From IMG/VR virus record IMGVR_UViG_3300025809_000027, positions 1 to 53,720 of that record: a stretch of 53,720 nucleotides of DNA; one strand, 5' to 3'. The notes beneath the pieces are model-generated. The model did no database searches, was not told where the DNA came from, and saw nothing but the letters and a program-made list of their open reading frames with translations. The DNA is from a virus. Lineage: Duplodnaviria > Caudoviricetes. This document shows, one piece after another, positions 1 through 53,720 of the stretch. Every line of letters starts with the position of its first letter. The first letter of the stretch is position 1. The position numbers were made by a program, and so were the translations under genes.

Positions 1-48
1 AACAAAATAATATTTACATTAATTTACTAATAATCTCGTTTTATTTTG

Positions 49-56
49 TATATTTG
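49..56 (+). promoter_or_regulatory. Bacteroidetes -7 promoter element (TATATTTG) upstream of the HTH gene
   Basis: Matches TAnnTTTG 18 nt before ATG 75; also present in the second copy. Confidence 0.55.
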
Positions 57-74
57 CTTAAAATAAAGATATAA

Positions 75-344
75 ATGAGCTTATTAAGGTTAAATGAGAT
101 ATTAGATAAAGATTATACAGGCAGGGCATTGGCTAAAGAATTAGGGGTTACACCTAATACTGTGAGTAATTGGGTTAAAGGTTATTCTACGCCAAGCGGT
201 GACGACTTACTGAGAATCGCCAAAGTCCTAGACGTGGATGTAAGAGAGCTGTTCCACTCCACGAAAACAAAGGAAGCAGATGAGATTTTGAAACAAGCAA
301 TAAATGACCTGCAAGTGGTTTACTCTAAGATTAAAAAATATTGA
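75..344 (+). CDS. XRE/Cro-CI family HTH transcriptional regulator
   Basis: ALAKELGVTPNTVSNWVKG...LLRIAKVLDV is a classic HTH_3 pattern. Confidence 0.9.
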   Translation: MSLLRLNEILDKDYTGRALAKELGVTPNTVSNWVKGYSTPSGDDLLRIAKVLDVDVRELFHSTKTKEADEILKQAINDLQVVYSKIKKY

Positions 345-367
345 ATAACGTGATTAAAGAAATAACC

Positions 368-488
368 TAACGGTTTGTATATGAAATGTGCGACATTGAA
401 ATAAGAACTAACTAAATAAAAATACATTAATTATGAAATTAAAAATAGAAATCACAAAAAAGGAAAAGCATTTTTTATATACTTTGTT
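368..488. repeat. attC-like hairpin site A
   Basis: TAAC-GGTTT-GTATATGAAATGTGC ... GCATTTTTTATATAC-TTT-GTT; the loop contains ATG 433. Confidence 0.75.
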
Positions 489-648
489 ATGCTTTGTTTT
501 TTTAATATTAAACATGGCTTGCGGTATAATGATAGGTGTGGAAATATTTAAAGACACCAATAGCTTCGGATATAACGCAACCTTAGTATATACAGCTTTA
601 AGTTGCTTTTTCTATTATTATGTAATGTTTCAGCGAAATAAAGCATAA
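433..648 (+). CDS. Small two-TM membrane protein (cassette cargo)
   Basis: Two hydrophobic stretches; its stop TAA is the TAA of the TAAC in site B. Confidence 0.7.
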   Translation: MKLKIEITKKEKHFLYTLLCFVFLILNMACGIMIGVEIFKDTNSFGYNATLVYTALSCFFYYYVMFQRNKA

Positions 649-770
649 CGTTTATGGTATGGTGACGTTGCGACCTTACAGCATGGACTTAATTAATAAA
701 CATAAAACTTTGAGATATGAATAAAGACAATAAGAAAACAGAAACCGAGCAATGCACTATACCAAGTGTT
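646..770. repeat. attC-like hairpin site B
   Basis: TAAC-GTTTA-TGGTATGGTGACGTTGC ... GCAATGCACTATACCA-AGT-GTT; the loop contains ATG 717. Confidence 0.8.
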
Positions 771-998
771 AGCAGTAGTATTTCTCTATGGATGGAAGGA
801 TTCTCTGCTACAGGACAAAGACAAGGTGCAAGTATGATAGGAACTTACCAAGCGAAAAACCTTGATGATGCGGTTAAACAGTATATGGAAACCCATAAGG
901 GCGATGTTGATTGGGATAGGTTTGGCAGAGGCAGACACGCTATTTGGGCTTGTGAAATATTTGATAATGAAAAAGAAGCCCGTAAATCGTTTGGCTAA
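717..998 (+). CDS. Hypothetical protein (cassette cargo)
   Basis: 93 aa ORF; residues EQCTIPSVSSS are encoded by the right arm of site B. Confidence 0.75.
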   Translation: MNKDNKKTETEQCTIPSVSSSISLWMEGFSATGQRQGASMIGTYQAKNLDDAVKQYMETHKGDVDWDRFGRGRHAIWACEIFDNEKEARKSFG

Positions 999-1007
999 TA
1001 TTACTGC

Positions 1008-1046
1008 TAACTACCGTATATGCGTACTAAAAAGTGTCTTAACGGG
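1008..1046. other. Array-terminal half site (putative attI-like landing site)
   Basis: TAACTACCGTATA occurs four times; 1006-1046 is identical to 11596-11636. Confidence 0.6.
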
Positions 1047-1082
1047 CATATATGTCGGGATAATACAACTTTTACAGTATAT

Positions 1083-2222
1083 TTAAAAATCAGGACTCTG
1101 ATCTATAATCATCTTCCGATTCACTTCTTTAACAACAGTCGCATAACGCTTTGTCATCAATTCAGATTGATGCCCGTACAAGTCCCTCAGAGCTTCCAAA
1201 TCAATACCTGCCAAAATTTTCGCATTAGCTCCTGTATGTTTCATGGCGTATAAATTCACATTAATTCCTAAGTCTTTTTTTACCAGAGCATTCCAATTAC
1301 GATTAGAAGTATCACGCTTTAACATTCCAGAAGCAGGCAAAAACTCAATTCTATTACGCCCACGCTTTCCAGTTGGAATGCGTCCAAACAAATAAAAGTC
1401 TTCTGGATATTGACTTAAATCCATAGATTCAAACTCCTTCAGTAAATGGTGATTGATTGGAACTACTCTTTGTTTTTTACGTCCCTTCGTAATGTGAGCA
1501 GGCATTACAATAGTTTGGTTTTGAAGATCAATCATTCCCACTCTTAGCCGTGTCAACTCAACTGGTCTTATTCCTGTATGGAAAAGCGTCACCACAAATC
1601 TGTAAAATCCTAAATGTTTTTTTTGAAGGTGTTTTTTGATTCTCGTTATTTCGTTTGGAGTTGCTGGACGGTTGGCGGTGCTTTCTTGTTCTGGTAGTCT
1701 TTTGATTTTAAAACAAGGGTTGTTTTCAAGTAAATCCCACTGCATAAGCTCCGTGAAGATTGCAGACAAATACCCCAGATTCTTGTTGTAAGCTTTGCTA
1801 GACCAGTTCCTATCTTTTTTCATGCGCTCCATTACGAGCTTCACATGAAGCCGTCTAACGTCTTTAATATAAAGATTTGAAAGTCTTATGTCTTTGATGG
1901 CTTGAATTACAAAGCCTAAAGCATTACTATAATCGTGGAATGTTTTCTTTGCAATAAACTCTTTCTTTTTTTCTAAAGCGAAATTCAGAGCATCGATTAA
2001 AGTGTAATTAACTTCGGTCATGGGATTGTCGCTCGACCATCCAGAGGCTATATTTTTTTTAAAAGATTTAAGAAGTACGTTAGCGGCTGCCTGACGTTTT
2101 TTAAGGTTCTTAATCCTATTAAGGTTCCCTGTAAAGCGTCTTTGCTTCCCGTTAATTGAGAAGTAAACATACCATCTCGAAGATGATTTGCATAATTTCG
2201 GTGTTGTGATGTTTTGACTCAT
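1083..2222 (-). CDS. int: Phage tyrosine integrase 1
   Basis: TGIRPVEL (R), YAMKHTG, LYGHQS...RYA (H, Y) motifs; adjacent to an att region. Confidence 0.92.
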   Translation of the reverse strand: MSQNITTPKLCKSSSRWYVYFSINGKQRRFTGNLNRIKNLKKRQAAANVLLKSFKKNIASGWSSDNPMTEVNYTLIDALNFALEKKKEFIAKKTFHDYSNALGFVIQAIKDIRLSNLYIKDVRRLHVKLVMERMKKDRNWSSKAYNKNLGYLSAIFTELMQWDLLENNPCFKIKRLPEQESTANRPATPNEITRIKKHLQKKHLGFYRFVVTLFHTGIRPVELTRLRVGMIDLQNQTIVMPAHITKGRKKQRVVPINHHLLKEFESMDLSQYPEDFYLFGRIPTGKRGRNRIEFLPASGMLKRDTSNRNWNALVKKDLGINVNLYAMKHTGANAKILAGIDLEALRDLYGHQSELMTKRYATVVKEVNRKMIIDQSPDF

Positions 2223-2262
2223 TTAAATTAAATTAAATGCCTACAAGCGTGTCAATCATCAT

Positions 2263-2469
2263 AACCGTACATATTATGTACAGTTTGGATATAAACCCCT
2301 GATAAACAGGGGTGTATAAACCAAAGCGGAGAGTAAGGGAGTGTCTTTTTTAGAAACTCAAAAACTCAACTGATTGAATTGCAATGTTTTACATTTTGCG
2401 TTAGTATTCGTTTTTTGCTATTTTTGGCGTAATTATGTACAGTTTTTATGTACAGTTTTTATGTACCAG
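2263..2469. other. attP-like region 1: core 2326-2340 flanked by TTATGTACAGTTT arm-type repeats
   Basis: Arm repeats at 2263-2273 (inverted), 2274-2286, 2433-2445, 2446-2458 and 2459-2469 lie on both sides of a tRNA-like core. Confidence 0.75.
2326..2340 (-). other. tRNA 3'-end fragment (tRNA-Ser-like), att core; not a full tRNA
   Basis: The reverse complement TCCCTTACTCTCCGC fits a T-stem 3' strand, acceptor 3' strand and G discriminator. Confidence 0.6.
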
Positions 2470-2471
2470 AT

Positions 2472-2597
2472 TTAAACCATTTTTTTAATTAATGGAATAC
2501 CTTCTTTTAATCCACCAATGGTTATATCCAAGTCTTCAATACGACATCTTAGCTTATCGATTGCTTCGATTAACTCGTTTAATTTTTCTTCATTCAT
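2472..2597 (-). CDS. 41 aa hypothetical protein (not in the ORF track)
   Basis: MNEEKLNELIEAIDKLRCRIEDLDITIGGLKEGIPLIKKMV; preceded by the shared AAAACCCTACTTATT leader. Confidence 0.55.
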   Translation of the reverse strand: MNEEKLNELIEAIDKLRCRIEDLDITIGGLKEGIPLIKKMV

Positions 2598-2657
2598 AAT
2601 AAGTAGGGTTTTAAGGGTTTTTAATTTAGGTTTATGTAGTTATTAAATTTTTTAAGA

Positions 2658-2825
2658 TTAATCTAGCTGACTAGCAATTGCAATCAAAGATCCAATAACA
2701 GAAAGCCAACAAACTATTTGCACCCACGTACTTGTAATAGATGCTGATTTTGATGCTGATTTTAGGTAGCGATAGATTCCTTCCTGTAATTCTCTATCGG
2801 AGAGTTCGGGTATTTTCTTTGTCAT
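2658..2825 (-). CDS. 55 aa protein with a C-terminal TM helix (not in the ORF track)
   Basis: MTKKIPELSDRELQEGIYRYLKSASKSASITSTWVQIVCWLSVIGSLIAIASQLD; has the shared leader. Confidence 0.6.
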   Translation of the reverse strand: MTKKIPELSDRELQEGIYRYLKSASKSASITSTWVQIVCWLSVIGSLIAIASQLD

Positions 2826-2877
2826 AATAGTAGGTTTTAGGTTTATGGTTTAGTTTAAATAGATCGGGGCAAGATTC

Positions 2878-2906
2878 TAAAGTGGTCAAATTCGACCACT
2901 TTAAAA
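2878..2906. repeat. Near-perfect palindrome TAAAGTGGTCAAATTCGACCACTTTAAAA, copy 1
   Basis: Identical 29-mer at 12740-12768. Confidence 0.8.
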
Positions 2907-2919
2907 TCTATGTATGATA

Positions 2920-3402
2920 TTAAAGACAGTAAGTTTTATAACTAACTATTCCAGAAGACGCAATATTAATTTTTCTTGCATAAGTTTTAAAGGTAAAACT
3001 ATAGATGTTTCCATCATAAAGATTTTCTATATAAGCAAATACGCTCCTGTCATAATCATAATTAGTTATCAATTTTACAAATTCATTTTTCTTCACAATA
3101 TCAATAATACCATTTTCTATGTAATGAAACCTCCAAGACTTATCTTTTTGGCTATTTTTCTCTCGGGTGATTAATTCACCTGTATTTCCTTCTTTTGTTT
3201 TTAGGATGTTATTCCCATTGACATCTCTAAAGTAAATACCTAATGTTTTGTTGTTTAAAACGATTGTTACAATTAAAGGGTGCTTGTCTTTATTTAAGTC
3301 TAAGTAATTGCCTTCAGTTTTGTAAATATGTTGTTTTGAGTTGGTTTTTTTTTCGTCTTGATCTGTTAGACTGGTTTCAGTCCATTCGTTTAAATTAATC
3401 AT
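2920..3402 (-). CDS. Hypothetical accessory protein in the immunity region
   Basis: 160 aa ORF co-oriented with the repressor and integrase. Confidence 0.7.
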   Translation of the reverse strand: MINLNEWTETSLTDQDEKKTNSKQHIYKTEGNYLDLNKDKHPLIVTIVLNNKTLGIYFRDVNGNNILKTKEGNTGELITREKNSQKDKSWRFHYIENGIIDIVKKNEFVKLITNYDYDRSVFAYIENLYDGNIYSFTFKTYARKINIASSGIVSYKTYCL

Positions 3403-3423
3403 AATAAGTAGGTTTTAAGGGTT

Positions 3424-3801
3424 TTAAATTATAGGGATTATTAAGTTTTTGTTTTTATCTAGTCTAAGTTCCATGATGCTGAGTCGTGCTTCTTGACCTT
3501 TAATAAGTTGTTCTAAAAGCTCAACTCTTTTTAATAGTAAACTATCAATAGGCGTTTCTTTTGGTTTAACAAGCATCGTTCCTTTGCCTGTTAGAATCCA
3601 TTCATAACTGATCTCGGGGTATCTGTTTGTTATTTTTCTAGCAAGTCCTGCTGAAATTCCATTGCGACCGTTTATGACGTTATCTATCATTGTGCCACTT
3701 GTGTGTCCTATTGACATACCAAAAGCCCTTCTACTCAATTTAGCATGAGATATAATGGCTAGCATTATTTCTGGGAAACTTTTTTCTTCTTGATTTTTCA
3801 T
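3424..3801 (-). CDS. CI-like phage repressor (HTH, no S24 peptidase domain)
   Basis: HTH followed by YPEISYEWILTGKG, typical of Bacteroidetes prophage repressors; divergent from the early operon. Confidence 0.8.
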   Translation of the reverse strand: MKNQEEKSFPEIMLAIISHAKLSRRAFGMSIGHTSGTMIDNVINGRNGISAGLARKITNRYPEISYEWILTGKGTMLVKPKETPIDSLLLKRVELLEQLIKGQEARLSIMELRLDKNKNLIIPII

Positions 3802-3957
3802 TTTTTAAATTTGTTTAAGTTATTGATAAACAGGGGTTTATTAATCCTTTAACAAAATTTTATATTTTTTTTAACAAATTAGTTTGTCAAAAGATGTTAT
3901 TTGATGTTATTAATTGTTACATTTGTAATGTAAAACTTTTATAACCGTAAATATAAC
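3802..3957. promoter_or_regulatory. Divergent lysis/lysogeny switch region with TAACA/TGTTA repeats and a TACATTTG -7 box
   Basis: TTTAACAAA twice, GATGTTATT twice, TACATTTG at 3918-3925. Confidence 0.6.
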
Positions 3958-4290
3958 ATGAAAACCGAGACCTACAATAAAATTTTAGAAAAAATCAAGT
4001 GCGACGAGTCAACCGAACAGTTAATCGGATTTAACGGCAGTTTAGGGAGTTATGAAATTAATTTCTATGCAGAACAAGAAAACGGATACAAGCTTCAGGT
4101 TGATTCTTTCGGATATAAATCTAAAAGCGGTTGGATTCAGCAAGAACCAACAACCGAGCAAATAGAGCTTATGGAAAAGAAAATTCAAAACGCAGTTGAC
4201 TGCATCCAAAGTGAACCAAAAGAATTAGAGTCTACAAGCCTTAGAAATCTTTACCAAGAAAACGGAGTATCACCACTAATGTTTATTTAA
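3958..4290 (+). CDS. Hypothetical early protein
   Basis: First ORF of the rightward operon. Confidence 0.7.
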   Translation: MKTETYNKILEKIKCDESTEQLIGFNGSLGSYEINFYAEQENGYKLQVDSFGYKSKSGWIQQEPTTEQIELMEKKIQNAVDCIQSEPKELESTSLRNLYQENGVSPLMFI

Positions 4291-4301
4291 AAAATTTAAC
4301 A

Positions 4302-4586
4302 ATGCCACAAATCGGAGAACCAATTACCAAAGAGCAAAAAGACCTTTTGAATAGGCTTTTAACAACCCAAGACTTAATAGACGTGTCTACAACTGTTGAT
4401 GCCAGCTACTCAACAGTCAAGAGTCTATTTTACCGCACAGCATCTGTTACGGAAGAAAACCAACAAGCCGTTTATAAAATGATTAGCCGTGCTTTTCAGA
4501 AAGCAGAAGAATCTCTAGTGTATTTCACTAAAGCAAAATCTGAATTAGAAGCTATGCTTCCAAAGGTTCAAAACAAAACAGCATAA
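4302..4586 (+). CDS. Possible Cro-like HTH protein
   Basis: Helical pattern DLIDVSTTVDASYSTVKSLF and position near the switch. Confidence 0.45.
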   Translation: MPQIGEPITKEQKDLLNRLLTTQDLIDVSTTVDASYSTVKSLFYRTASVTEENQQAVYKMISRAFQKAEESLVYFTKAKSELEAMLPKVQNKTA

Positions 4587-4595
4587 CCAAACGGT

Positions 4596-4850
4596 ATGAC
4601 CGACACCATAACCATACCGACAGAATTACTAAAAGATATAGTTGATGTAAACAATCGACTAGTCGAACATTACAACCGCCTACAAGCGTGTTCAAATCGA
4701 AGTCCCGAAGTTAAGGGGTCGGGAACTTCACTTAAGGGGGGTAAGGATAGACCAAGCCTCCCTTCTAAAAAAGTAATCCTTGAAAACAGAACTAAAAAAT
4801 ACGTAGAAAAAAAACTAAAAGAAATTCAATCTAAAAGAAATTCAATCTAA
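4596..4850 (+). CDS. Hypothetical protein
   Basis: ORF in operon; its 3' end lies within the tandem repeat. Confidence 0.6.
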   Translation: MTDTITIPTELLKDIVDVNNRLVEHYNRLQACSNRSPEVKGSGTSLKGGKDRPSLPSKKVILENRTKKYVEKKLKEIQSKRNSI

Positions 4851-4894
4851 AAGAAATTCAATCTAAAAGAAATTCAATCTAAAAGAAATTCAAT
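4815..4894 (+). repeat. Perfect tandem repeat, 5 x CTAAAAGAAATTCAAT (16 bp)
   Basis: Counted directly. Confidence 0.95.
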
Positions 4895-4920
4895 TATGAA
4901 CCCAAAAAAACCCAACAATT

Positions 4921-5346
4921 ATGAATCCAGAAATTAAACAAAAACTAGAAGAATTAACTGATTTAATATTGAAATCCACCAAAGGAGATCAAAACAATGT
5001 AGATGCTACAATCAAAGGAAATCAATACAATCAAGGTGTTACAATCGGAGGATGGCAAGACAATGTAGATGCTACAATCAAAGGAATTCAAGACAATGTA
5101 GGTGCTACAATCGAAGGAAGTCAAAACAATCAAGGTGTTACAATCGGAGGATGGCAAGACAATGTAGATGCTACAATCAAAGAAAGTCAAGACAATAGAA
5201 GCGCTACAATCAAAGGAAGTCAAAACAATCAAGGTGCTACAATCGAAGGAAAAATGATTATAGATTCCAAAACAAATTTTAAAAAAGGTATTTGGAAAGT
5301 TGAAAAAACAGGGTTGGTTGAATATGAATTAACTCCTAAAAAATAA
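4921..5346 (+). CDS. Protein with 8 x 11-aa repeats (probable beta-solenoid)
   Basis: GxQxNxxATI[KEG] repeated eight times. Confidence 0.75.
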   Translation: MNPEIKQKLEELTDLILKSTKGDQNNVDATIKGNQYNQGVTIGGWQDNVDATIKGIQDNVGATIEGSQNNQGVTIGGWQDNVDATIKESQDNRSATIKGSQNNQGATIEGKMIIDSKTNFKKGIWKVEKTGLVEYELTPKK

Positions 5347-5351
5347 ACATT

Positions 5352-5702
5352 ATGAACCCAACAACCCAACTTAAACCAATCACCGCAGAAGGTGAGAAAG
5401 AATTTCTAACTGAATTAAGCCTTTCAGATGTGTATGTAAGCACAGAAGACAGGCGAGCAACTGTAACAACATTATGGCGGTATGACATCGAGCGAAAGTC
5501 AAAGTACATAAATTTCAATGTTTACACCAAACAGGCTAGAATCACCCTTTACAATGACGAAGGCAAAGAGCTAGGTGTCTATGATACTCTTGTGAATGAC
5601 GAATGGACTGTTGAAGACAAGGGAATTAATTTAAACGACACAATAATCCCTCAATATGCAGAGGTGGACTTAGAAGATAAATCAATAATCATTAACTGGT
5701 AA
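5352..5702 (+). CDS. Hypothetical protein
   Basis: ORF in operon. Confidence 0.7.
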   Translation: MNPTTQLKPITAEGEKEFLTELSLSDVYVSTEDRRATVTTLWRYDIERKSKYINFNVYTKQARITLYNDEGKELGVYDTLVNDEWTVEDKGINLNDTIIPQYAEVDLEDKSIIINW

Positions 5703-5763
5703 CTTAACTAACCAACCCCACTAATTAAGAAAATCAACAAAAACTTAAATAAACCCAACAATT

Positions 5764-6282
5764 ATGAACCCAACAATTCATTATTTAAAAGCTCGTAACA
5801 GCGACTTCCTTGCTAGTACAGACTTAGAAGTCTTTGAGCTTGAAGGAAAATCAAAAATATTAACAGTTAAAAACGTTGAGTACAAGGAAAATTTCAAGGT
5901 CAACGGAAGGATCAAACCCAAAGGCGTGGTGATGTACTTTGAAGAGATTTATGCAAAACCTTTAATCGTGAACACAACCAATTCCACTTTAATAAAAGAA
6001 GCGACAGGTGTTATTGACGCTAAAAAATGGATAGGTTTTTCGGTAGAATTTAGATTTGATGATAAAGTAGAAATGAAAATCAGCAAAACCGAAACCAGAA
6101 AGGGCGGCATTAGAATTAAGAGTGTAAACACAAACGGACTTGCAGCCCCTTTAACAGACGTTAAAACACGAATAGATCAATGTACCAAGAAAGTTGAAGT
6201 CATGGCTATATGGCAAGAATTAACGGAGCAGGAACAAGCCCAGCATAAGCTTCAGATTTCTGAAAAACATAAAACACTTTAA
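5764..6282 (+). CDS. Phage protein, possibly ssDNA annealing/binding partner of the exonuclease
   Basis: KPLIVNTTN...KWIG motif; lies directly upstream of the exonuclease and SSB-like genes. Confidence 0.45.
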   Translation: MNPTIHYLKARNSDFLASTDLEVFELEGKSKILTVKNVEYKENFKVNGRIKPKGVVMYFEEIYAKPLIVNTTNSTLIKEATGVIDAKKWIGFSVEFRFDDKVEMKISKTETRKGGIRIKSVNTNGLAAPLTDVKTRIDQCTKKVEVMAIWQELTEQEQAQHKLQISEKHKTL

Positions 6283-6284
6283 TT

Positions 6285-7196
6285 ATGGATTTTTCAAACT
6301 ACCTGTTTCGAGCCCACATGGTTGGCAAGATTATAACCGTGCCCAAGCCACTAACCGAAAACCAAACAAAGACCTTAGAGTCTTTTAAATTAAAGGGATA
6401 CCCAAATATAACGGACAAACAAAAAGAAACCTTTGTAAGCCTTGAAAACAAGCTGATTGAAAGTAAGAAATTCAAACTTACAGATGCGAACAAAAAGACA
6501 TTATCGGGATTAGTTTACGCTACAAAATACGGTAGAAGGACTGAAATAAATTCTGATAAAATAACCAAAGGTTTGACCGTTGAAAAGGACTGTCGAGACA
6601 TTCTGTCGAGAGTTTCAAATTTGTTCTTGACTCACTCGACTGAAAGGAAAACAAATGAATGGGTGAGTGGTGCAATTGACATGGAGCCAAGCGAAGTAAT
6701 TGTAGATATAAAGTCCTCGTGGAGTTGGGAATCATACTCTAAAATACTTGAAGATAGCGCAAATGAAATCTATCTAAGACAACTAGATTCATACATGGAT
6801 TTATGGGCTAAAAAAGATTCTTTGCTTTGCCATATACTAACAGACACGCCTTTTAAATTGGTAGAAAAAGAAATAAAAAGCCTTGACTACAAGTACAACA
6901 TTCTAAACATGGAAGGTGATGTAAGAGACGAAAACATTGAAGATGTTGTAAAGGTCGTTACAAATCATATTTTTTCAAGAAAAGGTTTGGAGGAATTCTG
7001 TCAGCACTCAACCAACGTGCATATTGAATGGTTCAAGGACTTTATCGAAATCCCAGAACAGGACAGGGTTCACATGATACCACACGCTTACGACCAAGAA
7101 AGGATTGAGCAAAGAAACAAAAGCATAATCCTTTCACGAGAGTACATGAACACAGTAAAATCAATCAATAATTTTAATCCTAAATTAATCAAATAA
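6285..7196 (+). CDS. YqaJ/lambda-exo-like PD-(D/E)XK exonuclease
   Basis: KGLTVE...SGAID...IVDIKSSW...YLRQLDSYM motifs. Confidence 0.75.
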   Translation: MDFSNYLFRAHMVGKIITVPKPLTENQTKTLESFKLKGYPNITDKQKETFVSLENKLIESKKFKLTDANKKTLSGLVYATKYGRRTEINSDKITKGLTVEKDCRDILSRVSNLFLTHSTERKTNEWVSGAIDMEPSEVIVDIKSSWSWESYSKILEDSANEIYLRQLDSYMDLWAKKDSLLCHILTDTPFKLVEKEIKSLDYKYNILNMEGDVRDENIEDVVKVVTNHIFSRKGLEEFCQHSTNVHIEWFKDFIEIPEQDRVHMIPHAYDQERIEQRNKSIILSREYMNTVKSINNFNPKLIK

Positions 7197-7198
7197 CA

Positions 7199-7564
7199 AT
7201 GAAAATACAAGGCAAAGTAAAAGTAATCGGACAAGTACAAGAAATCGGATCAAAAGGATTCAAGAAACGTGAGTTAGTTATAACCGTTCCAGACGAGAAA
7301 TACCCTCAACACATTCTGGTGGAGTTTATTCAAGACAAAACAAGTCTTCTAAACGATATAATCGTTGGTCAAAACATAACCGTACACATCAACATCAACG
7401 GTCGAGAATGGATCAACCCACAAGGCGAAGCGAAGTATTTTAATGCGATTCAAGGATGGAAAATAGAAATAGACCCAAAGTCTGAGATTCCTGAAGCACC
7501 ATTTGAAGCTGCAACAGATTTGACAGTAGGCGAGCCAAACGATTTACCATTTTATAACCTATGA
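7199..7564 (+). CDS. DUF3127 family OB-fold protein (SSB-like)
   Basis: GFKKRELVI...YPQHILVEFIQDK...NINGREW...YFNAIQGWKI with an acidic DLPF tail. Confidence 0.85.
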   Translation: MKIQGKVKVIGQVQEIGSKGFKKRELVITVPDEKYPQHILVEFIQDKTSLLNDIIVGQNITVHININGREWINPQGEAKYFNAIQGWKIEIDPKSEIPEAPFEAATDLTVGEPNDLPFYNL

Positions 7565-8043
7565 AGACACTTCATTTAACTTTAAAAAAACAATGGTTCG
7601 ACATGACTAAATCAGGTATAAAAACCGAAGATTATAGAGATGTTAATAAGTATTGGTTTAAGAGACTTATTTTTAAATGGCGTGATGTGATGCTTTTTCA
7701 CGGATATAACGATCTAACTGACGAAATCGCTATATATATTATTGAAAACTCCAAGATGTATGGGTTTAAGCCTTTTAAAAGTAACATAATGACTTTGGGC
7801 TATGCAAAAAAAGGAGACAAAGAAAGGACTTTAGAATTAGAGCATAAGGGCATTGAAGTAGGGACAGGCAACCCTGAATGGGGCGCAGAGCCAAACAAGA
7901 TGTACTTTGTTATCAAGCACGGGAAAATAATAAACACGGACTTGCAAGAAGCAATTAAAAAAGCCAAACCAAATTTGGATAAAATAAAAGATGTTGACAA
8001 GCATCTTGATGAAATTAGAAACAGTAGAATAAAAACAATTTAA
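7561..8043 (+). CDS. ASCH domain protein
   Basis: TLHLTLKKQWFDMTKSGIKTEDYR is the ASCH GxKxxExR signature. Confidence 0.8.
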   Translation: MKTLHLTLKKQWFDMTKSGIKTEDYRDVNKYWFKRLIFKWRDVMLFHGYNDLTDEIAIYIIENSKMYGFKPFKSNIMTLGYAKKGDKERTLELEHKGIEVGTGNPEWGAEPNKMYFVIKHGKIINTDLQEAIKKAKPNLDKIKDVDKHLDEIRNSRIKTI

Positions 8044-8054
8044 AACCTAATCCT

Positions 8055-8378
8055 ATGCAAGCAGAAATCGACTTTACACACCAAAGAGACTTATCAAGAG
8101 GTAGGCATAATGAGAACTCAATAATTGCTCATGAACGATTAAAGCCGTTTAAAGAAACTATGAGAAAACAAGTAGAACAATGTGTAGATGGGCATAGATG
8201 TACACTGGAGATTGCTGAGATGTTAGATAAACATCTCCATAAAATAAGCGGTCGATTCACTGCTTTAAAAGCGTCAGGAGTTATCGAGCAAACGGGACGT
8301 AAAAAATATAAAGGAAGTACATATACAATATATAGTAAAGCAAACACCAGTAGATACTTGCTGTTGGGGCAGGAGTGA
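8055..8378 (+). CDS. Winged-helix DNA-binding protein
   Basis: TLEIAEML...ISGRFTALKASGVIEQTGRK. Confidence 0.65.
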   Translation: MQAEIDFTHQRDLSRGRHNENSIIAHERLKPFKETMRKQVEQCVDGHRCTLEIAEMLDKHLHKISGRFTALKASGVIEQTGRKKYKGSTYTIYSKANTSRYLLLGQE

Positions 8379-8445
8379 AAAATAGGTAAAGTTGGTTTTT
8401 TGGTCTCAAGGTACAGGTTATAGCCTCCCTGTACCGTGCCAAAAA

Positions 8446-8635
8446 TAACGTTACTTGTGTATGATTAGTAGCGAATTATTAAAACTAAAACTTATAAAAA
8501 TGAAAGAAATAAACACACAAATTATCCAAACAGGATTTACACTTGATAGATTGCACCAAGATGGCAAAATAGACAATGAAGCCTACACAATTTTAAAAAA
8601 TAGGAATAAACAAGCTATTAATTATACACGTTGTT
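8446..8635. repeat. attC-like hairpin site C (long loop)
   Basis: TAAC-GTTACTT-GTGTATGATTAGTAGC ... GCTATTAATTATACAC-GTT-GTT; the loop contains ATG 8500. Confidence 0.8.
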
Positions 8636-8799
8636 CTGAGCTTTTGATTTGCCTTGACAATGGTAATTATGAAATGCTAACAAACTATAAATTATACAAG
8701 TTAGTTTCTGAAAGTAAAGGTTATTATAATCTATATGATGATGATGGAAAATTAGTTCAAATGAGCAAAGTTCGCTTCAAAAAAGTAGTGGCAAATTAA
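8500..8799 (+). CDS. Hypothetical protein (cassette cargo); ATG 8500 preferred over GTG 8455
   Basis: A-rich leader before ATG 8500; QAINYTRCS is encoded by the hairpin arm. Confidence 0.7.
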   Translation: MKEINTQIIQTGFTLDRLHQDGKIDNEAYTILKNRNKQAINYTRCSELLICLDNGNYEMLTNYKLYKLVSESKGYYNLYDDDGKLVQMSKVRFKKVVAN

Positions 8800-8807
8800 T
8801 TACTTAG

Positions 8808-8851
8808 AACACCCGTATAAAAGCCGTTTCAATGGCGGTTTATACTAAGTT
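8808..8851. repeat. Short attC-like hairpin site D
   Basis: AAC-ACCC-GTATAAAAGCCGTT-TC-AATGGCGGTTTATAC-TAA-GTT with an extra G in the 3' arm; its reverse complement resembles site H. Confidence 0.8.
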
Positions 8852-8963
8852 ATTTTTTTAATAGAACAAAACATGAAAAAACTAAAAGTATTAATAATAT
8901 TCCTGTTTGGCGAAAGAGTCAAAAGCAAAAGAAAATTTTGGAATCCAGAAATAAAAGGAACTA

Positions 8964-9185
8964 GTGGATGATGTCTTAATAGTCCCTGAGCTTATTAAAT
9001 CATCAAAAGGCAATAGGTACTATATTTTTCGACCCAATGGACAAGAAGTAGCGATAGAGATTAAAAATAATATTCTAGACCCTCAATTCCCTCTCACTCA
9101 AATTGAAAGAGAATTTATTTACAGAAATATACAACCGTTTAAAACGAACAACCCTGAATTATTAAAGATTAAAATAAATGGCTAA
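8964..9185 (+). CDS. Hypothetical protein
   Basis: ORF overlapping the start of the replication gene. Confidence 0.55.
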   Translation: MDDVLIVPELIKSSKGNRYYIFRPNGQEVAIEIKNNILDPQFPLTQIEREFIYRNIQPFKTNNPELLKIKING

Positions 9186-9930
9186 CCGATTAACAAGTAC
9201 CGACAAATATGCAGATTCGTGGTTTATTGAATTAGAAACGATAGAGAAGCTTGTGTTTTATTACTTAATTGACCACGTAGATAATGCAGGCTTTTATGAA
9301 ATATCGATAAGACACATACAATTTCACTTAGGAATTAGTAAGGATGAAATTTTAAGGGCTATAAAGGGGCTGTGTAGGGGTTTATTAGGGGCTGATTCTG
9401 AAATTAAAAACGGAGATAAAATATTTTTAAAGAATTTCTTAAAACACCAGAAGATGCAACCTTTAAACCCTTTTAACTCTTTTCATTCCAATGCTTTAAA
9501 GTCTTTTGAGTTGAATATTGATTTTGTAAATAAACACCCTTTTATTCAAAAATTAAAGGTTTACGGTGAAAAAAAATTAGATGGAAAAGTTGTAAAAACA
9601 ATAGATACAAATTTAATTAATTACATAAATAAAAAACAGGGGCTAGAAAGCCCCTTAGTAGAAGTAGAAGTAAAAGTAGAAGTAGAAGTAAAGGATATTC
9701 CAAATAAAAAAGAGTTTTTAGAATTTGCAAAATTGAAAATTGAAAATATCGACTTGGAAGATGTGGGATTGAAATACGAAGCATGGAAATCTAGTGATTG
9801 GCATACAGGCGGTGAAAAACCTCGAAAGATTAAGAATTGGAAAACAACGCTGTTAAATACTCTGCCGCATTTAAAAAAAACAACCGTAAAAAAAACAGGA
9901 AAACTTAACGCATATAACCCGAACAAATGA
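9178..9930 (+). CDS. Phage replication initiator
   Basis: N-terminal wHTH-like region (DSWFIEL...YLIDHVDNAG), low-complexity linker, C-terminal KIKNWK motif; internal iterons; followed by a loader ATPase. Confidence 0.75.
   Translation: MANRLTSTDKYADSWFIELETIEKLVFYYLIDHVDNAGFYEISIRHIQFHLGISKDEILRAIKGLCRGLLGADSEIKNGDKIFLKNFLKHQKMQPLNPFNSFHSNALKSFELNIDFVNKHPFIQKLKVYGEKKLDGKVVKTIDTNLINYINKKQGLESPLVEVEVKVEVEVKDIPNKKEFLEFAKLKIENIDLEDVGLKYEAWKSSDWHTGGEKPRKIKNWKTTLLNTLPHLKKTTVKKTGKLNAYNPNK
9354..9655. promoter_or_regulatory. Putative replication origin iterons
   Basis: Four AGGGGCT-like repeats at an 11-bp period (9354-9393) and an inverted pair AGGGGCT-AGAA-AGCCCCT (9638-9655). Confidence 0.65.
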
Positions 9931-10682
9931 TTTCAACTAGAAAATACAGACTGATGAAGCGGTTCAGAGGAACGCTGACAACTGAGCAAGAAAGCCAAAT
10001 ATCTGAGTATGAAAATTCTACCCTGTCCGTAAAATTCAGCGAACCAGAACCAGAGGAAATACCCCTCACGAGACTGCCATTCGACTGGTTACAAAGAATG
10101 TTTATGAAGTGTTGGAAAATCAACGAAGGAAAAGATTTAATCTTCACAGAATCTACGAAACCAATCTACAGGGCTTTGACTCAGTATTTCGCAAGGAGTG
10201 AAAATTTTACAAACACGAATATTACCACAAATATACCCGAGCTTAAAAAAGGGCTTTTAATTATTGGCGATTATGGATGCGGCAAAACATCAATGCTAAG
10301 AGCTTTTCAAATGGTGGGTAAGGCACTGCTGCCAGATCCTATACTTTGGTTTAATAGCGTGTCCTGTAATGCCTTAGTAATGGAGTTTGAGGGCATGGAC
10401 ACAAAAGATAAATCAGCAAAGAAACATTTCTTTCAAAAATACAACAAAGCTGCTGTAATGTATTTTGATGATTTCGGCACAGAATCCAATGCTTCAAATT
10501 TTGGAATTAAAAACTTAATGAAAGACATTCTGGAAGAAAGGTATGCGAATAATAAGCGAACATTTTTGACAAGTAATTTATCACTACCAGAAATTCAAGA
10601 AAAGTACGGAGACAGAGTGTATGACCGACTTCAAGAAATGTTTAACATAATTCAAATGTCTGGGGATAGCTTCAGACGTTAG
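9927..10682 (+). CDS. DnaC/IstB-like AAA+ helicase loader
   Basis: Walker A GDYGCGKT, Walker B YFDDFGTE, TSNL, YGDRVYDRL. Confidence 0.85.
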   Translation: MISTRKYRLMKRFRGTLTTEQESQISEYENSTLSVKFSEPEPEEIPLTRLPFDWLQRMFMKCWKINEGKDLIFTESTKPIYRALTQYFARSENFTNTNITTNIPELKKGLLIIGDYGCGKTSMLRAFQMVGKALLPDPILWFNSVSCNALVMEFEGMDTKDKSAKKHFFQKYNKAAVMYFDDFGTESNASNFGIKNLMKDILEERYANNKRTFLTSNLSLPEIQEKYGDRVYDRLQEMFNIIQMSGDSFRR

Positions 10683-10704
10683 ACAAAGCAAAACAAGAAC
10701 TAAA

Positions 10705-11028
10705 ATGAGCCTAGAAAAAATAACACCAAAAAACACGGAGTACGCAAAGCAGACTTTAAGAAATAGAGGTGATATGTTTAGCGTCTATATTTTAAAGCTA
10801 ATAGAAAGCTTTGAAAACTCGAAAGACAACCCGATCAAAGACAATCGAATAGTGAGCGACCGAACGTTTGCATATCGTTTAAAGTCTCATCTGAAAGATG
10901 TTAGAGCGGAATGTCAGATGGGACAGGAGGAACTCGAATATCTTACAGGGGTTGCAGACAGGCTCTTAGAATATCAAAAACAAACAATGCCAGACGATGA
11001 GAAATGGTTTTTTAAGAATCTTCAGTAA
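10705..11028 (+). CDS. Hypothetical protein
   Basis: ORF whose stop codon is the TAA of site E. Confidence 0.7.
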   Translation: MSLEKITPKNTEYAKQTLRNRGDMFSVYILKLIESFENSKDNPIKDNRIVSDRTFAYRLKSHLKDVRAECQMGQEELEYLTGVADRLLEYQKQTMPDDEKWFFKNLQ

Positions 11029-11116
11029 CGGGTTTGGCTATGATTATGTAGCCTTGAAACACAGAACTTTGAATTAAATATAAACTTTAATAAGGGTATT
11101 AATTATAGCCCTTGTT
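11026..11116. repeat. attC-like hairpin site E
   Basis: TAAC-GGGTTT-GGCTATGATTATGTAGCC ... GGGTATTAATTATAGCC-CTT-GTT. Confidence 0.8.
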
Positions 11117-11132
11117 AGCAACTTTTAAAATT

Positions 11133-11276
11133 ATGGATTATACAATAACTTATACTTATAAAGACAAAGAAGACACTATACTATTACAAGATACGCAAAA
11201 CATACTCGGAGCAATAGGGCAATTTTACGAAGACCATGTTAGAGAATGTAGAATAATAAAGATTGAAGAATACTAG
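11133..11276 (+). CDS. 47 aa cassette cargo protein (not in the ORF track)
   Basis: MDYTITYTYKDKEDTILLQDTQNILGAIGQFYEDHVRECRIIKIEEY fills the space between sites E and F. Confidence 0.65.
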   Translation: MDYTITYTYKDKEDTILLQDTQNILGAIGQFYEDHVRECRIIKIEEY

Positions 11277-11295
11277 TAATTTTTATTGTGGGTAA

Positions 11296-11480
11296 AACGG
11301 TTTGTGTATGGGTAGGTTTTTGACTTTGAATAATGAACTAAATTGATAGATATGGTACAAGAAATAGAAATGACAAAAGAAGAGCAAATGACAATGTATA
11401 TGAAATGCTCGAAAAAAGAACTGTGTGAAATGCTGATTGAAGCAAATAGGCACTTAAAAAACTTACCTATACACGTTGTT
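11296..11480. repeat. attC-like hairpin site F (long loop)
   Basis: AAC-GGTTT-GTGTATGGGTAGGTTTTT ... AAAAACTTACCTATACAC-GTT-GTT; the loop contains ATG 11352. Confidence 0.8.
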
Positions 11481-11600
11481 ACCCAACAAAGTGAACTGGT
11501 TTGTGATTGTTTGCCAATGAGTACGCAAGTAAGCACTATAAATGGTAGATACATTTGCTGTACTTGTAATAAACCACTCTTATCACAAACTTGTGGCTAA
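11352..11600 (+). CDS. Small Cys-rich (Zn-binding?) cassette cargo protein
   Basis: CDC...CCTC; the stop TAA overlaps the terminal half site. Confidence 0.65.
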   Translation: MVQEIEMTKEEQMTMYMKCSKKELCEMLIEANRHLKNLPIHVVTQQSELVCDCLPMSTQVSTINGRYICCTCNKPLLSQTCG

Positions 11601-11636
11601 CTACCGTATATGCGTACTAAAAAGTGTCTTAACGGG
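11598..11636. other. Array-terminal half site, second copy
   Basis: Identical to 1008-1046. Confidence 0.6.
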
Positions 11637-11752
11637 ATTGTATAAGGAACGTTGCGTTTAGGAAACCAAAAATTAACGATTAGAAATAAAGAAAATTAAT
11701 ATTAACAGACCTTTGGTATAGCACAAATTAGCAATGTTTTTTATACGGTGTT
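11630..11752. repeat. attC-like hairpin site G
   Basis: TAAC-GGGATT-GTATAAGGAACGTTGC ... GCAATGTTTTTTATAC-GGT-GTT. Confidence 0.8.
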
Positions 11753-11803
11753 ACCCACTTTTTAAAAAGCCGTGCGTGAGGTACGAGGGCAAATACACAA
11801 ACT

Positions 11804-12730
11804 ATGGAATTTAAAAAATACCAACATTTAGAGAGATTTGGAACTACAGAAGTTCAAAATATTGTATTAGGGAGAACACATATATTCCCAAAAATTGACG
11901 GAACAAATGCAAGTGTTTGGATTAATGACAAAGGAGAAATACAAGCAGGAAGCAGAAAAAGACATTTAACTTTAGACGCTGATAATGCAGGTTTTTACGC
12001 TTGGGTTAAAGAACAAAATAATTTATTAAAATACTTAACAGAAAATCCAACACATAGACTTTATGGCGAATGGCTTGTACCACATTCTCTTAAAACCTAT
12101 AAAAAAGATGCGTGGCGAAACTTCTACATTTTTGATGTAGCTATTGACAAAGAAGAGTCTGAAATAACACACGAAGGCGATGATAAAATTAAATATTTAC
12201 CTTATGATGAATACAAACCACGACTTGAAGAAAAAGGTTTGAATTTCATTGCACCAATTAGTATAATTACAAATGCAAGTTATGAGCAATTAGTAAATCA
12301 ATTAATGAAAAACGTTTTTTTAATTGAAGATGGTAAAGGAGTTGGAGAAGGTATTGTGATTAAAAACTATGACTTTAAAAATAAATACGGAAGAAATACA
12401 TTTGCTAAAATTGTAACCTCTGAATTTAAAGAAAAACACTCTAAAGTTATGGGTGCCTCTGAAATTAAAGGTAAAAAGATGGTTGAAGAAGAGATTGCGA
12501 AAGAGTTTGTTACAACCGCTTTAGTTGATAAGGTTTACGCTAAAATTGAAAATGAAAGTGGTTTTAATAGTAGAGCAATACCAAGATTATTAAATACTGT
12601 TTTTTATGATGTAGTAAAAGAAGACGCTTGGAACTTTGTTAAGAAGCACAAAAACCCAAGTATAAATTTTAAAACATTACAACACTTTGTTTTTGTAGAA
12701 GTAAAAGAGAAAGCACCGCAATTATTTTAA
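11804..12730 (+). CDS. ATP-dependent RNA ligase (Rnl2-like nucleotidyltransferase)
   Basis: Motif I PKIDGTN, III YGEW, IIIa FDV, IV EGIVIK, V AKIVTSEFKE. Confidence 0.85.
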   Translation: MEFKKYQHLERFGTTEVQNIVLGRTHIFPKIDGTNASVWINDKGEIQAGSRKRHLTLDADNAGFYAWVKEQNNLLKYLTENPTHRLYGEWLVPHSLKTYKKDAWRNFYIFDVAIDKEESEITHEGDDKIKYLPYDEYKPRLEEKGLNFIAPISIITNASYEQLVNQLMKNVFLIEDGKGVGEGIVIKNYDFKNKYGRNTFAKIVTSEFKEKHSKVMGASEIKGKKMVEEEIAKEFVTTALVDKVYAKIENESGFNSRAIPRLLNTVFYDVVKEDAWNFVKKHKNPSINFKTLQHFVFVEVKEKAPQLF

Positions 12731-12739
12731 AGCAATATT

Positions 12740-12768
12740 TAAAGTGGTCAAATTCGACCACTTTAAAA
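12740..12768. repeat. Near-perfect palindrome, copy 2
   Basis: Identical to 2878-2906. Confidence 0.8.
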
Positions 12769-12791
12769 AACTAAAAAAACTAAAAAAAACA

Positions 12792-13112
12792 ATGAACATA
12801 ACAGATAAAATAGAAAAAATAATAGAAGAACTAGAAAAAGAAAAAGGAACAAAACAGGATATTACCTGGCATCAAATAGCTATAAGATTAGCTCAAAATA
12901 CAACAAAATCGTTAACCGCTGATGAATTGATAAAATCGTTAGGTACGCCAGAACTTGAGAATGAATACATACTAAAACCAGATAAGGACGGAACTTGGTG
13001 GATAGAACACAAACACGTTGGAAGTGGCGAACCATTAAAACAATGGTTAACAAATAGAGGAATATGGGAAACTTATCCAGAAGATCCCGCTCCGCAAAGT
13101 CTCCCGACTTAG
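12792..13112 (+). CDS. Hypothetical protein (ATG 12792 preferred over GTG 12744)
   Basis: A-rich leader before ATG; ends just before the half site at 13118. Confidence 0.6.
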   Translation: MNITDKIEKIIEELEKEKGTKQDITWHQIAIRLAQNTTKSLTADELIKSLGTPELENEYILKPDKDGTWWIEHKHVGSGEPLKQWLTNRGIWETYPEDPAPQSLPT

Positions 13113-13117
13113 CGAAG

Positions 13118-13130
13118 TAACTACCGTATA
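13118..13130. other. Array-terminal half site TAACTACCGTATA, third copy
   Basis: Exact 13-mer. Confidence 0.55.
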
Positions 13131-13225
13131 AAAGAGTAAAAATCTTTAAATAATATTCAAAAAAACATCTTATTTATTGGTAATTCCATAAAAGCATTAA
13201 AATACTAAAGTTTTTTCAAATAAAA

Positions 13226-13257
13226 CTTGTATATATTTAAGTAAACACGTATCTTTG
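13226..13257 (+). promoter_or_regulatory. Bacteroidetes sigma-A-type promoter
   Basis: CTTG-N20-TATCTTTG. Confidence 0.65.
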
Positions 13258-13296
13258 AAGTGTTGCAAGGAAGCAATGAAACTAAAAAACAACAAT

Positions 13297-13434
13297 ATGG
13301 GAACTACAATGAAATTAGCAATCGAAACTTACGCAAACTTAACTAACAGAGCTTTTAATGAAGTATTAGAGCAAATGCAAACATGTGAAGTTATTCAGAA
13401 ATCAATAATGAAACTAATGTTTTGTGTAGCGTAA
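13297..13434 (+). CDS. 45 aa hypothetical protein (not in the ORF track)
   Basis: MGTTMKLAIETYANLTNRAFNEVLEQMQTCEVIQKSIMKLMFCVA directly after the promoter. Confidence 0.55.
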   Translation: MGTTMKLAIETYANLTNRAFNEVLEQMQTCEVIQKSIMKLMFCVA

Positions 13435-13469
13435 TGCCTCAACAGTGAGCACCATCTAAATTAAATGTT

Positions 13470-13958
13470 ATGACAAATTTTGAAAAAGTAGAATACAACG
13501 AAAGTTTTAAAGAAAGTAAAATAAATGAAGTGATTGAATGGAAAAATGAAAATTTTCCAGAATTAAAAATTTCACAAGTAAAAGTTTCTTATATAAATGG
13601 AGAGTCTGTTTATTTTTCATTATCCAATGAAGTTAAATCAATATCTGTTAGAGTTTCTGATCACATGAACGGAAGTGGATGGGGATTCACAAGCGGAACT
13701 CTTGGAGATTCAATAAGTAAGCGAGTTTTACCAACAATGGAACTTGACTACTATTTTAATGGGGGCAGAATAGAATATACCCCAACGGATTACAAGAGAG
13801 TGATAAGTGAATTGCCAGAGCAAATGTTTGAGAGTCAAAAGGACAACTATTCTAAAGTGAAAATAGAGTCAACGAGATGGACAAAAAAAGGGACAAAAAT
13901 GATTACATATAGCCACGAAAAAGGAATCTCATTCAAACAGGTTCTCGTTAAAAAATAA
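13470..13958 (+). CDS. Hypothetical protein (RVSDH motif)
   Basis: ORF containing SVYF...VRVSDH. Confidence 0.7.
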   Translation: MTNFEKVEYNESFKESKINEVIEWKNENFPELKISQVKVSYINGESVYFSLSNEVKSISVRVSDHMNGSGWGFTSGTLGDSISKRVLPTMELDYYFNGGRIEYTPTDYKRVISELPEQMFESQKDNYSKVKIESTRWTKKGTKMITYSHEKGISFKQVLVKK

Positions 13959-13991
13959 TATAAAAAATATAAATTTTAAAACCTAACAATT

Positions 13992-14321
13992 ATGAAAAAA
14001 GTAAACTTAAATTTAAGAATGTACGATCAAAGACTCTCGAACAAAGTAGAAGAGTTGAAAGAAATTTTTCAATATGCAGATGATGTGCAGCTTTATTACG
14101 TCTCAAAGTCCTTCAGCGGGCACGGGCATTACAGAATTACTCTGGAATTAATTCTTAACGGAACTTCAAAAACATTCTCTACAGTAATAGACAACATGGG
14201 AGTAATTGATGATTGGAGTGATGAAGATGGCAATGTAACGGCAGAAACGATCATGTATGTAATTGGAAAATTTGAAGATCAAATTGATGAATATTTAATT
14301 GAAATATCTGAAAAAGCATAA
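13992..14321 (+). CDS. Hypothetical acidic protein
   Basis: ORF in operon. Confidence 0.7.
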   Translation: MKKVNLNLRMYDQRLSNKVEELKEIFQYADDVQLYYVSKSFSGHGHYRITLELILNGTSKTFSTVIDNMGVIDDWSDEDGNVTAETIMYVIGKFEDQIDEYLIEISEKA

Positions 14322-14340
14322 ATTTTAAAACCCAAAAATC

Positions 14341-14613
14341 ATGAAAAATTACAAATTAGTGTGGAGAAACGAAAATTCACAAGAACTAGACTTAAATTAT
14401 GGTAACGCAAAAATCAAAACAGAATTTGACGATTTAAAAGACGCCTACAATGCTTTTAAAAAACTAGATGTAAATAGTTTTGATTTTGAAGAGGGACATG
14501 AGTATGAGCTATGTAAGATTGTTGATGGACAGCATACCGATTGGAGCGATGAAGAGTTGAAATCAATTAATCAACCTCTGAATACTTGGATAACAAAAAC
14601 TCAAAAAGCATAA
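14341..14613 (+). CDS. Hypothetical protein
   Basis: ORF in operon. Confidence 0.7.
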   Translation: MKNYKLVWRNENSQELDLNYGNAKIKTEFDDLKDAYNAFKKLDVNSFDFEEGHEYELCKIVDGQHTDWSDEELKSINQPLNTWITKTQKA

Positions 14614-14880
14614 ATGAAAAACTACAAAGAAAAATCAAAAGTAGGGCAGCAATTAACGATGTCCTATTTAAAAAAAAGAATGAAGGAAAAAAAAGTAACC
14701 ATCAGAAAGCTCGTTATAATCCTAGAGGTCAGCGAGCCCACTCTAATAGGTTATTTTAAACTAAAAACACCAATGCCGCTAGGTGTGTACTTAGAGATAT
14801 GTGGGGCTTTAGACTTAAGACCTTATCTCATTCCATCGGAAAGTGATAACACCGAAATGAAAAGTATGTTTTTCAGTTAA
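14614..14880 (+). CDS. XRE-family HTH protein
   Basis: VTIRKLVIILEVSEPTLIGYF...YLEICGALD. Confidence 0.75.
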   Translation: MKNYKEKSKVGQQLTMSYLKKRMKEKKVTIRKLVIILEVSEPTLIGYFKLKTPMPLGVYLEICGALDLRPYLIPSESDNTEMKSMFFS

Positions 14881-14907
14881 ATATTTTTATTACTCTATAA
14901 GAATCAC

Positions 14908-14965
14908 TATATTTGTATTCCAACGCAGTAACTAATGGTCAATCCAGAAGGTTACTGCGTTTTTT
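14908..14965 (+). promoter_or_regulatory. -7 promoter box followed by a leader hairpin with a T-run
   Basis: TATATTTG, then AACGCAGTAAC...GTTACTGCGTT-TTTT. Confidence 0.55.
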
Positions 14966-15006
14966 AGTTTCTAAAAGTACCGTAATTTCTGGAAAACAAA
15001 AACGGT

Positions 15007-15402
15007 ATGGAGGTTATCAGACAAATAAAAGAAATTAAAAACATAGACACACTACTAGACACCGCATGGAGTCAATTAGTCAAGCTATTGGGAAACAATA
15101 AGTGCGCCTACTGCAACAGCGAACAAGACTTACACTCACACCACATTCACACACGCAAGAACAAATCGACCAGATGGGACACAGACAACGGCATTTGTTT
15201 GTGTGCAGATCACCACGTTCACAATATTTTTTTCTCAGCTCACAGGACTCCGTATAAGTTCTTACGATGGATGTATGTGTTAAAGGGCATAGTGTTTATG
15301 CAGAAATTAGTAATCAAAGCAAACTCAACAGTAAAGCGTTTCAACTTTGAAAAACAAGAATTGCTAAAGGAATTACAAACTCAAATCAATGAATTTAAAT
15401 GA
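15007..15402 (+). CDS. NinG/Rap-like HNH endonuclease
   Basis: LDTAWS...CAYC...HHIH...TRWDTDNGICLCADHH. Confidence 0.8.
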   Translation: MEVIRQIKEIKNIDTLLDTAWSQLVKLLGNNKCAYCNSEQDLHSHHIHTRKNKSTRWDTDNGICLCADHHVHNIFFSAHRTPYKFLRWMYVLKGIVFMQKLVIKANSTVKRFNFEKQELLKELQTQINEFK

Positions 15403-15578
15403 GCCTAGTACTAGACATACAAGGAAACAAGACCTTCATAGACTGCAATGGAAAGAAGACAGAGCACAGAACAGTCTTCATAAAAAAAATGACAGTGAAT
15501 GATTTATTGTTGTATGTGAATTATAAACCTTTAAAAAACAGTCTCCACCCCGTGTGGAAAGTAGACCTTAACAGATAG
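15399..15578 (+). CDS. 59 aa hypothetical protein (not in the ORF track)
   Basis: ATGA overlap with the NinG-like gene. Confidence 0.5.
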   Translation: MSLVLDIQGNKTFIDCNGKKTEHRTVFIKKMTVNDLLLYVNYKPLKNSLHPVWKVDLNR

Positions 15579-15702
15579 AAAAATAAAATCATGAAAAAAA
15601 GAAACCGAGGCAAAGAAACTTCTAATAACATTATAGCGTGGTGTACGGTAGGCTTTGTAATTACACTTATTTGCTACAAACTGTTAAATTAAAAAAAGAT
15701 AT

Positions 15703-16344
15703 ATGAATTTAGAATCAGACAACAATTTTGATTTAGGAATATGGGGAGATCAGCCAGACGTCATTACTCAAGATGGTGTTGAGGTATCAAGGGAGACTAT
15801 TTTAAAACAACGGGCGTTAAAGCGTGTTGTTAAAAACGACAACATTCATTATATAAAAGCTAAGGCATTATCTGACTTATGCGAGAGACCAAAAAAAAAT
15901 CAACAATATAGAATAATAACCGAAAAGCAATTTAATGCATACGCTTTAATTCTTCATTTGTTGCAGTCTGAACAAATAATAGAAATGCATTTAGCTATCT
16001 ACAGAATCAATCAACCAACTGTTGACAGCTTAATAGACTTAATTCAGAGCGGTAAAATTCAAAAAGCAACTTTTATTATTTCTAACTTTTTTAACCAAAC
16101 AAAAAAACCAGAAAAATGGGCAATAAAATTAAGAGAATTTTGCGACCAAAACACACAATGCAGCCATGTATATACTCACAACCACAGCAAGGTGCTTGCT
16201 GTTAAAATGAAAACTGGTCATTATATTTTTGAGGGAAGTGGTAACATGAGTGACAATGCTCGTATTGAACAATACGTTTATGAAGAATCAAAACAAACGT
16301 ATGAGTTCCATAAATCATGGATGAACGAATTATTAACGAAGTAA
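15703..16344 (+). CDS. Phospholipase D-like (HKD-type) nuclease-fold protein
   Basis: NHSKV...EGSGNM...RIE resembles the HxK...GSxN...E signature, with the Asp missing. Confidence 0.7.
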   Translation: MNLESDNNFDLGIWGDQPDVITQDGVEVSRETILKQRALKRVVKNDNIHYIKAKALSDLCERPKKNQQYRIITEKQFNAYALILHLLQSEQIIEMHLAIYRINQPTVDSLIDLIQSGKIQKATFIISNFFNQTKKPEKWAIKLREFCDQNTQCSHVYTHNHSKVLAVKMKTGHYIFEGSGNMSDNARIEQYVYEESKQTYEFHKSWMNELLTK

Positions 16345-16366
16345 TTGAAACCAAAAAACTCAACAA

Positions 16367-17542
16367 ATGAAGAAAATAAAGACGGTACATGACTTGGAAT
16401 TCGATAAACAGAATTTCAATAAAGGAAATGAGCAAGGGAAATCTCTAATAAAAAAATCCATAACGGAACACGGCACAGGTCGTTCTATTTTAGTGGATAA
16501 AAACGCTAAGATAATAGCAGGAAATAAAACTACCGAGAACTTTAAGGAATTAGGGTTTGAAAAAGTAAAAATAGTGAAAGCAATGCCAGACGAATTAGTT
16601 GTAGTTCAGAGAGACGATATAGACTTAGACACTCCACAGGGGCGGGCTATGGCATTAGCAGACAATAAAACGTCAGAGGCAAACTTAGAGTGGGATTTTG
16701 AAATAATGCAAGAGGAGTTACCTACTGAAATGTTAGAGGATTGGGGGATCGAATTACTAGAAGATGAGATTGAAGCAGTTGAGGACGATTATACAGAGCC
16801 AGACGATATGCAAGTTGATGTTGTTTTAGGGGATTTGATTGAAATAGGAGAGCATCGATTGCTTTGTGGGGATAGTACGGACAGCGACCAAGTGGTAAAG
16901 CTGATGAATGGGGAGAAGGCGGACATGGTTTTTACCGACCCACCTTATGGAATAAGCATTGTTAAAAATGAAAAAGTCGGTGCTGATTTTGGTATTGCTA
17001 AAAAAGGGAAGTATTCTAAAGTTATAGCAGATGACACAACGATAACTGCAAAGTCTTTTTATAACACTTGTATTTCTTTAGGGATGGATAAATTTATTAT
17101 TTGGGGAGGAAATTACTTTACTGATTTTTTGCCTTTTAGTGATGGCTGGCTAATTTGGAATAAAAGAGCAAATACAGAGATAAGAAATACTTTCGCTGAC
17201 GGAGAAATGGCTTGGTGCAGTTTTCATACTCCAATAAGAATATACGACCAACTATGGAACGGAATGATTAGAGAAGGCGAGAAAGAAAAACGAGTACACC
17301 CAACACAAAAACCAATAAGAACTTTGTCTGAAATAATACAAGACCACGTAAAAGGGGATGTCATTTTTGATGGGTTTTTAGGTAGTGGCTCTACAATGGT
17401 AGCATCACATCAACTTAAAAGAAAATGTTACGGAATGGAGTTAGAACCAAAGTATTGTCAAGTTATCATAGACAGAATGTTAAATCTTGATGAAACTTTA
17501 TCAATTAAAATAAACGGAAAAGAATATAGAAAAGCAGCATAA
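16367..17542 (+). CDS. ParB-like N-domain + N6A/N4C DNA methyltransferase (beta class)
   Basis: ILVD...IIAGN...ALADN; LLCGDS, DPPY, HPTQKP, FLGSGST. Confidence 0.88.
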   Translation: MKKIKTVHDLEFDKQNFNKGNEQGKSLIKKSITEHGTGRSILVDKNAKIIAGNKTTENFKELGFEKVKIVKAMPDELVVVQRDDIDLDTPQGRAMALADNKTSEANLEWDFEIMQEELPTEMLEDWGIELLEDEIEAVEDDYTEPDDMQVDVVLGDLIEIGEHRLLCGDSTDSDQVVKLMNGEKADMVFTDPPYGISIVKNEKVGADFGIAKKGKYSKVIADDTTITAKSFYNTCISLGMDKFIIWGGNYFTDFLPFSDGWLIWNKRANTEIRNTFADGEMAWCSFHTPIRIYDQLWNGMIREGEKEKRVHPTQKPIRTLSEIIQDHVKGDVIFDGFLGSGSTMVASHQLKRKCYGMELEPKYCQVIIDRMLNLDETLSIKINGKEYRKAA

Positions 17543-17574
17543 AATCAAAACAAACGGCTTAAAAACGGCTTGAT

Positions 17575-17991
17575 ATGGCAAAAATAGGAACAGACCCAGA
17601 CATAGGAAAAGATACACGTTTCCCACACAACGACCCCACTAAGGGAGGGCGCAAGCCTTCTATCAGAAAACAGTTAGTTGAGCTGATGGAAAAGGACGGG
17701 CAGATAACTATTCCTGCAAAACAAATAGCTAAAGTAAACGATGACGGGAGTGTCACAATGGTATTACCTACCCAAATGCAGTTAGCAATGAAGCTCACAA
17801 GTTGGGCTATGAGTAGTAAGGGCGGTGATAGTATTAAGAGTATTCAAATGATAATGGAGCAGATGGACGGCAAGCCTAAGCAAGAGATAGACGTTAACCC
17901 AACAGGCGAATCAGTGCCTATAACCGCATGGATCAATAAAAACACCTCAACCAATGTCAGTAGTAATAGTGAGAAGGATCAAGAAGAATAA
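17575..17991 (+). CDS. terS: Probable terminase small subunit
   Basis: TRF...KGGRKPS start and DGKPKQ end; upstream of TerL. Confidence 0.6.
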   Translation: MAKIGTDPDIGKDTRFPHNDPTKGGRKPSIRKQLVELMEKDGQITIPAKQIAKVNDDGSVTMVLPTQMQLAMKLTSWAMSSKGGDSIKSIQMIMEQMDGKPKQEIDVNPTGESVPITAWINKNTSTNVSSNSEKDQEE

Positions 17992-18331
17992 AGTTAAGAG
18001 CGACCCTATTCTTAAAGTAAGTGCATCAAAGGCTTCGTTTGCATTATCCTACAAAGCAAATGAAATTCTTGATGTTTCAGTTGGTGACGGGCTTATGTTC
18101 TCGTTTAACAACTCAACTCAAATAGCGAGGGTGTGGAAAGACTCCGAAGAGGGAAACTATTCACTTAACAAAGTCAGCGGTCGCAATATTCTAAGGTTCT
18201 CAGACAGCGTGTTGTTAAACTACTTATTAGAATGCTACGCACTAGACCGCCATGGTATTCACAGCTTCACTATAACAGACACTAAGAACAAAGACCCTCA
18301 AAAACGATTTGAACTCCATTACAAGGCATGA
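17954..18331 (+). CDS. Hypothetical protein between TerS and TerL
   Basis: ATGA-coupled to TerL. Confidence 0.65.
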   Translation: MSVVIVRRIKKNKVKSDPILKVSASKASFALSYKANEILDVSVGDGLMFSFNNSTQIARVWKDSEEGNYSLNKVSGRNILRFSDSVLLNYLLECYALDRHGIHSFTITDTKNKDPQKRFELHYKA

Positions 18332-19608
18332 TTAAAACGCAGTCCGTTTACGATCCATTATACCAAACTGACAAAAGAATCATCCTCTTAACAGGAGGGC
18401 GTGGGGGTGCCAAGTCGTTTAACGCTTCCACTTTTTTAGAACGATTAACATTTGAGAAGGGTCACAAGATACTTTTTTCAAGGTTCACCTTAACTTCAGC
18501 AGAGTTATCTATTATACCAGAGTTCCAAGAAAAGATAAACCTAGAAGGAACGTCTCAATACTTCAAAACAACCAAAAAAGAAATAATAAACACAAAGTCA
18601 AACAGTGTTTTAATGTTTCGAGGTATCAACACCTCGCAAGGGAATCAGACAGCGAATCTAAAGTCCATACAAGGACTCACCACCTTTGTAGTTGATGAGG
18701 CAGAGGAATGGGTGAGCGAGGATGATTATGATAAACTAAGACTATCGATTAGAACTAAAGGGGTTCAAAACAGAATTATAATCATCATGAATCCCACCAA
18801 CTCGAATCATTGGGTTTATGAGAAGTATATCAAAAACACACATAAGATTGTGCAGGTTGATGGCGTGGACGTTCAGATTAGCACCCACCCACAAGTGGAG
18901 CACATCCACACTACTTATTTAGACAATCAAGAAAACGTTTCTAAAGACTTTTTGCAAGATATTGAAGATCTAAGGAATCAGGCAATTTCAAGGCGTAACC
19001 AAGGCACTACAGACGCTGAAAAAAAACAACTCTGGAACACTTCTAAATACGCCTTTAAGGTCGTTGGTAGGTGGGCTGACCAAGCAGAAGGGGTTATCTT
19101 CACCTATACTGAAGGAGAGTTTGACGACAGGCTTCCGTACTGTTACGGGCAAGATTTTGGGTTCAGTAATGACCCCACAACCCTTGTTAAGATAGCGGTT
19201 GACATCAAGCGAAAGAAAATGTATTGGAAGGAATATCTCCACAAAACACACATGACCACAGACCAGATTTATAGTCATAATTTAGCGATCACTGGAAAGA
19301 AGGAGTTAATAATGGCAGACGGTCACGAAGTGCGTTTGGTTTTCGAGCTTAAGAAAAGAGGTTTAAACATTATAGGCTACACCACGCCACCAAACGGCAT
19401 ACGTGAGGGCTTAATCTCAATGCAAGATTATGAGCATATAATTGACTCAGGCAGCTCGAACATTAAAGATGAATTCAATAATTATGTTTGGTCGGATAAA
19501 AAAGCGAACATTCCAATAGACGACTGGAATCACTGTATAGACGGAGGTCGTTACGCATTCAAGAAACTAACCACCAGAAAACGGGTTACAACGTATCGTC
19601 AGTATTGA
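18328..19608 (+). CDS. terL: Terminase large subunit, PBSX/SPP1-like
   Basis: GGRGGAKS, VDEAEE, MNP, DFGFSNDP, NHCIDGGRYA. Confidence 0.93.
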   Translation: MIKTQSVYDPLYQTDKRIILLTGGRGGAKSFNASTFLERLTFEKGHKILFSRFTLTSAELSIIPEFQEKINLEGTSQYFKTTKKEIINTKSNSVLMFRGINTSQGNQTANLKSIQGLTTFVVDEAEEWVSEDDYDKLRLSIRTKGVQNRIIIIMNPTNSNHWVYEKYIKNTHKIVQVDGVDVQISTHPQVEHIHTTYLDNQENVSKDFLQDIEDLRNQAISRRNQGTTDAEKKQLWNTSKYAFKVVGRWADQAEGVIFTYTEGEFDDRLPYCYGQDFGFSNDPTTLVKIAVDIKRKKMYWKEYLHKTHMTTDQIYSHNLAITGKKELIMADGHEVRLVFELKKRGLNIIGYTTPPNGIREGLISMQDYEHIIDSGSSNIKDEFNNYVWSDKKANIPIDDWNHCIDGGRYAFKKLTTRKRVTTYRQY

Positions 19609-19641
19609 CGTGCTTTTCCCGTGCTACTTACGTGCTACTTA
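19609..19641 (+). promoter_or_regulatory. 11-bp-period CGTGCT repeats (putative late activator site 1)
   Basis: CGTGCTTTTCC CGTGCTACTTA CGTGCTACTTA; also at 28242 and 40614. Confidence 0.7.
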
Positions 19642-19707
19642 AAAATGAATACTTACAAAAGGCTATATTTTTGGGTCAATTAAGTATAATTTTTAAAAAA
19701 AGATAAG

Positions 19708-20319
19708 ATGGATTTATGTAATTGCCCAAGCACAACTTTAGAAGCAATACCAGCAAGTACTTGCTCCTTTGATTTAAAGCAACTTCAGAAGGGAGTTTTC
19801 CAGAAAATAGGAAGCTCTTTTGATACTGCAGCAGGAACACCAACCGACCCAACGCTAAAAGCAGATTGGGATACATTTATTGCTGCTACCGACAACACAA
19901 AAGCGGTTGTTACGCCTTTCATTAGAGATGTTAAAATTGCAGCAGGTGATTTTATTACTGAAGGTGGTGGAGATAATACAACTCTAAACGGTGTAGAAGA
20001 AATTAACGGAACTAACCCTTCAGCGGTTACAGGAATGTTTAGAAGCATCACGCCAGAGCAAGAGAAATCACTTAAGAAATTAATGTGCGACCCACTTCAT
20101 GTTTACCTAATCAACCAAAATGGAAGAATTTTTGGTAAAAAAGTTTCAGCAACCGTAACTACTGGTATTCCTGTGCAAGCATTAGGAGTGAAAGACCGAA
20201 CAAACGAAGGATTTGGAACAAAGGATGTTAATGAAATTCAATTTTCATTAGCTGCTGGATGGTCTGAAGACTTAGTAGAAATTACACCTGCTGATTTTAA
20301 CGCATTAACAGACCTGTAA
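19708..20319 (+). CDS. Structural protein, probable major tail tube protein
   Basis: 203 aa, beta-rich, Cys-rich N-terminus; no other tube-sized candidate near the tape measure gene. Confidence 0.5.
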   Translation: MDLCNCPSTTLEAIPASTCSFDLKQLQKGVFQKIGSSFDTAAGTPTDPTLKADWDTFIAATDNTKAVVTPFIRDVKIAAGDFITEGGGDNTTLNGVEEINGTNPSAVTGMFRSITPEQEKSLKKLMCDPLHVYLINQNGRIFGKKVSATVTTGIPVQALGVKDRTNEGFGTKDVNEIQFSLAAGWSEDLVEITPADFNALTDL

Positions 20320-20528
20320 TGGCAATAATTAAACTAAAAAGAGTAAGGGATAAGGCTATTGTTGATTTCAACATGGATCACGCCCTTGCTCTTTTGCGTA
20401 GAAACAGTAAAGACTGGGTAATAGCAGACGACACAAAACACGAGTTCAAAGCCAATGAAATTATCAGACGACCAAGTAAAGGAGTTGCTAAAAAGCCCAA
20501 ATCTGCAAACGCAGATAGAAAGGGGTAA
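20319..20528 (+). CDS. Small hypothetical protein
   Basis: TAATG-coupled to the upstream gene. Confidence 0.6.
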   Translation: MAIIKLKRVRDKAIVDFNMDHALALLRRNSKDWVIADDTKHEFKANEIIRRPSKGVAKKPKSANADRKG

Positions 20529-22215
20529 AAAGTACGAAAGTCGTTTACGAGTTTTCACAGAGCCAAAGAGCAAAGAGGAAATTAAAAACGAACACGGTTG
20601 GAAAGAAGTCATTAATTTTTTAGACGACATTTTCACCGAAAAGAGAAGCGAAAAAATAAAGCAATTTATTGCGTTTCCATTAGCGTCAATTGATATTACC
20701 GAAGGTATTCTAGCAGACCTATACAAAGTATTTAACGCCAGAAACACGTTCTTTGACTTTGAGTTACCCAAAAATAAAGGGGGTGACAAGCTTACCGAAA
20801 CCATCAACACAATTGAGCCTGTAAAATGGATTGAGAAAGTAGGTCGAGAGGTTTTAAAAAATAAACCAAACACCGTTGTGGCGATTGATAAGTTAGAAGA
20901 TGGGACACCTTATTTATTAGAAATAAACAACGACCGCTTAATTGACTGCATGGTTAATGGCGATTCTACACTTGAATACATTTCATTTATACATTCTATT
21001 GAGAATTACGGTAAAGACGATGAGATTAAGCGAGTGGCGTTCTATGATGCGTTTGCTTACCGTATATTTTTAGAGGCTAAAGATGGAGAATACACGCTAG
21101 AAAGCGATATTTCACATACAGCAGGCGTATGCCCTGCAAGGATGTTTATCAGCGACCGTTTGAATTCTAAAGACTCTTTTAATCGAAAGATTCCATTTTC
21201 ATCTACACTAAGCAAAATTAGAGAATGGCAACTGTTTGACTTCTACAAGTTCTATGGAGATCATTACGTGCCGTTTCCAATTATTGAAAAGGTAAAAGAC
21301 GTTTGTGATTATGATGGTTGTGATAATGGAATCATTACAGAAACTAGTGAGTATATTGAAGATGGCGTACCTGTTTTTAGAGACAAGCATGTGAATTGCC
21401 CATCCTGTATAGATAAGCAAATTATGGGGCCAGGGATTGTAGTAGAAATCCCCGCAAAAGACACGAAAGACGACCCAGACAGTGCAGGTGTTTTTAGAAT
21501 GATTACGCCAGACACGTCAAGTATGACTTACCTTCAAAACAAATCGGACGATATTGAAAAAAGCATCCGATTTAAAACGGTAGGAATTGATAACACAATC
21601 AACAAAGAAGCTGTCAACGAGTTGCAAGTAAAAGGGAGTTTTGAAAGCCGTGAGAATGTGCTTTTAAAAATCAAATCAAACCTTGACGAGTTGTACCGAT
21701 GGATGGTTACAACAGTTGCTAAACTACAATCGGGAGCAGATGTAGAGGTGAAAGTGAGTGCTAATTTTGGCACTGAATTCTATTTACTTACGGAATTAGA
21801 ACTTCAGGAACGGTACGAGAAAGCTAAGAAAATAGGCTTACCAATTGAAGAGGTTGATATGATCTATGAGCAACTAATTGCTACCAAATACAGAGGTAAC
21901 CCTAGCAAGGTATCCAGACTGGAACTTATAAAGTTACTCGACCCTTTACCTCACGAAACGATGGATGTGGCTCAGTTAAGGCACGAAAGCGGTTTAATAA
22001 CAGAGCAAGAGTATTTTCTAAAAGGACGGCTTATAAGCTTCATTGATCGATTTGAACGAGAACAGGCACCGTTAGTGCAATTTGGGAAAGAACAAGAATT
22101 AAATTTAAGAATAAACAACATACGTAACATTTTAAACAACTATAGCGATGAGTACATTAAAGCCAAACCGACTAGAGATAGTCAAGAAGCAACTGGAAAA
22201 GGAGAAGATACCTAG
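20455..22215 (+). CDS. Portal protein with a Zn-finger-like insert
   Basis: 586 aa; position between TerL and scaffold/capsid; CxxxxCxxG...CPSC insert. Confidence 0.7.
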   Translation: MKLSDDQVKELLKSPNLQTQIERGKKYESRLRVFTEPKSKEEIKNEHGWKEVINFLDDIFTEKRSEKIKQFIAFPLASIDITEGILADLYKVFNARNTFFDFELPKNKGGDKLTETINTIEPVKWIEKVGREVLKNKPNTVVAIDKLEDGTPYLLEINNDRLIDCMVNGDSTLEYISFIHSIENYGKDDEIKRVAFYDAFAYRIFLEAKDGEYTLESDISHTAGVCPARMFISDRLNSKDSFNRKIPFSSTLSKIREWQLFDFYKFYGDHYVPFPIIEKVKDVCDYDGCDNGIITETSEYIEDGVPVFRDKHVNCPSCIDKQIMGPGIVVEIPAKDTKDDPDSAGVFRMITPDTSSMTYLQNKSDDIEKSIRFKTVGIDNTINKEAVNELQVKGSFESRENVLLKIKSNLDELYRWMVTTVAKLQSGADVEVKVSANFGTEFYLLTELELQERYEKAKKIGLPIEEVDMIYEQLIATKYRGNPSKVSRLELIKLLDPLPHETMDVAQLRHESGLITEQEYFLKGRLISFIDRFEREQAPLVQFGKEQELNLRINNIRNILNNYSDEYIKAKPTRDSQEATGKGEDT

Positions 22216-22570
22216 TAAACTTATTCCATCCACAATCAACGAATGTGATAAAGAAATCTACCACCTTCTTTTCATTGAATCAAAAGCCGATTACAGCACA
22301 AAGGAATTCAAACATTCGGTTGTGTTAAAAAAGTTCAATCAAATGAGTTTTGACGTGAACAAAGACCAGTTCCCTAAGTTGGGATATACGGAAGCACATA
22401 TTTTGCACGATCCGACATTACCAGAAGTACTAGAGGATGAATTCAATATTGACAAAGCAATAGGCGATCAAATACGTGCATTTGCTATTAAAAATGAAAT
22501 TGAATTAGTCGAAAAAGCCTCGGTAACAGAGATTAGAGAGGTTGTAAGAGAGTGGATTAAAAACAATTAA
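22148..22570 (+). CDS. Hypothetical head-module protein
   Basis: ORF in operon. Confidence 0.6.
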   Translation: MSTLKPNRLEIVKKQLEKEKIPSKLIPSTINECDKEIYHLLFIESKADYSTKEFKHSVVLKKFNQMSFDVNKDQFPKLGYTEAHILHDPTLPEVLEDEFNIDKAIGDQIRAFAIKNEIELVEKASVTEIREVVREWIKNN

Positions 22571-22595
22571 TAATTAACAATCATAAAGGGGAATT

Positions 22596-23528
22596 ATGAA
22601 CATAAAAGAAGTAACGGATTTTCTATCCACAGACAAAGAAGCGTTAACAGGGGTAATAGCGCACATTCAAACAACAGATGAAGGTAAAGAATTACTTACC
22701 AATCATGCGAATGCTCATTTTGAGCAAGAAATTAAGCCACGTTTAGCAAAGGTCTATTCAGACCTTGACAATGACATCTTGACAACCTTAGGAGAGGCAA
22801 GACCAAACGAGGTTAAGACGTATGAATTCATCAAGCAAAAGATGGGTGAATTAAAAACACTCAAAGCAGGGAAAGGCTCAAACACAAAAGTTAAAGAGCT
22901 TGAAGCCCAAATAGAAACCTTAAAGAAGGAAGGTGGACAAAGTGAGTATTGGAAAAAAACACATGAAGAGGCAGTGTCTAAATGGGACACGGAGAGAACA
23001 GGGTTTGAAACCAAGTTGACAGGATTACAAAAAGAGCAACTAAACACGCAAGTAAAAAGCTTTTTAAATTCTGGGTTATCAGGTTTAGAATTTTCAGTAC
23101 CGCAAGAAGCAGTGGACGCACTTAAACAAGTGCATAGCAACTCTATAATTAATCACGCAAAAGTGATTGAAGGCAAAGTAATATTGCATAAAGAGGACGG
23201 CACACCAATGCTGAACGATCAATACAAACCAATCACTCCAAAAGAGTATTGGGAAACAAAATTAGCAAGTGTAATCAAGAAGCCTGCACAAGGCGGAGGG
23301 AATGCACCTACTGGTAATAAGGGGAATATAATAACCGTTGGTGAAGGGGACGCAGCAACAAAGAAACTAGCACTCGATCGAAGCGAGTTTAGCACTAGGT
23401 CTGAATTCTATAACAAAGCCGCAGAAGTTCTCACAGCCCAAGGGGTTGCCAAGGAATCTGAGGTGTGGAATAAGCTTATTGATGGCGCACGAAAAGAGTA
23501 CGAAGTTTCAAAACTATCATTGAATTAA
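22596..23528 (+). CDS. Capsid scaffolding protein
   Basis: Coiled-coil, charged, Gly-rich linker; immediately before the capsid gene. Confidence 0.65.
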   Translation: MNIKEVTDFLSTDKEALTGVIAHIQTTDEGKELLTNHANAHFEQEIKPRLAKVYSDLDNDILTTLGEARPNEVKTYEFIKQKMGELKTLKAGKGSNTKVKELEAQIETLKKEGGQSEYWKKTHEEAVSKWDTERTGFETKLTGLQKEQLNTQVKSFLNSGLSGLEFSVPQEAVDALKQVHSNSIINHAKVIEGKVILHKEDGTPMLNDQYKPITPKEYWETKLASVIKKPAQGGGNAPTGNKGNIITVGEGDAATKKLALDRSEFSTRSEFYNKAAEVLTAQGVAKESEVWNKLIDGARKEYEVSKLSLN

Positions 23529-23549
23529 TAATTTAAACTAAAAAAAAAG

Positions 23550-24602
23550 ATGAGTTTATTTGCAACGTACAAACAAGAGCTACGAGCTATGTACCCAAAC
23601 CGTTTTGACGGACAAGAATGGAGAGGGACACAATACGGATTGTTAAGAGCAATCCAAAACATGTCAAACAGCCCACAATCTATTGTGACGCCAGATATTG
23701 CTGAACAAGCAAAGGTATCTGAAGGCAGAATCCTTAAGATTCCTGTAATGAAGGACACAGGAGATGTCACTATTGCCAGTGCAAGAAGTTGTACTATTGG
23801 TGACTTAACTAGCGAATCTGGACTTGTTCAGGTTAATTGGTTAACTATGTCGGCTGATCTTCACATGATTAAGGAACAGTATCGAAAAAACGAAGTAAGT
23901 TATTTAACCGACTTCGGAAAAAAATTAGAACGTATTGAGCGTTCATTTGGAAAGGCGATTGAAAACGCAATCTATGCCAAATTAGACGCTGACAAATCAA
24001 CGGTATTCAATTCTGGATACATTGGAGCGGGTAAGAAATTCCCATTAGTAGGAGACACCCTGCAAGTCGCAGCAGGAGATCAAGAGCAGTTTTTCAATTA
24101 TTTGGACGCAATCCAAATGAAAGATGACTTCGATTCAGAAGAGCATGTGGTAATTGGATCAACAGGATTGATTCCACCAGTGAATCACTACATCAATCAA
24201 GGGGGGTCGAATGACGAGAATTTAAACTACCAATTTGGTAGCAAGCAATTCACATTTTCTAACCGAGTTGTAGATGCTGCAACCGCCTTAGGAACAGCAT
24301 TCTTTATGCCGCAAAATTCTTTTGGATTCTTAACACGCATCAATGCGGATTCACTGTCTGGAAATAAAACAACGGACGGCACCGAATGGAGCACAGAGCG
24401 ATTAAGTAAATTAGGTTTAGATATTGGAGTTCAGTACAAGTCTTCTTGTGAGGATTTATCAGGAACAACAGGACTAGAGCACCTAGACGCTACAACTGTA
24501 GAGAGATGGCAACTATCTTTGGACATTGCTTACTTAACACCATACAACAGCGACCCTTCTACGAAAGCGAGCGGTATTAAGAAATTTGAGTTTTTAACTT
24601 AA
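23550..24602 (+). CDS. Major capsid protein
   Basis: 350 aa after the scaffold gene, followed by a strong terminator. Confidence 0.7.
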   Translation: MSLFATYKQELRAMYPNRFDGQEWRGTQYGLLRAIQNMSNSPQSIVTPDIAEQAKVSEGRILKIPVMKDTGDVTIASARSCTIGDLTSESGLVQVNWLTMSADLHMIKEQYRKNEVSYLTDFGKKLERIERSFGKAIENAIYAKLDADKSTVFNSGYIGAGKKFPLVGDTLQVAAGDQEQFFNYLDAIQMKDDFDSEEHVVIGSTGLIPPVNHYINQGGSNDENLNYQFGSKQFTFSNRVVDAATALGTAFFMPQNSFGFLTRINADSLSGNKTTDGTEWSTERLSKLGLDIGVQYKSSCEDLSGTTGLEHLDATTVERWQLSLDIAYLTPYNSDPSTKASGIKKFEFLT

Positions 24603-24623
24603 AAACATTGGGTTTTTTGTTGG

Positions 24624-24654
24624 AGAGCCCGCCTGTAATGGGTGGGCTTTTTTT
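24624..24654 (+). terminator. Rho-independent terminator
   Basis: AGCCCGCC-loop-GGTGGGCT followed by a T-run. Confidence 0.85.
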
Positions 24655-24671
24655 AATTAAAATATAAAAAT

Positions 24672-25817
24672 ATGTTCAAAGCATCTATACTTAAAAACTG
24701 TTTACAAAATCTTCTCGGATGGAAAAATCATTTTGATTTAACTGAAATATCAGCACTTACACCAACTTTAAACAATTCAGACAGCGGTGAGTATTACGGA
24801 GATTACCACCCAGCTTTAAGGCTTGATTTGATTGAAGCATCACTACCAGAAGGCAGATCGTTAAGCGACTACTTAACTGAAAAAATTAGTACAGGAATAA
24901 CCCAATTAGGGAATCAAATATTCACTGAAAAAAAATTAAACGACTTCTCTCGGGAGTTGTTAGGAAACGGCACCATCATTAATGGACACGGATGGGCAAA
25001 CGACACCATTATTAACGAGGGTCGTTTCGTTGGTTTCAAAATAAAAGAAAGCTCCGATATTGGAGTAAAAACGATCATTAACCGTTTAGGGTTTCAATTC
25101 ACACTACCACAAACAGCTTTAAATATATACGTCTATCATTCATCAAAAGTTGATCCCGTACAGATACTACCATTTACATCTACAAAAGGTTTAGAATGGG
25201 GGTGGATGGACACAGAGATTGATTTAAGCTTTAATAATGACGATATGTCTGGAGGCTCGTGGTTTGTGGGGTATTATCAAGATGACATTACAGGTCAGGC
25301 AATTCAGTATAAGAAAATGAATTGGAAAACAGGGTTTTGCAGCACCTGTAACGGAGGAAGAGATTACAGCCGTTGGAACACCATTAAGAAATATGTATCT
25401 GTAGTGCCAATATATGTGCCAGCAGCGTCTATCAATGCCAATAAGACCGTATTTGAGTTAGACGCAGCTTTTAGCACTTACGATAACAATCACGGTATGA
25501 ATTTGAATGTGTCCGTAAAATGCGACCTTTCTGATTTTTTATGTGAACACAAAATGCTACTCAAAAACGCACTGGCTCTAAAAGTGACTTATCTAATTCT
25601 AAGAGATATTCAGTTTTCTCAGCAGATTAATTACATTGAGGAAAATCTTAAGAATTTAATTATAAGAGACTTGGAAGGGGATAAAGACACCTATCACACT
25701 AAGATAGTCACGCAGCTTGATAGAGCCGTCAAGGCAATCGATATAGACACTAACAGCCTTTCTAAGGACTGTATGCCTTGCACTAAAAAAAATAGGGTTC
25801 GCTATGGCGTTGCGTAA
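24672..25817 (+). CDS. Structural protein, possible head-tail adaptor
   Basis: Position after the capsid gene. Confidence 0.5.
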   Translation: MFKASILKNCLQNLLGWKNHFDLTEISALTPTLNNSDSGEYYGDYHPALRLDLIEASLPEGRSLSDYLTEKISTGITQLGNQIFTEKKLNDFSRELLGNGTIINGHGWANDTIINEGRFVGFKIKESSDIGVKTIINRLGFQFTLPQTALNIYVYHSSKVDPVQILPFTSTKGLEWGWMDTEIDLSFNNDDMSGGSWFVGYYQDDITGQAIQYKKMNWKTGFCSTCNGGRDYSRWNTIKKYVSVVPIYVPAASINANKTVFELDAAFSTYDNNHGMNLNVSVKCDLSDFLCEHKMLLKNALALKVTYLILRDIQFSQQINYIEENLKNLIIRDLEGDKDTYHTKIVTQLDRAVKAIDIDTNSLSKDCMPCTKKNRVRYGVA

Positions 25818-26263
25818 TGGGGGTATTTGCAAAGGAAATAAAACTCATAGACAGGCTGCCTAGTTTGATAGACCAGACAATTAGGGATACCGTTACAAAG
25901 TATGGCTTTGTTATTAAGAATTATAATATACTAAAGCAATTAGATGAAAAAGGAGAAGACAGCGAAGGAAAGAAATTAAGTCCTAGTTACTCCAATCCTT
26001 ACAAAAAAATTAGAATCAAAAGAGGGTTGCAAGTGAAGTATGTGGATACCCATTTCACGGGTGAATTCCACGCTAATTTAGAGATTGTTGCAGAAGATGG
26101 ACAATTTAAAATAACCTCGACTCTTGACTATGGAGAACACGTCATCAGGCGTTACGGAAAAGCAATGTTAGGGATCCAGAAACGATATTTAGAAGACTTT
26201 ACAAATACTTATTTAATCACAGAACTTAAAAAAGCAATAGATGGTTACTTTACAAAATCCTGA
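25817..26263 (+). CDS. Probable neck/tail-completion protein
   Basis: Position; YSNPYKK...TGEFH...RYG motif. Confidence 0.5.
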   Translation: MGVFAKEIKLIDRLPSLIDQTIRDTVTKYGFVIKNYNILKQLDEKGEDSEGKKLSPSYSNPYKKIRIKRGLQVKYVDTHFTGEFHANLEIVAEDGQFKITSTLDYGEHVIRRYGKAMLGIQKRYLEDFTNTYLITELKKAIDGYFTKS

Positions 26264-26978
26264 CATCCCTACAAAATTACAACCCATTGAAATTGATGCG
26301 GTCATTCAAGACATACAGGCAAAGTTAGACACCAATCTAAATTGGTTAACACATGACTATGCACGAGCATATAGACATATAGAACGAAAGGATGGTAAGT
26401 ATTTGTATTTTCCAGAGGTTTACGTTGGTAAAAAGGGGCTTAAATACAGTTACCACAGAGTCACGCCAGATAATGATAAAAAAGGGATGGCGTTCTTTGT
26501 AGTAGGTAAAGAGGAAAATGATTTTCACCAGAATGAACACAACTATTTGAGCTATGATTTAGGGATGGTGTTTTGGGTCAACCTCAAAAAAATAAACGAT
26601 CCTTTACTAACCACTGAAATATTTACGCAGCACTTGATCCGAGACGTTCGGGAAATATTGACACGTAAAATGACAGGAGTTTGGTATCAATTAGAGATTG
26701 AAAATGTAGTACAAGAATTTCAGGAAATATACAGAGAGTTCAGTTTAGAGGAAAATGAGAACTATCTAATGGCACCGTTTGGAGGGTTTCGATTCAACTG
26801 TAAATTAACACTTCAGGAGGATTGTCCCGTGACTTTGCAGCGCAATACAGCAATACCAAACAACATCAGCCAGAGCGAGATACTGCAACTATTACTACCA
26901 ACACTGGACTTTTCAGACAATACCGTTTTTAATGCTTTGACAGCTCAACAAAGGGCTGATCTTTTAATAAAATTGTAA
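26241..26978 (+). CDS. Probable tail terminator/connector protein
   Basis: Position in the head-tail joining block. Confidence 0.45.
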   Translation: MVTLQNPDIPTKLQPIEIDAVIQDIQAKLDTNLNWLTHDYARAYRHIERKDGKYLYFPEVYVGKKGLKYSYHRVTPDNDKKGMAFFVVGKEENDFHQNEHNYLSYDLGMVFWVNLKKINDPLLTTEIFTQHLIRDVREILTRKMTGVWYQLEIENVVQEFQEIYREFSLEENENYLMAPFGGFRFNCKLTLQEDCPVTLQRNTAIPNNISQSEILQLLLPTLDFSDNTVFNALTAQQRADLLIKL

Positions 26979-27244
26979 TGGAAAAATTTATATTTATATT
27001 CTTAGTGTTTTGGGGGCTTCTTGTGATAGCCAAAAAATACCAATTGCCTTACAAATTAGGAACACTAGCCAATAAATGGAACTCTAAAATCTTATACGAA
27101 ATATCCGAGTGTGAGTTCTGTTTTGAACACCACCTAGCAGCAGTCACCACAATAGTATCTTTCTTATTTTTTGCCCCAGAGTTGAAAGACCTTTGCACCC
27201 CTATTATGGTAGCTGCACTAAGTAATTTTATTAAAAGAGGTTAG
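26978..27244 (+). CDS. Small membrane protein with CxxC (DUF1360-like)
   Basis: TM-CEFC-TM arrangement. Confidence 0.5.
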   Translation: MEKFIFIFLVFWGLLVIAKKYQLPYKLGTLANKWNSKILYEISECEFCFEHHLAAVTTIVSFLFFAPELKDLCTPIMVAALSNFIKRG

Positions 27245-27576
27245 GGTTGTTTTTTTAAACATTTTACCACAGTGGCCGTTACTTTTTCTGACCCATCAAC
27301 ATCATACAGCTCAACGTCAATACACAGCTTAAGTGCTTCAGCTTTTTTTCTAAATTTTTTATCTAAAACCGAAAAATTTGCACTCTTTCTACTCATGTAG
27401 GTCGCTAAAAAATCAGCACAAGTAGCAAGTTTATTGCTTTCAGTAGCGTTTAACCAAGTATCAATATTAACAGAATGCAAGTTACCGCCATCCATCCATG
27501 CAGTTAGTTCTTTTTGCCTTGAATTGCCGTTACAAGAAACTAGCAAGGCAATCAATAATAATTTAATAATTTTCAT
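27241..27576 (-). CDS. Lipoprotein moron
   Basis: MKIIKLLLIALLVS-C lipobox; antisense to the structural operon. Confidence 0.75.
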   Translation of the reverse strand: MKIIKLLLIALLVSCNGNSRQKELTAWMDGGNLHSVNIDTWLNATESNKLATCADFLATYMSRKSANFSVLDKKFRKKAEALKLCIDVELYDVDGSEKVTATVVKCLKKQP

Positions 27577-27692
27577 GTGTATTTATTTAAGGGTTTTTTC
27601 TCAAAGTACCGACCACACCCCTCACAAAGCAAGGGTCTTTCGTCAGGTTCTAGCCCTAATTCTTCAGCACACGTTTTGCAAAATTCAGCCAT
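27573..27692 (-). CDS. 39 aa Zn-ribbon microprotein (not in the ORF track)
   Basis: MAEFCKTCAEELGLEPDERPLLCEGCGRYFEKKPLNKYT; two CxxC motifs; ATGA overlap with the lipoprotein start. Confidence 0.65.
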   Translation of the reverse strand: MAEFCKTCAEELGLEPDERPLLCEGCGRYFEKKPLNKYT

Positions 27693-27719
27693 TTAATTAA
27701 ATATAAGTTACTACTTATT

Positions 27720-28190
27720 CTAATCCTCAATTTTAAGAATTAAACCATATTTTTCTCTACCGTATCTCGCAAGTATGGTTGCTGTTGCGGTATCTAGAAT
27801 CAAAGCCCCAAAGGTGTTTTTTGCACGGTATGAAAATTCAACCTCATACTTTTCAAGTGAATTTTCTAAAATACCGCTCTTCATATCTTCTATTTGAACT
27901 TCAAGCTCCTTAATTTGGACTGTATATTCTTTAATTCCAGTTTTAATATGTGGGTAATTTTTTATACTTGTAAAGCCTTTGTATATTTCTAACTGATCTC
28001 TGTTATACTTAATATCCTCTTTAAGTTCATCAATTGAATATATCTCCTTGATTTCTATAATCTCAACAAAACTAAAACTATTAGGGTCGTGGATTTTATT
28101 TGAGTAGTGTTTTTCTATTTTTGACTCTAAACTATCTTGACAAGAGAAGAAAAGGATGGTAATAACTGGAAGCACAAGTAATTTCTTCAT
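27720..28190 (-). CDS. Lipoprotein moron (start ATG 28190)
   Basis: MKKLLVLPVITILFFS-C lipobox; YRAKNTFGALI motif. Confidence 0.75.
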   Translation of the reverse strand: MKKLLVLPVITILFFSCQDSLESKIEKHYSNKIHDPNSFSFVEIIEIKEIYSIDELKEDIKYNRDQLEIYKGFTSIKNYPHIKTGIKEYTVQIKELEVQIEDMKSGILENSLEKYEVEFSYRAKNTFGALILDTATATILARYGREKYGLILKIED

Positions 28191-28241
28191 AAGTAGGGTT
28201 TTAGGGCGTAAATATATAAAAAATACTTTAAACACTCCCAA

Positions 28242-28274
28242 CGTGCTTTTCCCGTGCTTTTCCCGTGCTACTTA
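28242..28274 (+). promoter_or_regulatory. 11-bp-period CGTGCT repeats (putative late activator site 2)
   Basis: CGTGCTTTTCC x2 plus CGTGCTACTTA. Confidence 0.7.
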
Positions 28275-28310
28275 AAAACATAAAAAAAGGATTCCCCTTA
28301 AATTTCAGCC

Positions 28311-28718
28311 ATGAAAACAAAAGTAGGAAGCCACTCCGTTGAATTTTACGACAGCCCAGAAACACTACCGATTATCAGGTATCAAAAATTCAATAAATTT
28401 TTAATGATCGACAACGAGGTTGGAAGCTCTATTTCAGACTATGACAAGCGAATGCAAAAAGCCATCAAATTCCTAAACAGCGATCTAAAACCAGAGGCTC
28501 TTAAAGAATTGGAAAACAACAGGCAAAACGTGTTTAATTGCCTTAGCGAATACACCCCTAGAAACAAAGCCTTAGTTGTTTTGGTAAAAAGTATTGACGG
28601 CAAAAAATACCACGGCATAGATTCTGAAACCTTAAAGGAGGTTGAACTCGACTTGGATAGGATTGGTTTCACAAAGAAGATGATGGACGAGGTAATTGAT
28701 GAAGTAAAAAAAAAATAG
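28311..28718 (+). CDS. Tail assembly chaperone (gpG-like)
   Basis: Ends GTA AAA AAA AAA TAG (slippery A-run); upstream of the tape measure gene. Confidence 0.75.
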   Translation: MKTKVGSHSVEFYDSPETLPIIRYQKFNKFLMIDNEVGSSISDYDKRMQKAIKFLNSDLKPEALKELENNRQNVFNCLSEYTPRNKALVVLVKSIDGKKYHGIDSETLKEVELDLDRIGFTKKMMDEVIDEVKKK

Positions 28719-29083
28719 AATTAGTACTTGAAAAATACTTTCCACATCATTTTAAAAACAATGATTTACAGGAAAACGCTCTCTTAATCAACCAAATGAA
28801 GTCGATGGTAGATTATGTAAAAAGTGACAATGAGGATAGTTTAAACAAATTCAACTCCTTAGAAAAGGAGCTGCTAACAGAGCAAAGCCCAAACGTTTGG
28901 AACATTAATCTGGACGGGAACATGGAGATTAAGATGGAGGTGGATTTTGAGAAGTTTATTTTCTCAATTTTAGAGCACACCAGTATAAAAGTAAGAGAAT
29001 TAACAACCTTTAAATTTTATGCGTTGTTGGATTATTTAAAGGACAAAAAAAACAAAGATGGCAGAGGCAATAATCCCGTATAG
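28712..29083 (+). CDS. -1 frameshift extension of the tail chaperone (gpT-like)
   Basis: The -1 frame is open from the A-run through ORF 28796-29083. Confidence 0.7.
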   Translation, partial: KIELVLEKYFPHHFKNNDLQENALLINQMKSMVDYVKSDNEDSLNKFNSLEKELLTEQSPNVWNINLDGNMEIKMEVDFEKFIFSILEHTSIKVRELTTFKFYALLDYLKDKKNKDGRGNNPV

Positions 29084-32000
29084 TAGAATCATTGGTGACG
29101 ATGGAGCGATAAAAAAAGCCATTACCGATATACAGCAACTTGAAAAGGTGGTGGAAGCCACCGCAGCTAAATTGGAGGGCAAACTCCGTGTCGTGCAAGT
29201 AAACGATACCAAAGGAGTTCGTGCCCTGTATGCAGAAACTTTACAGTTAAAAGCAGGTAAAGAAGCGTTGACAAAGTCTAAGAAAGCACTGAACAACGCT
29301 ACTAAAAAATCAACCGAACTAACCAATAAAGAGCGTCAAGCAATTGCAAATCAACGGGAAGCAACAAGGAAAGCAAATGTAGAAGCCAGAGCCGTTGCAA
29401 AAATCAAAAACACACAAGCAGGCTCAATTGAAAATCTAAGAGCAAAATTAGCACTTGTAACAATTGGATGGGCTAAACTTACCAGAGCCGAAACCGAAAA
29501 CACCAAAAGAGGCAAGAGGTTAACAGCATCTAAAAAAAATCTCAATGCAGAACTTTTAAAACTCGAACAACGGACGGGAGACAACCGCCGTCAAGTTGGA
29601 GCATACCACAAGGGATTAGGAAAACTAAGAGGGTCACTTATTAGCGTTGCACAAGCGGCAGGGGTTACTTTAGGGCTTTTTGGGGCGTTTAGACTTCTTA
29701 AAAACACTGTTAGTATTGTTAGAGACTTTGAAAAGCAAAACGCCACATTAGCAGGGGTTCTACAAAAAACAAAAGGAGAAATAAGCGAACTAACAGAGGA
29801 TGCGAAAAGATTAGGCTCAATTACCGTAAAAACAGCAGGTGAAGTTGCAAAATTACAAACGGAATACGCCCGTTTAGGATTTACTCAAAGTGAAATACTA
29901 GCACTTACAGAACCAACAATCGAAGGTTCTATTGCGATGAATGCAGAGTTAAGCGAAACCGCTTTATTAGTCGGTGCCGTTGTAAATTCTTATGACGATT
30001 TAAGCGCAACAAACGCCCCAGAGATTATTGACACCCTAGCACTAGCAACAGCAAGCAGCGCTTTGAATTTTCAAAAGTTAAGTGTAGGACTTCCAATTGT
30101 TTTGGGTGCTGCAAACGCCTTGAATGTACCGCTTACAACCGTAACCGCTACATTAGGGAAATTGGCAGATGCAGGGATTGACACAAGTTCGGGAGCAACT
30201 TCATTAAGAAACATATTTATTGAATCCTCTAAACGTGGAATCGATTACAAAGATGCATTGGAACAAGTCCGTAAAAGTACGGACAAACTAAAAACAGCAA
30301 ACACCTTATTTGGAAAACGTGCTGCAATATCAGCACTTGTAATAGCTAACAACACCGAGGCGGTTGATGAGTTAGATATTGCTTTGCAAAATGCAGCAGG
30401 TACAGCCAAGTCTATGGCAGACAAAGAACTTAACACCTTAGACGGCTCAATTAAGTTATTAACAAGCGCATGGGAAGGCTTTGTATTAAAAATGAACGAT
30501 GCCACCGATGGGGGTAATACGTTAAGTCGTAGTATTCGATTTTTAGCGGAAAATTTAGAAACTATTTTCAAAGTTATAGGAATTGCAACCACCACCTACA
30601 TTTCTTATGCACTTGCGATAAAAGTGGCAAACTTAGCCACCAAAGCGAGTATTGTTTGGAACAACGGAGCAACTTTAGCAACCAACTTAAAAACCGCAGC
30701 CACAACCGCAGCCACCGCAGCGCAAAAAGCGTTTAACACAGCCGTAAAAGCGAACCCGATAGGTTTATTAGTTGCATTACTGGCAGCAGCCGTAACCGCC
30801 TACTTTGCATTTAGGGACAGTGCCACCGCAGCACAGAAAGCACAAAAAGCATTTAATGATTCTAAGAAAGAAAGTTTTGATATTGAAACGGCTAACATTC
30901 AAGAAGAAAAAAAGACACAAAACGAGCGTGTAAGCAATCTAGAACAAGAGATTAGGTTAAGAAAAGCAAAAGGGGAAGATGCAGCAAAATTAGATAAAGA
31001 ATTCATAGAGCGTAAAAAGGATATTCTACTAGAAGAAATTGCGAACAATCAAAAAATAATTGATTCCCAAAACAATGTCTTGGCTAATAATAAGAAATTT
31101 GTCAACGAAAGATTAGCAGATAGTAAAAAACTTCAAGACGATTTAAACCAACTAGCGATTAACGCAGGCTCTAGAGGGCAAGCCAAGGCGTTTGGGCGAG
31201 CTATCACAGACCCAGTAAGGAGTAAGGTAGCAGAAAATAACAACCTTATCAGGGAAACCGAAAGAGGGAATGGGGCTATATTAGGAATTATAGAAGCAAG
31301 AAACAAAGAAATTTCTCAACTTAATGACCAACTCAATACAATAGACAAAAACCTAAATGTTCAAACAGAAAAAAACAATGCAGAGTTAAAAAAACTATAC
31401 CAAAAACGCTTAAAGGAACTTGCATTACTAAGAAGACGTTTAGAAGACTTACAAGACGGCTCAATTAAAAATGACGAAGCCAGAGAAATACAGCAAACCA
31501 AACGAAAATTTGACCGTGAGATAGCAGTCATCAAAGGAAATTCACAAGTTGAGAAGGATTTACGGGAAGCACTAGAAACAGAGAAACAAAGTAGAATCCA
31601 AGAAGTTAGAGATAAGTTCTACCAAGAACGATTGGACGCACTGGACAGAATTCAAGTCTTAGAGCGTAGTTTAATCGAGGACGACACCGTTCGTCAAATT
31701 CAATTAGAGAAAGCGAAGTCTAAAAAAGTATTGGATGAAATACTGAAAAACGAACAAATTAGTTTAGCTAAAAAATTAGAACTACAAACCGCAGAAGGAA
31801 AGCGTTCGAACGCCGTAATTGACGGTATTAATTTAAAAGCAAATCTAAAGACGCTTGAAGACGACAGGGCAATTGATGAAGCTAAAATAGAACAACAGCG
31901 TGGGCAGTTTAAAACTCAAAAAGCGTATGAAGAATTTAAGAATAAGGAATTTATAAGAATACAAAGGGAGTACTTAACAAAACGCCTAGAATACTTATCA

Positions 32001-32897
32001 GCATTTGGTACGGAATTCCAAGTTGAGATTGAGCAAATCAAAGCGCAATTAGCAAACTTAGGTATTGAGCCACCACCAACCGACCCGTGGGTTGAATTTG
32101 GGAATGAATTAAAACAAATACTTTCACAAGTAGGTGTTGAGATAGCCAAAAATATGCAAGCATCTGTAAACGCCTCCAAAAAGGCTTTAAGCGAACAACA
32201 AAAAGCAGTTGACAACCAACAGGCAAGGGCGCAAAATGGACTAACCAATACACTAGCCTTTGAGCAAAAGGAACTAGCCAAGCGAGAAGCACGAGCAATC
32301 CAACAGCAAAAGAGACTGGATCGAATCCAGAAACTACAATCCTATTGGAATACCTACAATGCTAATTTAAGCTCTTTAAAAGAGGGTGAGGATTCCAATA
32401 CTGCAATCGTTAAAACATTAAAAAGTATAGCCGTTATAGAGGGTATTACAGCAAGTTTACAAAGTTTTGGAGAAGGTGGAATTATAGAGGACAAACTTCC
32501 AAGAAGCGGTATATTTAGAGGACAATCTCACCAAGGAAGTAAGGGTGGTATTCCTATTATGGTTGAAGGCAAAGAGGGTATTTTTTCAACAAAAGAAATG
32601 GCAAACATGGGGCGTGACAATTTCTATGCGCTCAAAGATTTAGCAGGCAAAGGACAATTAGATAGTAATTTCTTTTCAAAACAGCGTTCAAGCTTTTCCA
32701 CTGCCGTACCGATGGTGCAAAGTAACAAGAATTTGGAGCGTAAAATGGACGAGGTAAGAGCAGCGATACTCAGCAAGCCGATCAGCTCATTTGACTTTGT
32801 GTCACTAAACAACGGAGTTACAAAAATGATTGAAACAGTCAAGACCAAAAATAAAACAGTTCGTAACCATTATAAAATCAATAAGTCAAGGTTATGA
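29058..32897 (+). CDS. Tail tape measure protein
   Basis: 1279 aa, Ala-rich helical, TP901-type core (LADAGID...GATSLR), ANPIG motif. Confidence 0.92.
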   Translation: MAEAIIPYSRIIGDDGAIKKAITDIQQLEKVVEATAAKLEGKLRVVQVNDTKGVRALYAETLQLKAGKEALTKSKKALNNATKKSTELTNKERQAIANQREATRKANVEARAVAKIKNTQAGSIENLRAKLALVTIGWAKLTRAETENTKRGKRLTASKKNLNAELLKLEQRTGDNRRQVGAYHKGLGKLRGSLISVAQAAGVTLGLFGAFRLLKNTVSIVRDFEKQNATLAGVLQKTKGEISELTEDAKRLGSITVKTAGEVAKLQTEYARLGFTQSEILALTEPTIEGSIAMNAELSETALLVGAVVNSYDDLSATNAPEIIDTLALATASSALNFQKLSVGLPIVLGAANALNVPLTTVTATLGKLADAGIDTSSGATSLRNIFIESSKRGIDYKDALEQVRKSTDKLKTANTLFGKRAAISALVIANNTEAVDELDIALQNAAGTAKSMADKELNTLDGSIKLLTSAWEGFVLKMNDATDGGNTLSRSIRFLAENLETIFKVIGIATTTYISYALAIKVANLATKASIVWNNGATLATNLKTAATTAATAAQKAFNTAVKANPIGLLVALLAAAVTAYFAFRDSATAAQKAQKAFNDSKKESFDIETANIQEEKKTQNERVSNLEQEIRLRKAKGEDAAKLDKEFIERKKDILLEEIANNQKIIDSQNNVLANNKKFVNERLADSKKLQDDLNQLAINAGSRGQAKAFGRAITDPVRSKVAENNNLIRETERGNGAILGIIEARNKEISQLNDQLNTIDKNLNVQTEKNNAELKKLYQKRLKELALLRRRLEDLQDGSIKNDEAREIQQTKRKFDREIAVIKGNSQVEKDLREALETEKQSRIQEVRDKFYQERLDALDRIQVLERSLIEDDTVRQIQLEKAKSKKVLDEILKNEQISLAKKLELQTAEGKRSNAVIDGINLKANLKTLEDDRAIDEAKIEQQRGQFKTQKAYEEFKNKEFIRIQREYLTKRLEYLSAFGTEFQVEIEQIKAQLANLGIEPPPTDPWVEFGNELKQILSQVGVEIAKNMQASVNASKKALSEQQKAVDNQQARAQNGLTNTLAFEQKELAKREARAIQQQKRLDRIQKLQSYWNTYNANLSSLKEGEDSNTAIVKTLKSIAVIEGITASLQSFGEGGIIEDKLPRSGIFRGQSHQGSKGGIPIMVEGKEGIFSTKEMANMGRDNFYALKDLAGKGQLDSNFFSKQRSSFSTAVPMVQSNKNLERKMDEVRAAILSKPISSFDFVSLNNGVTKMIETVKTKNKTVRNHYKINKSRL

Positions 32898-34654
32898 ATG
32901 AAATTAGACACTACATAAACGGACAAGACTTTGGAGAGCCTCGCAATTGGCAAGACCTTGAAATAACCGTGGATTGGCTCAATAAAAAAGACGATGCCAA
33001 TATAAATATCACCGATTTAGAATTTGTGCTAGAAGCCAAAGACTATTTAATGAAGCGTATGTTAAACGGCACAACGGGAGGTGTTGGAATATTTGAAGGT
33101 GAACCCTACACCATAAAAGTAAGAGACGAAAACACTCAGGAATTTGTGTTTGACGGCTATTTAGATTTTGCAGACGACAGCACTTTTTTAGGCAGCGAAG
33201 AGGTGATTTGTTCACTTAAAAAACAACAAGGAAGCGATTGGTTAAACGATGTGGCGGATGGATTTAGCTTTGCATATCTAAAAGATAAAGGAGTCATTAC
33301 AAACGGTGATTACGTCAAAGTACCTTACGTGATTAATTACGTTCCTGACGGGCTTCAGTTAATCGTATTGTCCATGTCTATTTTTATGATGACTAAGGAA
33401 TTATATGAGAACGTACAAAGTTTAGCAGATACGGTGGCAGATACAACAGATGCTTCAACACCCGTTATTGGAGCGTCCGTCGGAGTAGGTGCAGGTGTCG
33501 TCACAGCATGGGATTTAGGGAATTTTATTTTAGTTGTTCTAAAAACAATCGCACGAATAGCCTATATAATTGTTATCACAATTGCAATTAAAAAGCTAAT
33601 TGATGAAATTTTTGAGCAACTACTACCAAAGAAAAGAGACCATTACGGCATTCGAGTAAAAACACTTTTTGAGCGTGGGTGTCAATACCTTAATTTGCAA
33701 TTAGAAAGCAATTTATTAACCGAATTAAAGGACTGGGTTTACATACCCTCCAAAGACAGCAAAGGCAACAAGGGAGATACGGGACACCCTAACAACTCCG
33801 ATCCAGTCTATACATTTGGAGACTGTATTCGGGTTTTTATGGAACAACTAAATGCAGACTACCGAATCAAAAAAGGAGTCTTTCACTTTGAGCGCAAAGA
33901 TTCTTTTGAAACCGTTTCTAATTACCAGATACCTAACTTTTTTAGCGACCAAGAACGGTTGCTAGACCGACCTAAATTTAATACCAGTGAAATAATTTCA
34001 AACTATAATATTTTTTGGGCGTATGACACCCAAGACCAGAACACATTAGACGACCAAACAGGACGGGTATTTCAAGCCATTACATCACCTATAACAGTTC
34101 AGAATCAAAAGCTAGTCAATATTAAGAACCTAGCGCAAATTAATATTCCATTCTCAATAGGAAAGACCAAAACAAGCCTTACCGACATTGAGAAAGTCGC
34201 AAAGGGATTAGGGCAAGTCGTGGACAATATTACGGGTATTTTTGGGGGCGGTACTAATTTCGCTTCGCAAATCAAAAATAGATTAGGATCACTTTTGTTG
34301 AGCTCTCATTTTTTGACCGCTCCTAAAATAGTGGTAATGACAGGTAATAAACTAGCAAAAGACCAACGAGGATTATTGTCAGCCCGTTCCTTGTGGGATC
34401 GTTACCACTACATCAACAGTTTTGCAGAAGTCAACGGACACCACAATCAATATTACAGGTATGAAGGTCAGCGCATTCCAATGAAATTAAAAGACTTTGA
34501 TTCGTTGCTTGAAAACAACAACGGAACAGACAGTGAAGGAAAACCGTTTGTAGTTGAGAAATTTGTTTGGAAACCAGAAGACGGCACCGCTATAATGGAT
34601 TATAGAGTCAAAAAAAAATACACCAACAATTTAAAAATTGAATACGTAGAATAA
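32894..34654 (+). CDS. Minor tail / baseplate hub protein
   Basis: Directly after the tape measure gene; internal hydrophobic segment. Confidence 0.6.
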   Translation: MNEIRHYINGQDFGEPRNWQDLEITVDWLNKKDDANINITDLEFVLEAKDYLMKRMLNGTTGGVGIFEGEPYTIKVRDENTQEFVFDGYLDFADDSTFLGSEEVICSLKKQQGSDWLNDVADGFSFAYLKDKGVITNGDYVKVPYVINYVPDGLQLIVLSMSIFMMTKELYENVQSLADTVADTTDASTPVIGASVGVGAGVVTAWDLGNFILVVLKTIARIAYIIVITIAIKKLIDEIFEQLLPKKRDHYGIRVKTLFERGCQYLNLQLESNLLTELKDWVYIPSKDSKGNKGDTGHPNNSDPVYTFGDCIRVFMEQLNADYRIKKGVFHFERKDSFETVSNYQIPNFFSDQERLLDRPKFNTSEIISNYNIFWAYDTQDQNTLDDQTGRVFQAITSPITVQNQKLVNIKNLAQINIPFSIGKTKTSLTDIEKVAKGLGQVVDNITGIFGGGTNFASQIKNRLGSLLLSSHFLTAPKIVVMTGNKLAKDQRGLLSARSLWDRYHYINSFAEVNGHHNQYYRYEGQRIPMKLKDFDSLLENNNGTDSEGKPFVVEKFVWKPEDGTAIMDYRVKKKYTNNLKIEYVE

Positions 34655-34911
34655 TGGATTTAAAGGGGTTGAGTACAGAAGAATTAATTGCGTTATCAAA
34701 ACAAATAACCGCACAATCTAATATACAGATAGGTATCATGAACAACACCCTTGACGACTTGATTAAGGAGCTGCCTAACAATGATGCTAGAGAAGTGGAA
34801 AGATTAAAAGGGTTGACACAAAAGGCTATTGCACTTGCAAAACAAGGAAAAGGAACGGAAGCACAGGATTTAATAAGAAACTATAACAATGGGAGTAAAA
34901 GTAACAAATAG
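34654..34911 (+). CDS. Small tail-module protein
   Basis: Coupled ORF. Confidence 0.6.
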   Translation: MDLKGLSTEELIALSKQITAQSNIQIGIMNNTLDDLIKELPNNDAREVERLKGLTQKAIALAKQGKGTEAQDLIRNYNNGSKSNK

Positions 34912-37456
34912 AGAGTACCGCAACCAGTTTTACCCAGTCGCACAAGAAACGGATTGGCTCATTGGCAATGTAGGAGATTGGCAACAACTCAGAGTGGAGT
35001 TTGATGTAACCATAGACTTTTTAGCGTCCTCTAGTGAAACAGTGACCCTTGACGATATAAACAAAACAATCAAGCTGAATAATGGCAAGTCGTGGCAATC
35101 TTACGGGTTTGACATTGGCGATTCACTAAAATTCGATTGGTCATTCGCAGATGATTACAACAATAACGGCACCTTTAGGCTGGTTGATGAAACCAGAACA
35201 TATACGATTGTAAATGTGTTTGGAGACACCATTCAGCTTGCCGCTTCTGATGACTTAGATATTAGTATCGAGCCTCTAAAACCACCATTCCAGATAATAC
35301 CAACCGATAGAGGGAACGTTAAAATTTATAATGTTCGATTCTCAACAGTCAAAGAGCCCGAAGGCTTAAAGTTTCGATATTCCCACATCACCAACGAAGC
35401 GTTTTCCTCAGACAACCTAAACTCATTTATTGACGGAAGTGTCACGGAATTTTCATTTGCAGGACTCAACAATCTTACCACAGGTATTCCAGCCACAATG
35501 AACCCTGATGGGATTCAATCGGGCATGGCTATTGATAATTGTCAAGTTATCAAAAATGCCCCTGTGAATGGAGTTTATAAATACACGGTTACTTGCGACT
35601 TTATGATTGCTAGTTTCTTTGAAGACCCTTCTAATTTAGAGGATAGAGTCGCACCAAGCACCGTCTTTAATGCAGGCTCGTTGACAGATAACTTTGAGTT
35701 GATTTTATACCCCGAATGGAACAATCCAAACACGGTTATAAAAAATAACCTAGACCACACGGAACGTCTCGGGAACACAGGTTGGTTTGATGAAAACTTC
35801 AACGGGCTAGATAACAACTTTACATTAGATAAAGTCTCTTACACGGACGCTGATGGAAATACTTTACAGCAGTTGGACTATGCAAACCCCGTAAACATTG
35901 AGATTGATATTTCTGGAATTAAAAACCTATCGTCAAACTCAGAATTTAATATTGGTTTTGCATGGATTCCACAAGATGAAGCGGATTATCAAAACAAAGA
36001 AACGCCATTTCATCAAAACCTTTTTATGAATACAGGAAAGGTGTCTTCTCAAGGATTAAACGTAAATGGCTCGTTTAATTCCAACGAAAACACAGGTACA
36101 ACCGTATTCCCTGGTTATAGCAGCGGAGATCCAAAAATGGATTTAAAAGCCACAGACGACATAATGTTTAAGCCAACAGGAACGGATAAAACAACAGTCA
36201 AAGCGACCTTTATTCCAAACGCTTTTTTTACAGAGTTTTTTGAGAACAAAAGCGAAAACGATCGAAACTACATTATATGGGTGTCTGTGGCAGATCATAA
36301 CCTTGCAATTAACTTTTCCGACAGGGTGTCCGTGCTAGTGGATTACTCCAATATGTTGAAGGTAATTCCGCCCGCAGGAGAATACCAAGGAATGACAAAT
36401 CAATTTATTGAACACCCACAAAACGAAAGCGTTGTTGGGGTTGATAAGTATTTTGGCTTTGTTGAAGACGATATTCTGTCAAGAATTTCTTTTAAATTAA
36501 GTAAAGATGTAGGAATTAGTTTGCGTGGAATGATTTTTGGATATGAAGTTGTAAATGAAGTTACGGGTGCTGCGTTTGCACTAGAAGAATACCCCGTTAA
36601 TTTATCTATTTTCCCAAAGGACACAAACGGTGTTCAGCAAATTAATTTTGATGACACTAGAGGTTTTAAACTAGAAATAGGAAACAATAAAAACTGGGTT
36701 AAAATACAAAGAGACGAAAATAACGATATTGATTCAGAGGCAGCCTACAAGGTTTATTTTGGAACTAAAATACGTTGGGAAAATTGGCTACAAAGAGACA
36801 ACGTGCCAATTGAGTTTTACAACAATACACTCGAAAATGATGGTTATAATAATGATTGGCTTGACTACTTAAGAGCGACTGGAGATTACAAAATAAATTT
36901 CTTTGTACTGACGGATGCAATAGAAGATGACGAGTTTAAAGTTTACAAAAATACTTTTGAAATTACTTTTAATGATTATGACGAAAATCTAAACATTACA
37001 ACGGATCACAAGTATTACAGGGATGCAACCAACACACTTCTGAACGTAGGCACCGACCCAGTGACAGGCAAGCCGTTGGGGGTTCTGTTAAACAATGAGT
37101 TCACTAGGATAGAAATAACCTATACGCATTTGACAGAGAATTTTGATTTCCCTAAAATGTACGCCGTCACCTCTTTGGAGATTGACAAAGGAGCAGGGGA
37201 ATTTGAATACCGACAACTATCAAGCGTTTGGGGGCGTGAATCAGGCAATCCGTTAACACCTGTTAGCGGTGAAACGAAATTAAAATTTGAGTTGCTGACA
37301 GCAAACAGCGTAAAAGCAACTTGTTTGGTGGATTCAAGTTTACTGGAAAATGCAGCACTCTACAAAATAACAGGTAGAATCGGGTGTTGGGCTGAAGGCA
37401 GTAATACTATTGTAAACGGAAAATACGAAGACAAATACGAAGACAAATACGAATAA
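34889..37456 (+). CDS. Large tail/baseplate structural protein
   Basis: 855 aa, beta-rich; C-terminal KYED repeat. Confidence 0.6.
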   Translation: MGVKVTNREYRNQFYPVAQETDWLIGNVGDWQQLRVEFDVTIDFLASSSETVTLDDINKTIKLNNGKSWQSYGFDIGDSLKFDWSFADDYNNNGTFRLVDETRTYTIVNVFGDTIQLAASDDLDISIEPLKPPFQIIPTDRGNVKIYNVRFSTVKEPEGLKFRYSHITNEAFSSDNLNSFIDGSVTEFSFAGLNNLTTGIPATMNPDGIQSGMAIDNCQVIKNAPVNGVYKYTVTCDFMIASFFEDPSNLEDRVAPSTVFNAGSLTDNFELILYPEWNNPNTVIKNNLDHTERLGNTGWFDENFNGLDNNFTLDKVSYTDADGNTLQQLDYANPVNIEIDISGIKNLSSNSEFNIGFAWIPQDEADYQNKETPFHQNLFMNTGKVSSQGLNVNGSFNSNENTGTTVFPGYSSGDPKMDLKATDDIMFKPTGTDKTTVKATFIPNAFFTEFFENKSENDRNYIIWVSVADHNLAINFSDRVSVLVDYSNMLKVIPPAGEYQGMTNQFIEHPQNESVVGVDKYFGFVEDDILSRISFKLSKDVGISLRGMIFGYEVVNEVTGAAFALEEYPVNLSIFPKDTNGVQQINFDDTRGFKLEIGNNKNWVKIQRDENNDIDSEAAYKVYFGTKIRWENWLQRDNVPIEFYNNTLENDGYNNDWLDYLRATGDYKINFFVLTDAIEDDEFKVYKNTFEITFNDYDENLNITTDHKYYRDATNTLLNVGTDPVTGKPLGVLLNNEFTRIEITYTHLTENFDFPKMYAVTSLEIDKGAGEFEYRQLSSVWGRESGNPLTPVSGETKLKFELLTANSVKATCLVDSSLLENAALYKITGRIGCWAEGSNTIVNGKYEDKYEDKYE

Positions 37457-37469
37457 TAAATTTTGAAAC

Positions 37470-38183
37470 ATGGCAGATAATTTAAAAATCACAACAGGGG
37501 ATGTTGACACCGTAATTGACCCTAACGCAGCAGTTGGCGGGATATTAGCGCAAGACCACAACACTCTTTTAAAAGACATCCTAACAAAGGTCGGAAAGTT
37601 TACAGGAGCACCCTATTTAGCGCAAGTCGATACAAATGTAGGACTTGTACCCGTAGGTGTATTAGTGTGGAATAGCAACGCATTTAACAACACAACAGCT
37701 TTTGAGTTGACAGTTGCAAAACAGACGGCAGACCTAAATGATATAGGTATTATTTTAGGAGTTATAAATACAGGCTCCTTAATCCACTTCAAGGACTTTG
37801 TGGGGCGGTCATGTTTTTTAGAATACATCTCACACGTTGCAGCAACGGATTCAGGTGGTGGTGCTATTTACCGAATTACAGTCAAAGGGAATGTAGACAA
37901 CTCAAACTACACCTACCAACCATTAGAAAAAGAGCCTTGTGTAATTGAGTTTTTCAACAAAGCTTCTGGAAGTGCTTTAAAAAGCACTGTAATTGAGGGT
38001 AATGTGTTCCAATGGCAACCGTCACCCTCTAACACAACAGCAACCCCCTTAATTGGAGATATAGCAACTAATGGCTGGATTGAATACATTGACGCTAATA
38101 ACAACAGATACGGCGAAAGGCTTGTTTTACACGCAGCAGACTACACCTTATTCACGAATTGGACAATTGAAAAAGAAAGATAA
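37470..38183 (+). CDS. Tail structural protein
   Basis: Position and composition. Confidence 0.55.
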   Translation: MADNLKITTGDVDTVIDPNAAVGGILAQDHNTLLKDILTKVGKFTGAPYLAQVDTNVGLVPVGVLVWNSNAFNNTTAFELTVAKQTADLNDIGIILGVINTGSLIHFKDFVGRSCFLEYISHVAATDSGGGAIYRITVKGNVDNSNYTYQPLEKEPCVIEFFNKASGSALKSTVIEGNVFQWQPSPSNTTATPLIGDIATNGWIEYIDANNNRYGERLVLHAADYTLFTNWTIEKER

Positions 38184-39658
38184 TGTGCAATAAAAATATA
38201 AATACGATTTTAGATGTTGATTTCAATCAAGTTAACGATGCCGTAAATTGGTTGCACGATTCTCTAAATGTTCTACAAACTTCTGGGGGTAAGCTAATTA
38301 TAGATGCAGACGCTAATGGACGGACATTCACTCGGCAATTAGGAACGTTTGACAATGCAAATGATCGAGTTCAAATAAAATGCAACATCGAAGCTGCAAA
38401 CCTCACATTTTTAGGGTCAACGACTATGGAGGCTACTTTTGAAATTTGGGCAGGAACTCAAAAACTACACGAAAGTTGCGCCTCTTTTGATGCGATAGCC
38501 ATCGGTAGTAATCACAACTATTTTTTAGATAGAATTTACAAAATAGAAAATTCATTATCCGCACCTTTAACTTTGAAAATCACAATTACAACAGGATTTG
38601 AATACGAATTACGATTAGAAGATTTAGAGGTTACAGATTTTAATTATTGCCCAGAAGATGTAAGAACTTACTTTGTAGTCGATCAACTTCTTGAAGATAG
38701 TTTAGTTTCAGCATCTTCAGGGATTCAATTAGAATCGTGGAAAGTCGATGGCGTGGAAACTTTAACAACAGAATTTTTTAATGAAAATAATGTTCTAGGA
38801 GGCAATCCTTTGTTAGAATGGAAGTTTGCTAATGCAGACTTGGACGGCACCAACAGAGTATCAGAAAATACGAACCCTAAAAGCTTCAACCCTTTTGTAG
38901 ATGAGTTAGGACTTACTTTTGACACCGCCACTAGTTTCCATGGCGGTAAACCTCTATCTGTTACATCAGGAAGTGATTACGGGACAGGTATAATGCAATT
39001 AGGATTTTTAAAACCTGCTATTTTAAACGGTAATTTGGTAGTAAAAAAAGGAGCTTTCTTTATTGATATTGACTATACAAAACCTCTTAAAATAGAATTC
39101 AATGTTGTTGTAAATGACTTAAATGTAAATGTATTTACGAATCCAAAATATTATAGAAAATACTGCATTGAGTGGAATCCTTTGACCTGTGAGAAGAAAT
39201 TTTTCTATACGGAAAACGGGGTGGTTGTAGATCAATTAATAAACGGCTTCTTGTCAGGATTAACAGCGGTTGAGATATTAGAAACGGTCATTCCTTGTGA
39301 CGGCAAATTCAGCAGCTCAGGACAGCAAGGTAATTTTACGTTCACGATAGACTTTGGTACGGGTGTCGGTTTTGCAGGTATCAATTACAACGCTTACAGT
39401 ATTCCAGATCGTTTTATTATAGAATGGAACGGACAAACATTTGACACAGGGTTTGTAGGAGATAGCTCTAATGACGCTCAATTAATTGCAGCAGGCGTTG
39501 ATCCAGCAGATATAAACACTGGCAGTCCGTCAACAGGATCAGGCTCTTTGATTTTTACAAAAAATTTACCATCACCTTCCACAGCAAAAATAACAGTTCT
39601 AGCCCCTTTGGGAAACACGGGTTGGAATATAACAGGCGTTTGTCCATATAACATATAA
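38183..39658 (+). CDS. Tail structural protein with a C-terminal beta-sandwich
   Basis: YNAYSIPDRFII...DTGFVG...APLGNTGW domain. Confidence 0.55.
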   Translation: MCNKNINTILDVDFNQVNDAVNWLHDSLNVLQTSGGKLIIDADANGRTFTRQLGTFDNANDRVQIKCNIEAANLTFLGSTTMEATFEIWAGTQKLHESCASFDAIAIGSNHNYFLDRIYKIENSLSAPLTLKITITTGFEYELRLEDLEVTDFNYCPEDVRTYFVVDQLLEDSLVSASSGIQLESWKVDGVETLTTEFFNENNVLGGNPLLEWKFANADLDGTNRVSENTNPKSFNPFVDELGLTFDTATSFHGGKPLSVTSGSDYGTGIMQLGFLKPAILNGNLVVKKGAFFIDIDYTKPLKIEFNVVVNDLNVNVFTNPKYYRKYCIEWNPLTCEKKFFYTENGVVVDQLINGFLSGLTAVEILETVIPCDGKFSSSGQQGNFTFTIDFGTGVGFAGINYNAYSIPDRFIIEWNGQTFDTGFVGDSSNDAQLIAAGVDPADINTGSPSTGSGSLIFTKNLPSPSTAKITVLAPLGNTGWNITGVCPYNI

Positions 39659-39668
39659 CATATAAAAA

Positions 39669-40613
39669 ATGGCAGAAAATTTATCAAATATTGTTTATGT
39701 AGATATAAGTGATTTTAGTTGCGGTGGTGATCTTTGCGAACACAAAGAGCGAACCCTGTCATACGCTTTGTTCGTGGACATTCCACAGCAAGCAGAAACG
39801 CCTGACGAAGTTTTTAAGGAGTGTTGTTATTCGCACAAAGTGCTAGCAGACCTAACCAGTACAGAATCGTATAAAAATGATTTTTCTGGTTTTTTCCACA
39901 AACGACAAATATCCTCTGAAACTTGTGATTTTGTAATGGTGGACACGGCAACTAGTACGGAGTACGTTTTAAATGACAGCACTTACGGCACTTACAATGA
40001 TTTCAACTCAATCACAGGACTTCCAGATTTAAAAACATTCAAATTAGACTGGAAAAAAGTACTTCAAGGATTAGGTTCTGGGTCTTATAAAGTTCTAAAA
40101 AGGGTTGTTGTAGTCGGCGTAGCGGTTGATATTGAATACCTTGTTTACAATCTCTACCAGTACTCATCTTCTCTAGCGAACACCACGGCAAGGATAGACG
40201 TGACGATGGATGGTTATTTGGAAAATATTGGAGTGAATTTTGAAGGTTCAGGGTTTGAGACAAGTTTAAGAGTTTCAGGATTTTTTGGAAGACGAAACCC
40301 AAAGTTTGAAGAGGATAATATCGTGAATCGAGATTACGAAAAGAGACAAATTTCCATCAAACAAACTAATGAATACAAGTTTCAAACTAATTTCATCCCT
40401 GTATGTTTAACCTCAGAAATTTTCGACTTTCTATTGATGTCGGACGATATTCGTATTTCAGACTACAATCTAAACAACCATTCATATAGCTATAGATTCA
40501 CCCCCGTTTCAATTGAGGAAAATGGAGAGCCAGTCTATTTGCCACAAACCAGAAAAGCGCAGCTCAATGTGACGTTTTCTGATAAAGTAGTCAATAAGAT
40601 ACGACGGTCTTAA
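39669..40613 (+). CDS. Tail structural protein
   Basis: Position and composition. Confidence 0.55.
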   Translation: MAENLSNIVYVDISDFSCGGDLCEHKERTLSYALFVDIPQQAETPDEVFKECCYSHKVLADLTSTESYKNDFSGFFHKRQISSETCDFVMVDTATSTEYVLNDSTYGTYNDFNSITGLPDLKTFKLDWKKVLQGLGSGSYKVLKRVVVVGVAVDIEYLVYNLYQYSSSLANTTARIDVTMDGYLENIGVNFEGSGFETSLRVSGFFGRRNPKFEEDNIVNRDYEKRQISIKQTNEYKFQTNFIPVCLTSEIFDFLLMSDDIRISDYNLNNHSYSYRFTPVSIEENGEPVYLPQTRKAQLNVTFSDKVVNKIRRS

Positions 40614-40657
40614 TGTGCTACTACCGTGCTTTTCCCGTGCTTTTCCCGTGCTACTTA
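40614..40657 (+). promoter_or_regulatory. 11-bp-period CGTGCT repeats (putative late activator site 3)
   Basis: TGTGCTACTAC, CGTGCTTTTCC x2, CGTGCTACTTA. Confidence 0.7.
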
Positions 40658-40711
40658 AAAAGTCATTTTAGAAATTCCATATATTTTTGAATGAAATAAA
40701 ATCTAAAAAAG

Positions 40712-41167
40712 ATGGCAGTAAAAGTATATTTAAAAGGGGTTACCGTGTTTATAGATGACGGCACGACTATAAAAAGGATTCCGTCAGGGTACGTGACGTA
40801 TGACATTAGCCAAGGGAATATCTACATTCATAACCTAATAGATTCAAGCTCAAAAACCATCCCATTAGCAGATTTGCAAGATGAGGGAGGGGTGGCTCAA
40901 ACACCTGCGGATGACTATCTAAGCACATTTATAGGGTCTTTTGAAAAAGGCGGGGGCAACGGCATGGGGTTGCAAGGGAGTAACACTCTTTATTTCGATG
41001 ATGCGACCTATATTTACATATCAGGACTTCTTGCCAATGGAAATTGGTATGTAAATAGAAATACTATTGCTAATAATACACAAACAACAGCTACAGAGAC
41101 TAACAACACAGGACAAGCAACACAACCTATTGACTTAGCAACAGTACATGGTTTAACTTACTCTTAA
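40712..41167 (+). CDS. Tail fibre module protein
   Basis: First gene after site 3. Confidence 0.55.
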   Translation: MAVKVYLKGVTVFIDDGTTIKRIPSGYVTYDISQGNIYIHNLIDSSSKTIPLADLQDEGGVAQTPADDYLSTFIGSFEKGGGNGMGLQGSNTLYFDDATYIYISGLLANGNWYVNRNTIANNTQTTATETNNTGQATQPIDLATVHGLTYS

Positions 41168-41179
41168 AATAATAATACT

Positions 41180-43210
41180 ATGGCATTAGATAACACAACA
41201 TTTACCGCATTAACCTCAGGAACAAGAAATAGTAAAGCAGAAAAAGGTGCTCAATATTTTCTTAATGGTAATACTACAAACGGAAGATTAAATATAGACT
41301 CGTCTGCTATTTGGGAAGTAGGGGATAATACTCATATTCATGTAAACGGAAATCCAAATCATAGTTATATGGAAGGTATAATCAAAGCAACAGGTTTGAC
41401 TTATATAGGAAATCCAACTGGTGGAGGTAGATTAGATTTTTCGGGATCAGATGGAGGACTTCAAACGACAGATTTAACTTATGTTTATTTAGGCAATGGC
41501 AGAATATTTAATCACTTAGAAAATACTAGAAATATCTTTAATGGTTTTACAAGATTTATTATAGATATGACAGGTGGAGATGCTTTTATTCAATTTGCCA
41601 ACAGAGAGTACAAAAATATTCTTTTTAATGTAAAATCATCAAATTTAGGTAGAATAGCTATATATATGGCAAGAAGACACGACCAATATACCTCGCTCCC
41701 GAATTTTGGAACAAGGGGGCTAGGGGATAGTGATATTTTAGAATTAATAGAAGGTGATGGCACAAACTCTCACGGGAGAATATATGACCCTGTATATGAG
41801 GGAGTGACAGATAATCTTTTAAAATTAAAAGTAAGCACAACAGCAGGCGTCGCAAATAATGACTTTGAATATTTTACAATAGATGTGACTGCTATCAGAC
41901 ACGATGATGCAAGAATAAGAGTTGTTTCTGGGGCTTCCATACAAAGACATAACAAAAACTTAACTGTGGCAAATACCACTCTTGATGCATACGGAGGAAC
42001 TCCACTTGATTATTACAGCGGGAAAAATGTAGTAGAGTGTTTAGTTAGAACAATTACAACAACTACATCAAGTACAAGAGAGGTTATTTCTTATGTTATT
42101 CGTAGGGCAGGGTATCAAGAAATAAAAGTAGATAACTTGGCAATGAATGCTCCTGTTATTATTGAAGAAATGATAATGGATACCGACTACTCAAGCACAG
42201 GAACGATAACTCTGTTTTCAAATCTTGATGAGGTATATGACAAATTGGAAGACTGGCTTGTAGATAATCTAGCAACAAACAATTTCGTTTCAAAAGACGG
42301 AGTGGCTCTTGATTTAGCAGGGTATAGTTTGATAGTCGACAAGACAGCAGGCACTCTTTTAGATGTAAATACAACTACTGATACAATCACTATCAAAGCA
42401 GATGATTTAGTAGTAGGCGAGTTCAAAACAATCAAAACAACTGGAACTATATCAACAGCAAACGGAGGCATTATTTCTGTACCTTACGAAGACACCAATG
42501 GTGTGATTGTAAAAGTATCTGCTCCTGCTAACTTCACAATCAAAGGAACAGGAATTGCTTATACTCAAAACACAAACAACATCACAACACAAGTAGCAAG
42601 TGGAACAGTAGTTGAATATGCTATTTGGAGTTTAGGTAAAAAAATCGTGTATGTAACTCAAACAATTAATGAACCAACTACTATAGACATAAATTATGAA
42701 AGTGAAGCTTTTGTAGATACTGGACTTGATGTCTCTGCACAAGTTTCAAATATAGATGCAAGTAATGTAGGAGGAATCCTTACATATAAGTTTGGAGAAA
42801 TGGAGCTTACTCTTGAACAAGCAAAAGCAGTATCTCATAGAATATTTGAAGATGAAATAGCTCTTGATTTAGTTCTGACAAATAACGCAACAGGGGTAGT
42901 GGACTTGTTACAAGATAGTATAAGAATTAATGCACCAGTTGTACACTTGGAAAGAAAAGATGCTCTGACAATATCTCAAGAAGTTAATTTGAGGTCTTAT
43001 ATTGATATAACAAATGCAGTAGCAATAAATCCAGCATATATACTTACTCCTGCTGATACAGATGGATTAAGAGTTATCTACTATAAAGACCCTATTGCTA
43101 TTGATTATGACCAAATAGAAAACAAAGTTTGGAATGGTACAGATGGAACTCTTATAAAAGCACAACAAAAAAATCAATTAACAGAAATTTCTAAAGTCTC
43201 TAATCCATAA
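41180..43210 (+). CDS. Probable tail fibre/spike or receptor-binding protein
   Basis: 676 aa, Thr/Asn/Gly-rich beta composition. Confidence 0.55.
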   Translation: MALDNTTFTALTSGTRNSKAEKGAQYFLNGNTTNGRLNIDSSAIWEVGDNTHIHVNGNPNHSYMEGIIKATGLTYIGNPTGGGRLDFSGSDGGLQTTDLTYVYLGNGRIFNHLENTRNIFNGFTRFIIDMTGGDAFIQFANREYKNILFNVKSSNLGRIAIYMARRHDQYTSLPNFGTRGLGDSDILELIEGDGTNSHGRIYDPVYEGVTDNLLKLKVSTTAGVANNDFEYFTIDVTAIRHDDARIRVVSGASIQRHNKNLTVANTTLDAYGGTPLDYYSGKNVVECLVRTITTTTSSTREVISYVIRRAGYQEIKVDNLAMNAPVIIEEMIMDTDYSSTGTITLFSNLDEVYDKLEDWLVDNLATNNFVSKDGVALDLAGYSLIVDKTAGTLLDVNTTTDTITIKADDLVVGEFKTIKTTGTISTANGGIISVPYEDTNGVIVKVSAPANFTIKGTGIAYTQNTNNITTQVASGTVVEYAIWSLGKKIVYVTQTINEPTTIDINYESEAFVDTGLDVSAQVSNIDASNVGGILTYKFGEMELTLEQAKAVSHRIFEDEIALDLVLTNNATGVVDLLQDSIRINAPVVHLERKDALTISQEVNLRSYIDITNAVAINPAYILTPADTDGLRVIYYKDPIAIDYDQIENKVWNGTDGTLIKAQQKNQLTEISKVSNP

Positions 43211-43229
43211 AAATATAAAAACAATAAAT

Positions 43230-44660
43230 ATGAAATCTATATTCAAACTAATTTTATTAATTGCCTCTTTAAATTTAGGGGCGCAAAACGGAAAACCTGA
43301 TAAGTTAAATTACGGACTCATAGTACCTAACGCCACAGAGGTCACAACAGCGGTGAAAATTCCTTTGTTGGACACGAATTTAAAAATGAATACTTGGATT
43401 ACGGCTGCTAATTTGTTGGCTCAAATCCAACTGGAAACGTTTACAGAAAGTGGAACACGGGCAGGGGGTGATGCATTTACGAAAATAGGAGATTATGACA
43501 ATTCTAGCAATGGCACACACATTGAGATAGATGATAGTAATAAAAAAATAGCACTGAACACAGACACTTCAAAAATCATGCTAGAAGACGCTACTGAAAA
43601 AATATCATTACTAGCTAAAAAATTATCAATTGGAACAACAGAATTGCACCCATTATATTCAACTGTATTTCAAAAAACAACAGCAGATCCGCTTATAGGA
43701 GGTGAGCTAGCGATTAACGCAAGTATTTTAGAGAGAACCAATAATCCAACTGGAACGGGGTATTACTATGGATCACACAAGACAATAACTCGGTCAGGAA
43801 CGGATAATGAAACGGGCACTAAAGGGTCTGATATAACGGTTCAAAAAACAGGTAATTTTAATTCTACTGTACTTTATGGTCAAGATTTAAAAACAATTCT
43901 AACAGGAGGAGGTACAACTTCCTATCTAATAGGTCAAGTGCTACGTGTCAAGGCTTTAGGAACTGAAACATTAACAGTTAATGGTGTCGCAAGAGGGCAG
44001 TCGGCAGACATTGAAATTAATAACCCAAACTTCACAGGCTATGTTCAGGCTCTGCATCCGACTTTGAATTTAAAAAAAGGAAATATTACGGGTGGAGAGA
44101 TTATCTTTATGGATTTTGATTTAGACCACGCAGACACAGATCTCAATGTAACTGGAGATCTTACCTATTTAGCAGGAGGTGGAGGTTCTGATGTGGCTGC
44201 TATGAAAACTAAATTAGAAGCTATTAACAAAAAGTTCAGATTTATACACAACCAAGGAGAAACTGAATCAGATTTTGGAGGAATATTAAATTATACAGGC
44301 AGTGTTTCTAATATTGAAAACGCAAGCAATAAAGTGTTGATTAACAAAGAGTATTTAGAATCATTAAATTACATAGATGGCACAGGAACAGCTAATTATT
44401 TATCTAAATTCACTGATTCAGACACTGAGGCAGACAGTCAAATATTCGACAACGGAACAAATGTAGGTATAGGAACAGCAACGCCAAGCGCTTCAGCAAA
44501 GCTACAATTAGACACCACCTCACAAGGCTTTTTACCACCACGTATGACGGAAGTACAGCGAGATGCTATTACAAGTCCAGCAGAGGGGTTAATGATCTAT
44601 CAAACAGACGCTACTAAAGGATGGTACGGCTACAATGGAACTGCTTGGGTTCAATTATAA
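43230..44660 (+). CDS. Fibre-like protein with an N-terminal signal peptide
   Basis: MKSIFKLILLIASLNLGA-Q; C-terminal NVGIGT...GFLPPRMT...PAEGLMIYQTD module common in Bacteroidetes surface and fibre proteins. Confidence 0.65.
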   Translation: MKSIFKLILLIASLNLGAQNGKPDKLNYGLIVPNATEVTTAVKIPLLDTNLKMNTWITAANLLAQIQLETFTESGTRAGGDAFTKIGDYDNSSNGTHIEIDDSNKKIALNTDTSKIMLEDATEKISLLAKKLSIGTTELHPLYSTVFQKTTADPLIGGELAINASILERTNNPTGTGYYYGSHKTITRSGTDNETGTKGSDITVQKTGNFNSTVLYGQDLKTILTGGGTTSYLIGQVLRVKALGTETLTVNGVARGQSADIEINNPNFTGYVQALHPTLNLKKGNITGGEIIFMDFDLDHADTDLNVTGDLTYLAGGGGSDVAAMKTKLEAINKKFRFIHNQGETESDFGGILNYTGSVSNIENASNKVLINKEYLESLNYIDGTGTANYLSKFTDSDTEADSQIFDNGTNVGIGTATPSASAKLQLDTTSQGFLPPRMTEVQRDAITSPAEGLMIYQTDATKGWYGYNGTAWVQL

Positions 44661-44684
44661 TAAAAATAAAAAAATGAAAAAAAA

Positions 44685-45146
44685 ATGAAAAAAACAATTC
44701 TATTACTCGCATTACTAATTTCAAGCTTGTCATTTTCTCAAACATTTGAGAAGGCAATTATTTCTAAATCAGCACATACGTATGATTTGGTAAACAACTT
44801 ATCGTCTCGAATCATTCGAGCTGTCCCATCTAAGGGTGGCGTTCAAATATCAGACGATACCTTGACGATTTATATTGTCGTTTATGGACTAACAATTGAA
44901 GAATACACCGATGAAAATGGAGTCGCACAGACACGAGACAAACCGTTTAAATTGTCTCAATTTTCAGAGAAATTAGTTTATACAAAAACAGAAGTAAATG
45001 CTTTGTTTTCGCAAATTGGCAATCCGATAGAAACAAACGAAGATTTTATAGATGAACTTAACAAGCTCATTGAAACAGCATTACTAAGTGAAACGCTTCG
45101 TAAAGGCTATTTTAATGGAGACACATTCACAGTATATAACCCGTAA
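44685..45146 (+). CDS. Secreted protein with a signal peptide
   Basis: MKKTILLLALLISSLSFS-Q. Confidence 0.7.
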   Translation: MKKTILLLALLISSLSFSQTFEKAIISKSAHTYDLVNNLSSRIIRAVPSKGGVQISDDTLTIYIVVYGLTIEEYTDENGVAQTRDKPFKLSQFSEKLVYTKTEVNALFSQIGNPIETNEDFIDELNKLIETALLSETLRKGYFNGDTFTVYNP

Positions 45147-45148
45147 TT

Positions 45149-45433
45149 ATGAACAAAAACTGGAAGCTTTACTGTTGTTTTATGATTGCATTATTTTTAG
45201 TTGCAATGATTGCTAACATCATTAATACTAATTTCTTTTACGGTCACGAAAATTCAACGATTCAGAAACTGTCCTTCAATTTTGCGAGCCTTATAATATT
45301 AGATATTAGTCTAGTTGTTTTGCATTATGTTTTCATAGTGGAAAATAAAACACCGTCAAGATGGTGGCAAATCTTCTTGACGATTGCAAATGTTTTTGTG
45401 GCTATTGCTAACATAATCCTTTTAATCGACTAA
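45149..45433 (+). CDS. Three-TM membrane protein (holin/antiholin candidate)
   Basis: Hydrophobic segments; lysis block. Confidence 0.5.
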   Translation: MNKNWKLYCCFMIALFLVAMIANIINTNFFYGHENSTIQKLSFNFASLIILDISLVVLHYVFIVENKTPSRWWQIFLTIANVFVAIANIILLID

Positions 45434-45434
45434 T

Positions 45435-45695
45435 ATGGCAGGGGAAATAGAAAAAATTGAAGCGTTGGAGCGTGTGTCAAAAAATCCACTTGTAATCCTT
45501 CTAATCGTCTTGATTGGATTGGGCTGGCTTGTTTTTAGTCAAAAAGAAGATCAAAAACAGGAGGTTTTGAGACAGGAAAAAAGAATGGATCGATTGTTTG
45601 AAAACACAAACGGAGTTATTGAAAAAAATACAGATGCGTTTGAAGACCAAAAACAGGTGATTACAGAACTTAAAATATTAATTCAAAATAGATGA
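45435..45695 (+). CDS. Single-TM coiled-coil protein (holin-like)
   Basis: N-terminal TM plus coiled coil. Confidence 0.5.
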   Translation: MAGEIEKIEALERVSKNPLVILLIVLIGLGWLVFSQKEDQKQEVLRQEKRMDRLFENTNGVIEKNTDAFEDQKQVITELKILIQNR

Positions 45696-45937
45696 TTATG
45701 AAACACTTAGATAAAATTTTACATTTTTTAGCAGGTTTTACCATTGCAACTCTCGTGGTTGTTCTATTTAGAAACCACATCGAATCCCTACTTTTTGGCT
45801 TCATAGCCTCAATAGTTGGTGGCATTTTAAAGGAAGTTTACGACATTAAAGTTAAAAAATCTCGATTTGATTGGTACGATGTTTTCGCAACAGTTGCGGG
45901 CGGAATTGCTGCAATTTCAGTACTTCAATTTTTATAA
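45692..45937 (+). CDS. VanZ-like small membrane protein
   Basis: DKILHFLAG...KEVYD...DWYDVFAT. Confidence 0.6.
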   Translation: MIMKHLDKILHFLAGFTIATLVVVLFRNHIESLLFGFIASIVGGILKEVYDIKVKKSRFDWYDVFATVAGGIAAISVLQFL

Positions 45938-45958
45938 ACTTAAAATAAATAAATAACT

Positions 45959-46255
45959 ATGGAACAATTAAACGAATTTTTAGCACAATATATAGATAAC
46001 TATCTATTTGCGATTATCATTTTAAGCGGTGTTTTCATTACTAAATACACAAAATCAATTACTATAATCGAGACGAAATACAAGGTTTTAATTATTGCAA
46101 CCTTAGCATCTATTACTTCCTACTTTATTACAGAAAGCGATTCTAGTTATTTACCAAAATATCTATTTACATACACATTGGCGACCTCGTTTTATGAGGT
46201 GGTTATGAAGTGGTTTACCGCAAAAATTAAGGGACGTTTTAAAATAAAGGAATGA
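45959..46255 (+). CDS. Holin candidate
   Basis: Three TM segments, basic C-terminus, overlaps the endolysin start. Confidence 0.6.
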   Translation: MEQLNEFLAQYIDNYLFAIIILSGVFITKYTKSITIIETKYKVLIIATLASITSYFITESDSSYLPKYLFTYTLATSFYEVVMKWFTAKIKGRFKIKE

Positions 46256-46668
46256 AACACCTAAATATAGCACTTAGTGAATTTGGTGTCAAAGAAATAG
46301 TAGGAGGGCGACACAATCCAGAGGTCTTAAAATACTTTCATGATACAGGTCACGAGTGGGTTAAGACCGACGAAACAGCGTGGTGTAGTGTCTTTATGAG
46401 CTGGGTTTGTAAAAAGTCCGATCTACCGTATTCAAGGGCTTTAGATGCGCGTAGTTGGCTTAATATCGGTTGTGAGGTTGATACTGCATACATAGGTGAT
46501 TTAGTTGTCTTTTCACGTGGCAATCCAAACGGGTGGCAAGGTCATGTAGGGCTTTACATAAGAGAAACAACAAATTGGATTTATGTTTTAGGAGGAAATC
46601 AAAACAATCAGGTAAAAATATCTAAGTACCCAAAAACCCGATTGTTACAATACAGACGTTTGACATGA
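46252..46668 (+). CDS. Endolysin, TIGR02594/NlpC-P60/CHAP-like peptidase
   Basis: DETAWCS...ARSW...GDLVVF...GHVG...LGGNQ. Confidence 0.85.
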   Translation: MKHLNIALSEFGVKEIVGGRHNPEVLKYFHDTGHEWVKTDETAWCSVFMSWVCKKSDLPYSRALDARSWLNIGCEVDTAYIGDLVVFSRGNPNGWQGHVGLYIRETTNWIYVLGGNQNNQVKISKYPKTRLLQYRRLT

Positions 46669-47321
46669 AAAAACTAAACTACATAATTATAGCAGTCTTG
46701 ACGGTGTTTTGTTTCTATTTATGGAGGAATGGCCAGAAAATGCAATACACCACCACTAACAATATTGGAGCCTTAACAGACAGTCTCGGACATTACCAAA
46801 CCAAAGAAGGGGCGTGGGTTGCAGAAAAGAAGCTGTTTCAGGGCACTGAGAAGGATTTAAAGCAAATCATAAAGAGTAAGGACGCTGCATTTCAAAAACT
46901 CCTAAAATCGTTTAAAAAGCCTGTTGCAGCAGCGGTTATAAAAACAGTTACCCAAATAGATACGGTATTCATTCCTTATAAAACTAAAATCGATTTACCT
47001 GTATTTGAGTTGTCATTTAGCAAAAATGCAAAACACTACTCAATCAACGGGATTTCCACAAATGAAGGGATTAATATTTTAGATATTTCAATTCCAAACA
47101 GTCAAAACGTGGTGGTCGGAAAAAAGAAAATAGGATGGTTTAAGCGTGAGTACAGAATTGAGGTAGCAAATTCTAATCCACACATAAAAGTAACGGACTT
47201 AGATGGTTTTTCATTTCGTCCAAAACCTAAGCGATTTGGGTTGGGCGTTTTCGTTGGCTACTCCACAGATTTAGAGGTGGTTATAGGTGTAGGGGTTGCC
47301 TATAATCTACTTTCGTTTTAA
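46665..47321 (+). CDS. Spanin-like lysis protein
   Basis: N-terminal TM, coiled coil, C-terminal amphipathic beta strands (GLGVFVGY...YNLLSF). Confidence 0.55.
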   Translation: MKKLNYIIIAVLTVFCFYLWRNGQKMQYTTTNNIGALTDSLGHYQTKEGAWVAEKKLFQGTEKDLKQIIKSKDAAFQKLLKSFKKPVAAAVIKTVTQIDTVFIPYKTKIDLPVFELSFSKNAKHYSINGISTNEGINILDISIPNSQNVVVGKKKIGWFKREYRIEVANSNPHIKVTDLDGFSFRPKPKRFGLGVFVGYSTDLEVVIGVGVAYNLLSF

Positions 47322-47381
47322 AAGTTATTTGCATTTTGTTTGTATTTTATTTAGATTCGTTGAACTATAAACCAATTTAGC

Positions 47382-47795
47382 GTGTCAAAAAAAATTAAAA
47401 AAGTAAAGAGATACCCTCATAAATTAGCAGAGAATTACCCATCAAACAGCCTGTATAACTGGGAATTATTTAGTGATAAAAAATTCAAATTAAGACAAGA
47501 AGCGACTCTACTAATCTTACAAGATCACATCCGTAACTACGATATGTTTTGGGTGACGAATGATTTTATCAACTTTGATAATGAAAAAAAAGATAATATC
47601 TTCAGAACCGAAGAGAGGTTGAACGGAATATCAGCCCTGTTTGTTTTGGGTATGATTGAGAGTCCTGTGCATCAAGATGACTTACTTAAAGTTGCACAAG
47701 ATATAATTGAAGGAACTAGAGGTTCTACTATGTCAATTAATGATCGTGCTGAGATGGTTGAAATAAGTTGGAGGCAAAGGATTCTACATTTGTAG
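47382..47795 (+). CDS. Hypothetical protein
   Basis: 137 aa ORF after the lysis genes. Confidence 0.6.
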   Translation: MSKKIKKVKRYPHKLAENYPSNSLYNWELFSDKKFKLRQEATLLILQDHIRNYDMFWVTNDFINFDNEKKDNIFRTEERLNGISALFVLGMIESPVHQDDLLKVAQDIIEGTRGSTMSINDRAEMVEISWRQRILHL

Positions 47796-47805
47796 GGTCG
47801 AGCGT

Positions 47806-48000
47806 TTAAAAACTAGCTTCCTCATAAATTTGGTAGTCAAAATACCAAGAGCTTTTTTCGTTTGCATTTTCTGTCCTTAATATTTCCTCTGCTGATTTTT
47901 TAGCACTTTCATAACTGCTATGTTCTTCTTTCAAATTATGACTATCAACGTCAATATGTGGTTCTCTATGGCTATTTCGCCAAACAATTATATATCCCAT
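47806..48000 (-). CDS. Hypothetical protein (cassette cargo)
   Basis: Bounded by the inverted pair TCGAGCGTTT (about 47798) and AAACGCTCGA (48078). Confidence 0.65.
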   Translation of the reverse strand: MGYIIVWRNSHREPHIDVDSHNLKEEHSSYESAKKSAEEILRTENANEKSSWYFDYQIYEEASF

Positions 48001-48087
48001 AATTTTCTAATTTTAATTTGAACTATTAAGTCTTTCTTAATAGTTGGGTGCTTACCTTATTCATGCGGTGAGCATTGAAACGCTCGA

Positions 48088-48132
48088 TAACAGTTGCTAA
48101 ACCGCCATTAAAACGGCGTTTAGCTTTGTGTT
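48088..48132. repeat. Short attC-like hairpin site H (opposite orientation to A-G)
   Basis: TAAC-AGTT-GCTAAACCGCCATT-AA-AACGGCGTTTAGC-TTTGT-GTT with one extra base. Confidence 0.8.
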
Positions 48133-48142
48133 GTAAATAATA

Positions 48143-48373
48143 CTACTTAGGTAAGTGTAAATCATAATCACCATTACATCTATTGCACTTTACTTCATTG
48201 TATTTAAGTTCGTTCCATCTACACGTAGTACAATCAACAACAACAGGTGTATTTAATACAGGTTCAGTTCTTTTTGCCCTGCGCTCGTTTAACCATTTAG
48301 CTAGGGTTTCTTTTGTTTCTTTTGCAAATACTTCATCTACTTGCTTTGCTAATTTTTTTAAGTTTATGTTCAT
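48143..48373 (-). CDS. Small Zn-finger protein (cassette cargo)
   Basis: CTTC...CNRC; PVLNTPVVVD is encoded by a hairpin arm. Confidence 0.65.
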   Translation of the reverse strand: MNINLKKLAKQVDEVFAKETKETLAKWLNERRAKRTEPVLNTPVVVDCTTCRWNELKYNEVKCNRCNGDYDLHLPK

Positions 48374-48387
48374 TGTATTTATCCGTT
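48239..48387. repeat. Decayed attC-like site I
   Basis: AAC-AAC-AGGTGTATTTAATACA ... TGTATTTATCC-GTT; one arm mostly deleted. Confidence 0.5.
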
Positions 48388-48529
48388 AAAAAATAATAAA
48401 AAAGGCTACTAATAATTCAATTACACAAGCCCAAGCGATTATTTTGAGAAATATATCTATAATATCAGGTTTTCCTAAATTCTTTAAGAATAAATACTGA
48501 AGTATGGTTAAAAATTCTTTTGTTTTCAT
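48386..48529 (-). CDS. 47 aa TM microprotein (not in the ORF track)
   Basis: MKTKEFLTIL...IAWACVIELLVAFFIIF; the stop TAA is part of the TAAC of site I. Confidence 0.5.
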   Translation of the reverse strand: MKTKEFLTILQYLFLKNLGKPDIIDIFLKIIAWACVIELLVAFFIIF

Positions 48530-48696
48530 TATTGCTCACATTTAAATAGCCACCTTTTGCATTTAGGACATTGTTCTTGTTCGTGCCCTGCGTTTACCAT
48601 GTTAGCAGTCCAGTTATGCAAATCAATATACCTTAATTTTTTAAGGTTATGGTCTGAGCAAGGATTAGTTTTGAGATTTTCAGGTTTTACAGGCAT
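48529..48696 (-). CDS. 55 aa Cys/His protein (not in the ORF track)
   Basis: MPVKPENLKTNPCSDH...QCPKCKRWLFKCEQ; TAATG coupling. Confidence 0.55.
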   Translation of the reverse strand: MPVKPENLKTNPCSDHNLKKLRYIDLHNWTANMVNAGHEQEQCPKCKRWLFKCEQ

Positions 48697-48697
48697 C

Positions 48698-48835
48698 TTA
48701 TTTAGGGTTTAGTTCTGCATACTCTTGTTCAGTTAGTATTACGTACTTGCCACCTTTTAAAATCATTTCTCCTTTTATTTCAAAAGTCATTGTGTTGTCA
48801 TTAAAATCTCCTGTTACTAATTGTGCTTTTATCAT
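48698..48835 (-). CDS. 45 aa hypothetical protein (not in the ORF track)
   Basis: MIKAQLVTGDFNDNTMTFEIKGEMILKGGKYVILTEQEYAELNPK, tightly packed with its neighbours. Confidence 0.55.
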   Translation of the reverse strand: MIKAQLVTGDFNDNTMTFEIKGEMILKGGKYVILTEQEYAELNPK

Positions 48836-48876
48836 TGTTTTTTAGTGTATATAGTATTTATTTGCCTTCATCTTAT

Positions 48877-49086
48877 TTAGGGTTTAGTTTTAAGTGATTC
48901 AATTAATTGGTCAGCAATCCGAACTGCAAATCCTGATGCGTCCTCGTGTATATTAAATCCTCCTGCAAATAATCCTTGCATTGCTTTAGCTGCAAAGTAT
49001 TCTCTTTTAGTCACCCCTAACTCTTGTTCCCATACTCCTTCTTTTTGGCTTATTGGGTGTATGAATTTTGATTCTGTTTTTGCCAT
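48877..49086 (-). CDS. Conserved small phage protein
   Basis: GVTKREYFAAKAMQG motif, widespread in phages. Confidence 0.75.
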   Translation of the reverse strand: MAKTESKFIHPISQKEGVWEQELGVTKREYFAAKAMQGLFAGGFNIHEDASGFAVRIADQLIESLKTKP

Positions 49087-49105
49087 AATTATATTTATTT
49101 AGGGT

Positions 49106-49306
49106 TTAGTTTGTTTTTAAAGGTTTTGCATATTTTGGTAATTCATTTTTTACTTCATCATAATTAGAAACACTTATTTTAGCATCCCAATTACCAGATT
49201 CAGTTCCTAAAAATTTAACGTCTTTAAAGTACTTTTTTACAAAAGGTTTAAATTCATTTCTTGTAAATAAGTTTCTTGTGTGTGTGTAAGTTAATGTAGT
49301 TGTCAT
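49106..49306 (-). CDS. Hypothetical protein
   Basis: First ORF of the leftward operon, divergent from the HTH gene. Confidence 0.65.
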   Translation of the reverse strand: MTTTLTYTHTRNLFTRNEFKPFVKKYFKDVKFLGTESGNWDAKISVSNYDEVKNELPKYAKPLKTN

Positions 49307-49457
49307 AACCTTTGTTTTAAATTATATTTAAATACAAATAATATCATTATTATTAAAGCAAAAATACAAAACATTTAACACATAACAAAATAATATTTAC
49401 ATTAATTTACTAATAATCTCGTTTTATTTTGTATATTTGCTTAAAATAAAGATATAA

Positions 49458-49724
49458 ATGAGCTTATTAAGGTTAAATGAGATATTAGATAAAGATTATA
49501 CAGGCAGGGCGTTGGCTAAAGAATTAGGGGTCACGCCTAATACTGTGAGTAATTGGGTTAAAGGTAAATCAACACCAAGTGGTGACGACTTACTGAGAAT
49601 CGCCAAAGCCCTAGACGTGGATGTAAGAGATCTTTTCCATTCCACGAAAACAAAGGAAGCAGACGATATTTTGAAAAAAGCAATAAATGACTTGCAAGTC
49701 GTTTATTCTAAGATTAAAAAATAA
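49458..49724 (+). CDS. XRE-family HTH regulator, second copy
   Basis: Near-identical to 75-344. Confidence 0.9.
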   Translation: MSLLRLNEILDKDYTGRALAKELGVTPNTVSNWVKGKSTPSGDDLLRIAKALDVDVRDLFHSTKTKEADDILKKAINDLQVVYSKIKK

Positions 49725-49734
49725 AACAACTAAA

Positions 49735-50028
49735 ATGGAATTAATACACACATACAGAGGTGCTAGAGAATTAAAGCATATACGGTTTGGTTTTGATGAC
49801 GAGAAAGAATTTATAAATAGATTTAACTTATCAATTATAACTGCAAAAAAACTTTGCAACTATTTAGAAAAAAATAACAAAGTTGTAGACATGACGGAAA
49901 GCTATGACCCGCAATCTGGTTGGAGTGGCTTTAACTTCATCATAGGAGACCAAGACCTTTCTGTGAATGGTTTTTGCTTTAGTCCTGAACGGGTGGATAG
50001 TTTTTTAATAAAGAATAAAGATAACTAA
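49735..50028 (+). CDS. Hypothetical protein (ATG 49735 preferred)
   Basis: A-rich leader; avoids overlap with the HTH gene. Confidence 0.65.
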   Translation: MELIHTYRGARELKHIRFGFDDEKEFINRFNLSIITAKKLCNYLEKNNKVVDMTESYDPQSGWSGFNFIIGDQDLSVNGFCFSPERVDSFLIKNKDN

Positions 50029-50035
50029 AAAACAA

Positions 50036-50230
50036 ATGAGCATTATAACCCTAGAAGGCAAGGCGTATGAAGTAAGCGAAGCACATCTTAAAATGCTACT
50101 CGATAAACAGAAACAAATTAATGATAAGCCATACTATCACGGAAGCGATGTTGAAATGGACGGCTTTATAAATACGCTAAAGCCATCATTCAAATGCCTT
50201 GGTTATATTGAATTTGACTTTAGACTTTAA
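50036..50230 (+). CDS. Hypothetical protein
   Basis: Ends 2 nt before site J. Confidence 0.6.
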   Translation: MSIITLEGKAYEVSEAHLKMLLDKQKQINDKPYYHGSDVEMDGFINTLKPSFKCLGYIEFDFRL

Positions 50231-50232
50231 GA

Positions 50233-50291
50233 TAACGGACTTGGGTATGAATAAGCGATAGCGACCCGTAGGGTTATTTATACCCTGTGTT
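50233..50291. repeat. attC-like hairpin site J
   Basis: TAAC-GGACTT-GGGTATGAATAAGC ... GTTATTTATACCC-TGT-GTT. Confidence 0.8.
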
Positions 50292-50326
50292 AGCCATCTG
50301 GTGCGGATTTTAAATGAAATATTGAA

Positions 50327-50728
50327 ATGAAAGACTTAACTGATAAAGAATTTTTTGAAGTCCCTAATAAGGTGCAGTATATCTATATGATGGGTATGAT
50401 GAAGCAGCCCATTGGCTCAAGCACTTATGAAAAAGCTATCAAAGAACATCCTGAATACTTTCCTGATGAAGTTGAACATAGAAAAAAATGGGCTGCGATA
50501 CCGCAAGAAGTACACGATAAATACTGGGAAGAATATTGGAAGATTGAAGAAGAAGTAATGAAAGATGTATCACCAAGCAAAGGTATTATGGGTTGGATAG
50601 ATGACCAAGAAGGATATAGCGAATGGAATAAGAAATGGACTGAAGCAAACGAAAAAGCTAAACCTTTGCGTGAAGCATTACACAAAAAATTCTATTCCGA
50701 ATATGGTATTGAATGGAACGGCTGGTAG
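50327..50728 (+). CDS. Hypothetical protein (cassette cargo)
   Basis: Bounded by GTTAGC...GTGC and GCAC...GCTAAC. Confidence 0.75.
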   Translation: MKDLTDKEFFEVPNKVQYIYMMGMMKQPIGSSTYEKAIKEHPEYFPDEVEHRKKWAAIPQEVHDKYWEEYWKIEEEVMKDVSPSKGIMGWIDDQEGYSEWNKKWTEANEKAKPLREALHKKFYSEYGIEWNGW

Positions 50729-50738
50729 CACTTGTTGC

Positions 50739-50751
50739 TAACTACCGTATA
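50739..50751. other. Array-terminal half site TAACTACCGTATA, fourth copy
   Basis: Exact 13-mer at the position homologous to 1008. Confidence 0.6.
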
Positions 50752-50813
50752 TGTCAACAAAAGCCCGTATTAACGGGACTATGTGTCGGGATAACACAAC
50801 TTTTACAGCACAT

Positions 50814-50915
50814 TTAAAAATCAGGACTTTGCTCAATTATCATTTTCCGATTCACCTCTTTAACAACAGTAGCATAACGCTTTGTCATTAATTCAGATTG
50901 ATGCCCGTACAAATC
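50814..50915 (-). pseudogene. 3' remnant of an integrase-1 allele
   Basis: Encodes DLYGHQSELMTKRYATVVKEVNRKMIIEQSPDF-stop, matching 1083-1184 with mostly synonymous changes. Confidence 0.88.
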
Positions 50916-50916
50916 T

Positions 50917-52122
50917 TTAATACTTCAACAACTTACTATAATCATCTGGAAGCTCAATATCATTTACTTGAATATAACCGTAGATAGCTTTACTTGTGTG
51001 GCCCGTAATTAATGACAGTTTTGTAACCGTCTCACTTTTAGAAAGTGTTTTGCGCAACTCCAAATATATTTTAGTTATAAAAGTATAACGGAAATGATAA
51101 AGCGTAAATTCTGGATCAATATTATTTTTCTTTCTAAACTTCAAAAATTCCTTACTGTAAAAACCACGCCTATTAATTTCGGTGGTCTCGTTCCAGTCAG
51201 TATTTAAGGGTTTAAAAATATAACCCTCTTTTCCTTTTACAAAATCTTTTAGTTTGTCTAATAAAATAGAAGGAATAATCTTTGTCTTTTGCGCTTTGGT
51301 TTTCGTCTCAATCCGAATTACATTTTTTTCAAAATCAATATCACTTACTTTAATCCTCACAACCTCCAGGGGTCTCCAAAACATGTGACCAACAAAATAA
51401 ATAAACATCAGCATCGTGGGATCCTGAACCGTCAACAGCTTAACAATATTATTAACTTCATCAGCGGTATAGACTTTGACGGGCTTTTTGATTACTTTTT
51501 TATTGCGAATTTCCTTGATGAAGTTAAACTCAATATAACTTTCATCTGAAAGAATGTTAAAAATAGAACTCAAAGCTATTTTACAATTGTTCCTGTTTTT
51601 TGCCCCAGAGAATTGATTTAAGAACTGAGACACGTGACGCTTATTAATTTCAGTAATAGCTACACGTAACTCGTTATTCTTGCTTAAAAATGCCTTAAAT
51701 TGCTTGACACGGCTAAAATAGTCCTTATAAGTTGTTTGTTTTACTTCTTTCTCTTTTATAGACAGCGCATAATCTAAACAGGCTTCAGCCGTGTAGTTTT
51801 CAGAAGATATATTAATTTCATGGGGGGACCACCCTTTTTTCAAAAAATCATTGACTGTTTTTTTAATCAGCTTCAAATGATGCAGCCGTTCTTTTTTAGT
51901 TTTGAATCTACGATTGACGCTAAAAGTGATCGGAGTTTGTCTTTTCATCACCCCTGAGGCTTCATCTATGAAGGAATAGTACACATACCAACGTTTTGAC
52001 AGGTTAAAATCTTTGCCCCCGTGATATATTTTTGGCGATATGTAGTTCTTTGCTCCCATTTTTTTCTTCTTACTGTATGCGGTTTTGTATGCGGTAAGAA
52101 TTTCATTGGTTAAAAAAGCCAT
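50917..52122 (-). CDS. int: Phage tyrosine integrase 2
   Basis: FWRPLEV, YHFRYTF, ITGHTS...YGYI motifs; the start could also be ATG 52059. Confidence 0.9.
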   Translation of the reverse strand: MAFLTNEILTAYKTAYSKKKKMGAKNYISPKIYHGGKDFNLSKRWYVYYSFIDEASGVMKRQTPITFSVNRRFKTKKERLHHLKLIKKTVNDFLKKGWSPHEINISSENYTAEACLDYALSIKEKEVKQTTYKDYFSRVKQFKAFLSKNNELRVAITEINKRHVSQFLNQFSGAKNRNNCKIALSSIFNILSDESYIEFNFIKEIRNKKVIKKPVKVYTADEVNNIVKLLTVQDPTMLMFIYFVGHMFWRPLEVVRIKVSDIDFEKNVIRIETKTKAQKTKIIPSILLDKLKDFVKGKEGYIFKPLNTDWNETTEINRRGFYSKEFLKFRKKNNIDPEFTLYHFRYTFITKIYLELRKTLSKSETVTKLSLITGHTSKAIYGYIQVNDIELPDDYSKLLKY

Positions 52123-52312
52123 TGATTTATAGAGTTAAATAACTTAAAACCAATGACTTGAAATTGTAGCGAGAGCGGGGCACGATCCCGCGACCTCCGG
52201 GTTATGAACCGCCAAAAATAGGTGCTAAAAAAATTAAATCATTGATTTACAGTCTGTTGATTTTTTACTAAATGTTAAAATAAGGCGTTTTGTATGCGGT
52301 TTTGTATGCGGT
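52074..52312. other. attP-like region 2: tRNA core flanked by TGTATGCGGT arm-type repeats
   Basis: Repeats at 52074, 52086, 52291 and 52303; CATTGATTTA on both sides of the core. Confidence 0.78.
52166..52208 (-). other. 3' half of a tRNA with CAT anticodon (tRNA-Met type), att core
   Basis: Reverse complement TTCATAA-CCCGG-AGGTC-GCGGG-ATCGTGC-CCCGC-TCTCGCT-AC; no 5' half. Confidence 0.8.
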
Positions 52313-52368
52313 CTGTTTTTTCAATAATCTATACACGTTATTTTTATGTGTAAAGAAAATTTGATAAT

Positions 52369-53406
52369 CTATGTATAATATTTAACAGTTTCATTTAACT
52401 CGTTTCCAAAATTATAAATATCATCAATAGAATTTATTAAATGTTTCACCTCTTTTTTAGACGCATCAAATAAGCCTATATACTTACTTCTGCCGTCAAG
52501 GTATAGCCTACATATTGGCTTGCGATTATTGTCATCTAGTAAAACACCAAAGTAGGATTGAGTATCCCTATGGGTGACTCGTTCAACTGGAATCGATTTT
52601 CTTAGTATTGCAACTAAAATTCTAAATGCGTCAATCTCTTCTTCGGTTGTTATTATCTTACTTTGCTCCTCAATAACAATTGGCTCAGCAACCGTTTCTT
52701 TTGTGATTGCACTTTGTAGCCGATCGCTTACCTTGTCACTTATGAGTTGAGAAATGCCCTTAGGAACGATGGTTTTAAATAGGTCAACTACTTTTTTAGT
52801 CATCATACTACTGGTTATTCTGGAAGCGAAAAATTTAGCAAAATCATCAGATGTTTCAGTAATTTCTTGTTCAAATATTGACTTAACCTCATGGATATAT
52901 TTCAAACTTGAAGCATTGGACGTTATTTTGCTTGCGTCAAAATTATCTTTATGAAACTTTTGAACCTCCTGTATTGTAGTGTCCTTTAGACTATTTAATG
53001 ATAGTGTCAAAAAAGGTTTTTCATCCATTATATTAGGCTTGGCTAAGTCCGTAAAAAACAAAAAACTATTTCCGTTAGTTAGAATGCCGAACTTGGTTTT
53101 AGAAACATTAAAATATCTATGTAGTTGAGATGAATGCTTGGAAAGTTTTTCTTTCCAGTGTTTGCATTCAATTATAATTATAGGTTTACCGTCGTGAATT
53201 ACTGCATAATCAACTTTTTCACCTTTTTTTATTCCTAAATCAGCGGTAAATTCGGGAATAACTTCTCTGGGGTCAAATACATTATACCCCAATAAACCAA
53301 TAAAAGGCAAAACGAACGCTGTTTTTGTAGCCTCCTCTGTGTTTATTTCTGATTTTAATTCCTTAAATTTTTCTGCTAGGGTTTCTAGTCTCGATTTTAA
53401 TTCCAT
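52369..53406 (-). CDS. HsdR N-terminal (type I restriction endonuclease-like) domain protein
   Basis: TEEATK...PFI..LGY.VFDP.EV.PEF...GEKVDYA...IECK...LTNG; C-terminal RDTQSYFGVLLDDNNRKPICRL. Confidence 0.85.
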   Translation of the reverse strand: MELKSRLETLAEKFKELKSEINTEEATKTAFVLPFIGLLGYNVFDPREVIPEFTADLGIKKGEKVDYAVIHDGKPIIIIECKHWKEKLSKHSSQLHRYFNVSKTKFGILTNGNSFLFFTDLAKPNIMDEKPFLTLSLNSLKDTTIQEVQKFHKDNFDASKITSNASSLKYIHEVKSIFEQEITETSDDFAKFFASRITSSMMTKKVVDLFKTIVPKGISQLISDKVSDRLQSAITKETVAEPIVIEEQSKIITTEEEIDAFRILVAILRKSIPVERVTHRDTQSYFGVLLDDNNRKPICRLYLDGRSKYIGLFDASKKEVKHLINSIDDIYNFGNELNETVKYYT

Positions 53407-53438
53407 GATAATAAATAGGGTTTAGTTTATGGTTTAGT

Positions 53439-53720
53439 TTAAATAGATCGGGGCATTAAATTTTTTTTGGTATCAAATAGTGTTTCAAGATTTTCAATTC
53501 TTGAAGCTTGTGCGTTAATTTCTAAGGACTGTAACTTTATACGAGCGTCCTGACCTTCAGAAATACGCTCTAAGACTTCAACTCTTTTTAACAGTAAACT
53601 ATCAACAGGCGTTTCTTTTGGTTTAACAAGCATCGTTCCTTTGCCTGTTAGAATCCATTCATAACTGATCTCGGGGTATCTGTTTGTTATTTTTCTAGCA
53701 AGTCCTGCTGAAATTCCATT
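53439..53720 (-). CDS. CI-like repressor, second copy (5' end outside the window)
   Basis: 53581-53720 matches 3524-3663; the C-terminus differs. Confidence 0.8.
   Translation of the reverse strand, partial: NGISAGLARKITNRYPEISYEWILTGKGTMLVKPKETPVDSLLLKRVEVLERISEGQDARIKLQSLEINAQASRIENLETLFDTKKNLMPRSI

What the first reader, a model, noticed from the sequence alone, without database searches (positions are those of the whole stretch)
1006..1060. Recurrent array-terminal half site TAACTACCGTATA, a candidate attI-like landing pad
Seen: the exact 13-mer closes cassette runs at 1008, 11598, 13118 and 50739. It looks like a left arm (AAC-spacer-GTATA) with no proper GTT partner. 41 bp are identical between 1006-1046 and 11596-11636. 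At 11631 the second AAC of that block opens site G, whereas at 1041 it continues GGGCATATATG with no cassette. Inference: read on minus (TATACGGTAG|TT) it sits where attI would, and the block may hold two tandem entry points.
Basis: partly seen in the sequence, partly recalled or inferred. Interest (0 to 1): 0.8.

Follow-up and report, generated by a model that had tools for sequence, protein, structure and literature searches.

The report
Conserved gene-end boundary motif in phages
The repeated 13-letter word is the start of a short conserved spacer that follows accessory genes in a group of marine Flavobacteriaceae phages and marks where gene modules get swapped; it is not an integron-type landing pad.

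Summary
TAACTACCGTATA occurs exactly 4 times, all on the + strand; 0 of 100 shuffles gave any match. Sites 1008 and 50739 are the same locus in two related phage copies. The word is not a free-standing half site. It is the left end of a conserved 68-72 nt intergenic block. With a degenerate 7-nt prefix it forms a roughly 20-nt gene-end motif.

Related marine contigs and a Flavobacteriaceae prophage carry the same block after many unrelated genes and before several different right neighbours. Five further phage records, which share few or no genes with this one, carry the exact 13-mer after gene ends.

The attI reading fails where I could test it. Both integrases are ordinary tyrosine integrases. 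In genomic homologues the tRNA-Ser or tmRNA target lies on the other side of the gene. The site is multi-copy and can lie inside a variable region. One relative has equally variable slots without it.

The weaker idea, that it marks a recombination junction, holds. One natural variant lacks a 361-nt cassette exactly beside a degenerate copy.

Best reading (about 0.5): a transcription-unit boundary or linker that serves as a short homology patch for module shuffling, like the PeSLs of T4-type phages. Site-specific cassette recombination at TAA|C is not excluded (about 0.15).

The parts
1001..1075 (+). Full boundary block, type A, of phage copy A. It consists of a degenerate prefix (T at -7), the 13-mer 1008-1020, and about 55 further conserved nt ending CTTTTA. 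It lies between the stop of ORF 717-998 and the stop of the convergent integrase gene (1083).
50732..50806 (+). Homologous block, type B, of phage copy B, with the 13-mer at 50739-50751. Its inner hairpin CCCGT-ATTA-ACGGG shows a compensatory T..A version in L092 and G177. A fossil of about 100 nt of the first integrase's 3' end follows.
11591..11636 (+). Truncated block with the 13-mer at 11598-11610, whose TAA is the stop codon of ORF 11343-11600. It is identical to 1006-1046 over 41 nt. It breaks off after the internal TAACGGG and continues as a different repeated intergenic element, related by eye to 369-393 and 646-675.
11742..11760 (+). Inverted partner of the 11598 copy (TATACGGTGTTA plus CCCAC), followed by a T run. 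Together they form a long terminator-like dyad upstream of the RNA ligase gene. An X2 contig diverges after 11752, and its loose letters begin with another GTT-type end.
13118..13130 (+). 13-mer-only copy, 5 nt after the stop of ORF 12744-13112. It is a block cut after position 13 and fused to the last codons (13131-13139) of a small hydrophobic ORF. That ORF is intact downstream of a full block in G177 and is also intact in L087.
8441..8858 (+). Related dyad split by a cassette. The outer arm is 8441-8449; the ORF114 cassette occupies about 8450-8807; the degenerate copy GAACACCCGTATA is at 8807-8819; the inner hairpin and 3' arm reach 8858, followed by a T run. One X4 contig joins 8446 to 8808.
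345..1007 (+). Hypervariable accessory slot of copy A, between the HTH gene (75-344) and the block. Its content is unrelated to the slot of copy B (49727-50738), of L089, of L094 and of G001.
1083..2222 (-). Tyrosine integrase of copy A (379 aa). It is not an integron integrase.
2290..2345 (-). Probable attP core region of that integrase. It resembles, by eye, a tRNA-Ser 3' end plus the hairpin behind it, and is flanked by repeats at 2273, 2432 and 2445.
11804..13112 (+). RNA ligase gene (11804-12730) and ORF 12744-13112, the module bracketed by the 11598 and 13118 copies. A 29-nt hairpin at 12740-12768 is identical to 2878-2906.

Best explanation
The 13-mer is the stop-codon-proximal core of a conserved gene-end element of about 20 nt: T at -7, then TG-Y-N-GC, then TAACTACCGTATA. 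In this phage lineage the element is extended into a 68-72 nt intergenic block.

I infer that the block is a boundary between transcription units. It directly follows accessory genes on their coding strand. Some versions are the 5' arm of a terminator-like dyad followed by a T run.

Because many otherwise different phages of marine Flavobacteriaceae share it, it offers a short patch of identity. General recombination can exchange, delete or import the flanking gene modules at that patch. The phage's own exonuclease-type recombination genes, or host functions, could do this. This is how the PeSL cassettes of T4-type phages are said to work.

The three loci in this phage are then read as follows:
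- 1008 is a full block.
- 11598 is a block that recombined at its internal TAACGG with another intergenic repeat.
- 13118 is a block reduced to 13 nt by a deletion.

Shown here: the element, its copies, the diversity of both flanks, the junction positions, one natural presence/absence variant, and the absence of an integron-type enzyme in the window.

Inferred, not shown: the terminator or regulatory function, and that homologous or microhomology recombination, rather than a dedicated enzyme, makes the junctions.
For: The block is real and has varied neighbours.
- A metagenome scan with a 20-specified-base pattern found 8 loci. Two repeat this early region and one repeats copy B. Five give new contexts: L087, L089, L092, L093 and L094.
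- A Flavobacteriaceae chromosome (G177) carries three direct copies within 4.1 kb of a prophage early region, with ORFs between them.
- Right neighbours differ: the integrase 3' end, three other continuations after CTTTTA, and the two truncations.

The motif follows gene ends.
- Across 20 distinct copies the 13-mer is preceded by T at -7 (19 of 20), G at -2 (15 of 20) and C at -1 (13 of 20). Further left the flanks are unrelated.
- Its TAA is the stop codon of the upstream ORF in 7 of 16 copies. In the other 9 the stop lies 5-13 nt upstream.
- No two upstream ORFs match at E 0.01 or better.

Other phages carry it.
- G004 has 4 exact copies on one strand. G005, G006, G007 and G008 have one each. 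The reversed control pattern gave 0.
- None of the five has an integrase of this family.

Homology-driven exchange is suggested.
- The intragenomic 41-nt identity is 100%. Copies in relatives are 92-96% identical over the same stretch.
- By eye, block A of the window is type A on its left and resembles type B around GTCGGG.
- The RNA-ligase region also holds a 29-nt hairpin identical to one in the lysogeny region, in the same order and orientation as the 41-mer.
- The phage encodes an exonuclease-family protein.

Some copies look like terminators.
- Dyads followed by T runs occur at 8441-8858 and 11593-11775.
- Dyads (not checked for a T run) also occur in G006 and L013.

A precedent exists. 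[quoted passage not shown]
Against: - A passive linker does not need 13 of 13 identity across phages that share almost no genes. That degree of conservation suggests specific recognition by a protein or an RNA that I could not identify.
- Several junctions fall at TAAC itself, including one where the same left piece carries two different right pieces. The cassette indel has AAC at both ends. That pattern also fits a site-specific enzyme.
- No promoter or terminator activity is shown. The block has no conserved fold: 4 predicted pairs and none covarying, on either strand. Single-sequence folds are no better than shuffles, with z from -1.3 to +1.3.
- Only 4 of the 25 copy entries scanned have a 3' partner. 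These are three dyads, because the window dyad is counted from both arms.
- The sigma-70-type scan does not cover Bacteroidota promoters.
- The invariance of the 13-mer within the metagenome set follows from how it was found, since the search pattern contained it.
Confidence: 0.5

Rival explanations
1. The motif is a true site-specific recombination site. A recombinase, host-encoded or unrecognised, would cut at TAA|C in the 5' arm of TAAC...GTTA dyads and insert or excise gene cassettes. The 13-mer copies would then be recombination products that share a common core.
For: - Junctions lie at or within 3 nt of TAAC at 372, 1008, 11026, 11598, 13121 and 50739.
- The same left piece carries two different right pieces at TAAC.
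- The cassette 8447-8807 is absent from one X4 contig, and AAC is shared at both junctions. The empty form is a 57-nt dyad with TAAC...GTTA outer arms and GTATAAA/TTTATAC inner arms.
- Dyads with a short unpaired spacer between an outer and an inner box occur at 11593-11760, in G006 and in L013.
- 11598 and 13118 are direct repeats around a two-gene module.
- The 13-mer is exactly conserved across unrelated phages.
Against: - The window has no integron integrase, no Y1 HUH transposase and no serine recombinase. It has only two ordinary integrases.
- Five motif-bearing phage records lack this integrase family.
- Most copies have no 3' arm, and the block has no conserved fold.
- The left boundary is not razor-sharp. 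Conservation runs on to -7, and in some pairs to -15.
- The 13118 copy is explained by a deletion relative to G177.
- A simple count of ungapped TAAC/GTTA inverted repeats showed no excess over other tetramers.
- The circular junction of the 8447-8807 cassette would not form a dyad (by eye).
Confidence: 0.15
2. The motif is purely a cis-acting expression signal, kept by selection after genes. It could be a terminator arm, an RNA processing or stability site, or the binding site of a regulator shared by these phages or their hosts. It would play no part in recombination. The junctions would lie there only because gene ends are where mosaic boundaries survive.
For: - It is strictly on the coding strand and at gene ends in every phage examined.
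- Sequence is conserved without flank conservation.
- Some copies are dyads followed by T runs.
- Relative G001 has equally variable slots without the motif.
Against: - Truncated copies of 13 and 39 nt are kept at module borders.
- The 100% identical 41-mer and 29-mer patches bracket the RNA ligase region.
- The same left piece is joined to different right pieces at TAAC.
- No candidate binding protein is shared by all motif-bearing phages. Only a DNA methylase is shared, by 4 of the 6 motif-bearing records including the window's own.
- No Rfam family matches.
Confidence: 0.2
3. The block is a small non-autonomous mobile element (MITE-like) that inserts behind stop codons and is moved by a transposase encoded elsewhere.
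For: - It has sharp right (CTTTTA) and left ends.
- It is multi-copy and spread across unrelated phages.
- An imperfect terminal inverted repeat of about 18 nt lies at 11593-11760.
Against: - The full block has no terminal inverted repeat.
- No target-site duplication is seen around block copies.
- No transposase is found in the window.
- The motif is not a repeat of host genomes. 30 of 401 Flavobacteriaceae genomes have a match. Of the 20 places fetched, 18 lie inside open frames of 100 codons or more, and only one is the block, in a prophage.
Confidence: 0.08

Closest known systems
PeSL regulatory cassettes (promoter-early stem-loops) of T4-type phages (PMC2839356: abstract and section 13 read; PMC4122927: abstract read)
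   Same: Both are short conserved intergenic motifs that begin at the stop codon of the upstream gene. Both are concentrated among non-essential, highly variable genes and repeated in direct orientation. Both coincide with insertion, deletion and replacement junctions between related phages, and both are shared between diverged phages.
   Different: - No promoter is identified here, and the stem-loop is present in only some copies.
- The hosts are Flavobacteriaceae and the phage is temperate.
- The conserved core is a specific 13-20 nt word rather than a host promoter consensus.
- Mini-circles were not looked for.
Integron attI and attC sites (PMC8618304: passages found by term search)
   Same: Accessory ORFs are packed in arrays and bounded by repeated sites. 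The boundary word contains AAC and often overlaps the stop codon. A few copies are imperfect dyads with an outer and an inner box. The site lies next to a tyrosine recombinase gene.
   Different: - There is no integron integrase.
- The site is 3' of the integrase and converges with it.
- It is multi-copy.
- Most copies lack the second arm and there is no conserved fold.
- ORFs abut the site with their 3' ends.
- The motif also occurs in phages without an integrase of this family.
Conserved boundary or linker sequences at module junctions of lambdoid phages, and the 'moron' concept (recalled from general knowledge; no paper read here)
   Same: Short conserved sequences at gene boundaries where mosaic joints lie, and accessory genes with their own expression signals inserted between genes.
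   Different: Here one exact word recurs in phages that share almost no genes, which is more specific than the boundary sequences I recall.
Phage attP core next to the integrase
   Same: It is a short repeated word adjacent to the integrase gene.
   Different: In genomic homologues of this integrase the tRNA-Ser or tmRNA target lies on the 5' side of the gene. The pattern with its first block letters was not found in 185,579 species genomes. Flavobacteriaceae genomes have the 13-mer only as chance matches in genes or in one prophage.

Membership tests
Integron attI site | Adjacent integron-type integrase (IntI) | tested here: not met
   TIGR02249 scores 48.0 and 46.2 bits against a cut-off of 265, matching profile positions 12-174 and 9-185 of 315. 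NF011946 scores 22.4 against 435.
Integron attI site | Lies between the integrase gene's 5' side and the first cassette, as the single acceptor of the array | tested here: not met
   The site is 63 nt beyond the integrase stop codon and convergent with it. There are three loci per genome. G177 has three direct copies.
Integron attI site | Acts as a double-stranded acceptor for attC cassettes | not testable with these tools
   This needs a recombination assay.
Integron attC site | Imperfect dyad with paired outer and inner boxes, whose folded single strand is conserved | tested here: inconclusive
   A dyad is present at 11593-11760, at 8441-8858 (in its empty form), in G006 and in L013. It is absent at 1008, 13118 and 50739 and in all three G177 copies. 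The consensus fold of 8 block copies gives 4 pairs with none covarying. No attC covariance model was on hand.
attP core of the neighbouring integrase | Identity with the host target, and position as in integrated homologues | tested here: not met
   Of 12 genomic homologue loci scanned (of 14 found), 6 have tRNA-Ser and 3 have tmRNA upstream of the integrase. In 8 of these the RNA gene ends 128-149 nt before the integrase match. The window has a tRNA-Ser-end-like stretch at about 2290-2345; this was judged by eye, and the longest exact match is 9 nt. The block pattern gave 0 hits in genome contigs.
PeSL-like boundary cassette | Intergenic repeat starting at the upstream stop codon, in the variable regions | tested here: met
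   The slots beside it differ in 5 of 5 versions.
PeSL-like boundary cassette | Indel and replacement junctions between related phages coincide with the repeat | tested here: met
PeSL-like boundary cassette | Contains a working promoter and a terminator stem-loop | tested here: inconclusive
   A hairpin occurs in type B blocks and in some dyads. No promoter was recognised, and the scan used is for sigma-70 sites, not Bacteroidota promoters.
IS200/IS605-type or MITE-type element | Cognate transposase, terminal or subterminal repeats, and target duplication | tested here: not met
   PF01797 is absent from the window. The full block has no terminal inverted repeat. No duplication is seen around the copies.

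The most novel reading that the evidence does not exclude
Marine Flavobacteriaceae phages may share a cassette-exchange system without an integron integrase. A specific word of about 20 nt at gene ends, sometimes the 5' arm of a TAAC...GTTA dyad, would be cut at TAA|C by an as yet unrecognised host or phage enzyme. Small accessory genes, including counter-defence candidates such as the RNA ligase, would then move as units between unrelated phages.
Probability: 0.13. Interest if true: 0.85.

Novelty: new variant of a known kind. Interest (0 to 1): 0.5.

Why it matters
Accessory genes of temperate marine phages turn over very fast, and how they do so is mostly unknown outside T4-type and lambdoid phages. 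This work defines a searchable word of 13-20 nt that marks the borders of such genes in several otherwise unrelated Flavobacteriaceae phages and one genomic prophage. It gives a handle for mapping module exchange in metagenomes and for finding accessory-gene slots.

It also allows a test of whether exchange in this group runs on general recombination at shared regulatory spacers or on a dedicated enzyme. The exact conservation of the word across phages remains unexplained and is the part most worth following.

Tried and rejected
- attP core: my first reading was that the 13-mer is the attP core (stated).
- Phage collection: a GenBank phage search with 900-2300 found no match.
- Integrase and HTH relatives in IMG/VR: none close. 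One search found none. One search found only 35-48% relatives, which I did not use.
- RNA ligase as carrier of the motif: in 47 IMG/VR loci the nucleotide similarity stays within 11791-12734. None has the 13-mer beside the ligase gene. There were 9 hits at up to 2 mismatches, none at a ligase flank, and one of them lies inside the L027 ligase ORF.
- Host repeat: rejected. I did not sum the reversed-control columns.
- RNA family: Rfam gave no match at gathering scores.
- Conserved structure: none found.
- General excess of TAAC/GTTA inverted repeats: not seen with ungapped arms. Inverted repeats with 13 of 14 matches occur at about the number I estimated by hand for chance. The pairs 486/636 and 768/998 may therefore be chance.
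- A shared protein that could read the motif: only a DNA methylase is shared, by 4 of the 6 motif-bearing records including the window's own. This is not convincing.
I screened 116 hits, and 8 passed a crude gene-end filter. For the 15-letter form with GC, I judged 7 of 22 hits to follow a gene end. Most bare matches in the collection are therefore chance matches inside genes.
- Literature: a full-text search for the word and its reverse complement found 0 papers. A search on attC, bacteriophage, accessory genes, hairpin and mosaic listed nothing on such sites in phages, judging by titles and abstract starts only.
- Reads: all four runs laid were short contigs that break at the 41-nt repeat. 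They could not show circles or a deletion between 11598 and 13118. The absence of such a joint among the 15 rows shown (12 more were not shown) says nothing.
- Not settled: whether the window is a tandem double lysogen or an assembly that ran from one strain into another.
- Supplementary files of the PeSL papers were not opened.

Full report
**What the window is.** The window is a whole IMG/VR virus record of 53,720 bases. It holds more than one genome length of a temperate phage.
- 1-300 matches 49384-49683 at 95%. 1005-1184 matches 50736-50915 at 87%. 3485-3663 matches 53542-53720 at 92%.
- Copy A has a 379-aa tyrosine integrase at 1083-2222 on the minus strand. Copy B has a different, 401-aa integrase at 50917-52122.
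- A metagenome contig (L090) follows copy B at 99.5% identity and runs on into an early region like that of copy A.
- Integrase relatives are from Flavobacterium and other Flavobacteriaceae. The runs that hold the DNA are marine metagenomes.
- I could not tell whether the record is a tandem double lysogen or an assembly that ran from one strain into another.

**The observation.** TAACTACCGTATA occurs exactly at 1008, 11598, 13118 and 50739, always on the + strand.
- No match arose in 100 shuffles. With up to 2 mismatches there are still only these four.
- 1006-1046 and 11596-11636 are identical over 41 nt. This is the longest of the 213 exact repeats of 13 nt or more in one unit.
- Because 1008 and 50739 are the same place in the two copies, the phage has three loci, not four.

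**It is not the integrase's own site and not attI.**
- Both integrases score far below the integron-integrase models: 48.0 and 46.2 bits against a cut-off of 265, matching only the first half of the profile.
- The window has no Y1 transposase and no serine recombinase.
- I found 14 genomic loci with homologues of the 379-aa integrase and scanned 12 of them for tRNA genes. Six have tRNA-Ser(TGA), three have tmRNA and three have neither, always upstream on the same strand. In eight the RNA gene ends 128-149 nt before the integrase match.
- The window has, upstream of its integrase at about 2290-2345, a stretch that by eye resembles a tRNA-Ser 3' end and the hairpin behind it. The longest exact match is only 9 nt. 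Repeats flank it at 2273, 2432 and 2445.
It made me drop my own first idea that the 13-mer is the attP core.
- The 13-mer lies on the other side, 63 nt beyond the integrase stop codon.

**What the 13-mer belongs to.** A scan of metagenome contigs with the 13-mer plus a few following letters gave 8 loci.
- Two repeat the window's early region (97.1% over 2883 nt) and one is copy B.
- Five are new contexts: L087, L089, L092, L093 and L094.
- Aligned, they show a block of about 68 nt, from TAAC to CTTTTA, in two sequence types.
- L089 and L094 have the HTH gene, a slot with other content, the block, and then the integrase.
- L087, L093 and L092 have the block followed by other DNA.
- A scan of 401 Flavobacteriaceae genomes found the 13-mer in 30. 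Of the 20 places fetched, 18 lie inside long open frames and are chance matches. One (G177) is a prophage with three direct copies of the block within 4.1 kb of its early region, with small ORFs between them. The first of these copies starts with CAAC.
- That prophage shares only tail-fibre genes and two small early genes with the window.
- The invariance of the 13-mer in the metagenome set follows from the search pattern. The G177 copies and the cross-phage copies below do not depend on that longer pattern.

**The motif beyond this lineage.** An IMG/VR scan for the 15-letter form found 21 loci.
- Many are chance matches in genes. In L011/L022, L017, L018, L019 (two hits in that scan, a third found later) and L021 the word follows a gene end on the coding strand.
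- Their whole records have 4, 1, 1, 1 and 1 exact copies. The four of G004 are all on one strand. The reversed control gave 0.
- These phages share one to three proteins with the window, and none has an integrase of this family.
- Over 20 distinct copies the 13-mer is preceded by T at -7 (19 of 20), G at -2 (15 of 20) and C at -1 (13 of 20), while the rest of the left flank is unrelated. The conserved unit is therefore about 20 nt, and its left edge is not as sharp as TAA|C.
- The TAA is the stop codon of the upstream ORF in 7 of 16 copies. In the other 9 the stop is 5-13 nt upstream. The upstream ORFs are unrelated.

**The three loci of this phage.**
- 1008 is a full block.
- 11598 keeps the first 39 nt, up to an internal TAACGGG. 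It then continues as a different intergenic repeat that by eye resembles 369-393, 646-675 and a stretch in G177.
- 11598 also has an inverted partner at 11742-11760, followed by a T run.
- 13118 is only the 13-mer. Directly behind it come the last codons of a small hydrophobic ORF. That ORF is intact downstream of a full block in G177, and is also intact in L087. So 13118 looks like a block shortened by a deletion.
- In relative G001 the whole stretch 10708-13135 is replaced by 349 nt, and the motif is absent from that record.

**Junctions.**
- The slot between the HTH gene and the integrase side is different in all five versions I have. None of the 10 pairs shows similarity. In G001 the slot ends at another element, so the variability does not need the motif.
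- Homology breakpoints between the window and its relatives fall at or within 3 nt of a TAAC at 372, 1008, 11026, 11598, 13121 and 50739.
- The piece 13086-13121 is joined at TAAC to the 13-mer in the window but to a different element in G177.
- In the laid contigs, one X4 contig joins 8446 to 8808. It skips 361 nt that hold ORF 8455-8799, with AAC shared at both sides.
- What remains is a 57-nt dyad followed by a T run, whose 5' arm is a close variant of the 13-mer. This confirms a prediction of another first-reader note.
- An X2 contig diverges after 11752, inside the inverted partner.

**How I read it.** The element sits where PeSLs sit in T4-type phages. PeSLs start at the upstream stop codon, lie among variable non-essential genes, and lie at indel and replacement junctions (PMC2839356, section 13 and abstract; PMC4122927, abstract).
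- The 100% identical 41-nt and 29-nt patches lie in the same order in the lysogeny region and around the RNA ligase gene.
- The block shows a chimeric pattern by eye.
- The phage has an exonuclease-family gene.
- These points fit exchange by general recombination at short shared spacers. I give this reading about 0.5.

**What does not fit well.**
- The exact conservation of the word in phages that share almost nothing else.
- The recurrence of TAAC at junctions.
- The dyads with an outer and an inner box.
- These keep a site-specific mechanism alive (about 0.15), although no enzyme is in sight and most copies lack a second arm.
- A purely regulatory role (about 0.2) and a MITE-like element (about 0.08) are the other options.
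- No function of the block was shown. There is no Rfam match and no conserved fold.

**Limits.**
- The read data were short contigs.
- Several similarities are judged by eye and are marked as such above.
- The scan's notebook held no similar DNA from other windows.

Noticed in passing
window 1-3663 and 49384-53720: The record covers about 1.09 genome lengths. Its two ends are 87-95% alike, not identical, and carry different integrases and different accessory genes. It is either a tandem double lysogen or an assembly that passed from one strain to another. Contig L090 continues copy B.
   Followed up: partly
window 8447-8807: A natural presence/absence variant. One contig of run X4 joins 8446 to 8808 and so lacks ORF 8455-8799. 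The empty form is a compact dyad with a T run.
   Followed up: partly
window 2878-2906 and 12740-12768: A perfect 29-nt palindromic hairpin is repeated in the lysogeny region and just after the RNA ligase gene, in the same order and orientation as the 41-nt repeat.
   Followed up: partly
window 369-393, 646-675, 11630-11656; G177 near 1992170: A second family of intergenic elements starts with TAACG and shares a GTATA...GTGCG or ...GTTGCG core (judged by eye). One of them forms the right half of the chimeric 11598 site.
   Followed up: partly
window 11804-12730: The RNA ligase family gene has 47 relatives in IMG/VR at 35-91% identity. Nucleotide similarity stops at the ORF ends. Contigs of X2 and X3 join 5356 to 11679 through 28 other letters, so in other phages the gene sits elsewhere.
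   Followed up: partly
G177 chromosome, about 1,973,000-1,995,400: A prophage in a Flavobacteriaceae genome has three direct block copies and tail-fibre genes 75-80% identical in protein to window 40712-44660. A tRNA-Arg gene lies at 1,960,063-1,960,137.
   Followed up: partly
window 19602-19645, 28235-28278, 40607-40661: Arrays of CGTGCT-containing 11-nt repeats lie ahead of the late operons.
   Followed up: no
window 4812-4908 and 4949-5278: Tandem repeats of 16 nt (intergenic) and of 33 nt (inside ORF 4921-5346). Laid contigs show length variants there.
   Followed up: no
window 16367-17542: An N6/N4 DNA methylase gene has relatives in G004, G005 and G008. In G004 the motif's TAA is the methylase's stop codon.
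   Followed up: partly

Follow-up and report, generated by a model that had tools for sequence, protein, structure and literature searches.

Integrons are known mainly from Proteobacteria. Their attC sites are imperfect palindromes built of R and L boxes, a spacer, a bulged base and a variable centre, with the core consensus RYYYAAC...GTTRRRY. Phage morons are self-contained small genes without a defined recombination site, and the insertion pattern of the IS200/IS605 elements considered below is that of the IS608 geometry. attC sites and CALINs have been proposed in phage genomes, including that of Polaribacter phage P12002L, by a method that takes attC sites within 3 kb (PMC9892861, Front Microbiol 2023); one P12002L site, cloned as the bottom strand, was recombined by IntI1 at G|TTRRRY, and activity was demonstrated in an E. 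coli assay only. For the Bacteroidetes phylum, the accessible text of the IntegronFinder 2.0 preprint lists only In0 elements and one complete integron (Salinibacter). Our literature search on integrons in Flavobacteriaceae genera returned only PMC9892861, the literature searched did not describe the chromosomal arrays reported below, and searches with the motif strings gave unrelated matches only.

The locus discussed here belongs to a marine virus of the Caudoviricetes (IMG/VR record IMGVR_UViG_3300025809_000027), of which we analysed a stretch of 53,720 nt, referred to as the window. We consider it fairly probable that a single integron-type gene cassette has interrupted a short, solo attC-like recombination site at positions 8441-8857; this points to an extension of integron-like cassette exchange to phages of Flavobacteriaceae. 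The left outer arm of the split site, AAAAATAAC (8441-8449, plus strand), was recognised from the sequence and by comparison with two empty alleles, the metagenome contig L029 and a contig from the independent run X5; read on the minus strand, it is the tail of an R' box (G|TT...). The rest of the site (8810-8857, plus strand) comprises an unpaired ACCC, an inner stem-loop with one bulged G (8815-8845, the core of which, 8823-8836, is listed as terminator-like), an unpaired TAA and the right outer arm GTTATTTTT (8849-8857, plus strand), which is the exact reverse complement of 8441-8449. Between the two parts lies the cassette (8450-8809, plus strand), delimited by BLAST and contig comparison and missing from L029 and X5, with the left crossover inside the AAC triplet 8447-8449 and the right one inside 8808-8810. 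Behind the preceding gene (8055-8378) stands a further stem-loop (8410-8436, plus strand), which filled and empty alleles have in common and which is conserved in L029; the fold of 8400-8470 has -9.2 kcal/mol (z -2.7).

The first-pass annotation had claimed that removing 8449-8809 yields a site with perfectly paired outer 9 bp, which the sequence bears out, and had proposed looking for the resulting junction in relatives that lack the gene. The predicted junction exists in both L029 and X5. In L029, window position 8449 joins 8810 via a common AAC: L029 4527-4633 corresponds to window 8342-8449 and L029 4631-5084 to window 8808-9261 (96.5% identity), the two matches overlap by AAC alone, and the contig differs from the predicted empty string by one base (A to C at window position 8822). 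The X5 contig (231 letters, depth 9.79, three ambiguous letters) joins 8446 to 8808. The skipped stretch is 361 nt in each, as 8449-8809 or, in X5, 8447-8807, with ends that shift by at most 3 nt within the repeated AAC. The crossover that had been placed at AA|C falls within AAC, the exact cut being fixed only to within these three nucleotides. The earlier wording that the solo site "accepted" the cassette names one of two possible directions; excision from a filled ancestor would give the same alleles. Window parts without contig cover in runs X4-X8 were left out as evidence. No close relative of the window was found in the GenBank phage collection (the best match covers 5% of the query), and an IMG/VR search with the hairpin core, allowing one degenerate base, gave no match.

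The outer arms are complementary at 9/9 positions, and only in the empty form are they brought together. In the filled form the match is unremarkable, as the 53.7 kb window contains 97 exact 9-mer inverted pairs spaced 300-500 nt apart; at the spacing of the empty form (30-70 nt) such pairs are rarer (20 in the window). With TAAC/GTTA given by the grammar of the site, the chance that the next 5 nt are complementary is ~0.004 under the window's own composition. In the folded empty form, an outer stem of 9 bp is separated by a 4/3-nt internal loop from an inner stem of 13 bp that has a single bulge; this fold reaches -12.5 kcal/mol (z -3.76, 0/200 shuffles as stable), equally on both strands, while the filled right side reaches only -6.5 kcal/mol (z -1.41). 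Among seven family members 92.2% of cells pair vs 82.9% in shuffles (0/500 reach this value), and the outer helix shows three invariant pairs and one pair changed on both sides. The empty site therefore has the attC architecture of a palindrome with paired outer and inner boxes, an unpaired spacer and a bulge, but of the core consensus only AAC and GTT are kept (AAATAAC / GTTATTT). Rfam, which holds no attC covariance model, gave no match in the window at the gathering score, nor in 8380-8900 at E<=1.

A one-off illegitimate deletion would also produce the two alleles, if the filled form were ancestral and a decaying prophage or island lineage had lost 361 nt between chance AAC triplets, the outer 9-bp match being a coincidence in which an A-tract faces the T-tract of a terminator. 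Microhomologies of 3 nt often arise by chance, and a 3-nt repeat at an indel is expected in ~8% of cases by our own estimate, which counts against the attC reading. A/T-rich arms are common as well, 9 of 513 TAAC sites being preceded by AAAAA. L029 itself carries bacterial genes (a TonB-dependent receptor, GreA, a HIT protein and a histidine kinase) right up to the SSB gene, and it has an in-frame loss of window 7580-7923 within a phrog_625 gene that is intact in the window and in contig L003; because L029 is a bacterial contig with this other deletion close by, loss is favoured over gain in its lineage. Nonetheless, we regard a deletion between chance triplets as quite improbable, since it requires the coincidence of ~0.004 given above. 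In addition, X5 has the empty junction with a different upstream gene (homology begins at 8380, not at 8342), run X8 reveals a third allele with the left flank common up to 8450 and divergent beyond, and long outer stems recur in other solo sites, e.g. in contig L110 (11 bp) and in the window at 11289-11494 and 11618-11764.

The cassette contains a second attC-like palindrome of its own. The 5' arm (8455-8472, plus strand; the L' arm of the bottom strand) includes a 17-mer (8455-8471), and the 3' arm, L'' (8613-8635, plus strand), repeats the 17-mer in inverted orientation but for two G.T positions, and is succeeded by a GTT as spacer and the GTT of R''. The 3' arm encodes AINYTRC, and its third codon positions are invariant in 11 cassettes. 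The variable central part (8473-8612, plus strand, 141 nt) comprises an A-rich leader and the first 38 codons of the gene, whose ATG lies at 8500, and the inner length of the palindrome is 132-146 nt in 11/11 cassettes. The 17-bp helix between the arms forms with RNA parameters only: DNA-parameter folds of 8441-8650 give -8.9 and -8.2 kcal/mol (z +1.2 and +1.3), neither strand beating the shuffles, and the two arm mismatches, G.T on the plus strand, would be A.C on the minus strand. The complement of the cassette's own R'' extension (8632-8653, plus strand) pairs with 8790-8811 over 22 nt (77% complementary), and the first five pairs beside the crossover hold; the very first pair beside GTT/AAC is C-G in the window cassette and G-C in the other nine cassettes kept. 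This self-pairing of R'' and R' is weak across the phage cassettes, with a mean of 4.36 vs 3.58 of 8 for cross-pairing (including the L140 row, which has a wrong ORF). The cassette 3' end (8790-8810, plus strand) consists, by its sequence, of the stop codon at 8797-8799 and then TTACTTAGAAC. Its ORF (8500-8799, plus strand, 99 aa) lies on the attC bottom strand and begins within the palindrome, an unusual cassette layout that counts against the attC reading.

The 99-aa product is a member of a family of small phage proteins in which only the AINYT(R/H)C stretch is common to all. It matches no Pfam family, PHROGs gives only phrog_4927 (E 0.0012), and protein queries in IMG/VR found no relative of it or of the product of ORF 8964-9185, which has no match in the genome contigs either. 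An invertible switch or shufflon was considered and rejected for the cassette: inversion of 8473-8612 gives no in-frame start in 11/11 cassettes, and inversion of 8654-8789 hits a stop after 12 residues.

The arms of the cassette site lead to bacterial chromosomes. Flavobacteriaceae chromosomes contain ~125-nt repeats whose arms match the 17-mer (8455-8471) and its inverted counterpart (8614-8635), and these repeats alternate with co-oriented ORFs; by our own pattern, contigs L129, L136, L130 and L160 contain 7, 5, 4 and 11 copies, respectively. The bases before AAC vary among the array repeats. In 18/21 consecutive pairs the 8 nt after GTT of repeat n are complementary to the 8 nt before AAC of repeat n+1 at 6/8 positions or more, whereas only 1/125 non-neighbour repeat pairs of the arrays reach the same level. 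This is the pattern of G|TT exchange, in which R'' and its pairing bases travel with the same cassette, and it is found in the bacterial arrays and in the window cassette alike. The term "attC-like" used in the first-pass annotation is thus substantiated by homology of the arms to array repeats that carry the integron-type G|TT cassette signature, and it goes beyond shape because the cassette's own site lies on the predicted side and its first bases pair with its own R''.

In L160 a Winogradskyella gene (3801-5006) for a 401-aa tyrosine recombinase precedes the array, in the same reading direction as the cassettes. Its scores are below both cut-offs (NF040815: 218.5 bits, cut-off 220; TIGR02249: 196.6 bits, cut-off 265), the match to TIGR02249 is split in two after model position 179, and its nearest solved relative is XerA, while IntI4 is matched in two stretches. 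A second genome has an array 1.5-2.6 kb from a homologous recombinase gene. An Xer/IntI-like recombinase adjoins the array in 2/5 genomes checked; in two of the other three the recombinase gene abuts the contig end, and in one there is no array within 11 kb. Neither the phage nor the array recombinases make up a complete integron, i.e. an IntI with its extra domain beside an array. Rfam searches of ten bacterial loci found only an unrelated 6S-Flavo RNA in contig L138.

Comparison with the bacterial arrays indicates that the minus strand is to be taken as the top strand. In this orientation the locus would begin with the solo site (R'' from 8857 down to 8849, spacer, L-box hairpin, spacer and G), followed by the cassette, which would start with TT at 8809, by the long attC-like site of the cassette (8653 down to 8450, ending in G) and by the displaced tail of the R' of the solo site (8448 down to 8441). 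If the solo site recombined at G|TT (AA|C on the plus strand) with the site of a circular cassette, the cassette would be inserted; in reverse, the reaction would remove the cassette and restore the self-complementary form that L029 and X5 show. An attC x attC exchange on the plus (bottom) strand predicts that the cassette's own site directly adjoins the left crossover, and it does. We infer that such a single-strand reaction would depend on an enzyme supplied in trans, probably by the host, namely an Xer/IntI-like tyrosine recombinase of the kind found beside the Flavobacteriaceae arrays.

Unaltered copies of the 17-mer occur in 15 IMG/VR contigs and 26 genome records; among the latter, 18 are titled as Flavobacteriaceae genera. 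An AAC lies 3-5 nt upstream of the 17-mer in 15/17 viral occurrences (the window counted), and the 17-mer together with the ~30 nt that follow stands at a fixed distance before an ATG in 13/17. Against the attC reading, the AAC also belongs to a conserved leader found before many early genes in related phages, and a breakpoint at this place may be no more than the border of a conserved element. The fixed distance to an ATG speaks for another explanation, namely modular shuffling via conserved regulatory linkers as in the PeSL of T4-type phages. The leader and hairpins would then act as promoter and terminators, the gene would have been lost or gained by general or single-strand-annealing recombination between short similar boxes (left ...TAAC, right ...GAAC), and the resemblance to attC would be a by-product of palindromic terminators. 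Several contigs have weaker leader copies before unrelated genes, the phage encodes an exonuclease and an SSB directly upstream of the locus, and the metagenome contigs break at many points and not at AAC alone (8057, 8342, 8380, 8446-8457, 8489-8493, 8608, 8635-8642, 8844 and 8868). In contigs L111 and L123 the homology block begins before TGCACCCTAAC, at the stop codon of the preceding gene. In a related pair of phages, a 639-nt indel coincides precisely with a gene and carries another repeat, of 7 nt, which counts against the attC reading. The PeSL mechanism itself, with mini-circles, is described in two articles (PMC2839356, PMC4122927).

In spite of this, we judge linker-mediated shuffling unlikely at this locus. 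The two boxes share only 5/11 bases, so the crossover homology would be 3-5 nt, and three regularities are left unexplained: the complementarity of 8441-8449 and 8849-8857 (p ~0.004), the pairing of the two ends of the cassette, and the R'(n)/R''(n+1) rule of the bacterial arrays. PeSL elements are composites of promoter and stem-loop in many copies within the plastic regions of one genome, and the window shows no such set: it has one strong leader copy and two 3-mismatch matches on the other strand, with a single nhmmer match. As a putative promoter the leader does not fit the Bacteroidetes consensus, which could not be placed on it by eye, and a sigma-70 scan shows no excess (8 sites vs a shuffle mean of 8.3).

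Further elements of the window resemble the sites at 8441-8857. A second copy of the short site (48079-48140, minus strand), 80% identical to 8799-8842, lies after a gene for a 76-aa protein and is followed by a second hairpin. Palindromes with the same grammar are present on the plus strand at 11289-11494 (arms of ~30 bp, self-complementary outer arms, z -3.52, 0/200 shuffles), where the palindrome encloses the start of ORF 11343-11600, at 11618-11764 (self-complementary outer arms), upstream of an RNA ligase gene, and at 355-503, enclosing the start of ORF 433-648. With respect to a CALIN, a group of at least two neighbouring attC sites without IntI, the candidate sites 8441-8640, 8800-8857, 11289-11494 and 11618-11764 were defined by our own grammar rather than by published callers. 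The window encodes no integron integrase: with 48 and 46 bits, its two phage integrases fall far short of the TIGR02249 cut-off (265), and their identity to the array recombinase is no more than 21-25%. Searches of the window found no serine recombinase (PF00239) and no tRNA genes.

A single-strand transposition of the IS200/IS605 type would insert 3' of TAAC, end in GAAC and make no duplication; the locus does lack a target duplication, has the tetranucleotide at the left flank and at the right end of the element, and has hairpins nearby. Such elements are recognised by a Y1/HUH transposase and subterminal hairpins. No Y1 transposase (PF01797) is matched in the window at E<=1, and the cassette has no subterminal hairpins of its own, the hairpin belonging to the empty site, so we consider this origin hardly credible.

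Taken more broadly, the attC-like reading leads to a wider proposal, which we put forward tentatively, as somewhat less than an even chance: the Xer-type recombinase and ~125-nt attC-like repeats of marine Flavobacteriaceae may form an unrecognised integron-like system, whose sites would also occur in temperate and lytic phages, with cassettes moving between arrays and phages and phage genes starting inside the site and read on its bottom strand. If so, the window would be an example caught in the act, with both alleles alive in the sea. The locus joins a natural empty/filled pair at one phage site with a sequence link to cassette arrays of the host family. Should an enzyme drive the exchange, phages that infect abundant marine bacteria could load and unload accessory genes at defined sites, Flavobacteriaceae would have a cassette reservoir that current tools may miss, and the question could be addressed in laboratory strains by ordinary recombination assays.

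The architecture of the site resembles that of integron cassettes in the AAC...GTT outer boxes, the unpaired spacer, the bulged inner box and the variable centre. The bacterial arrays in turn resemble sedentary chromosomal integrons, as they consist of co-oriented ORFs and sites, carry their own R'' and pairing bases, and have a tyrosine recombinase at one end. Unlike in integrons, this recombinase is closer to XerA than to IntI, falls below the IntI cut-off and is encoded in the same direction as the cassettes, and the 7-nt core consensus is not kept. With morons the cassette shares a small gene with its own leader, located between a terminator-like stem-loop and another hairpin and missing in relatives; unlike in morons, the junctions lie in a recurring structured site. 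As in PeSL (PMC2839356, PMC4122927), leader and stem-loop motifs flank small non-essential ORFs and coincide with indels, and circular intermediates are possible. In these sources PeSL exchange is homologous recombination between repeats of one genome, whereas the present crossover has 3-5 nt of homology, the motif occurs almost as a single copy and the ends follow an inverted-pairing rule that homology alone does not predict.

The closest parallel is P12002L, which likewise has attC-type palindromes beside small accessory genes in a phage of a Flavobacteriaceae host, and no integron integrase. With the AAC-spacer-arm grammar we found elements in its genome at 30954, 31313, 38089, 39244 and 39709 (minus strand), beside methyltransferase genes; located by this grammar, they are candidates for the published attC1 and attC2. 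The window locus differs from P12002L in three respects: one and the same site is observed in an empty as well as a filled natural allele, the arms of the site are linked by sequence to chromosomal arrays of the host family, and the cassette gene is encoded on the bottom strand and starts inside its own site.

The sequence at the cassette locus is as the first-pass annotation gave it: 8849-8857 is the exact reverse complement of 8441-8449, the removable 361-nt stretch has AAC at either end, and a hairpin lies at 8815-8845. Exact 9-mer inverted pairs are common in the window at the spacing of the filled allele (97, vs 20 at 30-70 nt). The locus is preceded by an exonuclease gene (6285-7196), the SSB gene (7199-7564), a phrog_625 gene and a small gene (8055-8378); after the cassette ORF (8500-8799, 99 aa) come a 73-aa ORF, the replication initiator (9178-9930) and a DnaC-like loader. 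The empty junction predicted for relatives was found in L029, a contig retrieved by scanning metagenome contigs with the replication initiator, and in the metagenome run X5. L029 4527-4633 aligns to window 8342-8449 and 4631-5084 to 8808-9261 (96.5% identity), and the two alignments share AAC alone. Read directly, L029 has the first stem-loop, the left arm, immediately the hairpin and then the right arm, one base different from the predicted empty string. When Logan contigs from four runs were mapped onto window 7600-9600, one 231-letter contig of X5 joined 8446 to 8808 (361 skipped, 3 letters ambiguous), with an upstream gene unlike that of L029; a contig of run X8 tracks the window to 8450 and diverges beyond, and in one of run X4 35 other letters separate 8493 from 8844. 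These contigs indicate at least three natural alleles at the cassette point. Folding of the empty form gives an outer stem of 9 bp and an inner one of 13 bp with a single bulge, separated by an internal loop (z -3.76).

Site-specific excision and site-specific insertion would give the identical pair of empty and filled alleles, and the direction is not set by the alleles themselves. As far as the SSB gene, L029 consists of bacterial sequence (1-3736: TonB-dependent receptor, GreA, HIT protein, histidine kinase). In-frame loss of window 7580-7923 has reduced the contig's phrog_625 gene (4101-4241) to 46 aa, and the interior of its equivalent of gene 8055-8378 is replaced. Since the contig is bacterial and carries another deletion nearby, loss rather than gain of the cassette is plausible in the L029 lineage. 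The same two features speak for a chance deletion having produced the empty allele, an explanation that we consider quite improbable.

The 17-mer at 8455-8471, the 5' arm of the cassette's own palindrome, can be found in 26 genome records, and the titles of 18 of these name Flavobacteriaceae genera. In the bacterial elements both arms close ~125-nt units devoid of ORFs, which repeat in one orientation at 0.6-2 kb intervals, the intervening ORFs lying on a single strand; the pattern search found 11 copies in L160, 7 in L129, 5 in L136 and 4 in L130. Such arrays of palindromic repeats and co-oriented ORFs are present in L160 (G003:C3:419500-438777), L129, L136, L130 and L162 (Winogradskyella, Bizionia). 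In L160 (Winogradskyella sediminis) a 401-aa tyrosine recombinase and one ORF lie upstream of the array, and in a second genome the array is 1.5-2.6 kb from a homologous recombinase gene, so that an array adjoins a 401-405-aa Xer/IntI-like recombinase in 2 of 5 genomes; in the other recombinase genomes the gene is at a contig end (two) or has no array nearby (one). The L160 recombinase scores just below the cut-off of the "tyrosine recombinase/integron integrase" model (218.5 vs 220) and well below that of the integron-integrase model (196.6 vs 265), and the nearest solved relatives of the array recombinase are XerA, an XerC-like protein and IntI4. Searches of one literature collection found no description of these Flavobacteriaceae arrays.

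Under exchange at G|TT (AA|C on the + strand), what follows GTT in one site is part of the next cassette and is predicted to be complementary to the stretch just ahead of AAC in that cassette's own site. Consecutive array repeats obey this integron R'/R'' pairing rule: 18 of 21 pairs have at least 6 of 8 complementary positions, compared with 1 of 125 non-neighbour pairs, and a repeat compared with itself gives a mean of 2.4-4.0 of 8. All three failing pairs are from L160, where the pattern used in the pairing test caught 8 of 11 known repeats, and we infer that skipped repeats account for these failures. Judging by the arm sequences, the + strand of the window is the counterpart of the arrays' bottom strand. 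On the - strand the order is the solo site up to G, the cassette, which starts with TT at 8809, the cassette's own site (8653 to 8450, with G as its last base) and the tail 8448-8441, which pairs with the R'' of the solo site (8849-8857). The R'' of the cassette pairs with the cassette's first bases (8632-8653 vs 8790-8811, 22 nt, 77%); no inverted repeat of the region is longer. The first five pairs beside the crossover hold in the window cassette, one of them as G.T; the pair adjoining GTT/AAC is C-G in the window vs G-C in the nine other cassettes kept. Over all phage cassettes self-pairing is slightly better than cross-pairing (4.36 vs 3.58 of 8); in these means the row for L140 is an artefact of ORF picking.

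We regard integron-type exchange at the solo site as the somewhat favoured explanation. Against it stand a phage without a cognate enzyme, an array recombinase that differs from a canonical IntI, a 7-nt core consensus that is not kept at these sites, DNA-parameter folds that give the long site no advantage, and a layout unlike the expected one, with the cassette gene read on the bottom strand and starting inside the site. The proposal of an attC-like solo site is upheld in its main points, with direction, enzyme and activity unproven. Single-strand transposition, as another way of moving the cassette, appears extremely unlikely.

Unchanged copies of the 17-mer are found in 15 IMG/VR contigs. 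Among 17 occurrences (window included), AAC lies 3-5 nt before the 17-mer in 15 and a complete ORF begins ~30 nt past it in 13, 11 of these ORFs having AINYT(R/H)C as their sole common stretch. Downstream of the stop codons of these 11 ORFs is TTNYTTACAAC, and next either a further leader or "AC" with a hairpin and GTT behind it. The DNA of AINYTRC (8614-8635) is invariant in 11 cassettes, third codon positions included, in proteins otherwise ~25% identical; it is an inverted copy of the 17-mer (two positions G.T on the + strand), and ORF 11343-11600 carries the same inverted motif (11476-11494) in a different reading frame, so it is the nucleic acid and not the protein that is constrained. 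The 17-mer and the AINYTRC motif are the two arms of one long palindrome. An early reading of the unit as a PeSL-like promoter/stem-loop cassette was revised on the basis of this constraint and the inverted arms. Three ORFs begin inside such palindromes (433-648, 8500-8799 and 11343-11600), and with RNA parameters the arms are predicted to make 17-30-bp helices around the start codon; folding with DNA parameters gives no advantage to the cassette's long site. In addition, the leader may have a regulatory role; together with the numerous breakpoints in metagenome contigs, this would suit shuffling of genes mediated by linkers, a rather unlikely alternative to integron-type exchange.

An 80% identical copy of the right junction with its hairpin lies at 48098-48141 (- strand). 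The short sites make up a family: a covariance model built from 7 of them and run over 773 kb matched 19 times at E<=1, including solo-looking sites with long outer stems. The homology between L061 and L073 begins exactly at TAAC. GTTTYAATG hairpin loops occur 6 times in the window (8826 and 18607; 48114, 48081, 13041 and 45076 on the - strand; 1.8 expected), and many related phage contigs have this loop, too, in their short sites and second hairpins. In L040, the closest relative in IMG/VR, a short-site copy and its second hairpin (1-140) border on the 3' end of an integrase gene in convergent orientation; the family may also be located near the phage attachment region.

The window is an entire IMG/VR virus record (53,720 bases, estimated as complete; GC 30-40%), and its DNA matches few GenBank phages, namely those of Cellulophaga, Tenacibaculum and Flavobacterium. 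It has two phage-type integrase genes, one in each of the record ends 1-3663 and 49384-53720, which are diverged copies of one another (identity 95% over 1-300, 87% over 1005-1184, 92% over 3485-3663). This could be explained by a circular ~49.4-kb genome with a strain variant assembled as overlap, or may be a genuine long diverged terminal duplication. A 48-nt repeat (1006-1053, 11596-11643, 50737-50784; identity 94% and 75%) closely follows each integrase gene at its 3' end and recurs after ORF 11343-11600; metagenome contig L018 follows the region up to window 10983 and continues with this repeat and sequence resembling window 1054-1087, an arrangement suggestive of a rearrangement point. 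Tandem repeats ahead of the genes for recombination and replication (4812-4908, 16 nt, 4-5 copies; 4949-5278, 33 nt, ~10 copies, partly within ORF 4921-5346) may be iterons or an origin. In the structural-gene half, CGTGCTTTTCC/CGTGCTACTT units followed by AAAAA (19602-19645, 28235-28278, 40607-40661) may form a late regulatory site. A 31-nt palindromic sequence present twice in the window (2875-2905 and 12738-12768, arms 90% complementary) is probably a shared terminator.

An indel of another kind distinguishes the related phage contigs L111 and L123 (98% identical): a 639-nt DNA methyltransferase gene (L111 4123-4761; L123 10075-10081) is bounded by a 7-nt direct repeat including the start codon; the indel is gene-precise and of an ordinary type, with no AAC site. 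At first sight the units of leader, ORF and hairpin resembled the promoter/stem-loop (PeSL) cassettes described for T4-type phages. According to the IntegronFinder 2.0 preprint, nothing beyond In0 elements and one complete integron had been found in Bacteroidetes. PMC9892861 reports CALINs in phages, including P12002L, a phage of Polaribacter, and recombination of one site by IntI1. The P12002L genome contains elements of the same grammar as the window sites, which we located by that grammar and not by the coordinates of the paper.
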